DNA of 63,967 bases, the filler included. It is 9 parts of 9 records of this genome, joined end to end, with 100 filler letters (N's around TTAATTAATTAA, not from the genome) between each part and the next. Parts side by side here need not be neighbours in the genome. Positions count along the whole stretch, not along the records: positions 1 to 5,690 come from SRR31156797_89970; 8 more parts are not named here. One strand, written 5' to 3'. Shown here piece by piece: positions 1 to 63,967 of the stretch. Within the stretch, counting starts at the first letter, position 1. Each line of letters begins with the position of its first letter. Below the pieces are notes generated by a model that worked only from the letters and a program-made list of their open reading frames with translations, searched no databases and had not been told where the DNA came from. The translations under genes were made by a program, and so were the position numbers.

Positions 1-191
1 ACCGGCCACAACAATAATTGCAATATCAGACGCTATACCCATTTGTATTTAGACCTGAGATAAATTGATGATTACCTATACCCAATTTGAGATAAAAAAT
101 CCTAACCCTGGACCGCGAACGATCAATTTGACATAGTAATAAAATTTGAATTAGAAAGCCACTGGCTTTTAATCGAAAAGGTGGTGCCAAA

Positions 192-2936
192 TTGCAGGGA
201 ATTGTCTTTATCTATGAAGAAAGCCGTTCGATCAAAAACAGCGCGTTAACCGTGCGGATTGAAGAACGGCGGAAAAAGAAAAATACCTGGATGCCTGCGG
301 GCCCGCAAAAAGTGTATACGGCCCGGGACCTTCAACGCCCCGGACTTAAACTCCTGGACAAAACACTTTTTTCCATGGCCTTTAAATCTGAAACCGATTT
401 TAGACAAATGGAAGCACGGTTCTTTTCCCCGGATCAGGAGTATACCCTTTTTAGAATTTCACCATACGATCTTAAGGCCTTTCTTGACCGATGCAATGCC
501 AAAAATCTGTTGTGCAGCAAAGACGGGCGACTGCTTCGGTTTCAGTATGTTAAACAGATAATCCCAGAGATCGTATTCAAGGATTCGGGAAAGGCCTTTG
601 ATGCCTTTCTTGCCATAAACGGACATAAGACGCCTGCACCGTGCTATGAAACCGCATCGAATCCGGTTAGAATCGTATTCGGCACCCGGGTATATGAACT
701 GCCAAAAGGCTTGCCACTGCCGGTTATCAAAGACATGATCCGGGGAAAAACCATTTCCTATGATGAATTTGACGGAACTTTGGCTGAATTGAGCCGGTAT
801 GCCGGCAAGCTCTCCTTGAATATTCCGGGCAGGGGGAAAAAAGTAACCCACCATGCCTCTTTCACGCCGGTACTGGATTTTCACCCCGACTTAAAGTATG
901 CGAATCTGGGGTTTGAATATAAAGGCATCGGTTTGTTACCCATGACAGACACACGCCGGGTTTTGCTGAACCATGAAACCAATCTTGAACTGCACAGAAA
1001 TTTTGCTGGGGAACTAAAATACCGGGACATGCTTAAATGCCATGGTGCCGTCTTCACAAGCCATGCCCCCAAAGATTGTTTTATTCCAAAAGGAAAAAGG
1101 GACAACCTCCTTTATCATGTCCAAAAGCAGGGAGGCATTCTCAAGGTGTCGGGCCGCCGTCTGGTACTGGACATTAAGATGGCCTGGGATATCAAGGCAA
1201 GTCAGGAGGGAATCCTTGTGGGAGGCGCTGTCTGCTACCAGGGAAAACAAACCGGTATGGAAAATATCCTGGACGCCTCCCTTTGCGGAGAGCCCTGGTT
1301 TGATCTTCCCGGTGGGTTAAAAGGGTTTATCCCCCAGGGCCTGGCCCGGGATTTTGAACACCTTGAGCGTCGCGGGGACTTCAGGGATGAGGTGGTCCGG
1401 TTTGATACATATGACCTTTCCTTTATTGCCAAGTTTTTTGACAACAAGGAACGCGTGGTCCGGGATCAGGTTTTTAACCGGTATCTTGCTTTTCTGAAAA
1501 ACAGATGCGCCCCGGACCAGCCGGTAACTGTGCCCAAAACCTTGAAAACTGCACTGCGGCCCTATCAGAAGACCGGGTTTGCATGGCTTCAGGGGCTTGC
1601 CGGGTTTGGATTCTGCGGTATCCTTGCCGATGATATGGGCCTGGGCAAAACCGTGCAGGTCTTAACCTTTCTCCTGGATGTGAAAGAACAATCCGGGGGC
1701 AGACACAAAAGCCTGGTGATTGTTCCCAAAACCTTAATATGGAACTGGGAATCAGAGGCAAAACGGTTTGCCCCGGATTTAAGATTGCTGGTGTATGCAG
1801 GTGCGTCCCGGGATAAATTGCTGTCAGGTCTTTGTGCTGCAGATCTTGTGATCACATCCTATGGCCTGGTCCGGCAGGATGAAAAGTTCTTAACCCGGAC
1901 CTCATGGGACCTGGTTGTCCTGGACGAGGCCCAGGCCATAAAGAACCCCAAGGCACAGATATCCCGATCCGTAAAAGCGTTAAAAGCGGCAAACCGCTTG
2001 TCTTTAACCGGCACGCCCATTGAAAATCGGCCCCTTGACCTATGGAGCCAGTTTGATTTTCTCATGCCCGGTTTCCTGGGGGATAAGACGGTATTTCAAA
2101 CAACCTATGCCGACCAGGACCAGGACGCCTTGAACCGACTTAAAATTCTTACGGCCCCCTTTATCCTGAGAAGAATGAAAAAGCAGGTCTGCCAAGAGCT
2201 GCCACCCAAAACCGAAGTTACCCTTTACTGCGGATTCGGCAAAGAACAAGAAGCCTGCTACGATGAGATCCTTCATGTCGGGAAACGCAAGCTGACAGAG
2301 GGTCAGGAAACTCGGGATTCCCGGACAATGCAAATTTTAACCCTGCTTCTCAGGCTGAGACAGGCGGCCTGCCACCCGGCCCTGGTCACCGGATCAAATC
2401 CGGGGTCCGGGTTCCGGCCGGAGGAATCAAGCCAAAAATTTAAACTGGTCCTGGAAACCGCCCGGGAAATCATTGAAAGCGGTTATAAAATATTGATCTT
2501 TTCACAATTTGTGGCCCTTCTGGATCTGGTGGATCAGATGCTCGGAGCCCACGGCATGAAACGGTTTACCCTATATGGGCGCACAAAAAAACGGCAGGAT
2601 CAGATCCGGGAATTTAAACAAAGCCCAGATCCCTGTGCCTTTCTCATCTCACTGAAGGCCGGTGGCCTGGGGCTGAACCTGACCGAGGCCGGATACGTCT
2701 TTCTTCTGGACCCCTGGTGGAATCCGGCCGTGGAAAATCAGGCCGTGGACAGAAGCTACAGAATTGGTCAGGAAAATCCGGTAACAGTTTACCGGTTCAT
2801 CACCAGAAACTCAGTGGAGGAAAGTATCAGCCGTCTCCAGGCTAAAAAACAGGCCATGGGTAAAGCGGTTCTCGGGCAAAAGGGCCTTTCCGAAGCCTCG
2901 CTTTCCGAAAAAGAACTTTTGGGCTTGATTTATTAA
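192..2936 (+). CDS. SNF2/SWI2-family DEAD/DEAH-box helicase (bacterial)
   Basis: 914 aa ORF with LADDMGLGKT (Walker A), LDEAQAIKN, LTGTPIEN, LKAGGLGLNL and DPWWNPAVENQAVDRSYRIGQ motifs; TTG start uncertain. Confidence 0.93.
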   Translation: MQGIVFIYEESRSIKNSALTVRIEERRKKKNTWMPAGPQKVYTARDLQRPGLKLLDKTLFSMAFKSETDFRQMEARFFSPDQEYTLFRISPYDLKAFLDRCNAKNLLCSKDGRLLRFQYVKQIIPEIVFKDSGKAFDAFLAINGHKTPAPCYETASNPVRIVFGTRVYELPKGLPLPVIKDMIRGKTISYDEFDGTLAELSRYAGKLSLNIPGRGKKVTHHASFTPVLDFHPDLKYANLGFEYKGIGLLPMTDTRRVLLNHETNLELHRNFAGELKYRDMLKCHGAVFTSHAPKDCFIPKGKRDNLLYHVQKQGGILKVSGRRLVLDIKMAWDIKASQEGILVGGAVCYQGKQTGMENILDASLCGEPWFDLPGGLKGFIPQGLARDFEHLERRGDFRDEVVRFDTYDLSFIAKFFDNKERVVRDQVFNRYLAFLKNRCAPDQPVTVPKTLKTALRPYQKTGFAWLQGLAGFGFCGILADDMGLGKTVQVLTFLLDVKEQSGGRHKSLVIVPKTLIWNWESEAKRFAPDLRLLVYAGASRDKLLSGLCAADLVITSYGLVRQDEKFLTRTSWDLVVLDEAQAIKNPKAQISRSVKALKAANRLSLTGTPIENRPLDLWSQFDFLMPGFLGDKTVFQTTYADQDQDALNRLKILTAPFILRRMKKQVCQELPPKTEVTLYCGFGKEQEACYDEILHVGKRKLTEGQETRDSRTMQILTLLLRLRQAACHPALVTGSNPGSGFRPEESSQKFKLVLETAREIIESGYKILIFSQFVALLDLVDQMLGAHGMKRFTLYGRTKKRQDQIREFKQSPDPCAFLISLKAGGLGLNLTEAGYVFLLDPWWNPAVENQAVDRSYRIGQENPVTVYRFITRNSVEESISRLQAKKQAMGKAVLGQKGLSEASLSEKELLGLIY

Positions 2937-3195
2937 ATTCGGGCAGGCGGACTTTGTATTTGACTTTCTCCCTTAATTCGCCTGAAATCATATAACGTTC
3001 ACAGGGGCAATCGCAGGTGAAAATCAAAATTCGGTAGTTGAACTTCTCCTTTGCCTTCCAGGCAGCCGTCAGTTTAATCTCCAATAATTTTGATTTACCA
3101 GACTGTCAGAGAATCAATATATTACAGCGGCTCTCGGTGAAAAAACTGTAAATTTTCACAGAAAATAAGGAATTCTGGCAAGCAATATAATATTT

Positions 3196-3999
3196 TTAAA
3201 AATTTTCAAACAGGGTTTTCTCTCTAAATTTTTGAAATTCATAATTTGAATATATCAACTCATTTGCCTCCTTAGGACCTGACTGTGAAACCGTATATAA
3301 TAAGGATACCTCTTTGAAGTTAAAATCTTTGAATACTTCTCGGATATCTGGATGGTCGTTGATGGAAAGCATAAACTTGCCCTGGATATTTTTCAATACT
3401 GTTTCTAAGGCAATGAAATCATCTATAATAAAGTTGTGCTTATAGTCCGGGCAAAGATAATACGGCGGATCGCAGTAAAAAAAAGAATCCGGAGTGTCAT
3501 AGCGAAGGATCAGGTCTTTCCAGGACAGGTTTTCTATCCGGACATTTGCCAGTCGAAGGTGGATGTCAGACATCTCCTCTTCCAGGCGCAGGATATTTAT
3601 TCTGGGTGTGCGGCCGTCAATCTGGACGCCGTATGAACGGTTGCGGACACGGCCACCAAAGGCCAGGCGCTGGACATAGTAATACCGAGCCGCCTTTTGT
3701 ATGTCGGTCAGCCCTCGGCCCTCCAGTTGGTTTTTCCAGTCGTCAAACCATTCCCGTGATGTCAGCAGCCATTTGAACTGTTTCAAAAATTCTTCCAGGT
3801 GATTCTGGACTACTCTATAAAAGGATATCAGATCGCTGTCCAGGTCGTTTATCACTTCGACTTTTGACGGTTGTTTGGCAAAAAACACCCATGCGCCACC
3901 AGAAAAGGCTTCACAATATACCCTATGTTCCGGAATGAGAGAGGTGATTTGTTTCGATAGTTTAGATTTGCCGCCTATATACGCAAGAGGGCTTTTCAT
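3196..3999 (-). CDS. Prophage D12-class DNA adenine methyltransferase (Dam-like)
   Basis: SPLAYIGGKSKL, YCEAFSGG, INDLD and DPPY motifs; ATG at 3999 preceded by an AAAGGA SD (the ORF track extends to GTG 4059). Confidence 0.92.
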   Translation of the reverse strand: MKSPLAYIGGKSKLSKQITSLIPEHRVYCEAFSGGAWVFFAKQPSKVEVINDLDSDLISFYRVVQNHLEEFLKQFKWLLTSREWFDDWKNQLEGRGLTDIQKAARYYYVQRLAFGGRVRNRSYGVQIDGRTPRINILRLEEEMSDIHLRLANVRIENLSWKDLILRYDTPDSFFYCDPPYYLCPDYKHNFIIDDFIALETVLKNIQGKFMLSINDHPDIREVFKDFNFKEVSLLYTVSQSGPKEANELIYSNYEFQKFREKTLFENF

Positions 4000-4032
4000 G
4001 GACTTTTTTCCTTTCGCTTGATATACCCCTGA

Positions 4033-4135
4033 TGCTCGGTCCGAGCGGGGAGTCGTCACGCTGTGATGTCTGGTCTGGCAATCTCAGTCCATTCGCTCTG
4101 GAGGTGTTGGCGCACCTATCAGGGCGGCTCTTCTA
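4033..4135 (+). ncRNA. Candidate cis-antisense RNA to the methylase leader (SymR-like hairpin)
   Basis: Hairpins GCTCG-gtc-CGAGC (4034-4046) and CGCTCTGgAGGTG-ttggcg-CACCTatCAGGGCG (4094-4126); upstream TGGACT-17nt-TATACC with TG extension (3999-4027). Confidence 0.4.
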
Positions 4136-4202
4136 TAATAAAATTTTACACAAGATGTATAATGATTGTTATAAAGCCAGTCATGGCGGTGGATGTAGGT
4201 AT

Positions 4203-4508
4203 CTATCTCACATAAATCTTAAAGGTCCCCCAATTTATGCCAGACGTATTGTCTGGGTCATACACGATAACGTCTATTTTGCTTCGGCCTGTCGGGATGT
4301 CGGGTACAAAACCGAGAGAAAGCACAACCACACCACCGCCGGTTGAAAAATCAAACGCCTCAGGATTATCATCAGAGTTTATTGACCACTCTTCCCCTAT
4401 CAACTCCATTTTTGTTATGACCGACAGGTCAACTGCAACCCCGTCAGCCTTTAACAACAGGTCGTTTGTATTGTCCCGGTCTTTAAATACACACTCGACC
4501 ACTCTCAT
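4203..4508 (-). CDS. Phage virion protein, BppU/Ig-like
   Basis: 101 aa beta-rich ORF (AVDLS...GVVVLSL...DVIVYD) in tandem with tail genes. Confidence 0.55.
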   Translation of the reverse strand: MRVVECVFKDRDNTNDLLLKADGVAVDLSVITKMELIGEEWSINSDDNPEAFDFSTGGGVVVLSLGFVPDIPTGRSKIDVIVYDPDNTSGINWGTFKIYVR

Positions 4509-4510
4509 GA

Positions 4511-4900
4511 TTAGCTCGGATCAGAAATCGTAAGGACAATATCCCCGGCAGCAAATTCAACCGTATTCCCCGAAACAATTGGTTGCTGTTGAGCTACCGG
4601 CAAATCATCCGAAGCAATAAGATTTCCCCCGGTGCTGGCGTCATACAACCCCCAATGTGTGACATTGCTGGCAGACCATATATCTGTAGCTTGTGGGAAG
4701 GTTATTGCATTTGCATTTGACAGTGATCCAGCAGCGGCAGCGTTCCAGTCTGTGGTTGCCACAGATTTTCTTGCATAGTTTCCACCCGAGATCTCCACGC
4801 CGGCGCTGGCGGGGTCACCCACAAAAAAGGCCAAATACATAGTTGATCCCGTGACGTCATCGAGCCAGCCATTTTTTACTGATGTTGCAAAGATACCCAT
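4511..4900 (-). CDS. Phage tail/fibre-associated protein
   Basis: YLAFFVGDP..AGVEISGGNYARKSV...NANAITFPQAT..W..VTHWGLYDASTGGNL pattern typical of a widespread phage tail protein family. Confidence 0.8.
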   Translation of the reverse strand: MGIFATSVKNGWLDDVTGSTMYLAFFVGDPASAGVEISGGNYARKSVATTDWNAAAAGSLSNANAITFPQATDIWSASNVTHWGLYDASTGGNLIASDDLPVAQQQPIVSGNTVEFAAGDIVLTISDPS

Positions 4901-4911
4901 AGTGTTTTCCT

Positions 4912-5690
4912 TTATATTGAGTCTATTGTATATTGTGTCGTTAGCGATTCTATCGATGGATCTATGATAACCCCAAGGCCCTCGCCTATCCTTGACAGCT
5001 CACCCACCGCACTGGTAATTGCATCGGCATCACCAGATATAGACAATTTAGCAAATAACTCACCGCCCGCAGATGTTATCGCTTCGATAGTCCCGTAGAT
5101 GCCTTTTTCCACAGACATCACACCGGCCAGTCCGGGTTCAGCTGACACAGCACCGGTCAGGTACAATTTTTCCCCAACCTGTGTAATTGTTATTTGCCCG
5201 GCCGCACCGGCAATTGCCTCCGCGACACCGGACAATCGTTTTGTAGTAGCTGTCTGCCCGGCAATGCCGCTTGTTGCGAATATTGATCCGGATACACCTT
5301 TATTTACAAACAATTGTCCGGATGTGCCGGCCACAGAATCCACGCCGCCTGACAACCTTATGGTGCCCTGCAACAACAATTCACCCTGGACATCCGCAAT
5401 GCCCGATGATGCCCCGGATATTTTTTTACTGATAGAAATCAGGCCACCAGGGAAAGCCTCGGAGACAACCGTGCCTGAAACACGCTTAGACACGACCATA
5501 TGGCCAGCTGCATCTGCATCCCCGATTATGGCCCCATTAACATTTTTTAATACGGAAATTGCGCTGGTGGTTAATCCATCCGCAATGGCTACACCAGCAA
5601 TAGAATTTTCTTTTGAGATATCGGCGTTGGTATTGGCAATCCCGCTTACGCCCCCACTCAAGTTAATAGTGGATTGAGTTGCCCCAGCAG
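4912..5690 (-). CDS. Gly/Ala/Ser-rich repetitive phage fibre-like protein (5' truncated)
   Basis: Frame stays open to the contig end; about 20-aa repeats. Confidence 0.7.
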
Positions 5691-5790
5691 NNNNNNNNNN
5701 NNNNNNNNNNNNNNNNNNNNNNNNNNNNNNNNNNTTAATTAATTAANNNNNNNNNNNNNNNNNNNNNNNNNNNNNNNNNNNNNNNNNNNN
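5691..5790. other. Artificial contig spacer
   Basis: 44 N + TTAATTAATTAA (stops in all six frames) + 44 N; identical spacers at 10863-10962, 17732-17831, 24164-24263, 33734-33833, 44040-44139, 51453-51552 and 57301-57400. Confidence 0.99.
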
Positions 5791-7174
5791 CCAGGTTTTT
5801 TTCAGCGTCTTTATCTTCAGGATCGATTTCCAGGGCCCGGGTATAATTCTCAATCGCTCCGGGCAGGTCGCCCAACCTGAAACTGGCGTTGCCCAGGTTG
5901 TAAAGGGCTTTGCTCTTCAAAGCATTGTCTTCGGCCTCGGAAGCCATTTTATAGTGGTTGCGGGCCGCTTCAAAATCTTCAAGCCGGTAATAGGCGTTGC
6001 CTATGTTGTACATCAGTTCCTTGTTTTCCGGGTCTTCAATCTGGGCGTCCAAAAACGATTTCAAGGCTTTGTCATACTGCTCTGCCCGGTAGGACTCCTC
6101 CCCGGCTTCAATTTTGTCTCTGCTCCCCGCCGCAAGGGCTGTTTGCCAGGGCGTCAGCATGAAAACAAATATAATGGTCAGCACAATTCTTTTGGCGGAA
6201 GAAATAAGAAGATCCGCGACCAGGGCCGCAATTGCCGGGGCCAGCAGCCATTGGTAGCGATCGATGTATAACTTTTTCCGTCCCGCCTCCAGGGTCTGGT
6301 CTTCCATTTTGCCCTTGATCTCTTTCAGATAAATCGTCTCAAGGTCCATGTCCCCGGTGACGGATCGTACATACGCCCCTTTAGTCAAGGCGGCGATTTT
6401 CTGCAAAAGCTCTTCGTCAAGCCTGCTCATTATAATATTTCCGGAAGAATCCTTTTTAAACGATCCGTCATCGCCCGGAATGGGCGCCCCTTCTTCTGCG
6501 CCCATGCCTATACAAAAGATCCTGACGCCTTTTTCCGCGGCTTTTTTCGCGGCGCTGATTGGATTGCCGGTTGTGCTTTCGCCATCCGTGATTAATATGA
6601 TCGCTTTTTCCGTGTTGTCCTTTTCATCAAAAGCATTTAAAGCCGTTTCGATCGCGCCGGCGATGTCCGTCCCGCCAATGGGTAGATAATCCGGGCTCAA
6701 GGCGGTCAGAAAAAGACTGAACGCGCCGTAATCCACTGTCAGGGGGCACTGGAGAAACGACGTTCCTGAAAAAGCGGCCAGACCGATTTTATCCCCCTTG
6801 AGCATGCCCAAAAGATCGTGTATTTCCCTTTTGGCCCTTTCCAGGCGATCCGGTTTTATATCCGCGGCCAGCATACTCCTGGAACAGTCGACAGCCAGGA
6901 TTATACTCACGCCTTTCTGTCTGACTTCCTGCCACGAATAACCGTATTGCAGGCCCGATAGGGCAAAGGCCAAAAACAGAAGGGTGGTAATCACCAAACC
7001 GGCCTTGAGTTGGCGCCTGCCCGAGCTTGGATCCGGATTAATGCTTTCCATGGCCTTTCCGGCGGCATAACGTTTAAGTATGCCTTTTCTTTTGCAGCGG
7101 CCGTACAGGAATACGAGCAACGCCATGGGCGCCGCCCAGATAAGAAACAGCATTTCCATACGAGCAAAAGTCAT
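5791..7174 (-). CDS. batB: BatB-like vWA protein fused to TPR repeats (BatC-like); 3' truncated
   Basis: DCSRSM MIDAS, PDRLERAK, CPLTVDY, ITDGE; C-terminal YNIGNAYY/YNLGNASF TPRs; ATG 7174 overlaps the batA stop. Confidence 0.85.
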
Positions 7175-8169
7175 GGTGCTTTTAAAAACCTTGTGTTGAT
7201 AAGTAATACCCAAACGATCAGCAGCACAAAAGCCGGTAGTAAAAAATACGGGTAAAGATTGTTGTATTCGGCGAAACTCAACACTTCAACCTTGTTTTTT
7301 TCCAACTCGTTGATTGTATCGTATATCTTATTCAGCCCTTCGGAATCTTCGGCCCTGAAATAAAGCCCGCCGGTTTTGGCGGCTATTTTTTTTAGAGTAT
7401 CTTCATCTATATCCACCCGGCGGTGAATAATCCGCTTTCCGCCAAACGGACCGTCCACGATAAACGGCGCCCGACCGCGTCCGCCCACTCCGATAGTGTA
7501 TACTTTCACTCCCGCTTTTGTAACCAGTTCGGCCGCCGCTTCCGGGTGTATTTCCCCGGTATTGCTCCGGCCGTCGGTTAGCAATATTATGACATTGCTT
7601 TTGCTTTCCACGTCTCTTATGCGTTTTAAACTAATGCCCAACGCATCTCCAATGGCAGTCTGCTTGCCGGCCGAACCTATTTTTAAATTGTCAAGGCTGT
7701 GATTAATCGCCTCATAATCCCTGGTCAGCGGCGTTTGAGTATACGCGGCCGATCCAAACACAACCAACCCTATTCGGTCGCCGGTCCGGCCGGAAATAAA
7801 ATCCCGCACCACGCCCTTAACGGCTTCCAGTCTGTTGACGGACTTATTGTCAACTTTGAAATCCAGGGCGGCCATGCTTTCCGACACGTCGACCGCCAAG
7901 ACAATATTTATGCCTTCCGTCACTATCCTGATGTCCTTGACGCCCTTTTGAGGCCCGGCCATGGCCAGGATCATCAGAACCAGGGCGATTATCTTCAAAT
8001 ACGGCAGCATTCGGCTAATTTTTACCATTATCGGTTCCGGCAGGTCCAATCCTGTTCCCGTCAGGGCCATGCGCAAAGCCGGGGTGAGCTTTTTTCTCCC
8101 CTGGTAAATTATCAAACCGGCCGGGATAATCAGCAGAAATAGAAAATACGGCGAACTAAACCGGAGCAT
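7171..8169 (-). CDS. batA: BatA-like vWA membrane protein
   Basis: DVSESM MIDAS, DRIGLVVFG, TAIGDAL, LLTDG, KVYTIGVG; N- and C-terminal TM helices. Confidence 0.9.
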   Translation of the reverse strand: MLRFSSPYFLFLLIIPAGLIIYQGRKKLTPALRMALTGTGLDLPEPIMVKISRMLPYLKIIALVLMILAMAGPQKGVKDIRIVTEGINIVLAVDVSESMAALDFKVDNKSVNRLEAVKGVVRDFISGRTGDRIGLVVFGSAAYTQTPLTRDYEAINHSLDNLKIGSAGKQTAIGDALGISLKRIRDVESKSNVIILLTDGRSNTGEIHPEAAAELVTKAGVKVYTIGVGGRGRAPFIVDGPFGGKRIIHRRVDIDEDTLKKIAAKTGGLYFRAEDSEGLNKIYDTINELEKNKVEVLSFAEYNNLYPYFLLPAFVLLIVWVLLINTRFLKAP

Positions 8170-8773
8170 CTTCAGACTCCCTGCTGGTTTCAATTACGAG
8201 TTCCCGTATAATAACAAGGTCCTTTTTCATCTTTTCCGGCGCGGCCCCGAAACCGGCGAATTTAACAGGGTCGGCCTCCCTCGAAAGGTTTTTCACTCTT
8301 ATTATCAAATCCCGGTCAATCTCAAGTTCATCCAGCACGGGCGTCAGTTCTTCCGTAGTCATTTCCATGGCCTTTACGGCAAACCGCTTTTCGATATATG
8401 TCCTGAAAATCTCGGAAAGCCTGAAATAAAAAACCCTGGCTTGCAGGTTATCGGCGTTTTCAAGTTCATCCAGCCCCTTCAGGGCTGTTTTTTCAGGCGG
8501 AATGATTTCAGTAACCGGAGGCTTGTTTTTCAATTTCCTTAAATAAAGGAAAATCAGGACGGCCAGGATGATTAGAACTAATAACCCTGCACCATAATAA
8601 AGCCAGGTCCAGTCCGGGGGAAGTTCCAACAATGGTTTAATATCAAGGATGTCCGTCATTTCCTCAGGCGGCTGCTGGTCTTGGGCCCAGGCCGCCGAGG
8701 ATAATGTCGCTGCCGCACCGGCGTAAAATAAACGCCTTGCATGTTTCTTTATAGGGAATTGCCGGCTTTTCAT
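8156..8773 (-). CDS. Bat-operon single-TM hypothetical protein
   Basis: Signal-like N-terminus, DIKPL, TM helix, LSEIFRTYIEKRF..AMEMTTEE, AD.VKFA pattern; between DUF58 and batA. Confidence 0.75.
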   Translation of the reverse strand: MKSRQFPIKKHARRLFYAGAAATLSSAAWAQDQQPPEEMTDILDIKPLLELPPDWTWLYYGAGLLVLIILAVLIFLYLRKLKNKPPVTEIIPPEKTALKGLDELENADNLQARVFYFRLSEIFRTYIEKRFAVKAMEMTTEELTPVLDELEIDRDLIIRVKNLSREADPVKFAGFGAAPEKMKKDLVIIRELVIETSRESEDAPV

Positions 8774-9648
8774 TTTATCCGTCTCTCCCGGTAACGGAAA
8801 AATGTATAGAGAGCTTCCGCCGCATTGCTATCGGTCGATAAAGCAATCGAGTCGATTTTAGCCCGTTTTAATTCCTCAAGAGTATCTCTGTGCGCTTTCC
8901 GCCTGGCGTCAATATAGGTTCCCCTCATTCTTTTGTCGGAACAGTCAATGAAAAAACGGGCGCTCGTCTCCAGATCCTCCGCTTCGAGTATTCCGGCGTC
9001 CGGCAGAGTAAAATCCCCGGGATCCGAAACAACCGCCGCAATGCAATCATGCTTGCGATTGGCTCGTTTGAGGGACTCAATATACCCGGAGGACAGAAAA
9101 TCCGAAATTATGAAGGAAACGGTTCTCTTCCTGCTTACCTTGGCCAGGAAATCCGCTGAAGAACTTATATCGGTTCCCCTGTGCTCGGGAACAAAACTGA
9201 GTATTTCTTTTATGACCCTCCAGACATGCGAGGCGCCTTTTTGGGGCGGAATGTAACGCTCCACCCGGTCCGTAAAAAGTATGGCCCCTATTTTGTCATT
9301 ATTTCGAATGGCGTTAAAGGCGAGGATGGCCGCAATTTCACATGACGCCTCCCGTTTAAGGTTGTCCCCGGTTCCAAACAACCCGGATGCGCTCATGTCC
9401 ACCATCAGCATAATGATCAGTTCCCGCTCTTCCCTGTATAGTTTTACATAGGGGCGCCCCATCCTGGCCGTGACTTTCCAGTCAATGCTCTTTATCTCGT
9501 CGCCCGGAGTGTATTCCCGGACTTCTTCAAATTCAATGCCCGCCCCCCGGAAAGCGCTCCGATACTGGCCGGCCATTACCGTATCCACGGCCCGCCGCCC
9601 GGCGACATGAATTCTCTTTATTTTTTTTATCAACTCAGGAGTCAACAT
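8770..9648 (-). CDS. DUF58 family protein
   Basis: GIEFEEVREYTPGDEIKSIDWKVTAR, EERE, ISDF. Confidence 0.93.
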   Translation of the reverse strand: MLTPELIKKIKRIHVAGRRAVDTVMAGQYRSAFRGAGIEFEEVREYTPGDEIKSIDWKVTARMGRPYVKLYREERELIIMLMVDMSASGLFGTGDNLKREASCEIAAILAFNAIRNNDKIGAILFTDRVERYIPPQKGASHVWRVIKEILSFVPEHRGTDISSSADFLAKVSRKRTVSFIISDFLSSGYIESLKRANRKHDCIAAVVSDPGDFTLPDAGILEAEDLETSARFFIDCSDKRMRGTYIDARRKAHRDTLEELKRAKIDSIALSTDSNAAEALYTFFRYRERRIK

Positions 9649-9667
9649 GAAACTTGTCCGATTATTA

Positions 9668-10648
9668 TCAGGGTACTTCTATCGAATCGAAAATCCTGTT
9701 TATAACGTCTTCGGAAGCAACGTCCTCGGCTTCGGCTTCATAAGTTAAAAGCACCCTGTGGCGCAATATATCAGGGGCGACCGTCTTGATATCCTGCGGC
9801 GTAACAAACGCCCGGCCCTTAATAAAGGCAAAGGCCCTGGCCGCCATGGAAAGATAAATGGTGGCCCGCGGCGAAGCCCCGAACTCGATATAATGTTCCA
9901 AGTCTTCCAATCCGTAATCGGAGGGCTTCCTGGTGGCGAACACTATGTTTAAAATGTAATCCAGCAGTTTTTCATCCAACAGGATGTCGCCTATTATCGC
10001 TCTTATGTCGTTTAAATCCGAAGGAGTTATGACCGGGGCGGGGTGCACTTCACGCTCGGTTCCAAAATGACGGGCTATCTCCCTTTCTTCATCCTTGGTT
10101 GGATAATCGATTTTCAGCTTGAGCATGAACCTGTCCACCTGGGCCTCGGGCAGGGGATAGGTGCCTTCCTGTTCTATGGGATTTTGAGTGGCCAGTACCA
10201 GGAAAGGATCCGGCAAGGGGAATGTTTCCCCGCCTATGGTTATCTGCCTTTCCTGCATGGCTTCCAGTAAAGCCGACTGGACTTTGGACGGGGCCCGATT
10301 TATTTCGTCCGCTAAAATGATGTTATGAAAAAGCGGTCCTTTTTTAACCGTAAAATCGCCTGTTTGCGGCTGATACACTTCGGTGCCCAACAAGTCGGCC
10401 GGCAGGAGGTCCGGCGTGAACTGAATCCGTTTAAAATCGGCCTGGATAGCCGCGGCAAGAACTTTTACCGTCAATGTCTTGGCCAGGCCCGGCACTCCCT
10501 CGATAAGTATATGGCCTTTGGTGAACAGACCAATCAGCAGCCTTTCCACCAGGGTATGCTGGCCGATAATTATTTTTCCTATTTCATTGCGCAGCCCGTT
10601 AACCAAAAGGCTCTTTTCCCCAATTTTCGCCGTAAGCTCTTCGAGCAT
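9668..10648 (-). CDS. moxR: MoxR family AAA+ ATPase
   Basis: EGVPGLAKT, RIQFTPDLLPAD, DEINRA, ATQNPIEQEGTYPLPEAQVDRF. Confidence 0.96.
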   Translation of the reverse strand: MLEELTAKIGEKSLLVNGLRNEIGKIIIGQHTLVERLLIGLFTKGHILIEGVPGLAKTLTVKVLAAAIQADFKRIQFTPDLLPADLLGTEVYQPQTGDFTVKKGPLFHNIILADEINRAPSKVQSALLEAMQERQITIGGETFPLPDPFLVLATQNPIEQEGTYPLPEAQVDRFMLKLKIDYPTKDEEREIARHFGTEREVHPAPVITPSDLNDIRAIIGDILLDEKLLDYILNIVFATRKPSDYGLEDLEHYIEFGASPRATIYLSMAARAFAFIKGRAFVTPQDIKTVAPDILRHRVLLTYEAEAEDVASEDVINRIFDSIEVP

Positions 10649-11068
10649 TGCTTTAACTCCTGTAAGTCATATGTCTATTGTGGTCAATTACTCCAAAAAC
10701 CAAAGTAACATATAAATAGGCGGCGCATATTGTCAAGATTTTGATAAGGCAATACGCTTCTTTGATAATAGTTCATATCATGGGATCCGCCCGGAAAAGG
10801 CCCGACTGATTAAAAAGCGAAAATTTCTTGCCTAGTGTCTGTCCAGAAATGAGAAATTTTTTNNNNNNNNNNNNNNNNNNNNNNNNNNNNNNNNNNNNNN
10901 NNNNNNTTAATTAATTAANNNNNNNNNNNNNNNNNNNNNNNNNNNNNNNNNNNNNNNNNNNNGTTCTGTTCAGATAATGTTCAGATTTGTTAAGGACTTC
11001 TTTATGTTATTTCCGCCGCCCCCCGGTCGATAATGTGAGAGAAATCAAGTAATTGCTGACGGGGTAGA

Positions 11069-11257
11069 ATGATGATGAAGAGTTTAGATACCATACTGAT
11101 TGCCATTGTCCTTATCACTCTGTTCTTTCCGAGGCTGCTCCATGGGACGGAGCCTGACGCCTCAGGCCGGGGTGATTCGGTTTCTGTCCTGGAGAAGAGA
11201 GTCCTCCAGGAGGGGAACCCCTGTTACGGGATCTTCCCGGCGGAAAGGACATCCTAA
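11069..11257 (+). CDS. Small putative exported protein
   Basis: 62 aa with a hydrophobic signal-like N-terminus and a GGGG purine tract upstream. Confidence 0.4.
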   Translation: MMMKSLDTILIAIVLITLFFPRLLHGTEPDASGRGDSVSVLEKRVLQEGNPCYGIFPAERTS

Positions 11258-11422
11258 GGTCTTTCCATTTGATTTCTCTGTGAAGAAACGCTCTTTCCAC
11301 TGGACGGTCTCATATGGTAGAATCCGTCCGGAACCGATTTTTCCTCTGGCCTTTTCGCAGGGTCTTTCTGCATAGCCTGATTGTGGAGATACGGTTCTGA
11401 TAAGATTTAACGGAAGGAAGCC

Positions 11423-12421
11423 ATGAGCGGAAAAATCGTATTAACAGGTATCAAACCCACCGGAATGCCTCATCTGGGAAACTATCTGGGCGCTATCAAG
11501 CCCGCCCTCGGCCTGGCCGAACAGTATGAGACTACCCGGTTCTTTATCGCCGACTATCATTCGCTGAACAGTATAAAGGATCCTGCTCAGCTCAGAAGCT
11601 ATACCTACGAGATCGCCGCCTGCTGGCTGGCATGCGGTCTGGATCCGGAGAAGACTCTCCTCTACAGGCAGTCGGACGTACCCGAGACCTTCGAACTGAC
11701 CACCATGATCATGGCCTTCACTTCCAAGGGATTGATGAACAGGGCCCATGCCTACAAGGCCCAGGTGGACCAGAACCGGGAGAAGGGGAAGCCCGAGGAT
11801 CACAACATCAACATGGGACTCTACACCTACCCCGTTCTCATGGCTGCGGACATCCTCCTCTTCGACACCAACTACGTCCCCGTCGGGAAGGACCAGGTCC
11901 AGCATATCGAGATGGCTGTGGATATCGCCCAGGCTGTGAATCGCAATTATAAGACCGAACTGCTGACCCTTCCCGAGGCGGTCGTATCGGAAACCACCCA
12001 GGTCATCACCGGAATGGACGGACGGAAGATGAGCAAGAGCTATGACAATACCATCCCTCTTTTCATTCCCGAGAAGAAGCTGAAGAAGCTCTGCAACAAG
12101 ATCGTGACCAATTCCCAGACCGTGGAAGAGCCCAAGGATCCGGATAACTGTAATGTTTTCACCCTTTACAAGCTCTTCGCTACCGAAGAGGAACAGAAGG
12201 CCCTGGCCGAACGCTACAGGGCCGGCGGTATGGGTTGGGGCGAAGCCAAGGCCGAGCTGTTTCGCGTTCTGAACCAGACGATCAGTCCCATGCGGGACCG
12301 CTACGACGAACTGATGGCGGATACCTCCCATATCGACAGGGTCTTGGCTGAAGGGGCGGCGAAGGCCCGGAAATTGGCGGCTGCCAAGATCGCTATGCTC
12401 CGGGATGCCATGGGTTTTTAA
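11423..12421 (+). CDS. trpS: Tryptophan--tRNA ligase
   Basis: TGIKPTG.PHLGNY, YPVLMAADIL, VPVGKDQ.QH, KMSKS. Confidence 0.97.
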   Translation: MSGKIVLTGIKPTGMPHLGNYLGAIKPALGLAEQYETTRFFIADYHSLNSIKDPAQLRSYTYEIAACWLACGLDPEKTLLYRQSDVPETFELTTMIMAFTSKGLMNRAHAYKAQVDQNREKGKPEDHNINMGLYTYPVLMAADILLFDTNYVPVGKDQVQHIEMAVDIAQAVNRNYKTELLTLPEAVVSETTQVITGMDGRKMSKSYDNTIPLFIPEKKLKKLCNKIVTNSQTVEEPKDPDNCNVFTLYKLFATEEEQKALAERYRAGGMGWGEAKAELFRVLNQTISPMRDRYDELMADTSHIDRVLAEGAAKARKLAAAKIAMLRDAMGF

Positions 12422-12482
12422 TGCCCCGCTCCTGTGAGGAGCGAGATTTCTTAACGAATACTTAACGAAGTCCCGAATAAAG

Positions 12483-12511
12483 GGGAAATTCTGCTGAATT
12501 TCCCTTTTTTT
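12483..12511 (+). terminator. Rho-independent terminator of trpS
   Basis: GGGAAATTC-tgct-GAATTTCCC followed by T7. Confidence 0.8.
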
Positions 12512-12512
12512 A

Positions 12513-12529
12513 TTGGCATGGATCTTGTA
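12513..12529 (+). promoter_or_regulatory. Sigma-54 (-24/-12) promoter-like element
   Basis: TTGGCAT-ggatc-TTGTA versus consensus TGGCAC-N5-TTGCW, about 30 nt upstream of ATG 12559 with an AAGGAGG SD. Confidence 0.6.
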
Positions 12530-12558
12530 TTCCCTATTAGCCCGAAGGAGGGCAAACG

Positions 12559-13479
12559 ATGGTTGACTACATAACCCACCAGGCCCTGGTGTACCAGGCG
12601 TCGTGCCGAGGACGGTTCCGGTTCGAGTACAGGCGACAGTTCCTGAACGATCTGAGCGTCCATATCTATATCTATCCCGGAATGAGGAACGCCCTCAGCG
12701 AGGAGGAGTGGAGCGAGTTCTTTCTGAGCTTTCTGGGAAAGCTCCCCGATATTCTGATGCACTATGAATTCCAGGGCCCGTCCTTTCTCAACTACCTTAA
12801 CCGTCTGATGGACTGGCATCTGAAAAGCTACTACAGGAGCTGTGAGAGGCAGCGCCAGGAGTGCTGGGTCCACGAGAGGGAATCCTTTCTCAACGGCTCC
12901 CTCTGCAGCGGCCAGGAAGGAAGGGCGGAGAGCCGCAAAACCCTGGCGGAGAAGATCGAGAGCGTCTTCAGTCGCTGCGACATGCCTCGGATCAGGCGGG
13001 AAGCCCTGCGGCAGAGGCTTCTGGTTCTGGTGTTGAAAAACGCGGCGATCCTGGATGAGGACGATTTCCTGACGGCCTTCCCCCTGCTGGGGCCGGAGCC
13101 GGAAGAGGCCATGGGCATGCGCGCTCATCTGCTGTCTACCCTTGAGATGAAAACCGCCCGCAGGGACGCCCTCGGGCTGAAGCGAAACGAGAGCTATTTC
13201 CGTCTGGCCATGGCTTCCAAGCGTCTGGACGAGGCCGTGTCCGGAAAGGTCCGGGAAGAGCTGGAGGGGAAGATCCTTCTCTATCGCCGCAGACTGCGGA
13301 GGCTGGATGAGCGGATACGCCGCATTCCCATGGTGCCCAGCAATGAGGAGATCGCAGGCGTACTGGGCCTTCCCAAGGGAACGGTGGATTCGGGGCTCTA
13401 CTACCTCCGGTTGTTTCTGCGGGATCTGAAGGAAAGAGAGATCAGTTCTCTGGAGGATCTGAGCGACTCCCGGCGCTAA
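12559..13479 (+). CDS. Divergent sigma-70-like / HTH protein
   Basis: C-terminal SNEEIAGVLGLPKGTVDSGL resembles the sigma region 4.2 HTH; N-terminal part resembles region 2 (GPSFLNYL). Confidence 0.6.
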   Translation: MVDYITHQALVYQASCRGRFRFEYRRQFLNDLSVHIYIYPGMRNALSEEEWSEFFLSFLGKLPDILMHYEFQGPSFLNYLNRLMDWHLKSYYRSCERQRQECWVHERESFLNGSLCSGQEGRAESRKTLAEKIESVFSRCDMPRIRREALRQRLLVLVLKNAAILDEDDFLTAFPLLGPEPEEAMGMRAHLLSTLEMKTARRDALGLKRNESYFRLAMASKRLDEAVSGKVREELEGKILLYRRRLRRLDERIRRIPMVPSNEEIAGVLGLPKGTVDSGLYYLRLFLRDLKEREISSLEDLSDSRR

Positions 13480-13629
13480 TCATAGCTCTGCAGCGGACCT
13501 TCCCTGCGGAGAGGGCGTCGCGGGAGCTGCGGGGGACGCAGCGGCAGGGGGCCCCATCGGGATGTTCGAAAGGCTCGGTTTGCCGGTTATCATTGCTTTT
13601 TACATCTCTGTCGGATTATCATTTCTCCT

Positions 13630-14217
13630 ATGGAAATAGTATTAGCCACAGGAAACATGCATAAAAAACAGGAGCTGGAGCAGATTCTCTCCGGCCATAC
13701 CATTCTGATCCCCTCCGATCTGGGAGTGGACTTCGACTGCGATGAGACGGGAACCACCTTTCTCGCCAACGCCAGACTGAAGGCGGAAACCCTCTACGCC
13801 CAGGTGAAACGACCGGTCCTGGCCGACGACTCGGGACTCTGCGTCAGGGCCCTGGACGGAGAACCGGGCATCTACTCGGCCCGCTACGGCTCGGAGAACG
13901 GAAAGACGCTCAGCGATACCGAACGCTATGAGCTCCTTCTGAAGAACCTGGAGGGCGTGGAGGACCGGGGGGCCCACTTCGTCTGCGCCATGGTTCTGAT
14001 CATGGCTCCCTACAGGGAGTTCGCCGTACAGGAGACCTTCGACGGCAGCATAGCCTCCTCTCCTTTCGGCGGAGGCGGCTTCGGCTACGATCCTATCTTC
14101 ATCGACGCCCTCTCCGGGAAAACCGCCGCTGAGCTCACGGCGGAGGAGAAAAACCGCGTTTCCCACCGGGGCAAGGCCGGAAAGGCCATGGCCGCCCTGC
14201 TGGAGGCCCTTTCATGA
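13630..14217 (+). CDS. rdgB: RdgB/HAM1 non-canonical purine NTP pyrophosphatase
   Basis: ATGN.HK..E, ADDSGL, PGIYSARY, GFGYDPIF, EKNRVSHRGKA. Confidence 0.96.
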   Translation: MEIVLATGNMHKKQELEQILSGHTILIPSDLGVDFDCDETGTTFLANARLKAETLYAQVKRPVLADDSGLCVRALDGEPGIYSARYGSENGKTLSDTERYELLLKNLEGVEDRGAHFVCAMVLIMAPYREFAVQETFDGSIASSPFGGGGFGYDPIFIDALSGKTAAELTAEEKNRVSHRGKAGKAMAALLEALS

Positions 14218-16016
14218 GCCGGGATCTGAGACTGCGCAAGGACGTACCTGCCGGGGACAGATGGGACCTGAGCTCCCTCTTTGTCGACGAGGCCTCCTGG
14301 GAGGACGGCCTGAAGGAGTATGAGGCCCTGATTCCCCGGATCGAATCCTTCAAGGGAACCCTGGGAGAGGGGGCCGCACGGCTGAGAGAGTGCCTTGATT
14401 TCTTCAATATGCTGGAGATGCTGGAAGAGAGTCTGGGATACTACGCCATGCTCCGCAAGGAGGAGGATGTGGCCGACAGCGATTCGGCTGGCCGCTTCAC
14501 CCGCTACATGGCCGTCGCCACCAGGAGCAGCGCCGAATCCAGCTTTCTGAAGCCGGAGATTCAGTCCCTGCCGGATGAACAGCTGGACTCCTATCTGGCC
14601 GATCCGCTGCTGCAGGACTTTCGCATCCCCCTGGAGCGGATGATCCGCTACAAGCCCCATATCCTTTCCGAAGGGGAGGAGCGCCTCCTGGCCCGGCAGG
14701 CAGAGTCGGCGCAGGTGGCCCGCAAGGCCTTCTCCGCTCTGACCAACGGGGATATGGATTTCGGGAAGCTGACGGTGGAGGGTGAGGAGAAGCCTCTGAC
14801 CAACAGCAGCTACGGTGTCTTTATGCTTCATCCCGACCGGGAGCTCCGGAAGAAGGCCTTCGGGCAGTTCTATTCCGTCTTCGAAGGGCATAAGAACACC
14901 CTCGGCGAGCTGTACAGCGGCAGCGTCCTCCGGGATATCTATACCGCGCGAAGCCGGGGCTTTGAGACGGCCCGGGAGGCGGCCCTCTTCCCCGACAATG
15001 TGCCCGGGGATGTTTACGACAGCCTTGTGTCCTCTGTCTCTGATAATCTGGAGCCCCTTCACCGCTACTACGCCCTGCGGAAAAAGGTCCTGGGCCTGGA
15101 TGAGATGCGGCTTTACGATACCAAGGTTTCCCTGATTCCCGACGTCAATGTGAAGACTAGCTACGACGAGGCTGTGGGTATGGTTCTGGAAGCCCTGAAA
15201 CCTCTGGGCGAGGAATACGGCAGAACCATCGCCGGCGGTTTGCGGGGGACATGGGTGGACCGCTATGAGAACAAGGGCAAGCGTTCGGGCGCCTTCTCGG
15301 CGGGATCCTACAAGGGCGATCCCTACATCCTGATGAACTTCAAGGAAGACGACCTGCGTCATGTTTTCACACTGGCCCATGAGGGAGGGCACTCCATGCA
15401 CTCCTGGTACTCTGTGAGAAACAATCCCTTCCAGACCTACAGCTACACCATATTCGAGGCCGAGGTGGCCTCCACATTCAACGAACAGCTTCTGGCCCGT
15501 TACCTGTCAGACCGTTCGGAGAGCCGGGAGATGACCCTCCATCTCCTGGGACGTCAGATCGACGATATACTGGCCACCATCTACAGGCAGACCATGTTTG
15601 CCGAGTACGAGCTCAGATGCCACAGCCTGGCTGAGGAGGGACAGCCTTTGACGGTGGACGCCTTGCGCAGCGAGTACAGGCTGCTCCTTGAGAAATACTT
15701 CGGCAAAGCCGTGGCCCTTGAGGACGAGGCGGATCTGGAGGGACTGAGGATTCCCCATTTCTACCGGGCCTACTACGTATACAAGTACGCCACTGGTCTT
15801 TCCGCAGCCATGGCCCTGTCCGAGATGGTTCTGGAAGGAGGGGAGGCCGAGAGGGATCGCTATCTGGGATTCCTCAAATCCGGCGGAAGCCGTTTCCCCC
15901 TGGATTCCCTGAAGGCCGCGGGGGTGGATATGAGCCGTCCCGACGCGGTCAACCGGGCCCTGGGCCGTTTCGCCCGGCTGGTGGATCAGCTGGAGAAGGA
16001 ACTGCTTTCTCTCTGA
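14214..16016 (+). CDS. pepF: Oligoendopeptidase F (M3B)
   Basis: WDLS, KGKRSGAFS, TLAHEGGHSMHS, AEVASTFNE, RIPHFY..YYVYKYATG. Confidence 0.95.
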   Translation: MSRDLRLRKDVPAGDRWDLSSLFVDEASWEDGLKEYEALIPRIESFKGTLGEGAARLRECLDFFNMLEMLEESLGYYAMLRKEEDVADSDSAGRFTRYMAVATRSSAESSFLKPEIQSLPDEQLDSYLADPLLQDFRIPLERMIRYKPHILSEGEERLLARQAESAQVARKAFSALTNGDMDFGKLTVEGEEKPLTNSSYGVFMLHPDRELRKKAFGQFYSVFEGHKNTLGELYSGSVLRDIYTARSRGFETAREAALFPDNVPGDVYDSLVSSVSDNLEPLHRYYALRKKVLGLDEMRLYDTKVSLIPDVNVKTSYDEAVGMVLEALKPLGEEYGRTIAGGLRGTWVDRYENKGKRSGAFSAGSYKGDPYILMNFKEDDLRHVFTLAHEGGHSMHSWYSVRNNPFQTYSYTIFEAEVASTFNEQLLARYLSDRSESREMTLHLLGRQIDDILATIYRQTMFAEYELRCHSLAEEGQPLTVDALRSEYRLLLEKYFGKAVALEDEADLEGLRIPHFYRAYYVYKYATGLSAAMALSEMVLEGGEAERDRYLGFLKSGGSRFPLDSLKAAGVDMSRPDAVNRALGRFARLVDQLEKELLSL

Positions 16017-16134
16017 TCACGGGGACCGGGAATCCTCCGGCCTCCGGGTCGGAGGATCTGAGGGTGGAATGCGTATGACCGGTTGATCGGTTCGATCTCC
16101 TCCCGATTCAGGTCCGTGTCCAGGGATCGGGGTT

Positions 16135-16809
16135 TTAGTAGCTCTTTCCGTAGCCTTCCACCGTATCCCAGTCTATGGTCTGCCCTATCCTGGCGGCCAG
16201 GGCCTCCATGTCTTCGTCGTCATGGTAGAGCAGGGGGGCCTTGCTCACCTCGAGGCGACCGTCGGTTTCGCTGATTCTGACGGCGTTGTGGTGGCTGCCT
16301 TCCATAGGCTGGGAGAAGCGCTCATCCAGATCGCCCATCTCGATTTTGCCGTTGCAGAGACAGAAGTAGGTGGTGACCGGATCCTCTCTCTTCACAAAGA
16401 AGCTGGTCCCCCTGATTCCCGCCACCACGGAACCCGAATTAACGGAAAAGGTCTGGTCCATGGCCTTGATCAGGCTGCCTATATTCCTCAGTATGGCGGC
16501 GGCCGCCCCCTTGTCCAGATTCAGTTCCGCCTCCTTGAAGGAGAGGCGTATGATGGAATCTTCAAATACCCTGATGATATTACTGCCCAGAAACTGTATC
16601 TCACAGTAGGACCCGGCATCCGTTTTTATCACGTCCCCGTCCCTGACCACAGCGCCTTCATCCGCTTTCTCATTTCCCACCGTCACGACGCCCTCCATGG
16701 CGACGATCTTGCCCGTGATGGCGATGGCTTCCGTTCCGCTGTCCCTCTTTCCGCTGCAGGAGGAGAGGAGGGCTAACAGGATAATTGTGCAAAGGGCATA
16801 ACGTTTCAT
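16135..16809 (-). CDS. FecR-domain lipoprotein
   Basis: MKRYALCTIILLALLSSC lipobox; GDVIKT, VAGIRGTSFFV; the longer ORF-track call overlaps serS and is an artefact. Confidence 0.8.
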   Translation of the reverse strand: MKRYALCTIILLALLSSCSGKRDSGTEAIAITGKIVAMEGVVTVGNEKADEGAVVRDGDVIKTDAGSYCEIQFLGSNIIRVFEDSIIRLSFKEAELNLDKGAAAAILRNIGSLIKAMDQTFSVNSGSVVAGIRGTSFFVKREDPVTTYFCLCNGKIEMGDLDERFSQPMEGSHHNAVRISETDGRLEVSKAPLLYHDDEDMEALAARIGQTIDWDTVEGYGKSY

Positions 16810-16878
16810 GCCGACTCCTTTGTTTTCTCTTTCAAATGAATTGATCAATAAATTTCTATCTGTTACTATCTCAATACT

Positions 16879-17731
16879 ATGCTGGATTTCAAATTTATCA
16901 AGGACAATCTGGACGCCGTCCGGGAAAACATTAAAAACCGTAACGTCAGCGCCGATCCCGAAAAGGTCGTCACCCTTTATGATCAGCGCAACGCCGTGAT
17001 ACAAGAGCTGGAAGAGCTTCGCCGCCAGAGGAATGAGAACGCTTCCAGGATGAAGGGCAAGCTGGAACCCGAGGTCCGGCAGGGACTCATCGAAGAGGGA
17101 AAGGCTCTGAAAGAGAAGATCGCCACTGTGGAAGAGCGGATGGACGTCCTTCTGAAGGAGCTTCAGGCCGCCGCCGTGCTCATCCCCAATATGGCCCATC
17201 CCGAGGCCCCCGTGGGCAAGGAGGACAAGGATAATCTTGAGATCCTCCGGAGCGGAGAGCTCCCCTCTTTTTCGTTCAAAGCCAAAGACCATGTGGAGCT
17301 TGCCGAGGCCATGGATCTCGTAGACTTCGAGAACGCCGCAAGGGTTTCGGGCTCCAAATTCTACTACCTGAAAAACGAGGCGGTCCTTCTGGAACTCGCC
17401 CTGACGAGATATGCTCTGGACGTGCTGCAGAAGCACGGCTTCACCCTGACCATTACCCCCGATATCGCCCGGGAAGAGATCGTTGAGGGCGTGGGATTCA
17501 ATCCCCGGGGCGAGGAATCCAATATCTACGCCCTGGAAGGCACGGGCACCTGCCTCGTGGGTACGGCCGAGATCACCCTGGGAGGCTACTACGCCGGACA
17601 GATGGTCGACCTTTCAAAGGGGCCGATCCTGATGGCCGGAGTCTCCCACTGCTTCCGCCGCGAGGCCGGAGCCGCAGGGCAGTACTCCAAGGGGCTTTAC
17701 AGGGTGCATCAGTTCACCAAGATCGAGATGT
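16879..17731 (+). CDS. serS: Serine--tRNA ligase (3' truncated)
   Basis: MLD.KFI..N, coiled-coil arm, IPN, GTAEITL, SHCFRREAGAAG, GLYRVHQFTKIEM. Confidence 0.96.
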
Positions 17732-17831
17732 NNNNNNNNNNNNNNNNNNNNNNNNNNNNNNNNNNNNNNNNNNNNTTAATTAATTAANNNNNNNNNNNNN
17801 NNNNNNNNNNNNNNNNNNNNNNNNNNNNNNN

Positions 17832-17857
17832 AAGGGCACGGCGCGCCGCGCCCCTAC
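17832..17857 (-). repeat. GTAG-family REP-like palindrome
   Basis: Minus strand GTAG-GGGCGCGGCGCGCCGTGCCC, at the contig end downstream of thiolase. Confidence 0.6.
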
Positions 17858-17895
17858 AGTCAAACAATTCGAGAAACCACCGTCAATGGGAACAC

Positions 17896-19134
17896 TTATA
17901 CGGCTTCGACGATGGTGGCGATGCCGATGCCGCCGCCGCCGCACATCATCTGCATTCCGGCGCGACCATTGGTGCGCTTGAGGTGATGGACCATCTCGCC
18001 GAAATAGACCACGCCGGATGCGCCGATGGGATGACCGATGGCTATGGCGCCGCCGGTGGGATTCTGCCTCGGATCGTCGTAATCATAACCGAGTTCCTTG
18101 GCGAAAACCAGGAGCGGACTGGCGAAGGCTTCGTTAGGCTCAAGTATATCAAGGTCGTCAATGGTTTTGCCTGCGCGGTCCATGGCTTTGCGGCAGGCAG
18201 GGATCGGCGCCAGAAGCATGGGGATCGGATCTCCGCCCGCTTCCGCGCAGGCAGTGATTTTACACAATGGCTCCAATCCCAGCTTTTCCGCCTTGTCCGC
18301 GCTCATCAACATTACGGCTCCGGCGCCGTCCACGATCTGCGAGGAGTTGCCGGCGGTTACTATGCCGCCTTCGGGTTTAAAAGGCGCTTTTAACTGGCCT
18401 ACATCCGCCATAAATCCATCGGGGTCGTCCATGGCCTTGGCGCGGATGGTTTCGTCCTTGCTTGCCGAATAGGTTTTTCCTTCCCATTCCCACTCAAAGG
18501 GAACGATCAGGTCGTCATGCCAGCCTTCCCGTTGGGCCTTAACCGCGTTCTGCATGCTCATGAGACCGAACCGGTCCAGATCCTCACGCGTGTGACCGTA
18601 ATCTTCGGAAATCATTTCCGCACATACGCCCTGAGGTATGGTCATGCCTATCTCTTCGAATCGCGGAGTAAAACGGATTGGATATTGAGCCTGCATGGCT
18701 ACTTGTATATCAGAGCCCATGCCGTAGTGGGACATCAGTTCCACGCCCGCGCAGATGAACACGTCCCCGTCCCCGCAACGTATAGCCCGGGCCGAATTGT
18801 TAATGGCCTTAAGACCGGCGTTGCAATATTGGTTGACCGTGTGCCCGCAGGCTTCCTTGGGAATGCCCGCCAGAAGGGATGCGATACGGGCGATATTGCT
18901 TCCCTGCTCTCCGATCTGGCTTAAACAGCCGACAGCAACGTCTTCGATTTCTTTAGGGTCAAAATTGGGCGCCTTGGCCTGGACTCGATCCATAAGCCCT
19001 TTCATGGTGTTGGCCAAAAGGTCCTGGGCCGATGCCTGGCAGAGCTGCCCGCCTTTTTCCATGCCTTTGCGGCCTGATTTACCGATAGGACTCCGAACGG
19101 CGTCGATAACAACAACTTCTTTCAATGATGCCAT
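17896..19134 (-). CDS. Thiolase (acetyl-CoA C-acyltransferase)
   Basis: VRSPIGK, VNQYCNAG, TAGNSSQIVDGA, NEAF, GHPIGASG, MCGGGG; ATG 19134 with GGAGG SD. Confidence 0.95.
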   Translation of the reverse strand: MASLKEVVVIDAVRSPIGKSGRKGMEKGGQLCQASAQDLLANTMKGLMDRVQAKAPNFDPKEIEDVAVGCLSQIGEQGSNIARIASLLAGIPKEACGHTVNQYCNAGLKAINNSARAIRCGDGDVFICAGVELMSHYGMGSDIQVAMQAQYPIRFTPRFEEIGMTIPQGVCAEMISEDYGHTREDLDRFGLMSMQNAVKAQREGWHDDLIVPFEWEWEGKTYSASKDETIRAKAMDDPDGFMADVGQLKAPFKPEGGIVTAGNSSQIVDGAGAVMLMSADKAEKLGLEPLCKITACAEAGGDPIPMLLAPIPACRKAMDRAGKTIDDLDILEPNEAFASPLLVFAKELGYDYDDPRQNPTGGAIAIGHPIGASGVVYFGEMVHHLKRTNGRAGMQMMCGGGGIGIATIVEAV

Positions 19135-19649
19135 AATACCCTCCAATGTTTATATACCGGCTTAATCCTCTAATGGAAAGAGGCTCCCATCAGCTGATAT
19201 AATGCCTGGTTTTAAACGGCTTAACCGGCTTACAGGCGCAGTCGACAAAAGACCGGCAGTGACAGGGGCGCCAATTTGGCAATGTCTATTACTATCGCGG
19301 CCAATGCGTCGATATGCTTGAGCCAAGCCGTCTATTGCTTCCGGCCTTAACCCTATGCAAATCTGTTTGTTACTCTTTCTTGAAATCCGGGGTGCGTTTT
19401 TTTGCGAAAGCCTTGAATCCTTCATGACAACCGTGTGAAAACGCCGGACTATAGTTTCCGTGAAATCCAACGCGTTGTCCACCAATTTTTAATACACCGC
19501 ACTAATAAAAATATCAGTGATTTCTTTTTCGCCGCCTCTTGAGGCCGTCATGTAGAGATATACGGGGCTATTCGGCGTCCGGTTCGCGACGCCTGGGTGT
19601 TTTCAATTGCGCCGAATTCCGGCGTTCATTGATTAATTGGCGCTGGGAC

Positions 19650-20780
19650 TTATCGCCCCAGGCGATTCAGCAGCCTTCCGATCATTCCCTGGTGAAAATC
19701 AATAGCGTCTTCGTCGCACACTTCCTGACAACAGTAGCAGCGGATGCATGTATCGTAGTTGAAAGCCAGTTTATGCTCTTTGAGGGTTAGGGCCTTGGGC
19801 GGGCAGACCTTAACGCACTTACCGCAGGCCGCGCACTTTTTAGTGTTCTGGATGGGTCGGGCGATTATATGACGGCGGGTCAGGCTGCCTAAAAAACCCG
19901 AGGAGCTGATTTGAATTCCGGTTTGCGGAACAGCGAAATCCTTTATCATCAGGTCGGCTGCGTCGCCAAGTCGGGTAATATCATTTAAATCCTTCTGAAC
20001 CAGTCCCCGTTTCACCGCTGCGCTGAATAAAGGAAATGAGGATGGATTCACGCCGAGCGTATGGATCAGGGCCATGTCCAGGGCCAGGGCGTCTGCGGAT
20101 GCGGCGATAACGCCCACCGCCCTGGAGTCGCCGTTATTCGGCCCCCGGCCCTCCATGCCGTACACTCCGTCCATAATCGTAAGGGCCGGGGCGATAGTGC
20201 GGTTAATATCCAGCAGCATGTTGGCAAAGGCTTCGCGGTCAAGGCCCGCGGCCATGTGCCATTCGGCCTTGCGTTGCGCCACCACGGTTCCGAACAGGTT
20301 CTTCACCCCCAGGGTCAGGTGCATGTAAGTGTGAGTTTTCAGTTTGGGCAGATTGATAACCACGTCGGCATCCAAGGCGTCCCTGGACAATTCAAGACTG
20401 CGATACACCGACCGGTTCGGAGTGGGAATTCGCACCGGAGAACCCAGGGCCTGAATGGGGACCTGGAAAAATTCGGCAGAAGCGCCCAGGCCGCTTTTTT
20501 TAGCCACACGCCTGGCGCTCTCCATGGCCGGGCTGTCGGCAACAATGGGCTTCCCGCCGGCATCCAGCACCAGGCGAAGTACGGCGGAAAGCACTGTTGG
20601 ATCGGTCGTCACCCGGCGTTCGGGGGCATGCGCCTGAAGCATGTTGGGCTTAACCAGCACCCTGTCGCCGGGTTTTACAAAGGCGTTCATGCCTCCAACG
20701 AGGTCCACGGCGGTTTTGATCGCATCTTCCACATCCGGCGATTGATAGCGGTCGCACTTAACCAATGCCACATCCTGCAT
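19650..20780 (-). CDS. DUF362 domain protein with C-terminal 2x[4Fe-4S] ferredoxin
   Basis: VLVKPN, TTDP, INLPKLKTH, KNLFG, MEG.GP; CAACGKCVKVCP and CIRCYCCQEVC. Confidence 0.92.
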   Translation of the reverse strand: MQDVALVKCDRYQSPDVEDAIKTAVDLVGGMNAFVKPGDRVLVKPNMLQAHAPERRVTTDPTVLSAVLRLVLDAGGKPIVADSPAMESARRVAKKSGLGASAEFFQVPIQALGSPVRIPTPNRSVYRSLELSRDALDADVVINLPKLKTHTYMHLTLGVKNLFGTVVAQRKAEWHMAAGLDREAFANMLLDINRTIAPALTIMDGVYGMEGRGPNNGDSRAVGVIAASADALALDMALIHTLGVNPSSFPLFSAAVKRGLVQKDLNDITRLGDAADLMIKDFAVPQTGIQISSSGFLGSLTRRHIIARPIQNTKKCAACGKCVKVCPPKALTLKEHKLAFNYDTCIRCYCCQEVCDEDAIDFHQGMIGRLLNRLGR

Positions 20781-20886
20781 AAGTATGTCCTTAACTTAAC
20801 CCGGTTTGCGCTTTGCCTGACTATTTGCCCCGCGGCTTGCCGCGGGGTCTGATTAACCGTCCCGAAATTAACAATCAGGAACTTGC

Positions 20887-23139
20887 CTATTCAAGTTCAT
20901 TAGCCTGGGCAACCGTGATGGCAATTACGTTTACCACGTTTTCCATGTCCGTGTTACGCGGAATAACGTTAAACGGCCTGCTCAATCCCATGAGCAGGGG
21001 ACCGACAGCCTTGGCGCCGCCTAATTGGTCAAGCAGTTTGTAGGCGATGTTGCCGGAAGACAATCCCGGGAATACCAGGATGTTGGCCTGGCCGCCTATT
21101 TGGTTGAATGGAAACTCACCGGCGATAATTTCTTCGGACACCGCCGTATCAGCCTGCATCTCCCCATCGATATTTAATTCTGGCATTTGCGTCCGAACGA
21201 TTTCAACAGCTTGCTTGACCCGAACGGCGTCCGGATGGTTCACGCTGCCGAAATTGGAGAAAGAGAGCATTGCTACCCGGGGAGTGATATCGAAAAACGC
21301 CGCCATTTTGGACGACAGAATCGCAATTTCAGCCAGTTCTTCAGCACTTGGGTGAATATTTACCGTGGGGTCGGCAAAAAGAAGGATTCGGTTTTTAAAA
21401 AACATCAGGTACATTCCGGAAACGCGGGTAACTCCAGGTCGTTTTGGGATAACCTGCAAGACCGGCCGTATGGCGTTGGGATAGGATTGGGAGATACCGT
21501 GAACCTGTCCCTGTACAAGTCCCTGGTGCACCATCATGGCCCCGAATACATAAGGATTGCTGAGCTGCCACCTTGTCTCGGTAAGAGACCATCCTTTACG
21601 ATTTCGCATGGCGAACAGCTTATCCGTGAAGTCGTCATAAAGAGAGCTGCGTGTGTAATCAACCAGTTCGATTCCCTGGAGGGAAAGCGCCATTTCTCTG
21701 GCCCTGGCTTTTATCTTTTCCGGATCTCCCAAAAGGACAGGATGAGCGATACCGTGACCGGCGGCTTGATGCGCGGCTCTGAGTATGACCGGGTTTTCAC
21801 CTTCCGGCAGCACTATGCGGCGGGGATTTTTTTGAGCCCGCGTAATGATTTTTCTTATGATCTCCCGCTCAGGTCCAAGAATTTTTTCCAGAGAGTTGAT
21901 GTATTCGGCTCGGGCCGGTGGATTAATACGGGCTACGCCGGTTTCCACGGCCGCCTTGGCCACTGCCGGCACAACCCGGAGCAAAACCCTGGAATCCAGG
22001 GCTTTGGGAATGATGTAGTCGGGGCCGAACTGGATAGGCTGCCCACCATAGGCCCGGATGACCGAATCCGGCACATCTTCCCTGGCCAGTTCAGCCAGGG
22101 CCCGGACTGCGGCGACTTTCATTTCTTCGTTGATTTTCGTGGCCCTGACATCGAGTGCGCCCCTGAAAATATATGGAAATCCAAGGACGTTGTTCACCTG
22201 GTTAGGGTAATCCGATCGTCCCGTGGCGACTATGGCGTCGGGCCGGACAGCCTTGGCTTCATAATAATCAATTTCGGAATCGGGGTTGGCCAGGGCGAAA
22301 ATTATGGGCTTTTTATTCATGGTTTCCAACAATTCAGGTGTGAAAGCCCCTTTTACAGACAGTCCGACCAACACATCAGCGCCATTGGCTGCGTCGGCCA
22401 GGGTTCGCATGGGCGTGTCAACGGCGAATTCCTCTTTATAGCGGTTCATCCCCCGGCTGCGCCCTTTATAGATAACTCCCTTGGAGTCGAGCAGTATGAT
22501 GTTTTCCTTTTTAACTCCAAGCAGAATATACATTCTAGCGCAGGCCATTGCCGCGGCCCCGGCGCCATTGATCGCAATTCGAAGATCCTGCATTTTCCGG
22601 TTTGTGAGTTCGGCGGCGTTAAGCAGGGCGGCGCCCGATATGATGGCGGTGCCATGCTGGTCGTCATGGAACACCGGAATCGACATCTGCTCTATTAGCT
22701 GTTCTTCGATGTAAAAGCATTCCGGCGCCTTGATGTCTTCCAGGTTTATTCCGCCGAATGTGGGTTCGAGCCGCTTGACCGTTCGAATGAATTCGTCGGG
22801 ATCGGCTGCATCCACTTCAATGTCGAAAACATCTATACCGGCAAAACGTTTAAACAAGACCCCCTTGCCCTCCATGACGGGCTTGCCGGCCAGCGGCCCG
22901 ATGTCTCCAAGACCTAACACGGCGCTGCCGTTGGTAATGACTCCTATAAGGTTTCCGCGGGCTGTATAATCAAAGGACCGATCGGGATCCTGTTGGATTT
23001 CCAGGCAGGGCGCCGCCACCCCCGGAGTGTAGGCCAGGCTTAAGTCTGACTGGGTCAGACAGGCTTTGGTGGCCACAACCTCGATTTTGCCTGGTCGGGG
23101 TTTTTGGTGATAATTGAGGGCCTCTTCTTTTTCCAACAT
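20887..23139 (-). CDS. maeB: NADP-dependent malic enzyme with PTA domain
   Basis: [44 protein letters not shown]-terminal PTA-like domain (DGEMQAD). Confidence 0.96.
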
Positions 23140-23414
23140 AATATAAACCTTCTCTCAAAAATTAAATTTGCCTGCCGGCCCGACCGGGTCGCCTGCAAAA
23201 ATTATTGTTTTAAAGCGAGTAGAGAATAGCTCTGAAAATGCAACTGTCAATGACAAATTTTGGGAAAAGCGCGAAAGCATTGTTTGAGATAGGCCGACGA
23301 TTAACCATTGTCCGGCTGAAAGAACCGAATTTGGACGGAGATGACCTTCATACTGAAAAAATTTAAATTTATTGGGAAAAAGTTGGCTTGGCGAACTTTT
23401 TTAAACAAAAAGCC

Positions 23415-23473
23415 TTGACAAACCTTCCCGGGAAAAATATCATTAAATGAAACATGGTTCCAAATAATGAAAC
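23415..23473 (+). promoter_or_regulatory. Sigma-70 promoter and probable IclR autoregulatory operator
   Basis: TTGACA (23415)-17nt-TATCAT (23438); imperfect palindrome GTTCCAaataaTGAAAC at 23457-23473. Confidence 0.55.
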
Positions 23474-23532
23474 TTCGATCTTGCAGCAAATGAACCAAAA
23501 GCCAGGCAACCTGGAAGGAAAAGGGTGAAACA

Positions 23533-24163
23533 ATGAATGTTGTCAATCGAATCAGCGTAATTTTGGATCTCTTTTTGACCAAAGGAAACAACCTGTCCTT
23601 GACGAATATTGTGGCCGAAACAGGCTACAACAAGACAACCACCCACAGGCTGCTGGCGCAGATGATGCAAGAAGGATTTATTGCCAAAAACCCCGAAACC
23701 AACCACTATTCAATCGGCGTCAAGCTTTTCGAATTGGGCATGCTTTATTACCGGAGCATGGATCTGGTGAAAATCGCCCATTCTTTTTTGACGGACCTGG
23801 CTACGGATTTCAAAGGCACATCCTTTCTCTGCGTATATGACTCAGCTTCCATGGACGGCATATTTTTGGAACGCGTTGAATGGAAATACTATTTCAAGGA
23901 CGTGATGGTGTGGCAGGGCGGCAGGCTGCCCATGAATTGCGGCGCCGCGCCCCTGGCTTTGCTGGCGGCCTTCCCTGATGAAGATGTCAAAAAAATCATA
24001 AAAGAAAAAGGCCTGACTCAATTGACTGAAAAAAGCCTGGCCACTGAAGAAGAGCTGTTTAGTGAATTAAGCGAAATACGCTCCAGGGGATACAGCCTGA
24101 CCAAAGAAGATATATCCGTCGGTTTGGCCTCCGTAGGCGCCCCGATTTACGGACCGGATGAAA
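23533..24163 (+). CDS. IclR family transcriptional regulator (3' truncated)
   Basis: HTH (LSLT.I...TG.NKTTTHRLL), G.RLPM.CGA, IRSRGYS...E...GLASVGAPI. Confidence 0.92.
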
Positions 24164-24263
24164 NNNNNNNNNNNNNNNNNNNNNNNNNNNNNNNNNNNNN
24201 NNNNNNNTTAATTAATTAANNNNNNNNNNNNNNNNNNNNNNNNNNNNNNNNNNNNNNNNNNNN

Positions 24264-24901
24264 TGGCTGGAACCATAAACGGGTGCATCGGGTCTATTGT
24301 AATATGGGATTGAACATCAGACGGAAAGGAAAGAAACGTCTACCTAACCGTAACCCACAACCCCTTTTAGTACCAGCATCGGCCAACCATTGCTGGTCGA
24401 TTGATTTCATGAGTGACAGTCTTTATGACGGCAGAACGTTTAGGACCTTTAATGTTGTTGATGATTTTAATCGAGAAGTTCTGGCTATTGAGGTTGGCCT
24501 GAACTTACCATCCAAACGAATAATTAGAGTGCTTGAAAGAATATCGGCTTGGCGAGGTTACCCTACGCAGTTGAGATGTGATAATGGTCCGGAGCTAGTG
24601 TCGTTAGCCATGGCACAGTGGGCAGAAGATAATGGCGTTTACCTTGAATTCATAGAAAAAGGTAAACCAACTCAGAACTCATATGTCGAAAGATTTAATA
24701 AAACGTTTCGAGATGAGATCTTGGATTTCTATATTTTCAGCACATTAAGCGAAGTCAGAGAGATCAGAGATAATTGGATTAATGAGTATAACCGAGAGAG
24801 ACCACACGAGTCACTGGGTAACCTGACACCTGTAGAATACCTGCAGGAAAATCAGCCGGAATTTTCTAAATTAGTGTGGGACTAAAGAAGGGGTATTGAC
24901 A
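24264..24901 (+). mobile_element. IS3-family (IS407-like) element, 3' part; transposase ORF ends at 24885
   Basis: WNHKRVHRVY, WSIDFMSD, CDNGPE, GKPTQNSYVERFNKTFRDE, YNRERPHESLG; ends GGGGTATTGACA. Confidence 0.9.
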
Positions 24902-25178
24902 GGCACAACAGGTGATTCATGCGACAATGCGTTGGCTGAAACAATTATCGGTCTCTTTAAAACCGAGGTCGTTTACCATCGTGGCCCCTGGAAAGGTCAT
25001 GATGATGTCGAGTATGCTACCTTAGAGTGGGTCGACTGGTTCAATAATTGTCGATTTCTGGAACCTATAGGGAATATTCCTCCAATGGAGTTTGAAGAAG
25101 AGTTTTGCCAGGCGGAAGAGCCAAGGAAGGCTGCTTGACTCAAACTAAAATGGTCTCCGAAAAACCCAGAGCAGTTCA
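24902..25178 (+). mobile_element. 3' remnant of a second IS3-family (IS51-like) element
   Basis: GTTGDSCDNALAETIIGLFKTE...EWVDWFNN..LEPIGNIPP.E; terminal CTCCGAAAAACCCAGAGCAGTTCA. Confidence 0.85.
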
Positions 25179-25480
25179 CTCTAAAGAGACATAACATGCC
25201 TTTGCAGCATCGATTATGACCGCTGGTGTACACCAGAAAAGGAAAAGAATCATTTTCTCCGATCCTTGGCCGTTATCATCCAACGCCTCAGATTGTTGTT
25301 TGTATTTTGTGCTTATGTAACCAGAAAACTGGACTTTTTTTCTAAATCGAGGGAGAGATAAAGAGACTCAAGTAACTTTCGAGAAAAAAAAAAGTCCTTG
25401 GCTATCTCTGCTTCGATATTCGATTGATTCTTGAAGGAACCTTTTTAGTTCCTGGAAATGAAGTCACGCCGTAATAACCA

Positions 25481-25660
25481 AAAGAAATTGGAGATCATGA
25501 AGTTCTAAATGACGCAATTTCAGATGCCTTCCCCGGCACAAGTTTAAAAATTTTTATTCAAAACGATGGACGTTTTTCTGTTGAACTCTATCAAAAAGGT
25601 CTATTACGACCACTAACAGGTTCGGAATTGTCTGATGGAACCTTACGTTACCTTTTTATT
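25481..25660 (+). pseudogene. Internal fragment of a predicted AAA/ABC-type ATPase
   Basis: Translates to EIGDHEVLNDAISDAFPG...GLLRPLTGSELSDGTLRYL (ABC signature-like LSDG); no start and no Walker A. Confidence 0.6.
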
Positions 25661-26205
25661 GGCAAAGAACTCCTGAAAGAACATAGAAAAAGTATATGTT
25701 TCCCTATGAAGAAACATACACTAACTCTCCCAATGCTACCCGGATTTTACCTGCCGAACCGAGGCCGGAAACCACATTCACCTCAACAGGTTCTTTCTGC
25801 CAAACTTGCTTTGGTTAAAAGGAAGACGTTCAAACAAGTTGGAGAAACCTTTTCTCCCTTTCTCCCGCAAGCAGCTTTAAGCAAAGAAAAATCCGGTTCT
25901 ATGAGTCGTCACAGACTCTTCTCGAAAGAAAATACATTCTGGTCGTTCTTAGGTCAGGTTTTAGATTCCGACTGCAGCTGCAGTGAAGTGGTCAGGAAAT
26001 TACAGGCATATGCATCCAGGCGAAGACTTAAGTTACCTGCTTCGTCAACAGCGTTATATTGTGTTGCTCGGCAAAAGTTGGATGAAGCAATATTAACTAC
26101 TATTTTTCAACATATATCACAATGGGCAAACAGATACCAACCGTCAGGTTCGCCCAATGTCAGCAGGGTAATTGTTGTTGATGGAACTGGTGTCAGCATG
26201 CTTGA
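25661..26205 (+). mobile_element. Truncated IS4-family transposase (N-terminal part, ATG 25706)
   Basis: RLFSKENTFWSFLGQVL...SCSEVV..LQA...SSTALYC.ARQKL...RVIVVDGTGVSM; ends just after the first catalytic Asp. Confidence 0.75.
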
Positions 26206-26271
26206 GTGTAGATGTTCACTTCCAAACATGGTGTTACTTGTTCGTAAAGATTCATTTCCAATACATGAAAA

Positions 26272-26688
26272 CTATAGATCGACCACATTAAGGCTCAGCG
26301 TTTTTTGAAGTATTTCTTTAGCATTTATTCCTCCGCAACTTGACTTGTTCACCAGTGTGACACGCACTTCTAGCTCGTAGTCGCCAGCCTTTTTCATAAT
26401 CAATCGAATATTTGGGAATCCGGGGAGAACCTCCGGTTTTACATCATCAGGAGCTTTCAACACGTCTACCAGGGTGGAAACCATGTAATCTGGCGGTAAG
26501 GTTTCCGGGTCTAAACGTAACAGGATGTAAAACGGTTCATCGATTTTGGCTTCAAATTCGGTGTTTTGGATAGTTGCAGTATAGGGGAGAAAGGTTTTTG
26601 GAGAGAGAACTTGCTCTGTTGCTACTGCTGGCAATGAGAGAAAAACAATAATAAGTACGGTGATGAATGGGGAAAGTGTTGTGCGCAT
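26272..26688 (-). CDS. Hypothetical exported protein downstream of the molybdoenzyme operon
   Basis: 138 aa with a signal peptide (..LSLPAVA/TE), beta-rich, SSCGG near the C-terminus. Confidence 0.7.
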   Translation of the reverse strand: MRTTLSPFITVLIIVFLSLPAVATEQVLSPKTFLPYTATIQNTEFEAKIDEPFYILLRLDPETLPPDYMVSTLVDVLKAPDDVKPEVLPGFPNIRLIMKKAGDYELEVRVTLVNKSSCGGINAKEILQKTLSLNVVDL

Positions 26689-26806
26689 GGCGCTTGTCTC
26701 TCATTTATAAATCTTGATTTTACTGTATTACTTCAACAAATTCGAAGAGAGGACCGACAAAGATCATTGGCCCTCTCTTCTTGGATTAGGGAATAAACTT
26801 AATCAA

Positions 26807-27595
26807 TCAATACAGGCCACCAATGTTGCTGGCAGCATGTATTGAGTCCTGAAAAAATGATGCTCGTCCAAGAAGCTCACCAATAAGAATAATCACTGGT
26901 AACCAAATTGGAATTCTTTTTGTCCGCCATAGTACAAGAAGAGGCAGAACCAGGCCGATACAAATTCGTCCCCAATACAGTGGAGAGGAGAGCCAGGCTT
27001 GGCTCGTTTCAGCCATAATCGTACTTCCAGAAAACCATATACAAGGAACAAGCAGGTAGACAACCAAGGCAACAATTAAAGTTGTTGCCAATATCGCGGG
27101 TAGGGGCAAGTCTTCATCGGATGCAATAAACCAGCTGGAAAAACTGGAACCTAATAACATGCTTGTAATAAGGAAAAAGGCAAAGGGAAGCATGTTGTTG
27201 AGGGCGGGATACCCTGGAGGAGCGTAGGTCATTCCCATGAAAAAGAGAGTGACTAATCCCACCAAAGCTGCGACAAAAGCTATAAGCTTGTTTTTTGTGA
27301 TAAAAAATCCGAGAATGGCTAGAACAAGAAACGAAAAAATACCAAGCAATTCTCGGGAGAGCCAGGCATTACCAAGGTTCATTAATGTGGTGTAAGCCTG
27401 TAGAGGGTGGCCCAGATGGAAAAAAGAGGCAACCATTCCGGTAATAAGAAAAACAAGGGCGACACCCCATTGCTTGCGGTTCTCGGTGATGGGGGCCTCA
27501 TCTGTCGCTTGACTATAACCATTTATGACAACTAGTCCGATTGCGGTCTGACTGAAAACACTAAATAAGACCAGGGGCATTTCCAAATTACTCAT
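26807..27595 (-). CDS. dmsC: DmsC/NrfD-type membrane anchor subunit
   Basis: EMPLVLFSVFSQTAIG, ASFFHLGHP, WLSRE, GELLGR..F; multiple TM helices. Confidence 0.88.
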   Translation of the reverse strand: MSNLEMPLVLFSVFSQTAIGLVVINGYSQATDEAPITENRKQWGVALVFLITGMVASFFHLGHPLQAYTTLMNLGNAWLSRELLGIFSFLVLAILGFFITKNKLIAFVAALVGLVTLFFMGMTYAPPGYPALNNMLPFAFFLITSMLLGSSFSSWFIASDEDLPLPAILATTLIVALVVYLLVPCIWFSGSTIMAETSQAWLSSPLYWGRICIGLVLPLLVLWRTKRIPIWLPVIILIGELLGRASFFQDSIHAASNIGGLY

Positions 27596-28161
27596 ATGTT
27601 TTCTCTCCCTATTTTTTTAGGCAGCTGGGGCAGGGCAAAACGTACAGACGGATTCAGCTTTGGTTGTTTTTGGAAGCCGGGCGGAAATTGAACGGTACCG
27701 GGCTTATCAAATGTTGCCAGGTCAACTATCTGCAAAGCTTCCACAGGACAACTCTGTACACATTGCGGCTTGAGATCAGCATCTATACGTTGGTAGCAAA
27801 AGCTGCATTTCTCCGCCTTTTTAACCTCGGGGTTATAGCGAGGTGATCCGTAGGGGCATGAGCGAATACAGTTACCACAACCAATGCATTTCTCCTGCTC
27901 GTGGACGACGATGCCGTCTTCTTCCCTTTTATAGTAGGCCGATACCGGGCAAACATTCAGGCAGGTTGGATTTTCGCAGTGGTTACAAGCAAGAGAGTAG
28001 AAAGCGCGTTCACTATACGGGTAGATCTCCTCGCTTAAGGGGTACACCTGCCTCCAGATAACATTTTTGGGTTGATGGTACTGGTTCTTACACGCCATGG
28101 CGCAGGTAAAACAACCAATACAACGTTCAGCGTCGACAAAAAAACCATACTGTTTCTTCAT
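27592..28161 (-). CDS. dmsB: DmsB-type 4x[4Fe-4S] subunit
   Basis: CIGCFTCAMACK, CNHCENPTCLNVCP, CIGCGNCIRSCPY, KCSFC...CVQSCP; ATG 28161. Confidence 0.92.
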   Translation of the reverse strand: MKKQYGFFVDAERCIGCFTCAMACKNQYHQPKNVIWRQVYPLSEEIYPYSERAFYSLACNHCENPTCLNVCPVSAYYKREEDGIVVHEQEKCIGCGNCIRSCPYGSPRYNPEVKKAEKCSFCYQRIDADLKPQCVQSCPVEALQIVDLATFDKPGTVQFPPGFQKQPKLNPSVRFALPQLPKKIGRENI

Positions 28162-28174
28162 ATGGATCTCCTCC

Positions 28175-30484
28175 TTATACCTTTGCCACGTCGGCGAACT
28201 GGTCATGAATAGCCACACCGGGTTGACCGGTTTTGAAGGCACCCATATCGGACGAGGTATCGTCGACCACATTCTGAACGTTATAGGAATTATCTTTAAA
28301 CCACGCTTCATACATGAGTAGCGCGTCGTTGGGTACCACAGTGCTGATTTTTGCTGTGGTTTTCACTTCACCAATGGAATTAAAAACACGAACGGTATCA
28401 CCGTCTTTTATATTCTTGTCGGATGCCAGTTCGGGATGGAGATAGACAAATGGTTTGGGGTTAAACTCCTCAGTCCAGTCCAGATTGATAAACTGTGAAT
28501 GGAGACCAAATTTGGTATGAGGAGTAAGAAGCCTGTATTTGTCATAATTCTTACGGGGAGCTTTATATTCTGGCAACGCTTTGTTCCCCCACTTTTCGGC
28601 TAGTTCAGATTTAAACTCGTATTTGCCGGAGGGTGTTTTAAACTTGAGATCATGCCAGGAGGCCGGATGCATTTTTGCCTTGACCGGTCCATTTTTAAGA
28701 TCTTCCCAAGATGTAATCCCAAAAAGATCATGAATGCCCTGATTAAACTCTTTGGTCATCCATTCCTTACTGTCGATTTCCGTTGGGAAGGTGCACGAGC
28801 CAGGTCTTAGCTCATTCATCTTTTTCGACAGAATTGAGGCGATTTGAATATCAGATTTGGCCTCGTACATGGGCTGGATTGCCCTTTCATTGATAGAAAG
28901 CCAGTAGTGCCAATAGGAGACATTGACAGTCCACTCCTCAAACAGCGTGGTGACTGGCAGGACTATATCTGACATGGAAACAGTCTCATTAAAGAACTGG
29001 TCAACGGTTACTACCATTTCCAGTTTATTAAAGGCTTTTACCATCTTGTTGCGGTCGAAGTCCTGAGCGAAAGGATTTTTACAGGCCACCCAAAGCATCC
29101 GTATTGGTGGATCGTTGGTATCAAGAATAACCTGTGCAGTTTTATTGATATTAACGATTCGATCCGAATAAGAAACGGCTTTTGCTTCGTCACCTTCAGC
29201 GAAGTGGAAATCACCTTTAACCTCCGTCTTACCGGGTACACCTTTGGCTCCTTCTGGCTGTTTTTGTAGCAGAGCGTGGTAGTTAAACCCCCAGGTTCGT
29301 AGATGACCATAGCGGGCACCACCGCCGATTTTACCAATGTTGCCGGTCATAGCAACCAGAGCGTCAATGGCCCGCACTGATGCACCGCCGTTGGTGTGAC
29401 GTTGCATTCCATAGCCTATCCAAATGGTTGCTGGTTTTGCAGCAGCAAATTCTTCGGCCAGCGCCACGATGTTTTCAACGGGGATGCCAGACTCTTTTGC
29501 AGCCCACTCGATCGTAACTTTTTCTTTAAGATAGTCAGAGAATTCGCTGAATCCGATGGAGTTGGCAGTCACCCAATCACGGTCATACAGCTCGTTATCC
29601 AGGATATGACGCGCCATTCCCAGAGCAAGAGCGCCGTCAGTTGAGGTCTTAATCTGCCAATACTCATCAGCTTTTGCTGCCATTTGGGTCATGATGGGGT
29701 CGATAACAACGACTTTAGCGCCCCGTTTCTTGGCTTCATAGACATATTTGACCGAATGCACCGAGTTCCAGGCAGCATTTCCTCCCCAAAGGATAATATA
29801 CCGAGCATTCACCATATCTTCCGGATCGTTGCACCACATGTCTCCCATATCAAAATTCTGTGCGTCAATACCCGCGGGCCAACAAGGAGTTCCGGTCAAT
29901 CGAGTGGTATAACCAAGTGAACTCATCATCCCTTCAACGCCGTAGTTGGTGATTCCGAAGTTTCCAGAATATTTTGTGAGAGCCATCCCGAGAAGGTTGC
30001 CATCCTTATCCTGCATATCGAGCAGTTTTTTTGCAATACGGTCAATGGCTTCATCCCAGGAAACACGCTTCCAGTTGCCAGAACCACGTCCTTCTTGAAC
30101 CATGGGATATTTGATGCGATCGGGGCTGTAGGGCCGACGGGTATATCCGTAGCCTTTTACACATAAGCCACCACGGGTAAATGTTGACTCTGGTGCACCC
30201 TCTATGAATTGTACCACTCCATCCTTTACAAAGGTCTTTATGGAACAGGTATCATAGCAGTTTCGTGGGCAAGCGTTACGGAAAATTTCGTAGTCACCTT
30301 CATAAACGATCTCTCCAGCTTTTGATTGTATTGGCCGGAGTAGTCCGCAAGGTAGGTTGGCAATTGCGCCTGCTGCCAGGAGTCCTTTGATAAAAGTTCG
30401 CCTGGAGAGAGGGCAGATTCCGCTCTGCGATTCAGATGTTGGTTTGGGTTTGGTCATAGGCTTCTCCTCTGATGTGTTGTTCAT
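28175..30484 (-). CDS. Tat-exported DMSO-reductase-family molybdopterin oxidoreductase, catalytic subunit (substrate unknown)
   Basis: SRRTFIK Tat motif, CPRNCYDTC...LCVKG Fe-S motif, GTPCWPAG (putative Cys ligand), DIVLP...E; alternative start at 30457. Confidence 0.93.
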   Translation of the reverse strand: MNNTSEEKPMTKPKPTSESQSGICPLSRRTFIKGLLAAGAIANLPCGLLRPIQSKAGEIVYEGDYEIFRNACPRNCYDTCSIKTFVKDGVVQFIEGAPESTFTRGGLCVKGYGYTRRPYSPDRIKYPMVQEGRGSGNWKRVSWDEAIDRIAKKLLDMQDKDGNLLGMALTKYSGNFGITNYGVEGMMSSLGYTTRLTGTPCWPAGIDAQNFDMGDMWCNDPEDMVNARYIILWGGNAAWNSVHSVKYVYEAKKRGAKVVVIDPIMTQMAAKADEYWQIKTSTDGALALGMARHILDNELYDRDWVTANSIGFSEFSDYLKEKVTIEWAAKESGIPVENIVALAEEFAAAKPATIWIGYGMQRHTNGGASVRAIDALVAMTGNIGKIGGGARYGHLRTWGFNYHALLQKQPEGAKGVPGKTEVKGDFHFAEGDEAKAVSYSDRIVNINKTAQVILDTNDPPIRMLWVACKNPFAQDFDRNKMVKAFNKLEMVVTVDQFFNETVSMSDIVLPVTTLFEEWTVNVSYWHYWLSINERAIQPMYEAKSDIQIASILSKKMNELRPGSCTFPTEIDSKEWMTKEFNQGIHDLFGITSWEDLKNGPVKAKMHPASWHDLKFKTPSGKYEFKSELAEKWGNKALPEYKAPRKNYDKYRLLTPHTKFGLHSQFINLDWTEEFNPKPFVYLHPELASDKNIKDGDTVRVFNSIGEVKTTAKISTVVPNDALLMYEAWFKDNSYNVQNVVDDTSSDMGAFKTGQPGVAIHDQFADVAKV

Positions 30485-30604
30485 CCTCTTTCATTTAATT
30501 TCTATCCCCCGATAAATGGGAAAACAAGCCGGGACTGGTAACATTAGTTGTTAATGTAGAGTTTTTATTTTAAACGACTATCCTCAGTTCGTTCGATACG
30601 TTTA

Positions 30605-31141
30605 TTAGGAGTCAAGGTTTTCTAAAGTCTGTTCATCAAGCCAGCCGGATAAGCACTGAACAGCGTACTTGATTGCCGGATGACAGGAAGAAGCGTTGAG
30701 AGTTCGCTGACAAAAAAGCGGAACCCACGTGTGCATATGTGTGAAAAAGCGTTTTCTTAATTCCAGTGAGTCAGGCTGGTCCGTTTGTTGTGCCAAGTGG
30801 TTCATAGCCAAAGCAGCATCGAGCTCAAGGCTTATGTGGTCATCGGGGAGCTTATTTTTCCAAGGGGATTCAAGGCCAAGAGCAGCATACATCTCACGAA
30901 CATCCATAGTTGTTTTGTTCATGACCAACGCTTCAGCATTCAGATACACGGAGGAAAATGGAGGAGCCTCAAGGGCAGCAGGGCCAACAAAAAGTCTATT
31001 AAAGGCAAATTCAACTTCCTGCCAGTCCGCAACTACGGGACCATTTCCTGGAAAAGAGTCGAGTAAGGACTGATAAGCTTTTTTGAGATCATGACTATTT
31101 TCAGCAAGGAAAAAATCTCGAATTGCTGCCACTTTTTTCAT
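30605..31141 (-). CDS. TorD/DmsD family molybdoenzyme chaperone
   Basis: FNRLFVGP...APPFSSVY, PDDHISLEL, HM.TWVP.F. Confidence 0.9.
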   Translation of the reverse strand: MKKVAAIRDFFLAENSHDLKKAYQSLLDSFPGNGPVVADWQEVEFAFNRLFVGPAALEAPPFSSVYLNAEALVMNKTTMDVREMYAALGLESPWKNKLPDDHISLELDAALAMNHLAQQTDQPDSLELRKRFFTHMHTWVPLFCQRTLNASSCHPAIKYAVQCLSGWLDEQTLENLDS

Positions 31142-31340
31142 ATCTACCTGCAAGAGTTGAATTATGCACAAAACAAATTAAGGACCAGTTAGGAGACCAT
31201 CTGTCTAATGCATACAAGATAGAAAAAAGAAGAGCAAGGGGGGGGAATGGTTAATTAATGGGTATCTAAGCATACCCAATAGAAGGGTGATAATTAATAA
31301 AATCGTGAATTAACAGGTTGTTACAGTTGATAGAGATAAT

Positions 31341-33044
31341 CTACTTATTAAGATAGGCAAAAAGATTGATGTCTTTACCGCTTAAGCCAAGTTTTTTTCT
31401 GATATTTTTACGGTGGGTCTGTACCGTCTCTATGGATATAGTCATGGCTTCCGCAACATCCTTTGATGTAAATCCTGACTGAATCATTTGACATATCTGC
31501 ACTTCTGATTTGGTTAATCGCACAATATCTTCGTTGTGCAGAGCACCTGAAGATTTGGTCAGCCCTGCCAACTGGTTGCGCAGAATTTTCATGTACATCT
31601 CTCTTACTTGACCATTTTCCTCGGTGGCCAATTTTTGCAGCGAAGGTATGATGCTTGTGGTGATTTTCTGGTTTATGGAAAGCTCTAAATCCTCCCTTTC
31701 GCGGTCGATCGCTTTCATTACATTTCTCAAGGTCACATTCATCTCTTCGGCCTTTGATTTTTCTTCGAGCAGATATCTCTCCATTGCCTTTTGCCTGGTG
31801 ATATCGCGCACGATGAGGTGAAGAAAAACTTCGTCGCCAGCTGGAAATTTATTCACGGTAATACTTGCGGGAAAGGGTTTACCGCAACCGGTGATGCCGT
31901 TTACCTCTCCATGCCAAACATTGTCTTCTTCAATTAAAGCCGCTTGTTTAAACGAATCGATGCTGTCCGGATGGATGATTTTGACACAGTTCGCTCCTTC
32001 CAGCCACTGATTGGTAATACCAAACATATCTGCAGCTTTCTCGTTGGCTTGAACGATTTTAAGAGACTGATCAACAAGCAGGATACCTTCACCAGCAGAG
32101 GAAAAGAGAGAGCGAAAAAGTTGTTCAGATTTGGTCAAAGCCTCGGTACGTTCCAAGACGAGTTGTTCCAGTTGTCTCCGCTGATCAACAATTGTTGTGA
32201 TATCGGTGAGGATGATTACATAGCCAGCGGAAGCAAGAGAAACCATTTTGAGTGGCACAATCACCATGGAATGGATCTCAGCACCGTCTTTTAAGCGAAT
32301 TTCATGATTGCAGCCGTGGGGATATCGCTTAAAAAAATCTTTGGCGGTAAAATTGGGATGACCAATGTAAGGGAATATGGAATCTCCGAGAAGATCTATG
32401 CTGTAATATTTTCTGGCAACTCCATTCAACTCGAGTATTTGACCCGCATCGTCTATTACAAAAACGATATCAGATGTGGATTCAAAGATGTTTTCGTACT
32501 TATTTTTCTCTAAAGTTAAGCGACGATTTTGCTGTGCCAGCCTATCGAGCTTTGTCTCTTGAGTCGACTCGTCCCAATCGGCGATGGTAATTGTTTCAAC
32601 TGCATCTACAATTCGTTTGAATTCGATATATCCTTTTAATTTTTCATTATCCGGTAGGTCAGCCTTTAGGATAATGTCCTCTACGGCGTGTAGGAGTGTT
32701 TTGAAGCAGCCGAAGAACATCTCAGCTTTGAGTCCTCGAGCTTGATGCCTTCTGCCAGTCTGGACGAGAAATTGAGCTAAATTGCGATTGTTTTGTAAAA
32801 CTGAAGAAAAATCCAGGGAAGAAGATTCACGTAGTAACAAAGCCTGAATGGGTTCAACCAGGCCCTTGATGCTGAGTATGCAATCCTCTTTCTTTGCTGT
32901 GGTATGATCGAGATATCCAGCCTCTTCCATGTAGGTGGTCCAATTACTCAGGAAGGTATCTATATCATGGAGGATCAAACTTAACAGTTGGTTCACATTT
33001 TTCCCATTATTAATTTTGAATTGTTTGTCACGATAGGGCATCAT
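31341..33044 (-). CDS. PAS-PAS-LuxR one-component regulator with an N-terminal helical sensor domain
   Basis: Two PAS segments (IFES..DIVFVID; LFSSAGEGILLVD...RDIT), C-terminal LT..E.QIC..I..G.TSKDVA..M.ISIETVQTHRKNIRKKLG. Confidence 0.9.
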   Translation of the reverse strand: MMPYRDKQFKINNGKNVNQLLSLILHDIDTFLSNWTTYMEEAGYLDHTTAKKEDCILSIKGLVEPIQALLLRESSSLDFSSVLQNNRNLAQFLVQTGRRHQARGLKAEMFFGCFKTLLHAVEDIILKADLPDNEKLKGYIEFKRIVDAVETITIADWDESTQETKLDRLAQQNRRLTLEKNKYENIFESTSDIVFVIDDAGQILELNGVARKYYSIDLLGDSIFPYIGHPNFTAKDFFKRYPHGCNHEIRLKDGAEIHSMVIVPLKMVSLASAGYVIILTDITTIVDQRRQLEQLVLERTEALTKSEQLFRSLFSSAGEGILLVDQSLKIVQANEKAADMFGITNQWLEGANCVKIIHPDSIDSFKQAALIEEDNVWHGEVNGITGCGKPFPASITVNKFPAGDEVFLHLIVRDITRQKAMERYLLEEKSKAEEMNVTLRNVMKAIDREREDLELSINQKITTSIIPSLQKLATEENGQVREMYMKILRNQLAGLTKSSGALHNEDIVRLTKSEVQICQMIQSGFTSKDVAEAMTISIETVQTHRKNIRKKLGLSGKDINLFAYLNK

Positions 33045-33191
33045 GACGATAATCTCTAAATTATTTTAAATATCTCCATTGCTAAGCCTACAACAAGGTT
33101 GGATCGAAAGCAACGTGGAGGTTATTGCCTCATTTATAAGAAAAAGGAAGCGTTCTCTCTTGGGCTGAGTCGGTGTTATAATTTAAGTCCC

Positions 33192-33733
33192 GGGAATCTT
33201 GAATAATAAATTATTTGAGCAAATCGGGTGAATCGCTCTTAACCATGCACGCGGATACAGTATTTCGACTCGATCCAACAACGAGTTTTTCGTACTGCAG
33301 CGAATGCGGTGAAGGCTCTCACCGTGCAAGCACAGGCCTGCTTGCTAAGTGGGAAGTAATGTTCCCAATCGATCAATATTGTACGCAAGGTTTCTCATCC
33401 CGATTTTCACCGTCGCTCTTGCCAAGCCAACTGTTCGTACAATTAGACTCCATGCCTTCTGGGTTTGTGCGCCGAAAACATGCTCAACCCTGGCGCGAAC
33501 CTTGGACTTGGTCCTGTTACTCTTCTGTTCCCGCGTTGTCAGCATTCGATTCCGAGTTCCTTTACGATGGATGCGCTCCCGATAACCTGACTCCTCCAGA
33601 GAGATTAGACGATCTTTCGAATAGTACGCCGAGTCTGCCCAAACATTACGGTTCGTATTGGCCGCCAGTATTTCCTCAAACACATTGCTGTCATGGACAG
33701 AGGCATCAATTGATATAAAATCCCTCCATGCCA
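33192..33733 (-). mobile_element. IS5-family element, 3' part (transposase ends at 33345)
   Basis: VHDS, VWADSAY, VRARVEHVFG, RTVGLARA...NLAYNI.R; probable terminal IR GGGAATCTTGAATAA at 33192. Confidence 0.85.
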
Positions 33734-33833
33734 NNNNNNNNNNNNNNNNNNNNNNNNNNNNNNNNNNNNNNNNNNNNTTAATTAATTAANNNNNNNNNNN
33801 NNNNNNNNNNNNNNNNNNNNNNNNNNNNNNNNN

Positions 33834-34504
33834 GGCGAAAAGGCGATGCAGCCGATGCCTTCGTCGTCCAACGCATCGAGCAAACCGTCCTCCTCGATCC
33901 AGCGGTTGAACATGTTGTAGCTCGGCTGGTGGATCAAACACGGCGTTCCCAGGTCGCGCAGGATGGCCGCGGCCTCGCGGGTCTTGGCGGCCGAATAGGA
34001 GGATATACCAACATACAGCGCCTTGCCCTGGCGGACGATCAGATCCAGTGCGCCGAGCGTTTCCTCGAGCGGCGTTTCCGGATTGAAGCGGTGGCAATAA
34101 AAGATATCGACATAGTCGAGACCGGTGCGCCTGAGGCTCTGGTCGAGGCTGGCGATCATGTGCTTCTTCGACCCGCCCTGGCCGTAGGGCCCCTGCCACA
34201 TCGGATAGGCGGCCTTGGTGGCGATGATCATTTGATCGCGGAAGGGAGCGAAATCCTTGGCCATAAGCTGGTTCAGGGTTTCCTCGGCCGTGCCCGCCGG
34301 TGGGCCGTAGTTGTTGGCCAGGTCGAAATGGGTAATGCCGTGATCGAAGGCGGCGCGGACAATGGCACGGGCGGATTCAAAAGAATCGATGCCGCCGAAA
34401 CCGTTCCAAAGGCCGAGCGACAACGCCGGCAGGTTAAGCCCGCTGTTGCCGCAACGCCTGTATTCCATGGTTTCGTATCCTGACGAAGATGGTTCGTATG
34501 CCAT
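33834..34504 (-). CDS. Aldo/keto reductase (YghZ/Gpr-like), 3' truncated
   Basis: MEYRRCG.SGL.LPALSLGLW, THFDLANNYGPP.G, SLDQSL.R.GLDYVDIFY.HR, IHQPSY. Confidence 0.93.
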
Positions 34505-34735
34505 CCCTTCCCCCTTGCTGATGATCGCGTGCCCGGCAGCGTCTGCAAAAACCGCCGCGCCGGGCAATTGAAATCCGGTTCCGGTTGCTTGGTTCCGCTC
34601 CGGCGCCCCAAATGTGGGTTCCAACCGTTCGGTTGGCAATAGTCGCGCTATCGGCAGGTCTTTCACGGCGGCGCAAATGTTCTATCATCGCCCGCCGCCA
34701 GGAAATGCAGGCAAGGTCCACCCGGAGAAAAACCC

Positions 34736-35959
34736 TTGAGCATCGTTTTCCGCGTTTTTGTTCCTTTCGCGCTGGGCTATTTCCTGTCCTACGTCTTTCG
34801 CGTGATCAACAACATCATCGAATCCGACCTGGTCGCCGAACTGGGTCTAAGCGCCTCCGACCTGGGCCTGCTGACCAGCACCTATTTCCTCACCTTCGCC
34901 GCCTTCCAGATTCCGCTCGGCATGCTGTTGGACCGCTACGGCCCCCGGCGGACCGAATCCGCGCTCCTTCTTTTCGCCGCCACCGGCGCCGTCGTTTTCG
35001 CCCTGGCGCCGAATCGGGAAGCCCTGGTGATCGGACGCGGATTGATCGGCTTCGGCGTCTCGGCCTGCCTGATGGCCGCCTTCAAGGCCTTCGTCATCTG
35101 GTTCCCGGCGGGCCGGCTGCCGCTGGTCAACGGCGTTCAGATGGCAATCGGCGGCATCGGCGCCATGGCCGCGACGGTGCCGGTGGAAGCGGCGCTGACG
35201 ATCACCGACTGGCGCGGCATCTTCATGGGTCTCGGAGCCCTGACCACCCTGGCCGCGATCATCCTGTTTACGGTGGTTCCGGAACACCCGGGCGAAGGCC
35301 CCGGAAAAAGCACCCTCGGCGAACAGTTGGGCGGTGTCGCCCAGGTCATGACCAGCCCGGTGTTCTGGCGCATCGCCCCGATCACGTTTACCACGCAGGC
35401 CGCCTTTATGGCGGTCCAAAGCCTGTGGTCGGGTCCCTGGCTGCGCGACGTCGCCGGTCTGGCCCGAAACGAGGTCGCCGGCGGCTTGATGGTCATCGCG
35501 GCGGCGATGACGGGCGGGTTCGTGCTGGCCGGTCTGCTGGCCGAACGCCTGGGACGGATCGGCATCACGCCGATCGCGGTCGCCGTCGTCTCGATGCTGC
35601 TGTCCATGGGCGTGCAGTTGGTCCTGGTCCTGCAGCTTGCCGTACCGCCGCTGTTGATCTGGTCGGCGTTCGCACTGCTCGGCACCAACGGCATCCTGGT
35701 CTATGCCGGCCTGTCGCAGATATTCCCGAAGCATCTGGCCGGACGGGTCATTACCGGCATGAACCTGTTGGTCTTCGTTTCCAGCTTCGCTTACCAGTGG
35801 GGAATCGGCATCGTCATCGATCTGTTCCCGATCGCGGCCGACGGCGGCTATCTGCCGCAATCCTATCGGGCCGGCTTCGCCGCCGTCCTGGCGACCGAAA
35901 TGCTGGCGCTCTTGTGGATGCTGTTCTACCGCAAGGGGCGCTTGCCGCTTAGAGACTAA
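34736..35959 (+). CDS. MFS transporter
   Basis: About 12 hydrophobic helices, G.LLDRYGPRR motif A. Confidence 0.92.
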   Translation: MSIVFRVFVPFALGYFLSYVFRVINNIIESDLVAELGLSASDLGLLTSTYFLTFAAFQIPLGMLLDRYGPRRTESALLLFAATGAVVFALAPNREALVIGRGLIGFGVSACLMAAFKAFVIWFPAGRLPLVNGVQMAIGGIGAMAATVPVEAALTITDWRGIFMGLGALTTLAAIILFTVVPEHPGEGPGKSTLGEQLGGVAQVMTSPVFWRIAPITFTTQAAFMAVQSLWSGPWLRDVAGLARNEVAGGLMVIAAAMTGGFVLAGLLAERLGRIGITPIAVAVVSMLLSMGVQLVLVLQLAVPPLLIWSAFALLGTNGILVYAGLSQIFPKHLAGRVITGMNLLVFVSSFAYQWGIGIVIDLFPIAADGGYLPQSYRAGFAAVLATEMLALLWMLFYRKGRLPLRD

Positions 35960-36953
35960 AGACCGGCGTCACCGGCCCTTCTGCCTCCCAGCCCTGGACC
36001 AGCAGTTGGCGGGCCTGCGCGTTGGCGACGACGGACAGCCGCGTCGTCGCGTTGAAGATGGGCGGCACGACCCAGGAAAAATCGTCGCCGGCGTGATCGC
36101 GGCGCTCCTCCATCAAGGCCCAGCGGCCGCGGCTGTCGGCGCCGCGCGCCCGCCCCGGCACCTTCAGGCAGATCCAGTGATTGGCCGTGCTGACCGGGCT
36201 TTCGCGAACCTCGGCCCGGGTTTCCGTGCGTTCGATGGCGCAGCCCTCGTCATCGCCCAGTCCGCTCAGGCTGTAGAAAACCGGAATGCAGATCGGCGTC
36301 TGGCTGAGCATCTGCTTGGCGTCTTCATATGTGGCGCATTCATCGAAGACGCGCCGCAGCAGATGCGTCGGCGGCAGGCCGGTCGAATTCCAGATGCCGA
36401 TGCGATTGACCATCCAATCGAAGGCCATGATCGGCGACGTCCAGCGCATCGGCGGCTGATTGAGCGCGGCCGAAAACCGGCCCGGCGCCATCGCCGTGGT
36501 GATGCCGGCGAAACCGGGCCAGGAAACGTTGAAATATTCACCGGCCGGCGCGTCATGACGGCCGATGACCAATGTCCGGCCGAGACCTTCCATCGGCCAA
36601 TCGAGTGTGCGCAGCATCCGGTTGCCGCCGCCGCCCGGCGCCGCACCGACGCCGGTCGTGCAGCTCCACTCGAACGAAAGATTGAGCATATGGGCGCCCG
36701 GTTCGCCGATGGCGGATGCCACCGCATCGATTTCGGACAGGTAAGGATTGCCCGTTCTTTCCATCCAGCGCCGCGACGCCGCGTCCGCCGCCTTCAGGGC
36801 CAGCCGGCCGTATCGGCGCTTGGCGACGGCAACGATCCGGCTCAGCCTTTCGGGCGCCGCCGACAGGGCCGCCAGGGCGCCGTCGGTTCCGGCATCGATC
36901 AACGGGATGGGGCCTTCGTCTGTCACTCCGGATGCTCCGTTTCGTTCAATCAT
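35949..36953 (-). CDS. Ntn-hydrolase (C45 / acid-ceramidase-like)
   Basis: LN.SFEWS/CTT putative autocleavage Cys, RTLDW, WPGF.G..TAM.PGRFS.ALN, TANH; start uncertain. Confidence 0.75.
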   Translation of the reverse strand: MIERNGASGVTDEGPIPLIDAGTDGALAALSAAPERLSRIVAVAKRRYGRLALKAADAASRRWMERTGNPYLSEIDAVASAIGEPGAHMLNLSFEWSCTTGVGAAPGGGGNRMLRTLDWPMEGLGRTLVIGRHDAPAGEYFNVSWPGFAGITTAMAPGRFSAALNQPPMRWTSPIMAFDWMVNRIGIWNSTGLPPTHLLRRVFDECATYEDAKQMLSQTPICIPVFYSLSGLGDDEGCAIERTETRAEVRESPVSTANHWICLKVPGRARGADSRGRWALMEERRDHAGDDFSWVVPPIFNATTRLSVVANAQARQLLVQGWEAEGPVTPVFSL

Positions 36954-37051
36954 TCGAATGCCCGGATCATATCACGGCTTTTCAAATCGGATCGGATCGT
37001 TAAAATCCCCTCGCCGTTGCCAAAAACGCACGCCCACATCGGAGACGTTCC

Positions 37052-38446
37052 ATGATCCCGCGCTATTCCCGCCCCCGGATGACCGACATCTGGGAAGCCG
37101 CCAACCGTTTTCGCATCTGGTATCTGATCGAGGCCCATGCCTGCGACGCGCTGGCCGAACTGGGCGTCATTCCAAAAGCCGCAGCCAAGGCGGTCTGGGA
37201 AAAAGGCGATACGGAATACACGCCCGAACGCATTACCCGCATCGACGATATCGAAGCCGAAACCCGCCACGACGTCATCGCCTTTCTGACCGAATTGGCC
37301 GAGGTCGTCGGCGACGAGGCGCGCTTCGTGCATCAGGGCATGACCTCGTCGGACGTCTTGGATACCTGCTTCAACGCGCAACTGACCCAGGCCGCCGACA
37401 TCCTGCTCGAAGACATCGACAAGGTCCTGGCGGCGCTGAAAAAGCGCGCCTTCGAAACCAAGGCAATGCCGGTGATCGGGCGGTCGCACGGCATCCATGC
37501 CGAACCGACGACCATGGGCCTCAAATTCGCCCGCTTCTTCGCCGAATTCACCCGCAACCGGCAACGCCTGGTCGCGGCGCGCGACGAAATTTCCACCTGC
37601 GCCATCTCCGGTGCCGTCGGCACGTTTGCCAACGTCGACCCCCGGGTCGAGGAATACGTCGCCGAAAAAATGGGGCTGTCGCCGGAGCCGGTATCGACCC
37701 AGGTCATTCCGCGCGACCGGCACGCCACCTTCTTCGCCACCCTGGCCGTCATCGCCAGTTCGATCGAGAACGTCGCCACCGAAGCCCGCCACATGCAACG
37801 CACCGAAGTGCGCGAGGCGCAGGAATATTTCGCGCCTGGGCAGAAGGGTTCCTCAGCGATGCCGCACAAGCGCAACCCGATCCTGTCGGAGAATCTCACC
37901 GGGCTGGCCCGCACCGTTCGCTCGGCGGTCGTCCCGGCGCTGGAAAACGTCGCCCTGTGGCACGAACGCGACATCTCGCACAGTTCGAGCGAACGCATGA
38001 TCGGCCCTGATGCGACGGTGACCCTCGATTTTGCGCTGAACCGTCTGGCCGGCGTCATCGACAAGCTGGTCGTCTATCCGCAGAACATGATGACCCAGCT
38101 GAACGCCTTCGGCGGCATCCATGACGCCCAACGTGTTTTACTTTTTCTGACCCAGAACGGGGTTTCGCGGGAAGACGCCTACAAGATCGTGCAGCGCAAC
38201 GCCATGCGGGTCTGGAAAAGCTTCGGCATCGATCCCGACAACCCGGACGCCGAGGCCGAGTTGGACGCGCTCGACAAGGAAGCCGCCGGCCACGACAACC
38301 GGCTGTTCTTCTTCCTGTCGAAGGACGCCGATCTGGCCGGCCTGCTCGATGTTCAAAAACTATCGGCCCTGCTCGACGAGGATTCGATCAGCTATCACTG
38401 CAAGCACGTCGACACCATTTTCAAACGCGTTTTCGGGCAGGCGTGA
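37052..38446 (+). CDS. purB: Adenylosuccinate lyase
   Basis: MIPRYSR, TRHDVIAF, GRSHGIHAEPTT, GSSAMPHKRNP, LWHERDISHSS. Confidence 0.97.
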   Translation: MIPRYSRPRMTDIWEAANRFRIWYLIEAHACDALAELGVIPKAAAKAVWEKGDTEYTPERITRIDDIEAETRHDVIAFLTELAEVVGDEARFVHQGMTSSDVLDTCFNAQLTQAADILLEDIDKVLAALKKRAFETKAMPVIGRSHGIHAEPTTMGLKFARFFAEFTRNRQRLVAARDEISTCAISGAVGTFANVDPRVEEYVAEKMGLSPEPVSTQVIPRDRHATFFATLAVIASSIENVATEARHMQRTEVREAQEYFAPGQKGSSAMPHKRNPILSENLTGLARTVRSAVVPALENVALWHERDISHSSSERMIGPDATVTLDFALNRLAGVIDKLVVYPQNMMTQLNAFGGIHDAQRVLLFLTQNGVSREDAYKIVQRNAMRVWKSFGIDPDNPDAEAELDALDKEAAGHDNRLFFFLSKDADLAGLLDVQKLSALLDEDSISYHCKHVDTIFKRVFGQA

Positions 38447-39053
38447 TGCCCGCCAAAACGATCGGCCATAAAAACATCCAGGCAAGGATTCCAATCGCCG
38501 CCAGGGCGCCGAAGACGTGGGCTTCCGCCACCGGCGGCCATTCGGTTGCCGTGAACAGGGCCGTTCCCCGGCCCCATTCGATCGCGGTCTTGGCGGCATA
38601 TCCGACAGCCGCCAGCAAGATCAGCGGGCTTCGGGTTCTGGCCCAGGCGGCAAACAGGACCAGGACAAAAAGCGTGTTGAGGATTCCGGACAGGCCGCAA
38701 TAGACGGCCAGGTCGGGGCGGGCCAGCCACAACCCCGCCGTCACCACCAGCGAACCGACGATCAGGGCGCCCAACTGGACCGATACGGACAGGCCGCAGA
38801 CGCTCCCGGCCCAGGCCAGCACGACAAGCGCCACGACGTTGACAATCAGGTGCTCCGGATCGCTGTGAACCAGATGGGCACCGAACAGGCGCCAGATCTC
38901 GCAGGACTGCAGGCCGTCGCGGCTATACACCAACCACTCCGGCGCCGGGCCGAAAACCGCATACACGGCCAGGGCCGCCAATCCGGGCAGGAAGGCGAGC
39001 CACGGCGCCTTGCTGCTGCCGCGGCCCGCTTCGGTTTTCAGGCGATTGCTCAT
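38421..39053 (-). CDS. rrtA: Rhombosortase (rhomboid-family intramembrane serine protease)
   Basis: EIWRL..AHLVH.D.EHL..N, YCGLSG (catalytic Ser), EAHVFGA (catalytic His); translationally coupled to a GlyGly-CTERM protein. Confidence 0.88.
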   Translation of the reverse strand: MSNRLKTEAGRGSSKAPWLAFLPGLAALAVYAVFGPAPEWLVYSRDGLQSCEIWRLFGAHLVHSDPEHLIVNVVALVVLAWAGSVCGLSVSVQLGALIVGSLVVTAGLWLARPDLAVYCGLSGILNTLFVLVLFAAWARTRSPLILLAAVGYAAKTAIEWGRGTALFTATEWPPVAEAHVFGALAAIGILAWMFLWPIVLAGITPARKRV

Positions 39054-41113
39054 TTACGCCGCCTCGGATGCGGCACGACCAGACACAGCACCGGCAAGCC
39101 GATCAGGACGATCAGCATCAGCATCGCCGGATCGATCGCGCCCGAGCCGCTGTGGCCGGGGGCGGAACCGCCGAACATCGGGCTCGCCGCGTCGACCCGC
39201 CGCGAAACGACCGGGCCGGACTGGCGTTTCTGACGGGCGGCATCCTCGATCGCCACCCGCCGTTCGTTGGCCCGCTCGATACCCAGGGTCGCAAACACGT
39301 CATCGCGAACCACGACCATCGACGTATAGGGCGTCACCAAGCCGTGCTCGACCGACAAATCGACGATGGCCTGCTTGCGATCGGTATCTTCGCCGTATGC
39401 CTCGGTCTGCATCATCAACTCCTCGATCTCGGCAAACGCCCACAGACGTTCGATCTCGGGATGCAGATCGGCGGTTTCCGGGAACAAGAACTGGGTCCGG
39501 TAGGCCACCGGCTGGCCCGAGATCTTTCCCGAAAGGCCGACTTCGGCCAGGCCGTCCCCGCGGTACTTGCCGAACAGCACCAACTGCTCGCCGCGATACA
39601 GGTTTCTCGGCTGTTGCTGGGTCAGATCGGTGACGACGATGCCGTCGATCTTCAGGCTGACGCCGTGCAGGGCCTCGTAGCCGACCTTGCCGACCGCCGA
39701 CAGAATGGCGCCGATGACATCGTCGCTGTTGGAAATCGCAAACGAGGTGCCGCCGGAAGCCTTGGTCATGGCGCTCAAAAGCGGCCGGTTTGCACTGTTT
39801 CCCATGATGAAGGTGAACAGCCGGATATCCTTCTTGGCGGCAAGATCGACGAAAGCCCGGGTCCGGGTTTCACCGACATTGGCAACCCCGTCGGTAACCA
39901 GGAACACGGCGCTGGTGCGGTCCGCGTCCAGCCCCTTCAACCCGGCATCGAGCCCGTCATACAGGTTCGTTCCGTTGTCCGGCTGGACGGCCCGAAGGGC
40001 TGCGATCACCGTCGACACGTTCTCGGCCGTTGCCGGCAACAGGCGCTTGGTCACCTCGTGGATATCGTTGTCGAACAGCACCACCCGGAAACGATCCTCG
40101 GACCGGAGCTTTGAAAGGCCCTTCGCAACCCCGTCGATCAGGGTCTGGAACTTGCCGTCCATGGAGCCGGACTTGTCGAGCACGAAAACCCAGTCGGCGC
40201 CTTGCGTGATCGGCTTCAGATCGATGCCCGGCGTGATCGAAAGCATGAACGTTCCGGGCTTGGTCGGGTCGGGCCGGTGGGCGATCATATCGACCCGCCC
40301 CGGCAGGCCCGCCTTGTGGCGCCAGTAGACGACGATGTCCTTGTCCAGCGCAAACGCCGGGCTTGCCTCCGGCGCCTCCGGGTTTTCCCCTTCAACGTCG
40401 CCGGCCGCGCCGTTTTCAAGAAGCACGCTCCATTCGGATTCTGATTGCCGATGAACGGTGGCGGCCGAATGGTCCGGCAAGCGGACCGCCTCGATCGGAG
40501 CCGCCGACCTGATCTTCATTTCGAACCGGAACCGCCCCTCGACAACCTCGTTTGCCGTCCAGAACGACAGCTTCGCCTCGTCGACGCCGCCTTCCTCGAG
40601 CGGATAGACAAAACGGCCCATGCCGGTGTCGGTAAACGTCGGCTGGATATAGACCAGTCGCACCCGCACGTCCTGTTTGGCGCGAACCGGCCAGACCGTC
40701 ATGTCGAAAGTCTTGTGCGAATCCTGCTCGGCAATCGCGGCTTCGCGGCCGGCCTGCTTTTCCGTTTCATAGACTTCGCGGGCCTTGGCCTTGGCCAGAA
40801 CCTCGCCGGTGACCGGCTTGCCGTCGATCCAATAGGTGAATTCGGATACCGCCGCCTTGTCGGGAACCGGGAATGAATACCGCGCCTCCAGGTCCTTGTC
40901 GTGGGGGTTGGCAAAAACCTGCTCGATCCGGGTCAGGGCATATCCGTCCTGCACAATCACCGCTACGTCGTGGTCGCGGATTTGCAGTTCGTCCAATCCG
41001 CCGGATGTCGGCGTCATCAATCCGGCGGCGTGGGCACCGCCGGATGTAAACGCAAGCGCGGCCGCCATGCCGGCAACCCGAAACATTCGTCCGATAAATC
41101 CTTGTGCGCTCAT
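39050..41113 (-). CDS. Secreted VIT + vWA domain protein with C-terminal GlyGly-CTERM sorting signal
   Basis: Signal peptide; VIT (QVFANP....EA.YSFPVP..AAVSEF); DKSGSM MIDAS, VTDG; tail SGSGAIDP + hydrophobic helix + RRRK. Confidence 0.9.
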   Translation of the reverse strand: MSAQGFIGRMFRVAGMAAALAFTSGGAHAAGLMTPTSGGLDELQIRDHDVAVIVQDGYALTRIEQVFANPHDKDLEARYSFPVPDKAAVSEFTYWIDGKPVTGEVLAKAKAREVYETEKQAGREAAIAEQDSHKTFDMTVWPVRAKQDVRVRLVYIQPTFTDTGMGRFVYPLEEGGVDEAKLSFWTANEVVEGRFRFEMKIRSAAPIEAVRLPDHSAATVHRQSESEWSVLLENGAAGDVEGENPEAPEASPAFALDKDIVVYWRHKAGLPGRVDMIAHRPDPTKPGTFMLSITPGIDLKPITQGADWVFVLDKSGSMDGKFQTLIDGVAKGLSKLRSEDRFRVVLFDNDIHEVTKRLLPATAENVSTVIAALRAVQPDNGTNLYDGLDAGLKGLDADRTSAVFLVTDGVANVGETRTRAFVDLAAKKDIRLFTFIMGNSANRPLLSAMTKASGGTSFAISNSDDVIGAILSAVGKVGYEALHGVSLKIDGIVVTDLTQQQPRNLYRGEQLVLFGKYRGDGLAEVGLSGKISGQPVAYRTQFLFPETADLHPEIERLWAFAEIEELMMQTEAYGEDTDRKQAIVDLSVEHGLVTPYTSMVVVRDDVFATLGIERANERRVAIEDAARQKRQSGPVVSRRVDAASPMFGGSAPGHSGSGAIDPAMLMLIVLIGLPVLCLVVPHPRRRK

Positions 41114-41138
41114 GACATGTCTCCTTCAAACTTCGATT

Positions 41139-41256
41139 TATTGAACATTGTTCAATATAAGCCGAAAAAAAGAGGCCGGACAGATGTATTGAACAATGTT
41201 CAGAATTATTGCCTTGAAATATGCCTGCTGTCAAGATATTTTTGAACATTGTTCAA
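41139..41256. promoter_or_regulatory. Three palindromic operators (TTGAACAwTGTTCAR) in a divergent promoter region
   Basis: TATTGAACATTGTTCAATA 41139-41157, TTGAACAATGTTCAG 41189-41203, TTGAACATTGTTCAA 41242-41256; minus-strand TTGACA at 41229-41234. Confidence 0.85.
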
Positions 41257-41270
41257 TTCTGGAGTTTGCA

Positions 41271-41894
41271 ATGGCCCGGCGCAGCGACCATACCCGAGAC
41301 GAACTTTTCGAACTGGCGGTGTCGGCGGCCCAGAGAATCGTCGCCGATCGGGGGTTCAAGGCATTGACGGCACGGTCCGTCGCCGCCGAAATCGGCTATT
41401 CGGCCGGGACCCTCTACAATCTTTTCGACAACCTCGACGGGCTGGTTCTATCCGTCAACGCCCGGACCCTGGACAATCTTTTCGATGTCCTGTCGAAAGT
41501 GCCTGCCGGAAACAATGCAACGGAATCGATCATCGCCCTGGCGTCGGCCTATATCGACTTCATCGAAAAGCACGACAATCATTGGAATATGCTGTTCGAA
41601 CACCACCTGGCGCCCGGAACGAAACTTTCCGAGGCCTACCTGGCGAAGATCGACCGCCTGCTGGAAGTCCTTGAAGGCATTCTCGACGCGGCGTTTCCCG
41701 ATCTCGAAAAAGCGGAAATCCGGCAATCGGCTCGCGTCCTCTGGGCCAGCCTGCATGGCATGTGTTCGCTTGCCCGGGCCGGCAAGCTCGGCCTGGTGAC
41801 GACAGATTCGCTGCCGGGTCTGACCGGAATACTGGTCGACAATTTCCTGATCGGGTTGCAATCGAAAGGACCGGGTCCGACATCTGATTCCTGA
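41271..41894 (+). CDS. TetR family regulator (WHG-type C-terminal domain)
   Basis: MARRSDHTR.EL, G..ALTARSVA.EIGYSAGTLYNLF, LWASLHG; ATG 41271 with GGAG SD. Confidence 0.92.
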   Translation: MARRSDHTRDELFELAVSAAQRIVADRGFKALTARSVAAEIGYSAGTLYNLFDNLDGLVLSVNARTLDNLFDVLSKVPAGNNATESIIALASAYIDFIEKHDNHWNMLFEHHLAPGTKLSEAYLAKIDRLLEVLEGILDAAFPDLEKAEIRQSARVLWASLHGMCSLARAGKLGLVTTDSLPGLTGILVDNFLIGLQSKGPGPTSDS

Positions 41895-41949
41895 CCATAG
41901 TCCGGGCCTTGGGGAACCGGTGGCCGGAACCGCCGACGGGAGGAAAAGA

Positions 41950-42342
41950 ATGGAAGAGACTCGCTACGAACGGGGTTTGCGGAAACTGGCCGAAATCGAC
42001 GGTGAGGCCGGGCAAAGGGTGATCGACTGCCTTGCCGATATCGCCCCTGATTTCGCGAAATACCTGATCGAATTTCCGTTCGGCGACATCTATGCGCGAC
42101 CCGGACTCGACGTCAAATCGCGCGAGATCGCAACCGTCGCGGCGCTGACCGCGTTGGGCAACGCCGGGCCGCAATTGCGGGTTCACATCCACGCTGCCCT
42201 GAATGTCGGCTGCAGCAGGGAAGAAATCGTCGAAACCATCATGCAGATGGCCGTCTACGCCGGGTTCCCGGCGGCCCTGAACGGGCTTTTCGCGGCCAAG
42301 GAAATCTTCGATCAATCCGAACCCTCGGACAAGCCGGCTTAA
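41950..42342 (+). CDS. Carboxymuconolactone decarboxylase (CMD/AhpD-like) family protein
   Basis: RYERGL, FGDIYARPGLD.KSRE..TVAAL, QL.VHI.AALNVG, YAGFPAA. Confidence 0.9.
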   Translation: MEETRYERGLRKLAEIDGEAGQRVIDCLADIAPDFAKYLIEFPFGDIYARPGLDVKSREIATVAALTALGNAGPQLRVHIHAALNVGCSREEIVETIMQMAVYAGFPAALNGLFAAKEIFDQSEPSDKPA

Positions 42343-42387
42343 ACCGGCACTTGACCGATAGTAGAAAGTCATCGATCCTCTCGTCCT

Positions 42388-43518
42388 ATGAGGGCATCGA
42401 CGGACACCCCGCTATCGGATTCCGACAAGCTGGATTGGCTGCGCCTGATCCGCAGCGAAAACGTCGGGCCGATCACCTTCTTCCGGCTGATGGCGATCTT
42501 CGGGTCGGCCGCCGACGCCCTGGCCGCCCTGCCGGATCTGGCCAAAAAAGGCGGACGCGCGGGCCGCATCCGTATTGCATCCAAGGCCGAAGCCGAACGG
42601 GAAATCGAAACCGCGGCACGCATCGGCGCGTCCCTTGTCGCTCACGGCGAAACCGGCTACCCGCCGCTGCTGGCCCACATTGACGATCCGCCGCCCTTGC
42701 TGTTCGTGCTTGGTCACGTTTCCCTTCTGGCCAAGGCGGCGGTTGCCATCGTCGGCGCGCGAAACGCCTCGGTCGCCGGAAAACGCTTTGCGCGCGAACT
42801 GGCCGCCGGGCTTGGCCGGGGAGGATTGCTGGTGGTTTCCGGCATGGCCCGGGGCATCGATGCCGCCGCGCACGCGGGCGCGATCGAAACCGGCACCGCT
42901 GCCGTGCTCGGCGGCGGCGTCGATATCGTCTATCCGCGCGAAAACGAATCCCTCTACGCCGAGATTCGCAATCGCGGCGTCCTGGTCTCCGAGGTGGCGC
43001 CGGGCACCGAACCCCGGGCCCGCCATTTCCCCAGGCGCAACCGGATCATTTCGGGCATATCGCGCGGCTCCGTGATCGTCGAGGCGAGCCCGCGATCGGG
43101 TTCCCTGATCACCGCTCGGCTGGCCCTGGAACAGGGGCGAGAGGTCTTCGCGGTGCCGGGCTCGCCGCTCGATCCACGGGCCCGTGGCACCAACAAGCTG
43201 ATCCGCGACGGCGCCTGTATGGCCGAATCGGCAGCCGATGTTTTGCAGGTTCTGTCGGAAAACGGCCGTCCCCTGGTCGAAACCGCCGACACCGCCTATT
43301 TAGCCGCTCCACCCGCGCAAATCGGCGGTTCCGACGTCGATTCGGCGCGGGCCGAAATCATCGAAAGTTTGGGTCCGGTGGCCGTGACGGTTGACGAAGT
43401 GATCCGAAATTGCCAATTCTCCCCTGCCGTGGCGTCGGTCGTCCTGCTGGAAATGGAATTGGCGGGCCGGCTTGAACGGCACCCCGGGAACAAGATTTCA
43501 CTTATTGCCGCCTCCTGA
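42388..43518 (+). CDS. dprA: DNA-processing protein DprA
   Basis: RSENVGP.TF, AIVGARNAS, VSGMARGID..AH, HFPRRNRIISG, SGSLITA, FAVPGSPLDPR. Confidence 0.96.
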   Translation: MRASTDTPLSDSDKLDWLRLIRSENVGPITFFRLMAIFGSAADALAALPDLAKKGGRAGRIRIASKAEAEREIETAARIGASLVAHGETGYPPLLAHIDDPPPLLFVLGHVSLLAKAAVAIVGARNASVAGKRFARELAAGLGRGGLLVVSGMARGIDAAAHAGAIETGTAAVLGGGVDIVYPRENESLYAEIRNRGVLVSEVAPGTEPRARHFPRRNRIISGISRGSVIVEASPRSGSLITARLALEQGREVFAVPGSPLDPRARGTNKLIRDGACMAESAADVLQVLSENGRPLVETADTAYLAAPPAQIGGSDVDSARAEIIESLGPVAVTVDEVIRNCQFSPAVASVVLLEMELAGRLERHPGNKISLIAAS

Positions 43519-43537
43519 GGCACAGCGGAAACCAAAC

Positions 43538-44039
43538 ATGTCCGAGAACGTTGTCGTCGTCGAATCGCCGGCCAAGGCGAAAACCATCAACAAGTATCTT
43601 GGCGGCACCTATAAGGTGTTGGCCAGCTTCGGCCACGTCCGCGACCTGCCGCCGAAAGACGGCTCGGTCCGTCCCGACGACGGGTTCTCCATGAGCTGGC
43701 AGGTCGACTCGAAGGCGGAAAAGCACATCAAGGAAATCGCCGCTGCCTGCAAGGGCGCCGACCGCCTGTTTCTGGCCACTGACCCGGATCGCGAAGGCGA
43801 GGCCATCTCCTGGCACATGCGCCAGGTCCTCGACGACCGCGGTGTCCTGAAAAATGTCGAGGTCAAGCGCGTCGTCTTCAACGAGATCACCAAGGCCGCG
43901 ATCACGGATGCCTTCGATCATCCGCGCGACCTGGACGAAGACCTGGTCGAAGCCTATCTGGCGCGCCGTGCGCTCGACTATCTGGTCGGCTTCACCCTGT
44001 CGCCGGTTTTGTGGCGCAAGCTGCCGGGCAGCCGCTCGG
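43538..44039 (+). CDS. topA: DNA topoisomerase I (3' truncated)
   Basis: VVESPAKAKTI, GHVRDL, LATDPDREGEAISWH, ARRALDYLVGF. Confidence 0.96.
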
Positions 44040-44139
44040 NNNNNNNNNNNNNNNNNNNNNNNNNNNNNNNNNNNNNNNNNNNNTTAATTAATTAANNNNN
44101 NNNNNNNNNNNNNNNNNNNNNNNNNNNNNNNNNNNNNNN

Positions 44140-44564
44140 CCATACATACCTTCCGTATTTTCACGGAAGATGGTGATATCAATATTGTCTTTGTAATTCA
44201 AGGGATTGCCTGCATATGCTTTACATGGACGCATGTTGGTGTGCAGGTCAAAAAGCTGGCGAAGGCGGACGATAGGACTGAAATAAACATGTCCCTTGCC
44301 TTGCATTTCCGGAAGAAGTTCTTTTTCGGCTTCTTCCTTGGGTTTTGATGTGATCGCACCGAACAGCGCGCAATCAACTGTCTTTAACATTTCAATAGTA
44401 CGTTCCGGAAGAGCATCGCCTTCCGTTTTCCAAAATTCCCAACCGATGTCACCATGGACATATTCGGCATCCAAACCAAGTTTGCCAAGAACGATCTTTG
44501 TGGCCTCCATCACCTCATTGCCAACTCCGTCGCCCGGCATCCAACCTATGCGGTATTTCGCCAT
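44140..44564 (-). CDS. Isocitrate/isopropylmalate dehydrogenase family (3' truncated)
   Basis: PGDGVG.EV, LFGAITS, SPIVRLRQ.FDL..N.RP, RENTEG.Y. Confidence 0.9.
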
Positions 44565-44767
44565 TTCACCACTCCTTAAATTTACCCGTTAATGTAAAAC
44601 GCGCCACCCCGTTTGCTATCCGGTGGTGGCCCTTTTTTTCTAACTTGCTTATTTTAAAAATAGCACTATAATATTATGACAATTTCGGGTGGAAAGCAAT
44701 AGTCTCAGAAAAATAAATTCAAGAAATATTCTTAATCGGCAACATTAAATCTTATCTTTAAAACAGA

Positions 44768-44998
44768 GGTTTGATGGAAGGTTTAAGTTTAGAGGTTTAG
44801 GGTTTAGGGGGTTAATATTGAACTACTCTGTAGTTCTTTCTAACCATAAACCATTTCTACAATATTCGACTGCTATGACGTCTCAAGAACATTGATCTAA
44901 ATAACATTAAAGTATTTTTAGTGTTTGATTAATTCAAGAAATACAGTCACAGGGCGAATTAATAATTAAACGCTTAAACTTCTAAACTCATAAACGGA
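44768..44998. repeat. Degenerate short tandem repeats in inverted arrangement
   Basis: GGTTTAR-like units at 44768-44814; TAAACnnn x4 with 8-nt period at 44967-44998. Confidence 0.55.
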
Positions 44999-45027
44999 GC
45001 TTTTATTTATTGAAATGCTGTGAAGAA

Positions 45028-45393
45028 TTATTTTACAAGATCGCCCAAATAAAACCCTGCGATCGCCACCGCCAGCCCCAATCCCATATTCGCAACCATA
45101 TTTAGGATTGCAAGTCCGGCTTTTGACATCTTGAAAAGCAGGAAGGTTTCCATACTGAAGGTGGAAAAGGTCGTAAAAGCACCCAGTAGCCCTACGGCAA
45201 GAAAGAAATACCAGGCGGTATGTTCTCCTCCCGTTAAGCCGACAAAAAATGCCAGTATAAATGAACCCAATACATTTACAGCCAAGGTGTCCCATGGGAA
45301 GTTGCCGTTTGATGCAGCATAAAGTAAAGATGAGATAAAAAAACGAAGGACGGCACCAAAAGCACCGCCCAACGCTATAAATAGATATTTCAT
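45028..45393 (-). CDS. crcB: Fluoride efflux channel Fluc/CrcB
   Basis: GGAFGAVLR, FPW.TL.VNV.GSF, GLLGAFTTFSTF. Confidence 0.95.
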   Translation of the reverse strand: MKYLFIALGGAFGAVLRFFISSLLYAASNGNFPWDTLAVNVLGSFILAFFVGLTGGEHTAWYFFLAVGLLGAFTTFSTFSMETFLLFKMSKAGLAILNMVANMGLGLAVAIAGFYLGDLVK

Positions 45394-45402
45394 ATTGCTT
45401 TA

Positions 45403-46701
45403 TTAATACAAGTAACCCAGTCCAATATATAGTCCTGTGCCACCGTCATTATTTGACCCTGCAAAACCGTAATCAACCGATAAAATCATATTTTCGTTCA
45501 TTGCCAGTTTGATACCCAAACCGTATGCAAGGTGAACCGTTTCACTACTTCCGGTCAGATAATCTTCGGTGTTTGCTAAAGCTTCAATGCCTGTTTTGTC
45601 ATAATCATATGGCTGTACGACCATACCGGCATCCAAGAATGGATTAACGCCAAAGTACCAGCTCTGTCCGATCCATTTAAAACGAACGATCTTCCAGCGC
45701 GCTTCAAGGTTTGCATAAGCATAGCCGTCACCGACTAAACGAGAGCCCATAATACCACGGACATTCTTGCTTCCGCCGAGACCATCGCGATTATTTCTTG
45801 AATCCGGCATATTGCCTTGCAGATAGAAAGGTTGTTTCCCGGCAATAATGCCCTGATAACCCAAACGGTATGTTAATGACAGTTTGTCCGGGACCAGCGT
45901 AAAATACTGACGGTGGATCGCGGCCAACTGCAGCCATCCGCTTTCATTTCCAAGAAAACCGGGAGCGTAGGTCAATAATACTTCCTCCCATAACCCGGTC
46001 ATAGGACAGGCTTCATTATCGCGAGTGTCATAAACTACTCCACCCTTGACATAGGTAACCAAACCGCCGTCTGCTTCTTCCGGTGTAATTGCACCCCAAG
46101 TAACAAAATCATCATATAGTGTAGATTGAACAAGCGCCGTTGAATCCCAAGCGTTAGTTGTTGAAGCTGAACCAACTGTAAAATTCATTATTCCAAGTCC
46201 ACCCAACCAACGAAACTTGTTATCGGTAATATTACCCTGCAAGTTCACGGTAAAGCGAAGTTGATTACGCTTCATTGCGTAATACAATGCGTTCTTATAG
46301 AGTGGGTCTTCTCTATCAACCCATCCTGCATTATACTTTGACTCGGCCCCATTAAAACCATAAAAACCCCAAGCATTTTTTATAACATTGCTCAGGTCGG
46401 CCGTTACGCGAACTCCGGGGATCAGGTATTTTGAGTCATAGGTGATTTGAGCAAGTCCGGCACCCTTGGTTGTTTGGTTCCACTCAACATAAATATTGTG
46501 ATAGTAATCCGGATAGATCTTGCCATCACCATAGAAGAAAATATTTGCAAGCAAACCATATTGAAAACCCGTATCGGTATTGAATGCTACCGATGGCAAA
46601 GGCCCAACATTAATTCCGGTTTTAACAAATTCATCTTCCGCTAAGGCGAAAGTGCTTAGCAAGATTGTTAATACAAGTAAAATACGTAATGTGCTCTTCA
46701 T
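45403..46701 (-). CDS. Omp85/BamA-TamA-like outer-membrane beta-barrel (no POTRA)
   Basis: Signal peptide, YDTRD, LGG..NVRG, PFLDAG.V, C-terminal aromatic strand (LYIGLGYLY). Confidence 0.82.
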   Translation of the reverse strand: MKSTLRILLVLTILLSTFALAEDEFVKTGINVGPLPSVAFNTDTGFQYGLLANIFFYGDGKIYPDYYHNIYVEWNQTTKGAGLAQITYDSKYLIPGVRVTADLSNVIKNAWGFYGFNGAESKYNAGWVDREDPLYKNALYYAMKRNQLRFTVNLQGNITDNKFRWLGGLGIMNFTVGSASTTNAWDSTALVQSTLYDDFVTWGAITPEEADGGLVTYVKGGVVYDTRDNEACPMTGLWEEVLLTYAPGFLGNESGWLQLAAIHRQYFTLVPDKLSLTYRLGYQGIIAGKQPFYLQGNMPDSRNNRDGLGGSKNVRGIMGSRLVGDGYAYANLEARWKIVRFKWIGQSWYFGVNPFLDAGMVVQPYDYDKTGIEALANTEDYLTGSSETVHLAYGLGIKLAMNENMILSVDYGFAGSNNDGGTGLYIGLGYLY

Positions 46702-46747
46702 GTTTCCCTCCATTTATTTAACATTACTGCCAAGAATATAAACAAAA

Positions 46748-46780
46748 CAAGGCAAAAGGCAAAAGTATAAAGGCAAAAGT
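46748..46780 (+). repeat. Left arm of a 33-bp inverted repeat (heptamer-based)
   Basis: CAAGGCAAAAGGCAAAAGTATAAAGGCAAAAGT; 32/33 identical to the reverse complement of 49542-49574; further 7-mers (AAAACGT/AAGACGT) continue to about 46810. Confidence 0.92.
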
Positions 46781-46861
46781 CGTAAAACGTAAGACGTAAA
46801 AAGTAAAACGACATGAATTGTGTTGTGGTGAATTGTAGAAGCTCAATATTTTGGGGGCTCT

Positions 46862-48055
46862 TTAAACATTATTAATATATTTTACTATTATATCTTTGGC
46901 AGATCCCGGACTCACCCTATGAAATTCTAAGCTTTCACATCCGTTAAAATCTATGAATGTTTCAAGTTCCTTTGATAAAGCTAAAGCAAAAGCGTCAATC
47001 TTTTTCAAGCCTGATTCAAGGGCTAAATGATGGATGTGTAGCGTTTTGGTTTTTCTGTCTGCCTTGCAATCCATTCTTGCCACTAATTTTCCATCCCAAA
47101 GAACCGGCAAAGAAAAATATCCGTACTTGCGTTTCGCTTCCGGCACATAGCATTCAATTTGATAATCAAAATCAAAAAGGTCCAACATGCGTTTTCGTTG
47201 AATAAGAAGATTATCAAAAGGCGAAAGGATCTTAAGCCTGCTTCTGAAAAGGGGTTTGTCCAACAGCTCAAGTGAATCTTTTAAAGCAAAATATTTATTC
47301 CCCTTAACAAGCACTTCCAGTATTTCGCCATTAGACTTCATGCTTTTCAGGGCTGTTGATATCTCGCTCTTTACATTTTTTCTTAAATATGCCATATCTG
47401 CGACCTGACCCAGGCCGTTTGCCCTTAAAAACCCCTTTATTAAATGTCGCGCATATTCCTCTTGTGTCGGCGTGGATGTGTCAATATCTCCAGACAGAAC
47501 CCTCTCGCTTAGATCATAGACCTTTTGAAAACCTACGCGCTTTGGGATCATCAGTTCGCCCTGCATGAACAAATATTCCAGGGCGCGTTTTGCCGGTTTA
47601 TATGCCCATTCTCCCCTGTGCTTTTTTTCACCATCAAAATTCTTGGACATCAAGGGACCTTCATCAGCAATACGTTTCAAGACAGCTTTCATTAGATCCT
47701 TGTCGCGATCATACCAGTGATCTTCATCTTCGTTGGCGATCGCGCGCTTACGGACCAGACTATAGCGATAATCCCGCATTGGCAAATACGCTGCGGCGTG
47801 AGACCAATATTCAAAGATCTGTTTTTTCTCTAACAGTATGTCAATGTGATTATTCTTATATCTCGGATTCCTGTTCCAAAGCGTATGATGGTGTGCTCGT
47901 TGAACCGCGGAGATCGTATCGATCTGAATATAACCCAAACGCTCAAACGCTGATAGCGTTGATGAAAGCGCAGTACCCTTTTGTCCGGTCAGCGGTAAAC
48001 CCTGAGACAGCAGTATTAGTTTTCGGGCTTGCTGTATTGAAAGTGACTCTATCAT
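46862..48055 (-). CDS. ycaQ: YcaQ/AlkZ-like (HTH_42) DNA crosslink/alkylation glycosylase
   Basis: YIQIDTIS.V.RAHH (QxD motif), FEYWSHAA, LSPFDNL, YQIECYVPE.KR.YGYF.LP.L. Confidence 0.9.
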   Translation of the reverse strand: MIESLSIQQARKLILLSQGLPLTGQKGTALSSTLSAFERLGYIQIDTISAVQRAHHHTLWNRNPRYKNNHIDILLEKKQIFEYWSHAAAYLPMRDYRYSLVRKRAIANEDEDHWYDRDKDLMKAVLKRIADEGPLMSKNFDGEKKHRGEWAYKPAKRALEYLFMQGELMIPKRVGFQKVYDLSERVLSGDIDTSTPTQEEYARHLIKGFLRANGLGQVADMAYLRKNVKSEISTALKSMKSNGEILEVLVKGNKYFALKDSLELLDKPLFRSRLKILSPFDNLLIQRKRMLDLFDFDYQIECYVPEAKRKYGYFSLPVLWDGKLVARMDCKADRKTKTLHIHHLALESGLKKIDAFALALSKELETFIDFNGCESLEFHRVSPGSAKDIIVKYINNV

Positions 48056-48627
48056 GAATTCGGTTTCCTGATCTCTTTATAGCGGAAGCAATCTGTTGTA
48101 TGATCGTTTACCATGCCAACCGCTTGCATAAAAGCATACATAATGGTAGAACCTACAAAGTTGAATCCACGCTTTTTAAGATCTTTGCTTATGATATCCG
48201 ACAATTCTGTTTTAGCTGGGATCTCAGCCTTGGATGTCCATGCATTTTGAATTGGCGTTCCATCAACAAAGCCCCAGAAATATGCATCAAGCGAACCAAA
48301 TTCTTTTTTGATCTTTAAAGCGGCCTTTGCGTTTTTGATCGCGGAATTGACCTTTAAGCGATTGCGCACAATGCTGGGATCTGCCAAAAGGCGATCAATG
48401 TCACTTTCTGAGTAATTTGCGATCTTTTCGCAATCGAAATTGTGAAATGCGTTTTTATAATTTTCGCGCTTTCTTAAGATCGTGATCCAGCTTAAGCCGG
48501 CTTGAGCACCCTCAAGAATTAAAAACTCAAATAAGGATCTGTCATCATGAAGCGGCTCGCCCCATTCTTTATCGTGATATTCCATATACAAGGGATCATT
48601 TCCACACCATTGACATCTTTTGATCAT
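48052..48627 (-). CDS. tag: DNA-3-methyladenine glycosylase I
   Basis: RCQW, YHDKEWG, LEGAQAGLSW.TIL.KRE, IVRNRLK, FVGSTI.YAFMQAVG.VNDH...C. Confidence 0.96.
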   Translation of the reverse strand: MIKRCQWCGNDPLYMEYHDKEWGEPLHDDRSLFEFLILEGAQAGLSWITILRKRENYKNAFHNFDCEKIANYSESDIDRLLADPSIVRNRLKVNSAIKNAKAALKIKKEFGSLDAYFWGFVDGTPIQNAWTSKAEIPAKTELSDIISKDLKKRGFNFVGSTIMYAFMQAVGMVNDHTTDCFRYKEIRKPNS

Positions 48628-48639
48628 ACACAACCTTTA

Positions 48640-49509
48640 TTAGAATAATTTTAATTGTTCAGGTGGCTTGGGGAAAGGACGCTCCTTTGGCGATAAAGGA
48701 AATTCTTTCTTTAATTTTGAAATAATCCCGTAGACATTTCCCCTGTAGGCTTTTTTATCCGCCCGCCCGGAATAATAATTTACATATTCTGTATAAATTT
48801 CCGGAAAACTTGTTTTTATAAAATTTAAAAAATGCCCCTTGGTTGGTTGACGCAAATTCAGCAATCCCGGTATAACATAATCTGCTTTTGCATCTTGTGT
48901 TGCCTTGAATAAAGCTCTTAGATTTTCTTCCTTATCTGTCAGAAAAGGCAAGATCGGCATCATTAAAACACCCGTCATTACTTTTGTCCCCTTGAAAGCC
49001 TCAAGAATTTCAAAACGCTCTTTTGTAGATGACGATCCGGGTTCGATCTTTTTGCGTAGCTCTTCATCAAAGGTCGTTACGCTGATCGCAACATGAGCTC
49101 CTGCCGTGACAGCCAATTCTTCAAACAGCTCTTTATCCCTAAGTAGTAATTTTGATTTGGTGGATATAGATATCGGAGTTCGATACTTGATCAGTAACCT
49201 TAAGATATCCGGCATGAATTTCTTGACTGCTTCTATGGGTTGATAGCTGTCAGTTACACCACCTAAATTGATCACGTCCCGCTTCCAGCTTCTTTTTTGT
49301 AACTGTTTTTCCAGAGCTTCAACAATGTTTTCTTTTACATATACCGTGCCAAAAAAATCGCTCGAATCAAGATAATTATGTGAATACAGGGCATAACAAT
49401 ATCTACATTTATGTACACAGCCACGAAAAATATTAAGATCCCAATGATAGGGAAGATAGTTCGTGTTCAATTTATTCAGGGCTGTTTTGCACGTAATGGT
49501 TTTATACAT
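48640..49509 (-). CDS. SPL/SplB-family radical SAM protein
   Basis: LN.FRGCVHKCRYCYA (CxxxCxxC), TDSYQPIE, ISTKS, IEPG.SS...R, MPILP.LTD. Confidence 0.9.
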   Translation of the reverse strand: MYKTITCKTALNKLNTNYLPYHWDLNIFRGCVHKCRYCYALYSHNYLDSSDFFGTVYVKENIVEALEKQLQKRSWKRDVINLGGVTDSYQPIEAVKKFMPDILRLLIKYRTPISISTKSKLLLRDKELFEELAVTAGAHVAISVTTFDEELRKKIEPGSSSTKERFEILEAFKGTKVMTGVLMMPILPFLTDKEENLRALFKATQDAKADYVIPGLLNLRQPTKGHFLNFIKTSFPEIYTEYVNYYSGRADKKAYRGNVYGIISKLKKEFPLSPKERPFPKPPEQLKLF

Positions 49510-49541
49510 GATGCAATATACAATGAAATGATGAAAAACAC

Positions 49542-49574
49542 ACTTTTGCCTTTATACTTTTGCCTTTTACCTTG
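49542..49574 (-). repeat. Right arm of the 33-bp inverted repeat
   Basis: ACTTTTGCCTTTATACTTTTGCCTTTTACCTTG, the reverse complement of the left arm with one mismatch. Confidence 0.92.
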
Positions 49575-49613
49575 ATAAGCTTTAATTTACCAAACCAAAA
49601 CGAGGCATAATAA

Positions 49614-51425
49614 ATGAAGTCCTTAACACGCATAGTCTGTTTGTTCGGCATATTATCAATTTTATTTTCGCGACCGGTTGCTCTTGATGAAGCTAAGGCC
49701 ATTGCGCAAAATAAATTTCCACATAAAAAGATCGAAAAGATCATATCATTATCTGACAATCTCTATCTAACAACATTTACGAACGGTGGCTTTGTGCTAA
49801 CGTCTGCTGATGACGGTTTCCCGGCGATCCTGGGATATTCCAAAGATACTCCTTATGGAAACAACCCGGCATTTCAATCCATGTGCGATGATTACTCCCG
49901 CGAAATCAATAAATATAAAAGTGCTTCGCGATCCCGGCATCCCGATTGGAATACGTCCGAACCGGGTGCTTTAAATAAATCCAGCGCTGCCATCCCGCCC
50001 TTGATCTCATCCAAGTGGAATCAATCTCCGCATTACAATAGTGAATTCCCCTATTTCTCTCTTCCCGGATATACCGGCACCCGGCCTTATGTAGGATGCG
50101 TTGCCGTCGTCATGGGACAACTTATGAACTACTATGAACACCCTCAGCGGGGATTTGGAAAACGCTGGTATTACAGTGAAAATATTGACAGTACCCTAAG
50201 TGCTATATTTGATACAAGCTGGTATGATTATACCAACATGCCAGATTCATTGCATGACCAATATGGAAGCTTGATCGCTGCGAACCATCAGGTAAAAGAT
50301 GTGTCACAATTTCTATATCAATGTGCGGTTTCAGTTGAAATGGAATTTCTAACGGACGGTTCATCTTCCGCTTACGAAGACATGATGTATGCCATGACCT
50401 CATATTTTGATTATGGCACGGAGATGGTTCAGGAATTAAAGTCAGATTATTCCGACAACGACTGGAAGCAAATGATCGTTGCCGAACTTAATGCCGGCAG
50501 GCCGGTTCCCTATCGCGGTAGCGGAGATGGCGGCGGGCATGCTTTTTTACTCGATGGATATGAAACCACCACAAATACCTACTATCATTTCAATTGGGGC
50601 TGGGGTGGCGCACTTGATGGTTGGTTCCTGCTGACATCACTGGAACCTGAAGACGGATATGATTATACAGATAATCAAGCGGGTGTTTTCAATATACGGA
50701 TAAATTCTGACGATCTGACACGATATGCATATACGGGCTTTGAGGGATGGCAGGCAGGATGGATCTACAGTGGAAGTAATTTTTACTCACTGACCGGTGA
50801 GGATGATTATGTTTATGGATTCTCGACAAATGGTCAATGGTTGATATCTCCCAAGATCCATATTCCCGATGACAATAACGCAACCCTTTTGGTTTATGCG
50901 GCAAAGACCGGAACAAGCACGAAGGAATGTAAGGTGATGTTGTCGACTTCGGATACAACAAGAACAAGTTTTACAACGGAACTCGGCCGTATTACACCCG
51001 GATCTAGCTGGTATCCTTATGCTTTCAGTTTGCGCTCATATAAAAATACTGCCGTACATATCGGTTTGGAATATATCTCAAGCAGTGCCTATGTTGTGCT
51101 TGATGACTTTTCTATATGGACGCCCAAAGTGCAGATCTCTGTAAGTGAAACAATACCCGAAACACCCAATTTATTAACGGCCTATCCCAATCCCTTTAAT
51201 CCCCGAGTTACTATTGATTATCATTTGCAAACTTCCGGTATCATTGATATTTCAATATATGATCTTCGCGGCAATAAGATCACATCACTTACTGAAGGCC
51301 TATATGAAAGCGGAACATACACTCTTAACTTCAATGCTTCCGGCTTGCCGTCCGGAATTTATATTTGCACACTAACCGTTGATAATAAACTTTTAGAAAC
51401 TCAAAAATTGGTATTGGTAAAATAA
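49614..51425 (+). CDS. C10 (streptopain-like) peptidase with adhesin-like domain and T9SS-type/FlgD-like C-terminal domain
   Basis: WNQ..HYN, GCVAVVMGQ (Cys), GHAF..DGY (His), HFNWGWGG, WLISP, AYPNPFNP...SGIY. Confidence 0.9.
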   Translation: MKSLTRIVCLFGILSILFSRPVALDEAKAIAQNKFPHKKIEKIISLSDNLYLTTFTNGGFVLTSADDGFPAILGYSKDTPYGNNPAFQSMCDDYSREINKYKSASRSRHPDWNTSEPGALNKSSAAIPPLISSKWNQSPHYNSEFPYFSLPGYTGTRPYVGCVAVVMGQLMNYYEHPQRGFGKRWYYSENIDSTLSAIFDTSWYDYTNMPDSLHDQYGSLIAANHQVKDVSQFLYQCAVSVEMEFLTDGSSSAYEDMMYAMTSYFDYGTEMVQELKSDYSDNDWKQMIVAELNAGRPVPYRGSGDGGGHAFLLDGYETTTNTYYHFNWGWGGALDGWFLLTSLEPEDGYDYTDNQAGVFNIRINSDDLTRYAYTGFEGWQAGWIYSGSNFYSLTGEDDYVYGFSTNGQWLISPKIHIPDDNNATLLVYAAKTGTSTKECKVMLSTSDTTRTSFTTELGRITPGSSWYPYAFSLRSYKNTAVHIGLEYISSSAYVVLDDFSIWTPKVQISVSETIPETPNLLTAYPNPFNPRVTIDYHLQTSGIIDISIYDLRGNKITSLTEGLYESGTYTLNFNASGLPSGIYICTLTVDNKLLETQKLVLVK

Positions 51426-51427
51426 TA

Positions 51428-51452
51428 TGAAACGAATTCTCACGCTGATCTT
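51428..51452 (+). CDS. Start of a downstream gene (signal-peptide-like), truncated
   Basis: ATG AAA CGA ATT CTC ACG CTG ATC, 2 nt after the C10 stop. Confidence 0.45.
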
Positions 51453-51552
51453 NNNNNNNNNNNNNNNNNNNNNNNNNNNNNNNNNNNNNNNNNNNNTTAA
51501 TTAATTAANNNNNNNNNNNNNNNNNNNNNNNNNNNNNNNNNNNNNNNNNNNN

Positions 51553-51578
51553 CGCGAGTTCGAGTCTCGTTTCTCGCT
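51553..51578 (+). tRNA. 3' end of a tRNA, probably tRNA-Gly (partial)
   Basis: T-arm GCGAG-TTCGAGT-CTCGT, acceptor strand TTCTCGC and U discriminator; anticodon not in window. Confidence 0.75.
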
Positions 51579-51583
51579 CAAAG

Positions 51584-51614
51584 AAGCTTCACAAAGAATT
51601 GTGTAGCTTTTTTT
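51584..51614 (+). terminator. Terminator downstream of the tRNA
   Basis: AAGCTtCACAA-agaa-TTGTGtAGCTT followed by a T-run. Confidence 0.65.
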
Positions 51615-51674
51615 ATTTCTTTACCAATCACAACAAAAAAGGATTACAAAGCGGTCCGTTAAATGCTACTCATT

Positions 51675-52883
51675 TCACATTTTACGTTCCCTCTTTCTTT
51701 CCAGATAAAGCCGAACAAAGAAATAAGCGATTGTAAGTACAAAGTAAATACCAGCCTGAAGATAGAGCTTGAACAACTCCGGTTTAACATCCGAAATTCC
51801 AACTCCCATAGTTCGAAGACGCAAATAAGCGGGTACAGCTGTTGTTCCGGGTAATAATTTAGATATTCCCACCAGCCATTCGGGCATAGCAGATACAGGC
51901 CATGAAATACCGCTTAAAAACAATGCAATAGGCGACAAGAACATCATAAATACGATGGCCGATTCGCGGTGTTTAAAAAAGGTAGATATCCCGATGCCAA
52001 AGAAAATTACAGCCAGTAAAAATGGCAACAGAAGCATCAGAATTTCAAGAATATTCCCCTTGTTGGGATAATTAAACCAATGATGCACCAGAATCAGAGC
52101 CAAACAAATATTAAAGACTGAAATCAATAAATATGCTCCTACCCTTCCAAAAAGCAAAGGAATAACCTCGCGTTGACGCTTTTTCCCGGTCAGTACAAAT
52201 GGCGATGCTTTGGATTCGGAAAAAGTCCCTCCCATGATTCCGATTCCAATTAACAGGGTTTGCTGAATGATGATAATAATTAAACCCGGCATAATAAAAC
52301 TTCCATACGAACCTGAGGGATTAAACAATGTATGTACCTGCACATTAAGCGGACTGGCCGCAATTTTAGCCTGTTGTAATCCTTTTCCTTCTGCCAGATA
52401 ATGTTTAACACCTATAGCTCCACCAAAATAAGCATTAACCGTAGAGGCGGCAGTGTAAAATGTCTTGTATTTCAACAAGTAACTTCCATCGGCATAAACA
52501 GCAACGTTGGTTGGTTTGGTCGATAAAATATCTTTTTGAAATCCTTCGGGGATAAACAATACTCCGCTGATTTTATTCCCCATAAACAGCTTCTCTGCTT
52601 CAGGCAGCCCTTGTGTTTTACAAGTAACTTTTACTTCGCGCGAGGCATCCAACATTTTAATGTACTTGCGGCTTGTAGGGGTTTGATCCAGGTCGACTAC
52701 CCCCACCGGCAAATCGGTAAGCACCTCATTAAAATAACCAAATGAATAAAGCAGTGGATAAATCAACAGAGCTCCCACCAGAATTAACACGGCTCCGCTA
52801 TCGGTAAAAATGGCTTTCAATTCCTTTAAAAAATGAATGGCCATTAATTCAAAGCTGTTCTTATTATTTCCTTCTTTTTTCAT
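51675..52883 (-). CDS. ABC-2 type permease (YhhJ/YbhR-like)
   Basis: LPVGVVDLD.T..SR, FNP.GSY..F..PG, FLSGISWP..AMP. Confidence 0.9.
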   Translation of the reverse strand: MKKEGNNKNSFELMAIHFLKELKAIFTDSGAVLILVGALLIYPLLYSFGYFNEVLTDLPVGVVDLDQTPTSRKYIKMLDASREVKVTCKTQGLPEAEKLFMGNKISGVLFIPEGFQKDILSTKPTNVAVYADGSYLLKYKTFYTAASTVNAYFGGAIGVKHYLAEGKGLQQAKIAASPLNVQVHTLFNPSGSYGSFIMPGLIIIIIQQTLLIGIGIMGGTFSESKASPFVLTGKKRQREVIPLLFGRVGAYLLISVFNICLALILVHHWFNYPNKGNILEILMLLLPFLLAVIFFGIGISTFFKHRESAIVFMMFLSPIALFLSGISWPVSAMPEWLVGISKLLPGTTAVPAYLRLRTMGVGISDVKPELFKLYLQAGIYFVLTIAYFFVRLYLERKRERKM

Positions 52884-52888
52884 GTTTG

Positions 52889-54070
52889 TTATTGTTTTCC
52901 CCAATATTTTGAATCGCCAAGCGCACGTTTATAGGTTTTAAACGAAGCCATTCCAACCAGCATAAAAACCAGTATATAACATAAATAAGGCAAAGCTTCT
53001 TTAACAGGAGCTCCACGTAATGACTGGGAAATAAATAATTTTTCCCACCAGGTGAATGGGAATATCGAAGTAATAAGCTGTACAAAAGGTAGCATCCCTT
53101 CCATCGGAAATGTTAATCCGGAAAAGGTAATCCCCATCATGATGTAGGCACTTCCTACGGATAAAGATAAACGCAGGTTCTTTGTTACGGCTACAAACAT
53201 TAGACCCAGCATTTGGTAAGCAATAATGGTAATAAATTGTCCGAAGAAAATAATCCAAAAATGACCATTTAACGGCATTCCCTCTACCTCGTACAAAAGA
53301 TAAGCGATCAGCATTGCAAATCCTGCAAATATTATTGTATATGGAAACATTTTACCAATAATAGCCAGACGCACACTATCGTTTCCGGCAACCAGCAGGC
53401 TTTCACCTGTCCCTCTTTTTAATTCGTTACCAAACGTGTATACCGAACTCATAAAAGCAAACAAAAATAAGGTAAAGTATAACATTGCAGAATTTAAAAA
53501 GTAGGCATAATTGGTATATGGATTAAATAAAATATGGCGTTGAATATTTACCGGCATTACCCGGGCCATGGCCTTTTCGCGGTTATTCCCTGAGATAGCC
53601 AGCTTTTTAACTTGTATACCTGCCGAGATGGTACCTAAGGTTGTTAACAACGAACGTTGAACTACTCCGGCAACTGTAACATTTGTGCCATTAATATAAA
53701 CCGGAACTGGTGCTTCTGCGCCATGAAAAACAGACTCTTCGAGTCTGTCCGGTAAAAAAACAATTGCCTCAGTTTTACCTTGCTTCAACCATTCTTCCGC
53801 TTGAAACATGTCTTGTGTGGTAGCAATTACTTCAACATCGGGAGATGCATTTACTGCATTCCTGATTTTTATTGACAACGAAGAGTTATCCATGTCGACA
53901 ACAGCCACAGGAAGCTCGTTTGCCACGCCCTGCCGAAATATATAGAACAGCATTAGGATGCCAACCAAAGGACCAACAAACAGCAGGAACCGGTAAGCAG
54001 GATTATGTTTTATCCTTTCCGCTTCGCGTTTGAATACTTCAAAAACAGGATGCGTCTTCTTTTCGCCCAT
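52889..54070 (-). CDS. ABC-2 type permease (YhhJ/YbhS-like)
   Basis: LPVAVVDMDNS, LFNPY.NY..FL, FSG.TFP..GM. Confidence 0.9.
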   Translation of the reverse strand: MGEKKTHPVFEVFKREAERIKHNPAYRFLLFVGPLVGILMLFYIFRQGVANELPVAVVDMDNSSLSIKIRNAVNASPDVEVIATTQDMFQAEEWLKQGKTEAIVFLPDRLEESVFHGAEAPVPVYINGTNVTVAGVVQRSLLTTLGTISAGIQVKKLAISGNNREKAMARVMPVNIQRHILFNPYTNYAYFLNSAMLYFTLFLFAFMSSVYTFGNELKRGTGESLLVAGNDSVRLAIIGKMFPYTIIFAGFAMLIAYLLYEVEGMPLNGHFWIIFFGQFITIIAYQMLGLMFVAVTKNLRLSLSVGSAYIMMGITFSGLTFPMEGMLPFVQLITSIFPFTWWEKLFISQSLRGAPVKEALPYLCYILVFMLVGMASFKTYKRALGDSKYWGKQ

Positions 54071-54071
54071 C

Positions 54072-55058
54072 TTATTTCTTTTCAGGTAAAGTAACAACGG
54101 CAGTCATCCCCGGACGTAAGCCGTTAATCTTTGTTATAGGTCTGGCTTCTATTTCAAATGATTTCAAGTCAAACTCACCCGATGTTTTCGTGGCATTCCA
54201 ACGTGCAAAACTCCCGGTCGGACTAATGTATTTTACTTCAAACTCAAATTCTTTCCCATCGAGGCCAGGGATTGTGGCTTTAAATGTACTCCCCAATTTA
54301 AAGTAGCTCAAATAATCTTCGCGCATATAAATGGTTACCCATATATCGTTAAGATCAAGTAATGTTACTACCGGAAATCCGGTGGATACCAACTCTCCTT
54401 CTTCCACATTAATTCCTGAAACTTCACCATTGGCAATGGCATTAATTGAAGTTTCGTCAAGGTAAGCTTCCACTTCGGCAATAGCAGCTTCTGCACGCTT
54501 CACCATTGCCGAGGCAGCTGCTTTATCTTCTTCGCGGGCACCTTTTTCGGCCTTTTGCCATATGGATTTGGCGGCATTTGCCGTTTCGCGGGCTGCTTTC
54601 ATCCGGGTTTCTGCCTCATCGCGTTTCTGTGCAGGAACCACACCATCGTTGTATAAATTCTGAACACGACTAAAGGTTTTTTCAGCAAACTGAGCAGCAG
54701 CTTCAGCCTTCACATAGGTGCTATAGGCAGCCGAAATATCTTCTTTTTGGGCACCGTTTTGCGCCTTGCGACTTTGAGCGCTTGCTGCCGAACGGGCTGC
54801 AATTGCATTGGCCAGTTTAGCATCAATCTCAGGACTATCGATTGAAAAAATAAAATCACCTTTTTTTACCTGTTGTCCTTTTTCCACAGCAACTTCGTTT
54901 ATTCGCCCCGGAACTTTTGAGGCAATATTATATTGTTTTGCTTCCACCTCTCCCTGCAAAATAACAGGCTCTGGTTTTGTTACCACAATAAATGTGTAAA
55001 CGATAAATGCTACAATTGCAACTAATACAATTATGGTACTTAATGTCTTCTTATTCAT
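54072..55058 (-). CDS. HlyD family membrane-fusion protein
   Basis: LQGEVEA....ASKVPGRI..V.VE.G..V.KGD, coiled coil, LRPGM. Confidence 0.93.
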   Translation of the reverse strand: MNKKTLSTIIVLVAIVAFIVYTFIVVTKPEPVILQGEVEAKQYNIASKVPGRINEVAVEKGQQVKKGDFIFSIDSPEIDAKLANAIAARSAASAQSRKAQNGAQKEDISAAYSTYVKAEAAAQFAEKTFSRVQNLYNDGVVPAQKRDEAETRMKAARETANAAKSIWQKAEKGAREEDKAAASAMVKRAEAAIAEVEAYLDETSINAIANGEVSGINVEEGELVSTGFPVVTLLDLNDIWVTIYMREDYLSYFKLGSTFKATIPGLDGKEFEFEVKYISPTGSFARWNATKTSGEFDLKSFEIEARPITKINGLRPGMTAVVTLPEKK

Positions 55059-55094
55059 TATATCTGTTTTTTAATTTTCTAAAACGGGACTAAA

Positions 55095-56618
55095 CTAAAA
55101 CGATTCGGTTATGGCATTTTCGCTGTTTGCAAATTCAACAAATTTGTCGGGCATTCCTGCAGTTTGGAGGAAATTGGCCAAGGCCACATCGTAATGGTAC
55201 AAAACACTAAGTCGTTTGGTTTTTACCTGCAGAACTTTAGTGTTGGCCTCAACCACATTTGTCGAAGTAGTAAATCCCTCATTAAAGGCTTTTTCGGTGC
55301 TGTTGCGGTATTCACTGGCCAGTTCCAGAGTAGTTTCCAGCTCCTCTTTCTGTTCCATCTGCATTTGCAATTCATGATACAATTTTACCAGGTAGGCTTC
55401 CAGGTCGTTGGTTGCTTTCTGTTCCGCAAATTCTACCTGATGGTGCATCGTTTCGCTTGCCCGAATATTGTTTTTTCTACTCATTCCTTCAAACAAGGTC
55501 CACTTCATTCCAACACCTACCTGCCAGTCTGGCAAATACGGAGAATAATCTTTGTCAACAATATTGTAATTCCCCATAGCCGCAATGGTTGGTAAATATT
55601 CGTTTTTCTCTACTTTGTGTTTAATTTCAACCAGCTCTTTTTTACCATGAATTTGTTTCAGCTGCGGATTTAGTTCCTTTGCCTTGTTGACCCAGTTGCC
55701 CAAACCACTTAATTCAGCATTAATAAACAACTTACTAGCCGGAACTACCGATCCGAGAGAATCGCTTGCAAGCGTTGCATTTAATCCTATCCTTAAAATG
55801 GCTACATTTCGTCTGGCTTTCTTTACTTCCCTTTCAGCTTCATTTCTGGCCACTTCAGCATGCAATAACTCTACTTTTGCAATTATGCCGTTGTCAAACA
55901 TCTTTTTTGCATCGGAATAATGATTATCGATACTTTTTAGCATTTCTTCGCGAAGCTTAACCACCTGTATTCCCAGTGCCAGGCCATAGTAGCGGGTTAC
56001 CAGTTCGGTTAGCAAAACACCTTCAGTATGTCGCAGCTCCTGCTCACTAATGCTTAAATTTACTGCTGCCGCCTGATTTGCCCCATTAATTTTACTACCG
56101 GCATAAATGGGTAACGAAAAACCGGCAGTTACCAAAGCAAACTTATCCTCCTGAATAATTTCATTCCAATCGTGGGCCTCAATGGCCTGACCTGCTTCCA
56201 ATAATTGTTCACGAATAAGAGCTGTACTTACATCATCAGACAAAGTAGGCATGATGCTGCTTGTTGTGGGATCGGGATTAGGGACTCCACTAAAAACACC
56301 ATAAGTACCCAAGGTGTTATACAAGGGTGTAATGGCCTCACTTACGGGTGTTAGATCCAGGTGAATTGGATCGGACATAGCCACTGCCATTGCATTTAAC
56401 GAAACCCTTGGCAATCGTAGTCCTTTTTTGGATTTGATCTCGTATTCTTTCTGCTTAATCTCTTCTTTCCGGCGAAGCAAAGCCGGATTTTTCTCCAGCA
56501 TTATCTGCATTGCTTCATCAAATGAAAGTAACTGTTCTTCCTGCCCCGTAACGGACAAGCTTATGCCCCATAATACAAAAAACAGTATGCTTATTTTCTT
56601 TTTTTGAATTGTCTTCAT
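55095..56618 (-). CDS. TolC family outer-membrane channel
   Basis: Signal peptide, two OEP repeats (LP.VSL; PIYAG; YLPTI; WTLFEG). Confidence 0.9.
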   Translation of the reverse strand: MKTIQKKKISILFFVLWGISLSVTGQEEQLLSFDEAMQIMLEKNPALLRRKEEIKQKEYEIKSKKGLRLPRVSLNAMAVAMSDPIHLDLTPVSEAITPLYNTLGTYGVFSGVPNPDPTTSSIMPTLSDDVSTALIREQLLEAGQAIEAHDWNEIIQEDKFALVTAGFSLPIYAGSKINGANQAAAVNLSISEQELRHTEGVLLTELVTRYYGLALGIQVVKLREEMLKSIDNHYSDAKKMFDNGIIAKVELLHAEVARNEAEREVKKARRNVAILRIGLNATLASDSLGSVVPASKLFINAELSGLGNWVNKAKELNPQLKQIHGKKELVEIKHKVEKNEYLPTIAAMGNYNIVDKDYSPYLPDWQVGVGMKWTLFEGMSRKNNIRASETMHHQVEFAEQKATNDLEAYLVKLYHELQMQMEQKEELETTLELASEYRNSTEKAFNEGFTTSTNVVEANTKVLQVKTKRLSVLYHYDVALANFLQTAGMPDKFVEFANSENAITESF

Positions 56619-56627
56619 ATTGTTGTT

Positions 56628-57206
56628 TTATCTTAAGAACTTAATAACTAAAGTTAGCAAATGTTTTATTTCCGGCTCCCCTATCACATCACCTTTAGTG
56701 TACTTATATTTTTGATTTATAAATTGAATAGAAGTAATGACCAGAATCAGGTACAGGTCTTCAACTGTTAATGACTTATCCAGCTGATTGGAAACCAGTC
56801 CTTTTTTTCGTATTAAATCAATTAAATGAAGTGTATTTTCACGAATTTGCCGATCGATAACAAAGCTGTAGTCATTGGTTAGCACATACAAGAACTTCAC
56901 TTTTATGGGGTCATTATTGGCAATCTCCACAAAGTGTCGTACCAATTTTTCAATGATTGAATCAAATGGCCTGTCATACTCAATAAACTCCTCAAATTTG
57001 CCAAACACTTCTTCGTAAACCTCCTGCAATATGGCATTAACCATTTCATACTTGCCTTTATAGTGCATATAGAAGTATCCCGAAGCCACTTTTGCATCCT
57101 TTGCGATTAATGCTGCAGAAGCTCCTCCAAAACCACGCTCAACAACCAGTTTCATGGAAGATTGTTTGAGGCGTTCAATTTTAGTTTGATCGGTAATTCG
57201 TGCCAT
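56628..57206 (-). CDS. TetR family regulator
   Basis: GF.GAS...IAKDA.VASGYFY.HY.GK HTH; ATG 57206. Confidence 0.9.
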   Translation of the reverse strand: MARITDQTKIERLKQSSMKLVVERGFGGASAALIAKDAKVASGYFYMHYKGKYEMVNAILQEVYEEVFGKFEEFIEYDRPFDSIIEKLVRHFVEIANNDPIKVKFLYVLTNDYSFVIDRQIRENTLHLIDLIRKKGLVSNQLDKSLTVEDLYLILVITSIQFINQKYKYTKGDVIGEPEIKHLLTLVIKFLR

Positions 57207-57211
57207 AATTA

Positions 57212-57244
57212 ATAAATGAATATTCATTCATTTATGCAAATGTA
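57212..57244 (-). promoter_or_regulatory. Bacteroidota -7 promoter box and palindromic operator
   Basis: Minus-strand TACATTTG (TAnnTTTG) at 57237-57244; perfect IR ATAAATGAAT-attc-ATTCATTTAT at 57212-57235. Confidence 0.75.
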
Positions 57245-57403
57245 CATTCTTTTAACGTATTAAGTATCATTTTCATCTTCTAATACCAAATTGACCCCAA
57301 NNNNNNNNNNNNNNNNNNNNNNNNNNNNNNNNNNNNNNNNNNNNTTAATTAATTAANNNNNNNNNNNNNNNNNNNNNNNNNNNNNNNNNNNNNNNNNNNN
57401 TCG

Positions 57404-57502
57404 CAATAAGCTAAGCCTGACCCCGGCTGAGGTAACACTAAAAAGTTAGGCCTGACCCCAGCTGATGGTATACGGACAATAAGCTAAGTCTGATCCCTGT
57501 TA
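57404..57502 (+). repeat. Three degenerate direct repeats with an AAGYTARGYCTGAYCCC core
   Basis: Copies at about 57404, 57439 and 57477 (35-38 nt period) at the contig start. Confidence 0.7.
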
Positions 57503-58225
57503 TTCGACCATCTCTTTTACCGAATCAAGGTCCATGAGCACCTTTTCCGGGGAGAGCTCTTCCCAGCCGTCCTCCTTGATGCGGTTGATCTCTTCGATCA
57601 GTTTGCCAAGGGCCTTGGTGTAGCGGCCGGCGGAGGCGAGCCCCGTGGTGGCCTTACCCTTCAGCTCGCCGCTTTCCCTGCGCATCTCCTGCATTTCCTG
57701 GAACGCCTTGTTGATGGATTTCTCCCCTGAGTTGACGCTCTCCTTGAGTTGCTCATCCCCGTGTTCCAGGACCTTCTGGGCTTTTTCGATCTTGCTGGCG
57801 CTGGTGCCAAGCTCCTTGGCCCTGAGTTTGGAAAGCTCCTTCTTGGTGAGGGATTCTCCTTCGGCGCCATCTGCGTCGTTCAGCTTGTCCAGCACCTCCA
57901 GGCAGCGGATGATATCCTCGTCCGCAAGGTTCCTGCGGTTCCGCTGGACATGGAAGCTGTAGAGCAGGGCGTCATCTTCGTTCTCAAAGCTCTTGAACAG
58001 CACGGGCACCTCGGGAAGTTCGATGGCAAGGGCCGCTGTGTAGCGGGTATGGCCGTCCACGATGATGTTCTTCTCCTTCCATACGATGATGGGGAAAACA
58101 TCGTCAAATCCGTTGGATTCCATGTTGGTCTTGATGCTGTCAAGGGTGTCGCTGCCCATGGGAAAGAGCGACGAAAAGGGTTCCTTTACGTTGAGTTCGT
58201 TGATGTCGGTCAGGGTTGTCTGCAT
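57500..58225 (-). CDS. ParB/Srx N-terminal domain protein
   Basis: LFP.....L..I...M..NG....PIIVW....IVDGHTRY.AA, QRNRRNL, HTH-like AKELGTS. Confidence 0.85.
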   Translation of the reverse strand: MQTTLTDINELNVKEPFSSLFPMGSDTLDSIKTNMESNGFDDVFPIIVWKEKNIIVDGHTRYTAALAIELPEVPVLFKSFENEDDALLYSFHVQRNRRNLADEDIIRCLEVLDKLNDADGAEGESLTKKELSKLRAKELGTSASKIEKAQKVLEHGDEQLKESVNSGEKSINKAFQEMQEMRRESGELKGKATTGLASAGRYTKALGKLIEEINRIKEDGWEELSPEKVLMDLDSVKEMVE

Positions 58226-58338
58226 TTATCCTCCAGCCGGTAAAAATATATTATTGCTCATCATATATGAATTGAGCCCGGTTCCCATTACAATCGGTAA
58301 CGCTGGTATCAATTCTATTGCAAACGCCTGTGGGCGTA

Positions 58339-59961
58339 TCAGCTTGCTGCTGCCATGGACGGCTTCTTTTTATTCTCGGCTTTGTCCATGGATTCAAGAT
58401 AGTCGTCAAATCCCATGGTACGGTCAATGACCCCCTGGGGAGTGAACTCCACAATTCTGTTGGCAATGGTTGAGATAAACTGGTGGTCATGGGATGAGAA
58501 GAGCACTGTCTCGGGGAACGCCACCAGGCCATCGTTGAGGGCCGTGATGGATTCAAGGTCCAGGTGGTTGGTGGGCTCGTCCAGGACAAGGACATTGGCG
58601 TTGGTGAGCATCATCCGTGAAAGCATGCACCGGACCCGCTCCCCTCCGGAAAGGACCGAGGTCTTTTTCAATGACTCCTCGCCTGAAAAGAGCATTCTTC
58701 CAAGAAAGCCCCGGGAAAAGGTCTCGCCTTCGGTGTGGTACTGGCCGAGCCACTCCACAAGGGTGACATCCTTCTCGAAATAGGCGGCATTATCCTGGGG
58801 AAAGTTGGACGGGGTGATGGTTACCCCCCAGCGATAGGTGCCGCTGTCCGGTTCCATCTCTCCCGCAAGGATCTGGAACAAGGTGGTTTTTGCAAGGCTG
58901 TCGGTTCCCACAAAGGCGATTTTGTCCCCATTGTTGACCACAAGGTTGAGGTTGCTGAGGACCTCGACCCCGTCTATGGTCTTTGACAGGTTTTCGATCT
59001 CCAGGATCACGTTTCCGCATGGGCGCTCAGCCTTGAAACTGATATAGGGGTAGCGCCTTGATGAGACCGGCAGCTCCTCGATGGTGAGCTTTTCCAGGAG
59101 CTTTTTCCTGGATGTGGCCTGTTTTGACTTGGATGCGTTGGAACTGAAGCGCTGGATGAATGATTTCAGCTCGTTGGCCTTGTCCTGGGTCTTTCTGTTC
59201 TCGTTCTGCTTCTGCTTCAGGATAAGGCGGCTCGCCTCGTACCAGAAGTCGTAGTTGCCCACAAACACCTGGATCTTGCCAAAGTCGATATCTGCGATGT
59301 GGGTACACACCTGGTTGAGGAAGTGGCGGTCATGGGAGACCACGATCACCGTGTTCTGGAACCGGAAGAGAAACTCTTCAAGCCATTGGATGGAGCGGTG
59401 GTCCAGATGGTTGGTGGGCTCATCAAGGAGAAGGACATCGGGGTTGCCGAACAGGGCCTGGGCCAGGAGGACCCGTACCTTGTCCTTGGCCTCGAGTTCT
59501 TTCATCCGTTTCTGGCAGAGGGCGTCGTCGATGCCAAGTCCGTTCAAAAGGACCGCGGCCTCGGATTCGGCCTCATATCCGTTCATATCGGCGAATTCCG
59601 CCTCGAGCTCGGCCGAACGGATACCGTCCTCTTCGGTGAACTCCGGTTTTGCGTAGATGGCGTCCCGGGCGTTCATCACCTCATAGAGTTTCTGGTGGCC
59701 CATGATTACCGTTGCGATGACCGTCTCTTCGTCATAGGCATAGTGGTCCTGTTTCAGGACGGCGATTCGCTCCCCGGGACCCACACTGACCCCGCCCTGA
59801 TCCGGGTCGAGTTCTCCCGAGAGTATCTTTAAGAAGGTGGATTTCCCCGCCCCGTTCGCTCCGATCAGTCCGTAGCAGTTTCCAGGGGTGAATTTTATGT
59901 TGACGTCTTTGAACAAGACCCGTTTCCCAAAACCGAGGGTGACGTTGGATGTGCTTATCAT
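58339..59961 (-). CDS. ABC-F family ATPase (YbiT/YkpA-like)
   Basis: GANGAGKST, LLDEPTNHLD twice, QRFSSNASKSKQATSRKK linker, LSGGERVR; no TM segments. Confidence 0.95.
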   Translation of the reverse strand: MISTSNVTLGFGKRVLFKDVNIKFTPGNCYGLIGANGAGKSTFLKILSGELDPDQGGVSVGPGERIAVLKQDHYAYDEETVIATVIMGHQKLYEVMNARDAIYAKPEFTEEDGIRSAELEAEFADMNGYEAESEAAVLLNGLGIDDALCQKRMKELEAKDKVRVLLAQALFGNPDVLLLDEPTNHLDHRSIQWLEEFLFRFQNTVIVVSHDRHFLNQVCTHIADIDFGKIQVFVGNYDFWYEASRLILKQKQNENRKTQDKANELKSFIQRFSSNASKSKQATSRKKLLEKLTIEELPVSSRRYPYISFKAERPCGNVILEIENLSKTIDGVEVLSNLNLVVNNGDKIAFVGTDSLAKTTLFQILAGEMEPDSGTYRWGVTITPSNFPQDNAAYFEKDVTLVEWLGQYHTEGETFSRGFLGRMLFSGEESLKKTSVLSGGERVRCMLSRMMLTNANVLVLDEPTNHLDLESITALNDGLVAFPETVLFSSHDHQFISTIANRIVEFTPQGVIDRTMGFDDYLESMDKAENKKKPSMAAAS

Positions 59962-59982
59962 CTGAAAGTTCCTTGTGCATAA

Positions 59983-60013
59983 TATAAAAACCACAGGGCG
60001 AACCCTGTGGTTT
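59983..60013 (-). terminator. Terminator-like hairpin in the ABC-F 5' region
   Basis: Minus strand AAACCACAGGG-TTCG-CCCTGTGGTTT-TTATA. Confidence 0.7.
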
Positions 60014-60059
60014 GAGTGAAAAAGGCTTATATACTATCTTGGGAGTTTATGCAACAATT

Positions 60060-60725
60060 TTAAGGTTTTGGCGTTAACTTAAAGAGAACCACGGGGATCT
60101 CCTTGCCATCGGATTTCATGGCCTGCTTTTTCATGGCGATGGTGTAGTGCTCATCCATGGCCTTGGCAAATTTCAGAGAAGTCCGGCGCATGCCTTCTGC
60201 AAGGATGATGGTCCCGCCGGGTTTGAGGTAGCGCTGGAACAAAAGGTAGAGGCCCATGATGTCCTCCTCCTTGAAAACCACCTCGGAGCCGATGATATAG
60301 TCGAACTGGCCTTCGATGAGCGGGTTGTTCCAGTCAAGCTCCCGGATGTCGACATTGTCGAGGTTGTTGAGTCTGGCATTGGCCTTTGCAAAGTTGATGG
60401 CGTCCTTGTTGTACTCGGTGATGGTCACGTTGTGGCCCATCTTTGCCGCCGCAAGCCCTGCGACCCCCATGCCCGCGCCGATTTCAAGAAACCGCTTGCC
60501 GGGATCGGGCTCGATGGTGGCCAGCTGAAAGGACAGCACCGCCGTGGCCTCCCAGATTTTGCTCCACAGGGGAAAGTTGTTGAACACGTCATCCTTGTTG
60601 ATGAAACGGTCAATTTTTTTGGGGACAAAAAATTTAAGGGCATGGCCGGCCACCTGGTAGTCGGTCTCCTCTACGTCATACTCCTGCCTGAAGGTATCAA
60701 GGGAAAACATGGGTGTCTGTATCAT
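60060..60725 (-). CDS. Class I SAM methyltransferase (protein-lysine methyltransferase-like)
   Basis: PLWSKIWEA, LEIGAGMG..GL, ELDW, FDYIIGSEV. Confidence 0.85.
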   Translation of the reverse strand: MIQTPMFSLDTFRQEYDVEETDYQVAGHALKFFVPKKIDRFINKDDVFNNFPLWSKIWEATAVLSFQLATIEPDPGKRFLEIGAGMGVAGLAAAKMGHNVTITEYNKDAINFAKANARLNNLDNVDIRELDWNNPLIEGQFDYIIGSEVVFKEEDIMGLYLLFQRYLKPGGTIILAEGMRRTSLKFAKAMDEHYTIAMKKQAMKSDGKEIPVVLFKLTPKP

Positions 60726-60815
60726 TCCTTTTTTTTACAGCTTTTTTGCCATTTGATCCGCGGGGGATAGTACCAGATTCTTGGGAGGGAAACAAGGGCT
60801 TGTCTTGGTCCCGGG

Positions 60816-61724
60816 TCAGGTGACCAGGGTAAGCCCCATCTTTTTGGCGATTTTTACGGCGCTCCGGAATTCGTCCGTGGTGATGCCCCGTGACAACTCC
60901 GGGAATCGGCGGGCCAGGTAGCAGGGCCGGTACTGGGACATGACGTTGACCACCATGTGGGGGGAGACATGATCCCTGATGAATTCCATCACCTTTTCGG
61001 TGCCGGCAAGGTCATTGGGCATCACCAGGTGGCGCAGTACCACCCCGGAGACTGCGGTGCCCATGGGTGAAACCTTCAGGTCTCCCACCTGGGCGTGCAT
61101 TTCCTTGATGGCCGCTTTTGCGATTTCGGGGTAATCCGGGGCGTTGCAGAAACGGCGGGCAGGTTCGCTCTCCCAGAATTTGAAATCCGGCAGGTAGATA
61201 TCCACCACCCCGTCAAGGAGCTTCAGGGTTTCAACGCTGTCATAGCCGGAGCTGTTGTAGATCAAGGGGAGGGAGAGGCCGTTTGCGGCGGCAATGTCAA
61301 GGGCTTCGAGGATCCAGGGCACCACATGGGTCGGGGTCACAAGGTTGATGTTGTGGCAGCCGGTCCGGTCAAGGGACAGCATCATTGCGGCGATATCAGC
61401 AGGCGTTGTTTCCCGGCCGTGGCCCTCGTGGCTGATATCATAGTTCTGGCAGAAGAGGCATCCCAGGTTGCAGAAGGTGAAGAAAATGGTTCCGGATCCC
61501 CTGGAGCCCACAAAAAAAGGCTCTTCCCCGAAATGGGGGCTGAAGCTTGAAACCAGGACCTCTTTTCCGGTGTTGCACACGCCTGTTTCGCCCTTGAGCC
61601 GGTTGACCTTGCATTGCCTGGGGCAGAGGGTGCACTCTTCAAGGATCTTCCTTGCCCGGGCGATTTTCGTGGCCAGGGTGCCGCTTTTTCTTGCCTTTAC
61701 ATAGTTGGGAACATAAGTTGTCAT
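60816..61724 (-). CDS. PflX-type radical SAM protein
   Basis: CTLCPRQC.VNR, PHFGEE....G..GSGTIFF, CNLGCLFCQN, HNINLVTPTH, DIYLPDFK, RHLVMP, MSQYRP. Confidence 0.92.
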   Translation of the reverse strand: MTTYVPNYVKARKSGTLATKIARARKILEECTLCPRQCKVNRLKGETGVCNTGKEVLVSSFSPHFGEEPFFVGSRGSGTIFFTFCNLGCLFCQNYDISHEGHGRETTPADIAAMMLSLDRTGCHNINLVTPTHVVPWILEALDIAAANGLSLPLIYNSSGYDSVETLKLLDGVVDIYLPDFKFWESEPARRFCNAPDYPEIAKAAIKEMHAQVGDLKVSPMGTAVSGVVLRHLVMPNDLAGTEKVMEFIRDHVSPHMVVNVMSQYRPCYLARRFPELSRGITTDEFRSAVKIAKKMGLTLVT

Positions 61725-61727
61725 GGG

Positions 61728-62072
61728 TCAGCATGTCAGGTGAAAACCGGCAACAAAGGCTTCATCCGTGTCGAGGAGGGCGTTTACCCGCTTTATGGCC
61801 GCGGCCGTGGGCTCCTCGATGAGCTGAATTTTTCTTGCCGCAAGATAGTTTTTTAAACGGTCCGATGCGATCATCCGTCCAGGCTGTCCCTGGCCGAGCA
61901 GAACCTGTGTGGTATTCTCGTCAAGGACCGCCTCAATATCCTCCACCTCCACCAGATGCCCCTGCTTGCGCCACCAGGAGGGGTGGATGCCGGATGATGA
62001 GGATATCAACAGATCGCTGGTGTAGCTCTTTCCGTTGATGACCATGGTGCCAAAGGAATACTGTTCAATCAT
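61728..62072 (-). CDS. Mth938-like domain protein
   Basis: IEQYSFG...I.GK.Y.SDL, WWR..GH, FHLTC; ATG 62072. Confidence 0.88.
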   Translation of the reverse strand: MIEQYSFGTMVINGKSYTSDLLISSSSGIHPSWWRKQGHLVEVEDIEAVLDENTTQVLLGQGQPGRMIASDRLKNYLAARKIQLIEEPTAAAIKRVNALLDTDEAFVAGFHLTC

Positions 62073-62217
62073 GGTGTCTTCTTTGTGCCTTTGTGTTCCG
62101 GTGCCCTGTGGAAAACCGGCGGGCACCGGAGCACAAACGATTTTTAGCTTATTCCATCTGAATTGAGCCAATTTTTCATTATAACGGGCTCAATTCGAGC
62201 TGAAACGATAATTCCCG

Positions 62218-63477
62218 TTATTCAATGGGGTGAAGCTCAACACGCCGGTTCATGGCCCGGCCCTTTTCGGTATCGTTGGATGCCACGGGCTTGCTTTCCC
62301 CAAGGCCTTCGGCGGTGAGGCGCATGGAGGATATGCCCTTGGACTCCAGGTACTGCTTGACCGAATTGGCCCGGCGCAGGGAGAGGGTCTGGTTGTACAC
62401 TTCGGGACCGCGGCTGTCGGTGTGGCCCTTGATGGCGATTTTCAAGTTCGGATTCTTTTCCAGGATGGTAACGATGGTGTCAAGCTCAGGAAAGGAAGCG
62501 GGCTTTATATCGGCCGTGTCATAATCAAACAGCATATCCATGAGTATCCAGCATCCAAGGGCGTTGACCCTGGCTGCCAGCGGGGTTCCCGGGCATTGAT
62601 CCTTGTAGTCGTAAACGCCGTCCTGGTCTGTGTCAAAGGGGCATCCCCAGGTATCCACACTGACGCCGGGAGGTGTGTTGGGGCATCGGTCACGGGCATC
62701 CAGTACGCCGTCTCCGTCCCGGTCCTTCGGGAGAGCAACGGGTTTGACCTTTTTGCGTACTTTTTTCTTTGAGAGGAACACGGTCTCAACAAAGTCTGCC
62801 ATGGCAGGGCCTGTGAGAAGGTCTTCCGCCTTTGAAAAGAAACCGCAATCGCCGATCTTGGCCAGCTCCTGCATCAAGGCCATGCCGTCGGCATCATTTC
62901 CCACCAGCACCGGATAGATGCACAGGGATGAACCGAAGGTTTCCTTGAGGGTGGTGGCATAGTCAGCGGTGCTGCCCTTCATGTCCTTGCCGTCGCTTAC
63001 GACGATGAGGGCGGTTTTGGTGAGAACACCTTCAAGATCCTTTCCTGCCGCGCAAAGGGCCTTGTGCATGGGGCTTGAGCCGCCGGCACCGGTGATTTTG
63101 TCAAGTCCTGCGGCAAAGCCGGCCGTTGAGTAAGGCGCCATCCCGTAGGCCGCCATGGTACTTTTCCGTGTGATGCTGTCATCGTGGCCAAAGGTTCTGA
63201 GGCCAGCGTTCATGCGCAATTCCGGAATCGTCCGGTTCATTCGGTCGACAAATTCCCTGGCAATGGTGAATTTGGTCTGACCGGCGCAGGGCTCACCCAT
63301 GGAGCTTGAGGCATCGAGGATCACAAGGAAGTTGCTTATTCCGGATTCGTATCTGGCTGTGTCAAAGGTTTCGGGCTGAAAGGCCGGTAGCGGTTTTACC
63401 GGTGCCCGGCCCGCGCATGCCGGTAGTAAGAACGCCATGCATACGATGATAACATGTTTTAAGGTACATTTTTTCAT
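62218..63477 (-). CDS. Lipoprotein with vWA, TSP3 Ca-binding repeats and OmpA peptidoglycan-binding domain
   Basis: LLPAC lipobox, DASSSM MIDAS, DRDGDGV.D..D.CP repeats, GHTDS.G...YN..LS.RRA, NRRVE. Confidence 0.92.
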   Translation of the reverse strand: MKKCTLKHVIIVCMAFLLPACAGRAPVKPLPAFQPETFDTARYESGISNFLVILDASSSMGEPCAGQTKFTIAREFVDRMNRTIPELRMNAGLRTFGHDDSITRKSTMAAYGMAPYSTAGFAAGLDKITGAGGSSPMHKALCAAGKDLEGVLTKTALIVVSDGKDMKGSTADYATTLKETFGSSLCIYPVLVGNDADGMALMQELAKIGDCGFFSKAEDLLTGPAMADFVETVFLSKKKVRKKVKPVALPKDRDGDGVLDARDRCPNTPPGVSVDTWGCPFDTDQDGVYDYKDQCPGTPLAARVNALGCWILMDMLFDYDTADIKPASFPELDTIVTILEKNPNLKIAIKGHTDSRGPEVYNQTLSLRRANSVKQYLESKGISSMRLTAEGLGESKPVASNDTEKGRAMNRRVELHPIE

Positions 63478-63592
63478 GGGTTTGCCTCCTTCTATTATTT
63501 GTGGGTGATTTGAATGGTCCTGTGATTAGAATTCTCGGTGTAAGGATTGGCAATCATTTTCGTATAGGCCGGGTTGGGTGTCAAGTACTAAT

Positions 63593-63636
63593 AAAAAAAA
63601 GCCCATGCCCTCCGGCAGGGGAGGACATGGGCTTTT
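63593..63636 (-). terminator. Rho-independent terminator of topA
   Basis: AAAAGCCCATG...CATGGGCTTTT hairpin with T8 on the minus strand. Confidence 0.8.
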
Positions 63637-63650
63637 GTCGATTCAGACAG

Positions 63651-63967
63651 CTATTCTGTCAGGCTCTTCTTGTATTTGCAGCCCTTTTTCGGGCATTTGA
63701 GGAGCTTGCCTTCTTTTTTGGTCTCCTTCTGGACCAGATAGGTGGAGTCGCATTCCGGGCAGGGGGTGTTTATCACCGGGTCCCAGGATGCAAAGCCGCA
63801 GTCCGGGTAGTTGTTGCACCCGAAAAAGATTTTTCCCCTGCGGGACCGTTTTTCCACGATGGCGCCGTTGCAGCCGGGCTCCGGGCATTTGGCCCCGGTT
63901 TCTTTGCCGTTTGCCTCGCCGTTGACCGACTCGGTGTGCTTGCAGTCGGGGTAGCCGGTACAAGCAA
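63651..63967 (-). CDS. topA: DNA topoisomerase I C-terminal zinc ribbons (5' truncated)
   Basis: Frame open to the window end: ACTGYPDC..., KCPEPGC...GKIFFGCNNYPDC, CPEC...LKCPKKGC. Confidence 0.85.
   Translation of the reverse strand, partial: ACTGYPDCKHTESVNGEANGKETGAKCPEPGCNGAIVEKRSRRGKIFFGCNNYPDCGFASWDPVINTPCPECDSTYLVQKETKKEGKLLKCPKKGCKYKKSLTE

Follow-up and report, generated by a model that had tools for sequence, protein, structure and literature searches.

A conserved structured RNA element, probably a cis-antisense regulator, opposite the leader of phage D12-class adenine methylase genes

The gap upstream of a D12-class adenine methylase gene holds a conserved element of ~115 nt, the plus strand of which, antisense to the methylase leader, folds into a 5′ hairpin followed by a four-way junction. 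Comparison with relatives shows that this fold is under selection on the antisense strand and has been kept through compensatory changes. The gap very probably contains a genuine plus-strand RNA gene, as judged from the sequences, and it is likely that the resulting antisense RNA controls the methylase. The sense leader is constrained as well: the alignments show that both strands are maintained at the RNA level, the antisense strand by its four-way junction and the sense strand by masking of the start codon. We somewhat favour the view that the two belong to a single control module, a two-part lock composed of a structured cis-antisense RNA of ~100–115 nt and a self-masking leader. Positions given below are counted along the window, i.e. 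the whole stretch of 63,967 nt (filler included) that was analysed.

A covarying four-way junction opposite the methylase leader

The methylase gene (3196..3999, minus strand) encodes a D12-class N6-adenine DNA methyltransferase of 267 aa (Pfam PF02086, E = 6e-33; PHROG 56 ‘DNA methyltransferase’, E = 3e-88). It starts at the ATG at 3999–3997, its homologues aligning from residue 1, and its putative translation initiation region, as read from the sequence, spans 3997..4013 on the minus strand, with AAGGA at 4013–4009 and AGUCCAUG at 4004–3997. The next minus-strand ORF on the 5′ side has its stop at 4203, so that by ORF reading the gap measures 203 nt, close to the 200 nt or so given in the initial annotation. 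The same annotation had drawn attention to an in-frame GTG as a possible start. This codon is indeed present at 4059–4057, extending the ORF to 3196..4059, but it is not the start of the methylase, because the ATG at 3999 is where the alignment of the homologues begins, and what lies upstream of it is a conserved, structured non-coding element.

On its 5′ side, the module is bordered by three small ORFs, one of which is phage-like (Pfam Gp80, PHROG 240), followed by a VWA/TPR operon, while a convergent gene for an SNF2-family helicase lies on the 3′ side of the methylase. The gene had been described as part of a prophage; what the window carries is only a 2.5-kb phage-derived remnant between host genes, with no recognisable prophage. 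No tRNA, as a candidate integration site, was found in positions 1–20000, the composition of the window reveals no clear island, and a blastn search with positions 3900–4300 returned no match in the phage collection or in E. coli genomes. The methylase in the window is full length, and its RNA element scores on a par with those of relatives. No ORF of at least 40 aa that could be com-like is present on the methylase strand within the 203-nt gap. An ORF of 80 aa located downstream (2842–3084) was considered as a Com-like gene and set aside as spurious, since it matches nothing in Pfam or PHROG and runs over the end of the convergent helicase gene.

On the plus strand, the element begins with hairpin Pa (4034..4046), which reads GCUCG-GUC-CGAGC (GCTCGG-T-CCGAGC in the DNA) and constitutes helix 1 of the alignment, with 96.5% of its cells paired and three of five pairs compensatory. 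It is followed by the four-way junction (4047..4133), which is defined by covariation in the two alignments described below and consists of the junction helices P1 (4047–4054/4126–4133), Pb (4055–4059/4063–4067), Pc (4071–4077/4085–4091) and Pd (4095–4106/4113–4125), all on the plus strand. The pair G4055·U4067 in Pb is a near-invariant wobble, and the letters that join the helices, GAUG-U and UUC, vary little or not at all across the family. The two hairpins recognized in the initial annotation are thus both present, at 4034–4046 and 4094–4126, the second being our Pd. As had been pointed out there, the second hairpin is better on the plus strand, where T4097·G4123 and G4101·T4119 form wobble pairs that become C·A mismatches on the minus strand.

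Folding of the single sequence yielded −48.9 kcal/mol for the plus strand (146 nt, z = −1.9) and −37.5 kcal/mol for the minus strand (156 nt, z = −1.3), and such folds alone are weak evidence for the element. Its features are beyond chance because they are conserved and covary in relatives, and not by virtue of the single sequence. Conservation covers about 140 nt on the 5′ side of the methylase in Desulfobacterota metagenome-assembled genomes (MAGs) and viral contigs, where compensatory changes are obvious. In a MAFFT alignment of 35 sequences (A2), 95.4% of the cells pair and 25 of the 37 pairs are compensatory, a level that none of 500 shuffles reached. In a model-fitted alignment of 56 sequences (A3), the figures are 95.5% and 35 of 37, whereas pairing falls to 40–50% in slid-partner controls, those of A2 giving 40–48%. 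Covariation in the homologous leaders, which the initial annotation had proposed to examine, is therefore strong. A covariance model built for the element (R1) matches the window only once, at 4014..4144 on the plus strand, with 107.4 bits and an E-value of 1e-26.

Several counts indicate which of the two strands is folded. With RNAfold, the antisense strand of the core was the more stable in 34 of 35 sequences, by 9.2 kcal/mol on average, a comparison that is weak by itself since GU-rich strands fold better through their composition. When RNAalifold was applied to each strand of the MAFFT alignment, the sense strand gave 86 A·C against 17 G·U, and the antisense strand 166 G·U against 13 A·C. 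The pairs of the A3 alignment, read on the antisense strand of all 56 sequences, comprise 1651 Watson–Crick, 237 G·U, 24 A·C and 64 others; this alignment was fitted to the antisense model and hence leans towards that strand, and the MAFFT-based counts agree with it. Mirrored to the sense strand, the same structure would pair in 84.8% of the cells as compared with 95.5% on the antisense strand. One pair of the fold is G·U in 50 of 52 sequences. The assignment of the structure to the plus strand, antisense to the methylase leader, is in this way borne out.

Promoter-like element, RNA ends and the sense leader

A promoter-like element had been noted over the methylase start, and it is found where it was claimed to be, on the plus strand at 3999..4027: a −35 box TGGACT at 3999–4004, a spacer of 17 nt, TG at 4019–4020 and, after a single A, a −10 box TATACC at 4022–4027, the whole overlapping the methylase ATG and the AAGGA ribosome site. 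It is recognized from its sequence and from conservation in the family. The RNA start predicted from it, at ~4034, coincides with the first base of Pa. The motif TGnTA, just 5′ of the fold, contains the sole invariant letters outside the fold and stands where expected in 43 of the 50 members considered; the seven members without it (L016, L019, L021, L023, L026, L030 and L037) were excluded from the count of promoter spacing. TTG lies 17 or 18 nt 5′ of the TAnnnn hexamer in 30 of the 47 anchored sequences and at any other offset further upstream in four at most. It also occurs at an offset of 4 nt in nine of the 47, where it overlaps the TG of the TGnTA box itself. The conserved TTG corresponds, on the opposite strand, to the CAA in front of the GGAG ribosome site of the methylase; the short-leader group, to which the window belongs, has TGGACT at 17 nt in its place. 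The combination of TTG or TGGACT, a spacer of 17 or 18 nt and TGnTA reads as a putative extended −10 promoter on the antisense strand only. The site went unlisted in a consensus promoter scan, since the −10 box is devoid of the final T, a base found in only 11 of the 47 sequences.

The stem of Pa can be extended outwards, the extension beginning right after the −10 hexamer and being kept in nearly all of the 35 sequences with an unclear strand preference. Were this outer stem part of the antisense RNA, the latter would have to start further upstream than predicted; we read it as a hairpin of the sense leader instead. The possible 3′ end, as read from the sequence, lies in an A/U-rich tail at 4134..4147 on the plus strand, which ends in UUUU (4144–4147). 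In the family, the 15 nt past P1 on the antisense strand have a T fraction of 0.49 as compared with 0.24 for A, and a run of at least four T within 18 nt past P1 occurs in 27 of the 56 members, including the window (4144–4147). No canonical terminator was called after P1 in the window.

The sense leader shows a second kind of conservation. Helix Pc contains AGTCCAT (4086..4092, plus strand), which is identical to the methylase start region and forms the inverted repeat I1 with ATGGACT at 3998–4004 (7 nt, 100% complementary). In the sense transcript, the leader segment AUGGACU can consequently pair with AGUCCAU(G) at the start codon, and both the minimum free energy (MFE) and the centroid folds of the minus strand predict this pairing, a putative sequestration of the start codon comparable to that of the com–mom operon of phage Mu. 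Across the family, the complement of Pc in the leader and the methylase start region (about −10 to +9) vary together, as in GCUGUUCAU versus AUGAACAGC, AUAGGACA versus UGUCCUAU and GAGACAUU versus AAUGUCUC. Leaders pair with their own start region at −13.7 kcal/mol and with those of the other 36 sequences at −9.7 kcal/mol, and none of 10000 permutations gave a value as low, in a test that skipped three members and whose result is inflated by relatedness. Where the start codon is GUG, the masking helix contains sense-strand G·U pairs. The best partner of the start region lies 0–25 nt after GCGAA in 19 of 43 sequences, and pairing of the start region is weak or absent in some members. Comparison shows that the leader has a covarying stretch capable of pairing with the start region, by which it would mask its own start codon.

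Distribution of the element and its relation to known RNAs

Relatives were gathered by a protein search with the methylase, which provided 53 genome loci and 40 viral-contig loci (93 in total). The closest homologues of the methylase come from MAGs of Desulfobacteraceae (72–85% identity), and in many of the viral contigs of 33–38 kb the methylase gene ends within ~10 bases of the contig end. R1 matches the window and 55 of the 93 loci, always opposite the methylase and just upstream of it; nine weak R1 matches on the other strand (E = 0.047–0.83) are noise. A second model, R2, added six of the 31 remaining loci that were searched, bringing the total to 61 of 93; seven loci, namely six duplicates and one 1-kb fragment, were left out of this search. 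The additions extend the family to MAGs of Leptospiraceae, Spirochaetota and Fibrobacterota.

In five whole genomes, each of the 12 model matches adjoins a D12 methylase gene. Desulfosarcina variabilis and D. widdelii have two and four copies of the element, respectively. In all six named phages tested, the element is matched upstream of the methylase and on the strand opposed to it, with scores of 12.6–34.8 bits: 34.8 for phiHAP-1, 24.6 for UMP151, 23.1 for B3, 20.2 for the Shewanella phage MuM16-1, 12.6 for TJ1 and, for KS9, 12.7 with R1 and 20.5 with R2. The match in phage B3 lies upstream of the annotated com–dam pair and covers two tiny annotated ORFs, and the methylase of MuM16-1 lies at the genome's right end. 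The genes flanking the module vary from one locus to the other (tail genes in some, lysis genes in others), from which it follows that the RNA element and the methylase move together. When 150 other genomes from the phylum, evenly sampled, were searched with R2 under strict filters, a single one had a match. The element is sporadic, as expected of prophage cargo.

A scan against Rfam 15 for known motifs, as the initial annotation had advised, gave no match at gathering score in the whole window or in 20 related loci (121 kb). At E ≤ 10, the only matches in the element region were RT-17, mir-374, mir-1842 and HOTAIR_2, all far below their thresholds, RT-17 and the two microRNA models having E-values of 1.1 or worse. 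Full-text literature searches turned up no description of an antisense RNA opposite a phage adenine methylase. Phages and plasmids do have cis-antisense or processed RNAs, such as sar of P22, OOP of lambda, c4 of P1 (Rfam C4) and the plasmid countertranscripts. These are likewise small RNAs pairing with a neighbouring or overlapping leader; they consist of one to three simple stem–loops and not of a four-way junction. The D12-methyl RNA motif, attributed to Weinberg et al. in 2017, is reportedly a candidate structured RNA that, like the present element, lies upstream of D12 methylase genes. The term ‘D12-methyl’ does not occur in the main text of PMC5737381, the supplements of which may carry the motif. 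At the level of an Rfam entry, and leaving the D12-methyl motif aside, the element would be a new RNA family.

The initial annotation had likened the second hairpin to SymR, the antisense RNA of E. coli symE, on account of a shared core sequence. The core is indeed identical: GTGTTGGCGCAC lies within the 3′ hairpin of annotated symR in E. coli K-12 (L094, 2887–2898) and occurs only once in the K-12 chromosome. The relationship to SymR that had been deduced from it did not hold up. The Rfam symR model, which gives E. coli SymR 95.3 bits (threshold, 61 bits), has no match at E ≤ 10 in the window at 3700–4500 or 3990–4160. With filters off, R1 finds in the SymR hairpin tip only a local match of 26 nt (8.4 bits, E = 0.12), and R2 finds nothing in the symR locus at E ≤ 1. 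Moreover, GTGTTGGCGCAC is present in only four of the 56 family members, where it sits in the tip of a covarying helix, and the gene opposed is a D12 methylase (PF02086) and not a SymE-type protein. Since neither the Rfam symR model nor R1 links the two RNAs, the RNA of the window is not a relative of SymR. In spite of the exact identity over 12 nt at a hairpin tip, a sequence met nowhere else in the K-12 chromosome, and of the position of both RNAs opposite a 5′ leader, it is extremely improbable that the element is a diverged member of the SymR family of type I antitoxin RNAs, and we put the shared GTGTTGGCGCAC down to chance, or to convergence in the GC-rich tip of a hairpin.

What the two systems have in common is a working principle: a small RNA faces the 5′ end of a harmful gene, and its promoter, putative in the window, covers the place where the gene begins (RF01809; PMC1891008). 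SymR is described as an RNA of 77 nt whose promoter lies within the coding sequence of symE (Kawano et al. 2007, PMC1891008), and in the K-12 annotation it shares 6 nt, start codon included, with the 5′ end of that coding sequence. The RNA of the window would differ from it in its length of ~100–115 nt, in its four-way junction, in its D12 methylase target and in its predicted start ~34 nt upstream of the ATG: it is the −35-like TGGACT that overlaps the ATG, and the predicted RNA start (~4034) lies upstream of the ribosome site.

The mom region of phage Mu is the closest described system. The com–mom operon is reported to have divergent promoters, momP1 and momP2 (PMC4287176), and an inhibitory structure of the mom mRNA that is opened by Com (PMC6483171; PMC3299994). 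As in the present module, the gene is one for DNA modification, frequently the last one of a Mu-like phage, and its expression is held off, putatively so in the window, by an opposed promoter beside it and by an mRNA fold that hides its start codon. The location of the methylase at viral contig ends and at the right end of MuM16-1 resembles the place of mom in Mu. We know of no structured RNA product of momP2, whereas the putative opposed promoter of the present module leads into a conserved folded RNA. A further difference is that the 203-nt gap of the window has no com-like ORF, while in phage B3 the RNA element is accompanied by com. Mu-like prophages with an adenine methylase at the position of mom have been described (FluMu hin1523, Pnme1 and ORF48 of B3; Drozdz et al. 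2012, PMC3299994), and possible Com-binding sites and regulatory elements are cited there for the 5′ end of hin1523. These are the same kind of gene in the same place, and the sections of PMC3299994 used here describe no antisense RNA.

A possible control module and its alternatives

If the structured antisense RNA and the self-masking leader act together, the methylase would be subject to a double restraint. As long as late phage transcription is off, the antisense promoter would be occupied and would fire; stray sense transcripts would then pair with the antisense RNA, present in excess, and be inactivated, and any leader that escaped this pairing would mask its own start codon. The methylase would be made only once strong late transcription overran the antisense promoter and titrated the RNA. 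Within this scheme, it is only tentatively, and with slightly less than even confidence, that we regard the antisense RNA as a repressor rather than an activator. A bolder version, to which we attach a low probability, is a two-strand riboregulatory switch of an undescribed kind, in which the antisense helix copies the ribosome-binding region and competes for the masking stretch of the leader, while the junction binds a protein. The same DNA would then encode lock, key and keyhole, and the partner of the junction, which could be the methylase itself, a Com-like factor or a host RNA chaperone, would decide which state the switch is in.

Repression is the usual effect of known cis-antisense RNAs over 5′ leaders, which counts against the opposite assumption that the RNA is an activator, opening translation of the methylase because pairing covers the masking stretch or because cleavage of the duplex removes it. 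This assumption nevertheless has some appeal. Pc is a near-copy of the methylase start region, so that it is the masking stretch, and not the start region, to which the RNA is perfectly complementary, and an activating role stays in play; the predicted start at ~4034 also leaves the ribosome site and the start codon outside the overlap. There is a precedent of sorts in Mu mom and phage B3, for which PMC6483171 and the B3 annotation indicate that an inhibitory mRNA structure is opened by a positive factor, Com. A constitutive activator would, on the other hand, make the masking stretch pointless unless the antisense promoter were itself regulated, and we consider activation unlikely, though worth keeping in view. 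It is still less likely that no antisense RNA exists and that the conservation reflects only a cis-regulatory 5′ leader on the sense strand, be it a site for a Com-like protein or a riboswitch-like fold. The leader/start-region pairing does covary, with G·U pairs on the sense strand, and the extended hairpin beside the TAnCA box favours the sense strand in several members, among them L002, L008, L043 and L078. Read on that strand, however, 237 of 1976 cells of the antisense fold would be A·C, one of them at a near-invariant pair, as against 24 G·U; even the structure derived from the sense alignment itself retains 86 A·C and 17 G·U, and TGnTA with TTG at 17 or 18 nt reads as a promoter on the antisense strand only.

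The four-way junction, with its invariant GAUG-U and UUC, is more elaborate than antisense pairing needs, as would befit a free-standing phage non-coding RNA that acts in trans, through protein binding or on host targets, and merely travels with the methylase. This is improbable, given that all 12 whole-genome matches and every locus match adjoin a D12 methylase in the same opposed orientation amid varied neighbours, and that helix Pc tracks the methylase start region. Finally, inverted repeats can serve as protein sites, a consideration with nothing specific to it here, and the element might accordingly function as DNA, either as a protein-binding site or as a single-stranded DNA hairpin. We hold this to be very improbable: 35 of 37 pairs are compensatory with free choice of the base pair, and the 10:1 excess of G·U over A·C marks an RNA that folds from a single strand.

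Orphan adenine methylases carried by phages shield the phage DNA against restriction and are able to rewrite the methylation pattern of the host, and for this reason the silencing of such a methylase in lysogens matters to phage–host biology. The family described here ranges from Desulfobacterota through phages of Pseudomonas, Halomonas, Shewanella and Burkholderia into Spirochaetota. It offers a testable control logic, in which a putative opposed promoter covers the start codon, an antisense RNA folds and the leader masks itself, and it bears on the control of those Mu-like phages that have a methylase instead of mom and, as in the window, no apparent com. Phages B3, phiHAP-1 and MuM16-1 are cultivable systems in which this module may be put to the test.

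Genomic setting and a possible further pairing in the sense leader

The module formed by the D12 adenine methylase gene and the predicted RNA opposite its leader lies between host genes. On one side, a gene for a 914-aa SNF2/helicase-C protein (192–2936, plus strand) runs convergently with it, while the other side is flanked by a VWA/TPR (Bat-like) operon (5735–9648, minus strand). Searches against Pfam and PHROG families confined phage-derived-looking DNA to about 2.5 kb (3196–5661), which also holds a Gp80-like ORF of 129 aa and two further ORFs for which these searches returned no family match. This stretch is no full prophage; it is either a small island or a remnant.

A repeat search revealed a second perfect 7-nt inverted repeat, CCCTGAT/ATCAGGG (4027–4033 and 4118–4124). 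Through it, the mirrored form of Pd, a helix of the predicted four-way junction, would be able to pair by its 5′ strand, in the sense leader, with the stretch following the leader hairpin, and this may constitute a further alternative pairing of that leader.

A second leader type

A second type of leader was found at methylase loci from Spirochaetota, Leptospira and other MAGs (L010, L012–L014, L028, L033, L044, L063, L071, L073 and L090). They share one layout, in which a closing helix comes first, followed by a long GC hairpin, then CGATCC, which contains a GATC site, and last a short hairpin; the second covariance model, R2, reaches only some of them.

The module in phages and in Desulfosarcina-type genomes

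The family model matches Pseudomonas phage B3 (NC_006548; L098 1182–1309) on the strand opposite com-dam. Two very small ORFs annotated as hypothetical, B3ORF45 and B3ORF46 (L098 1061–1286), overlap this match and may therefore both be mis-annotations over an RNA gene. Shewanella phage MuM16-1 also has a model match; directly downstream of its methylase, at this phage's right end, lies a gene for a 58-aa C4 zinc-ribbon protein annotated as nucleic acid-binding (L096 2431–2607), a possible Com-like partner.

In a Desulfobacula MAG (L009), the methylase match begins only at residue 8, and the DNA upstream of it carries no RNA element, being unrelated, coding-looking sequence, which suggests that an insertion may have disrupted this module. 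Model searches of Desulfosarcina-type genomes recovered four copies of the RNA-plus-methylase module in each of G002 and G003 and two in G001, which implies that each genome harbours several related prophages.
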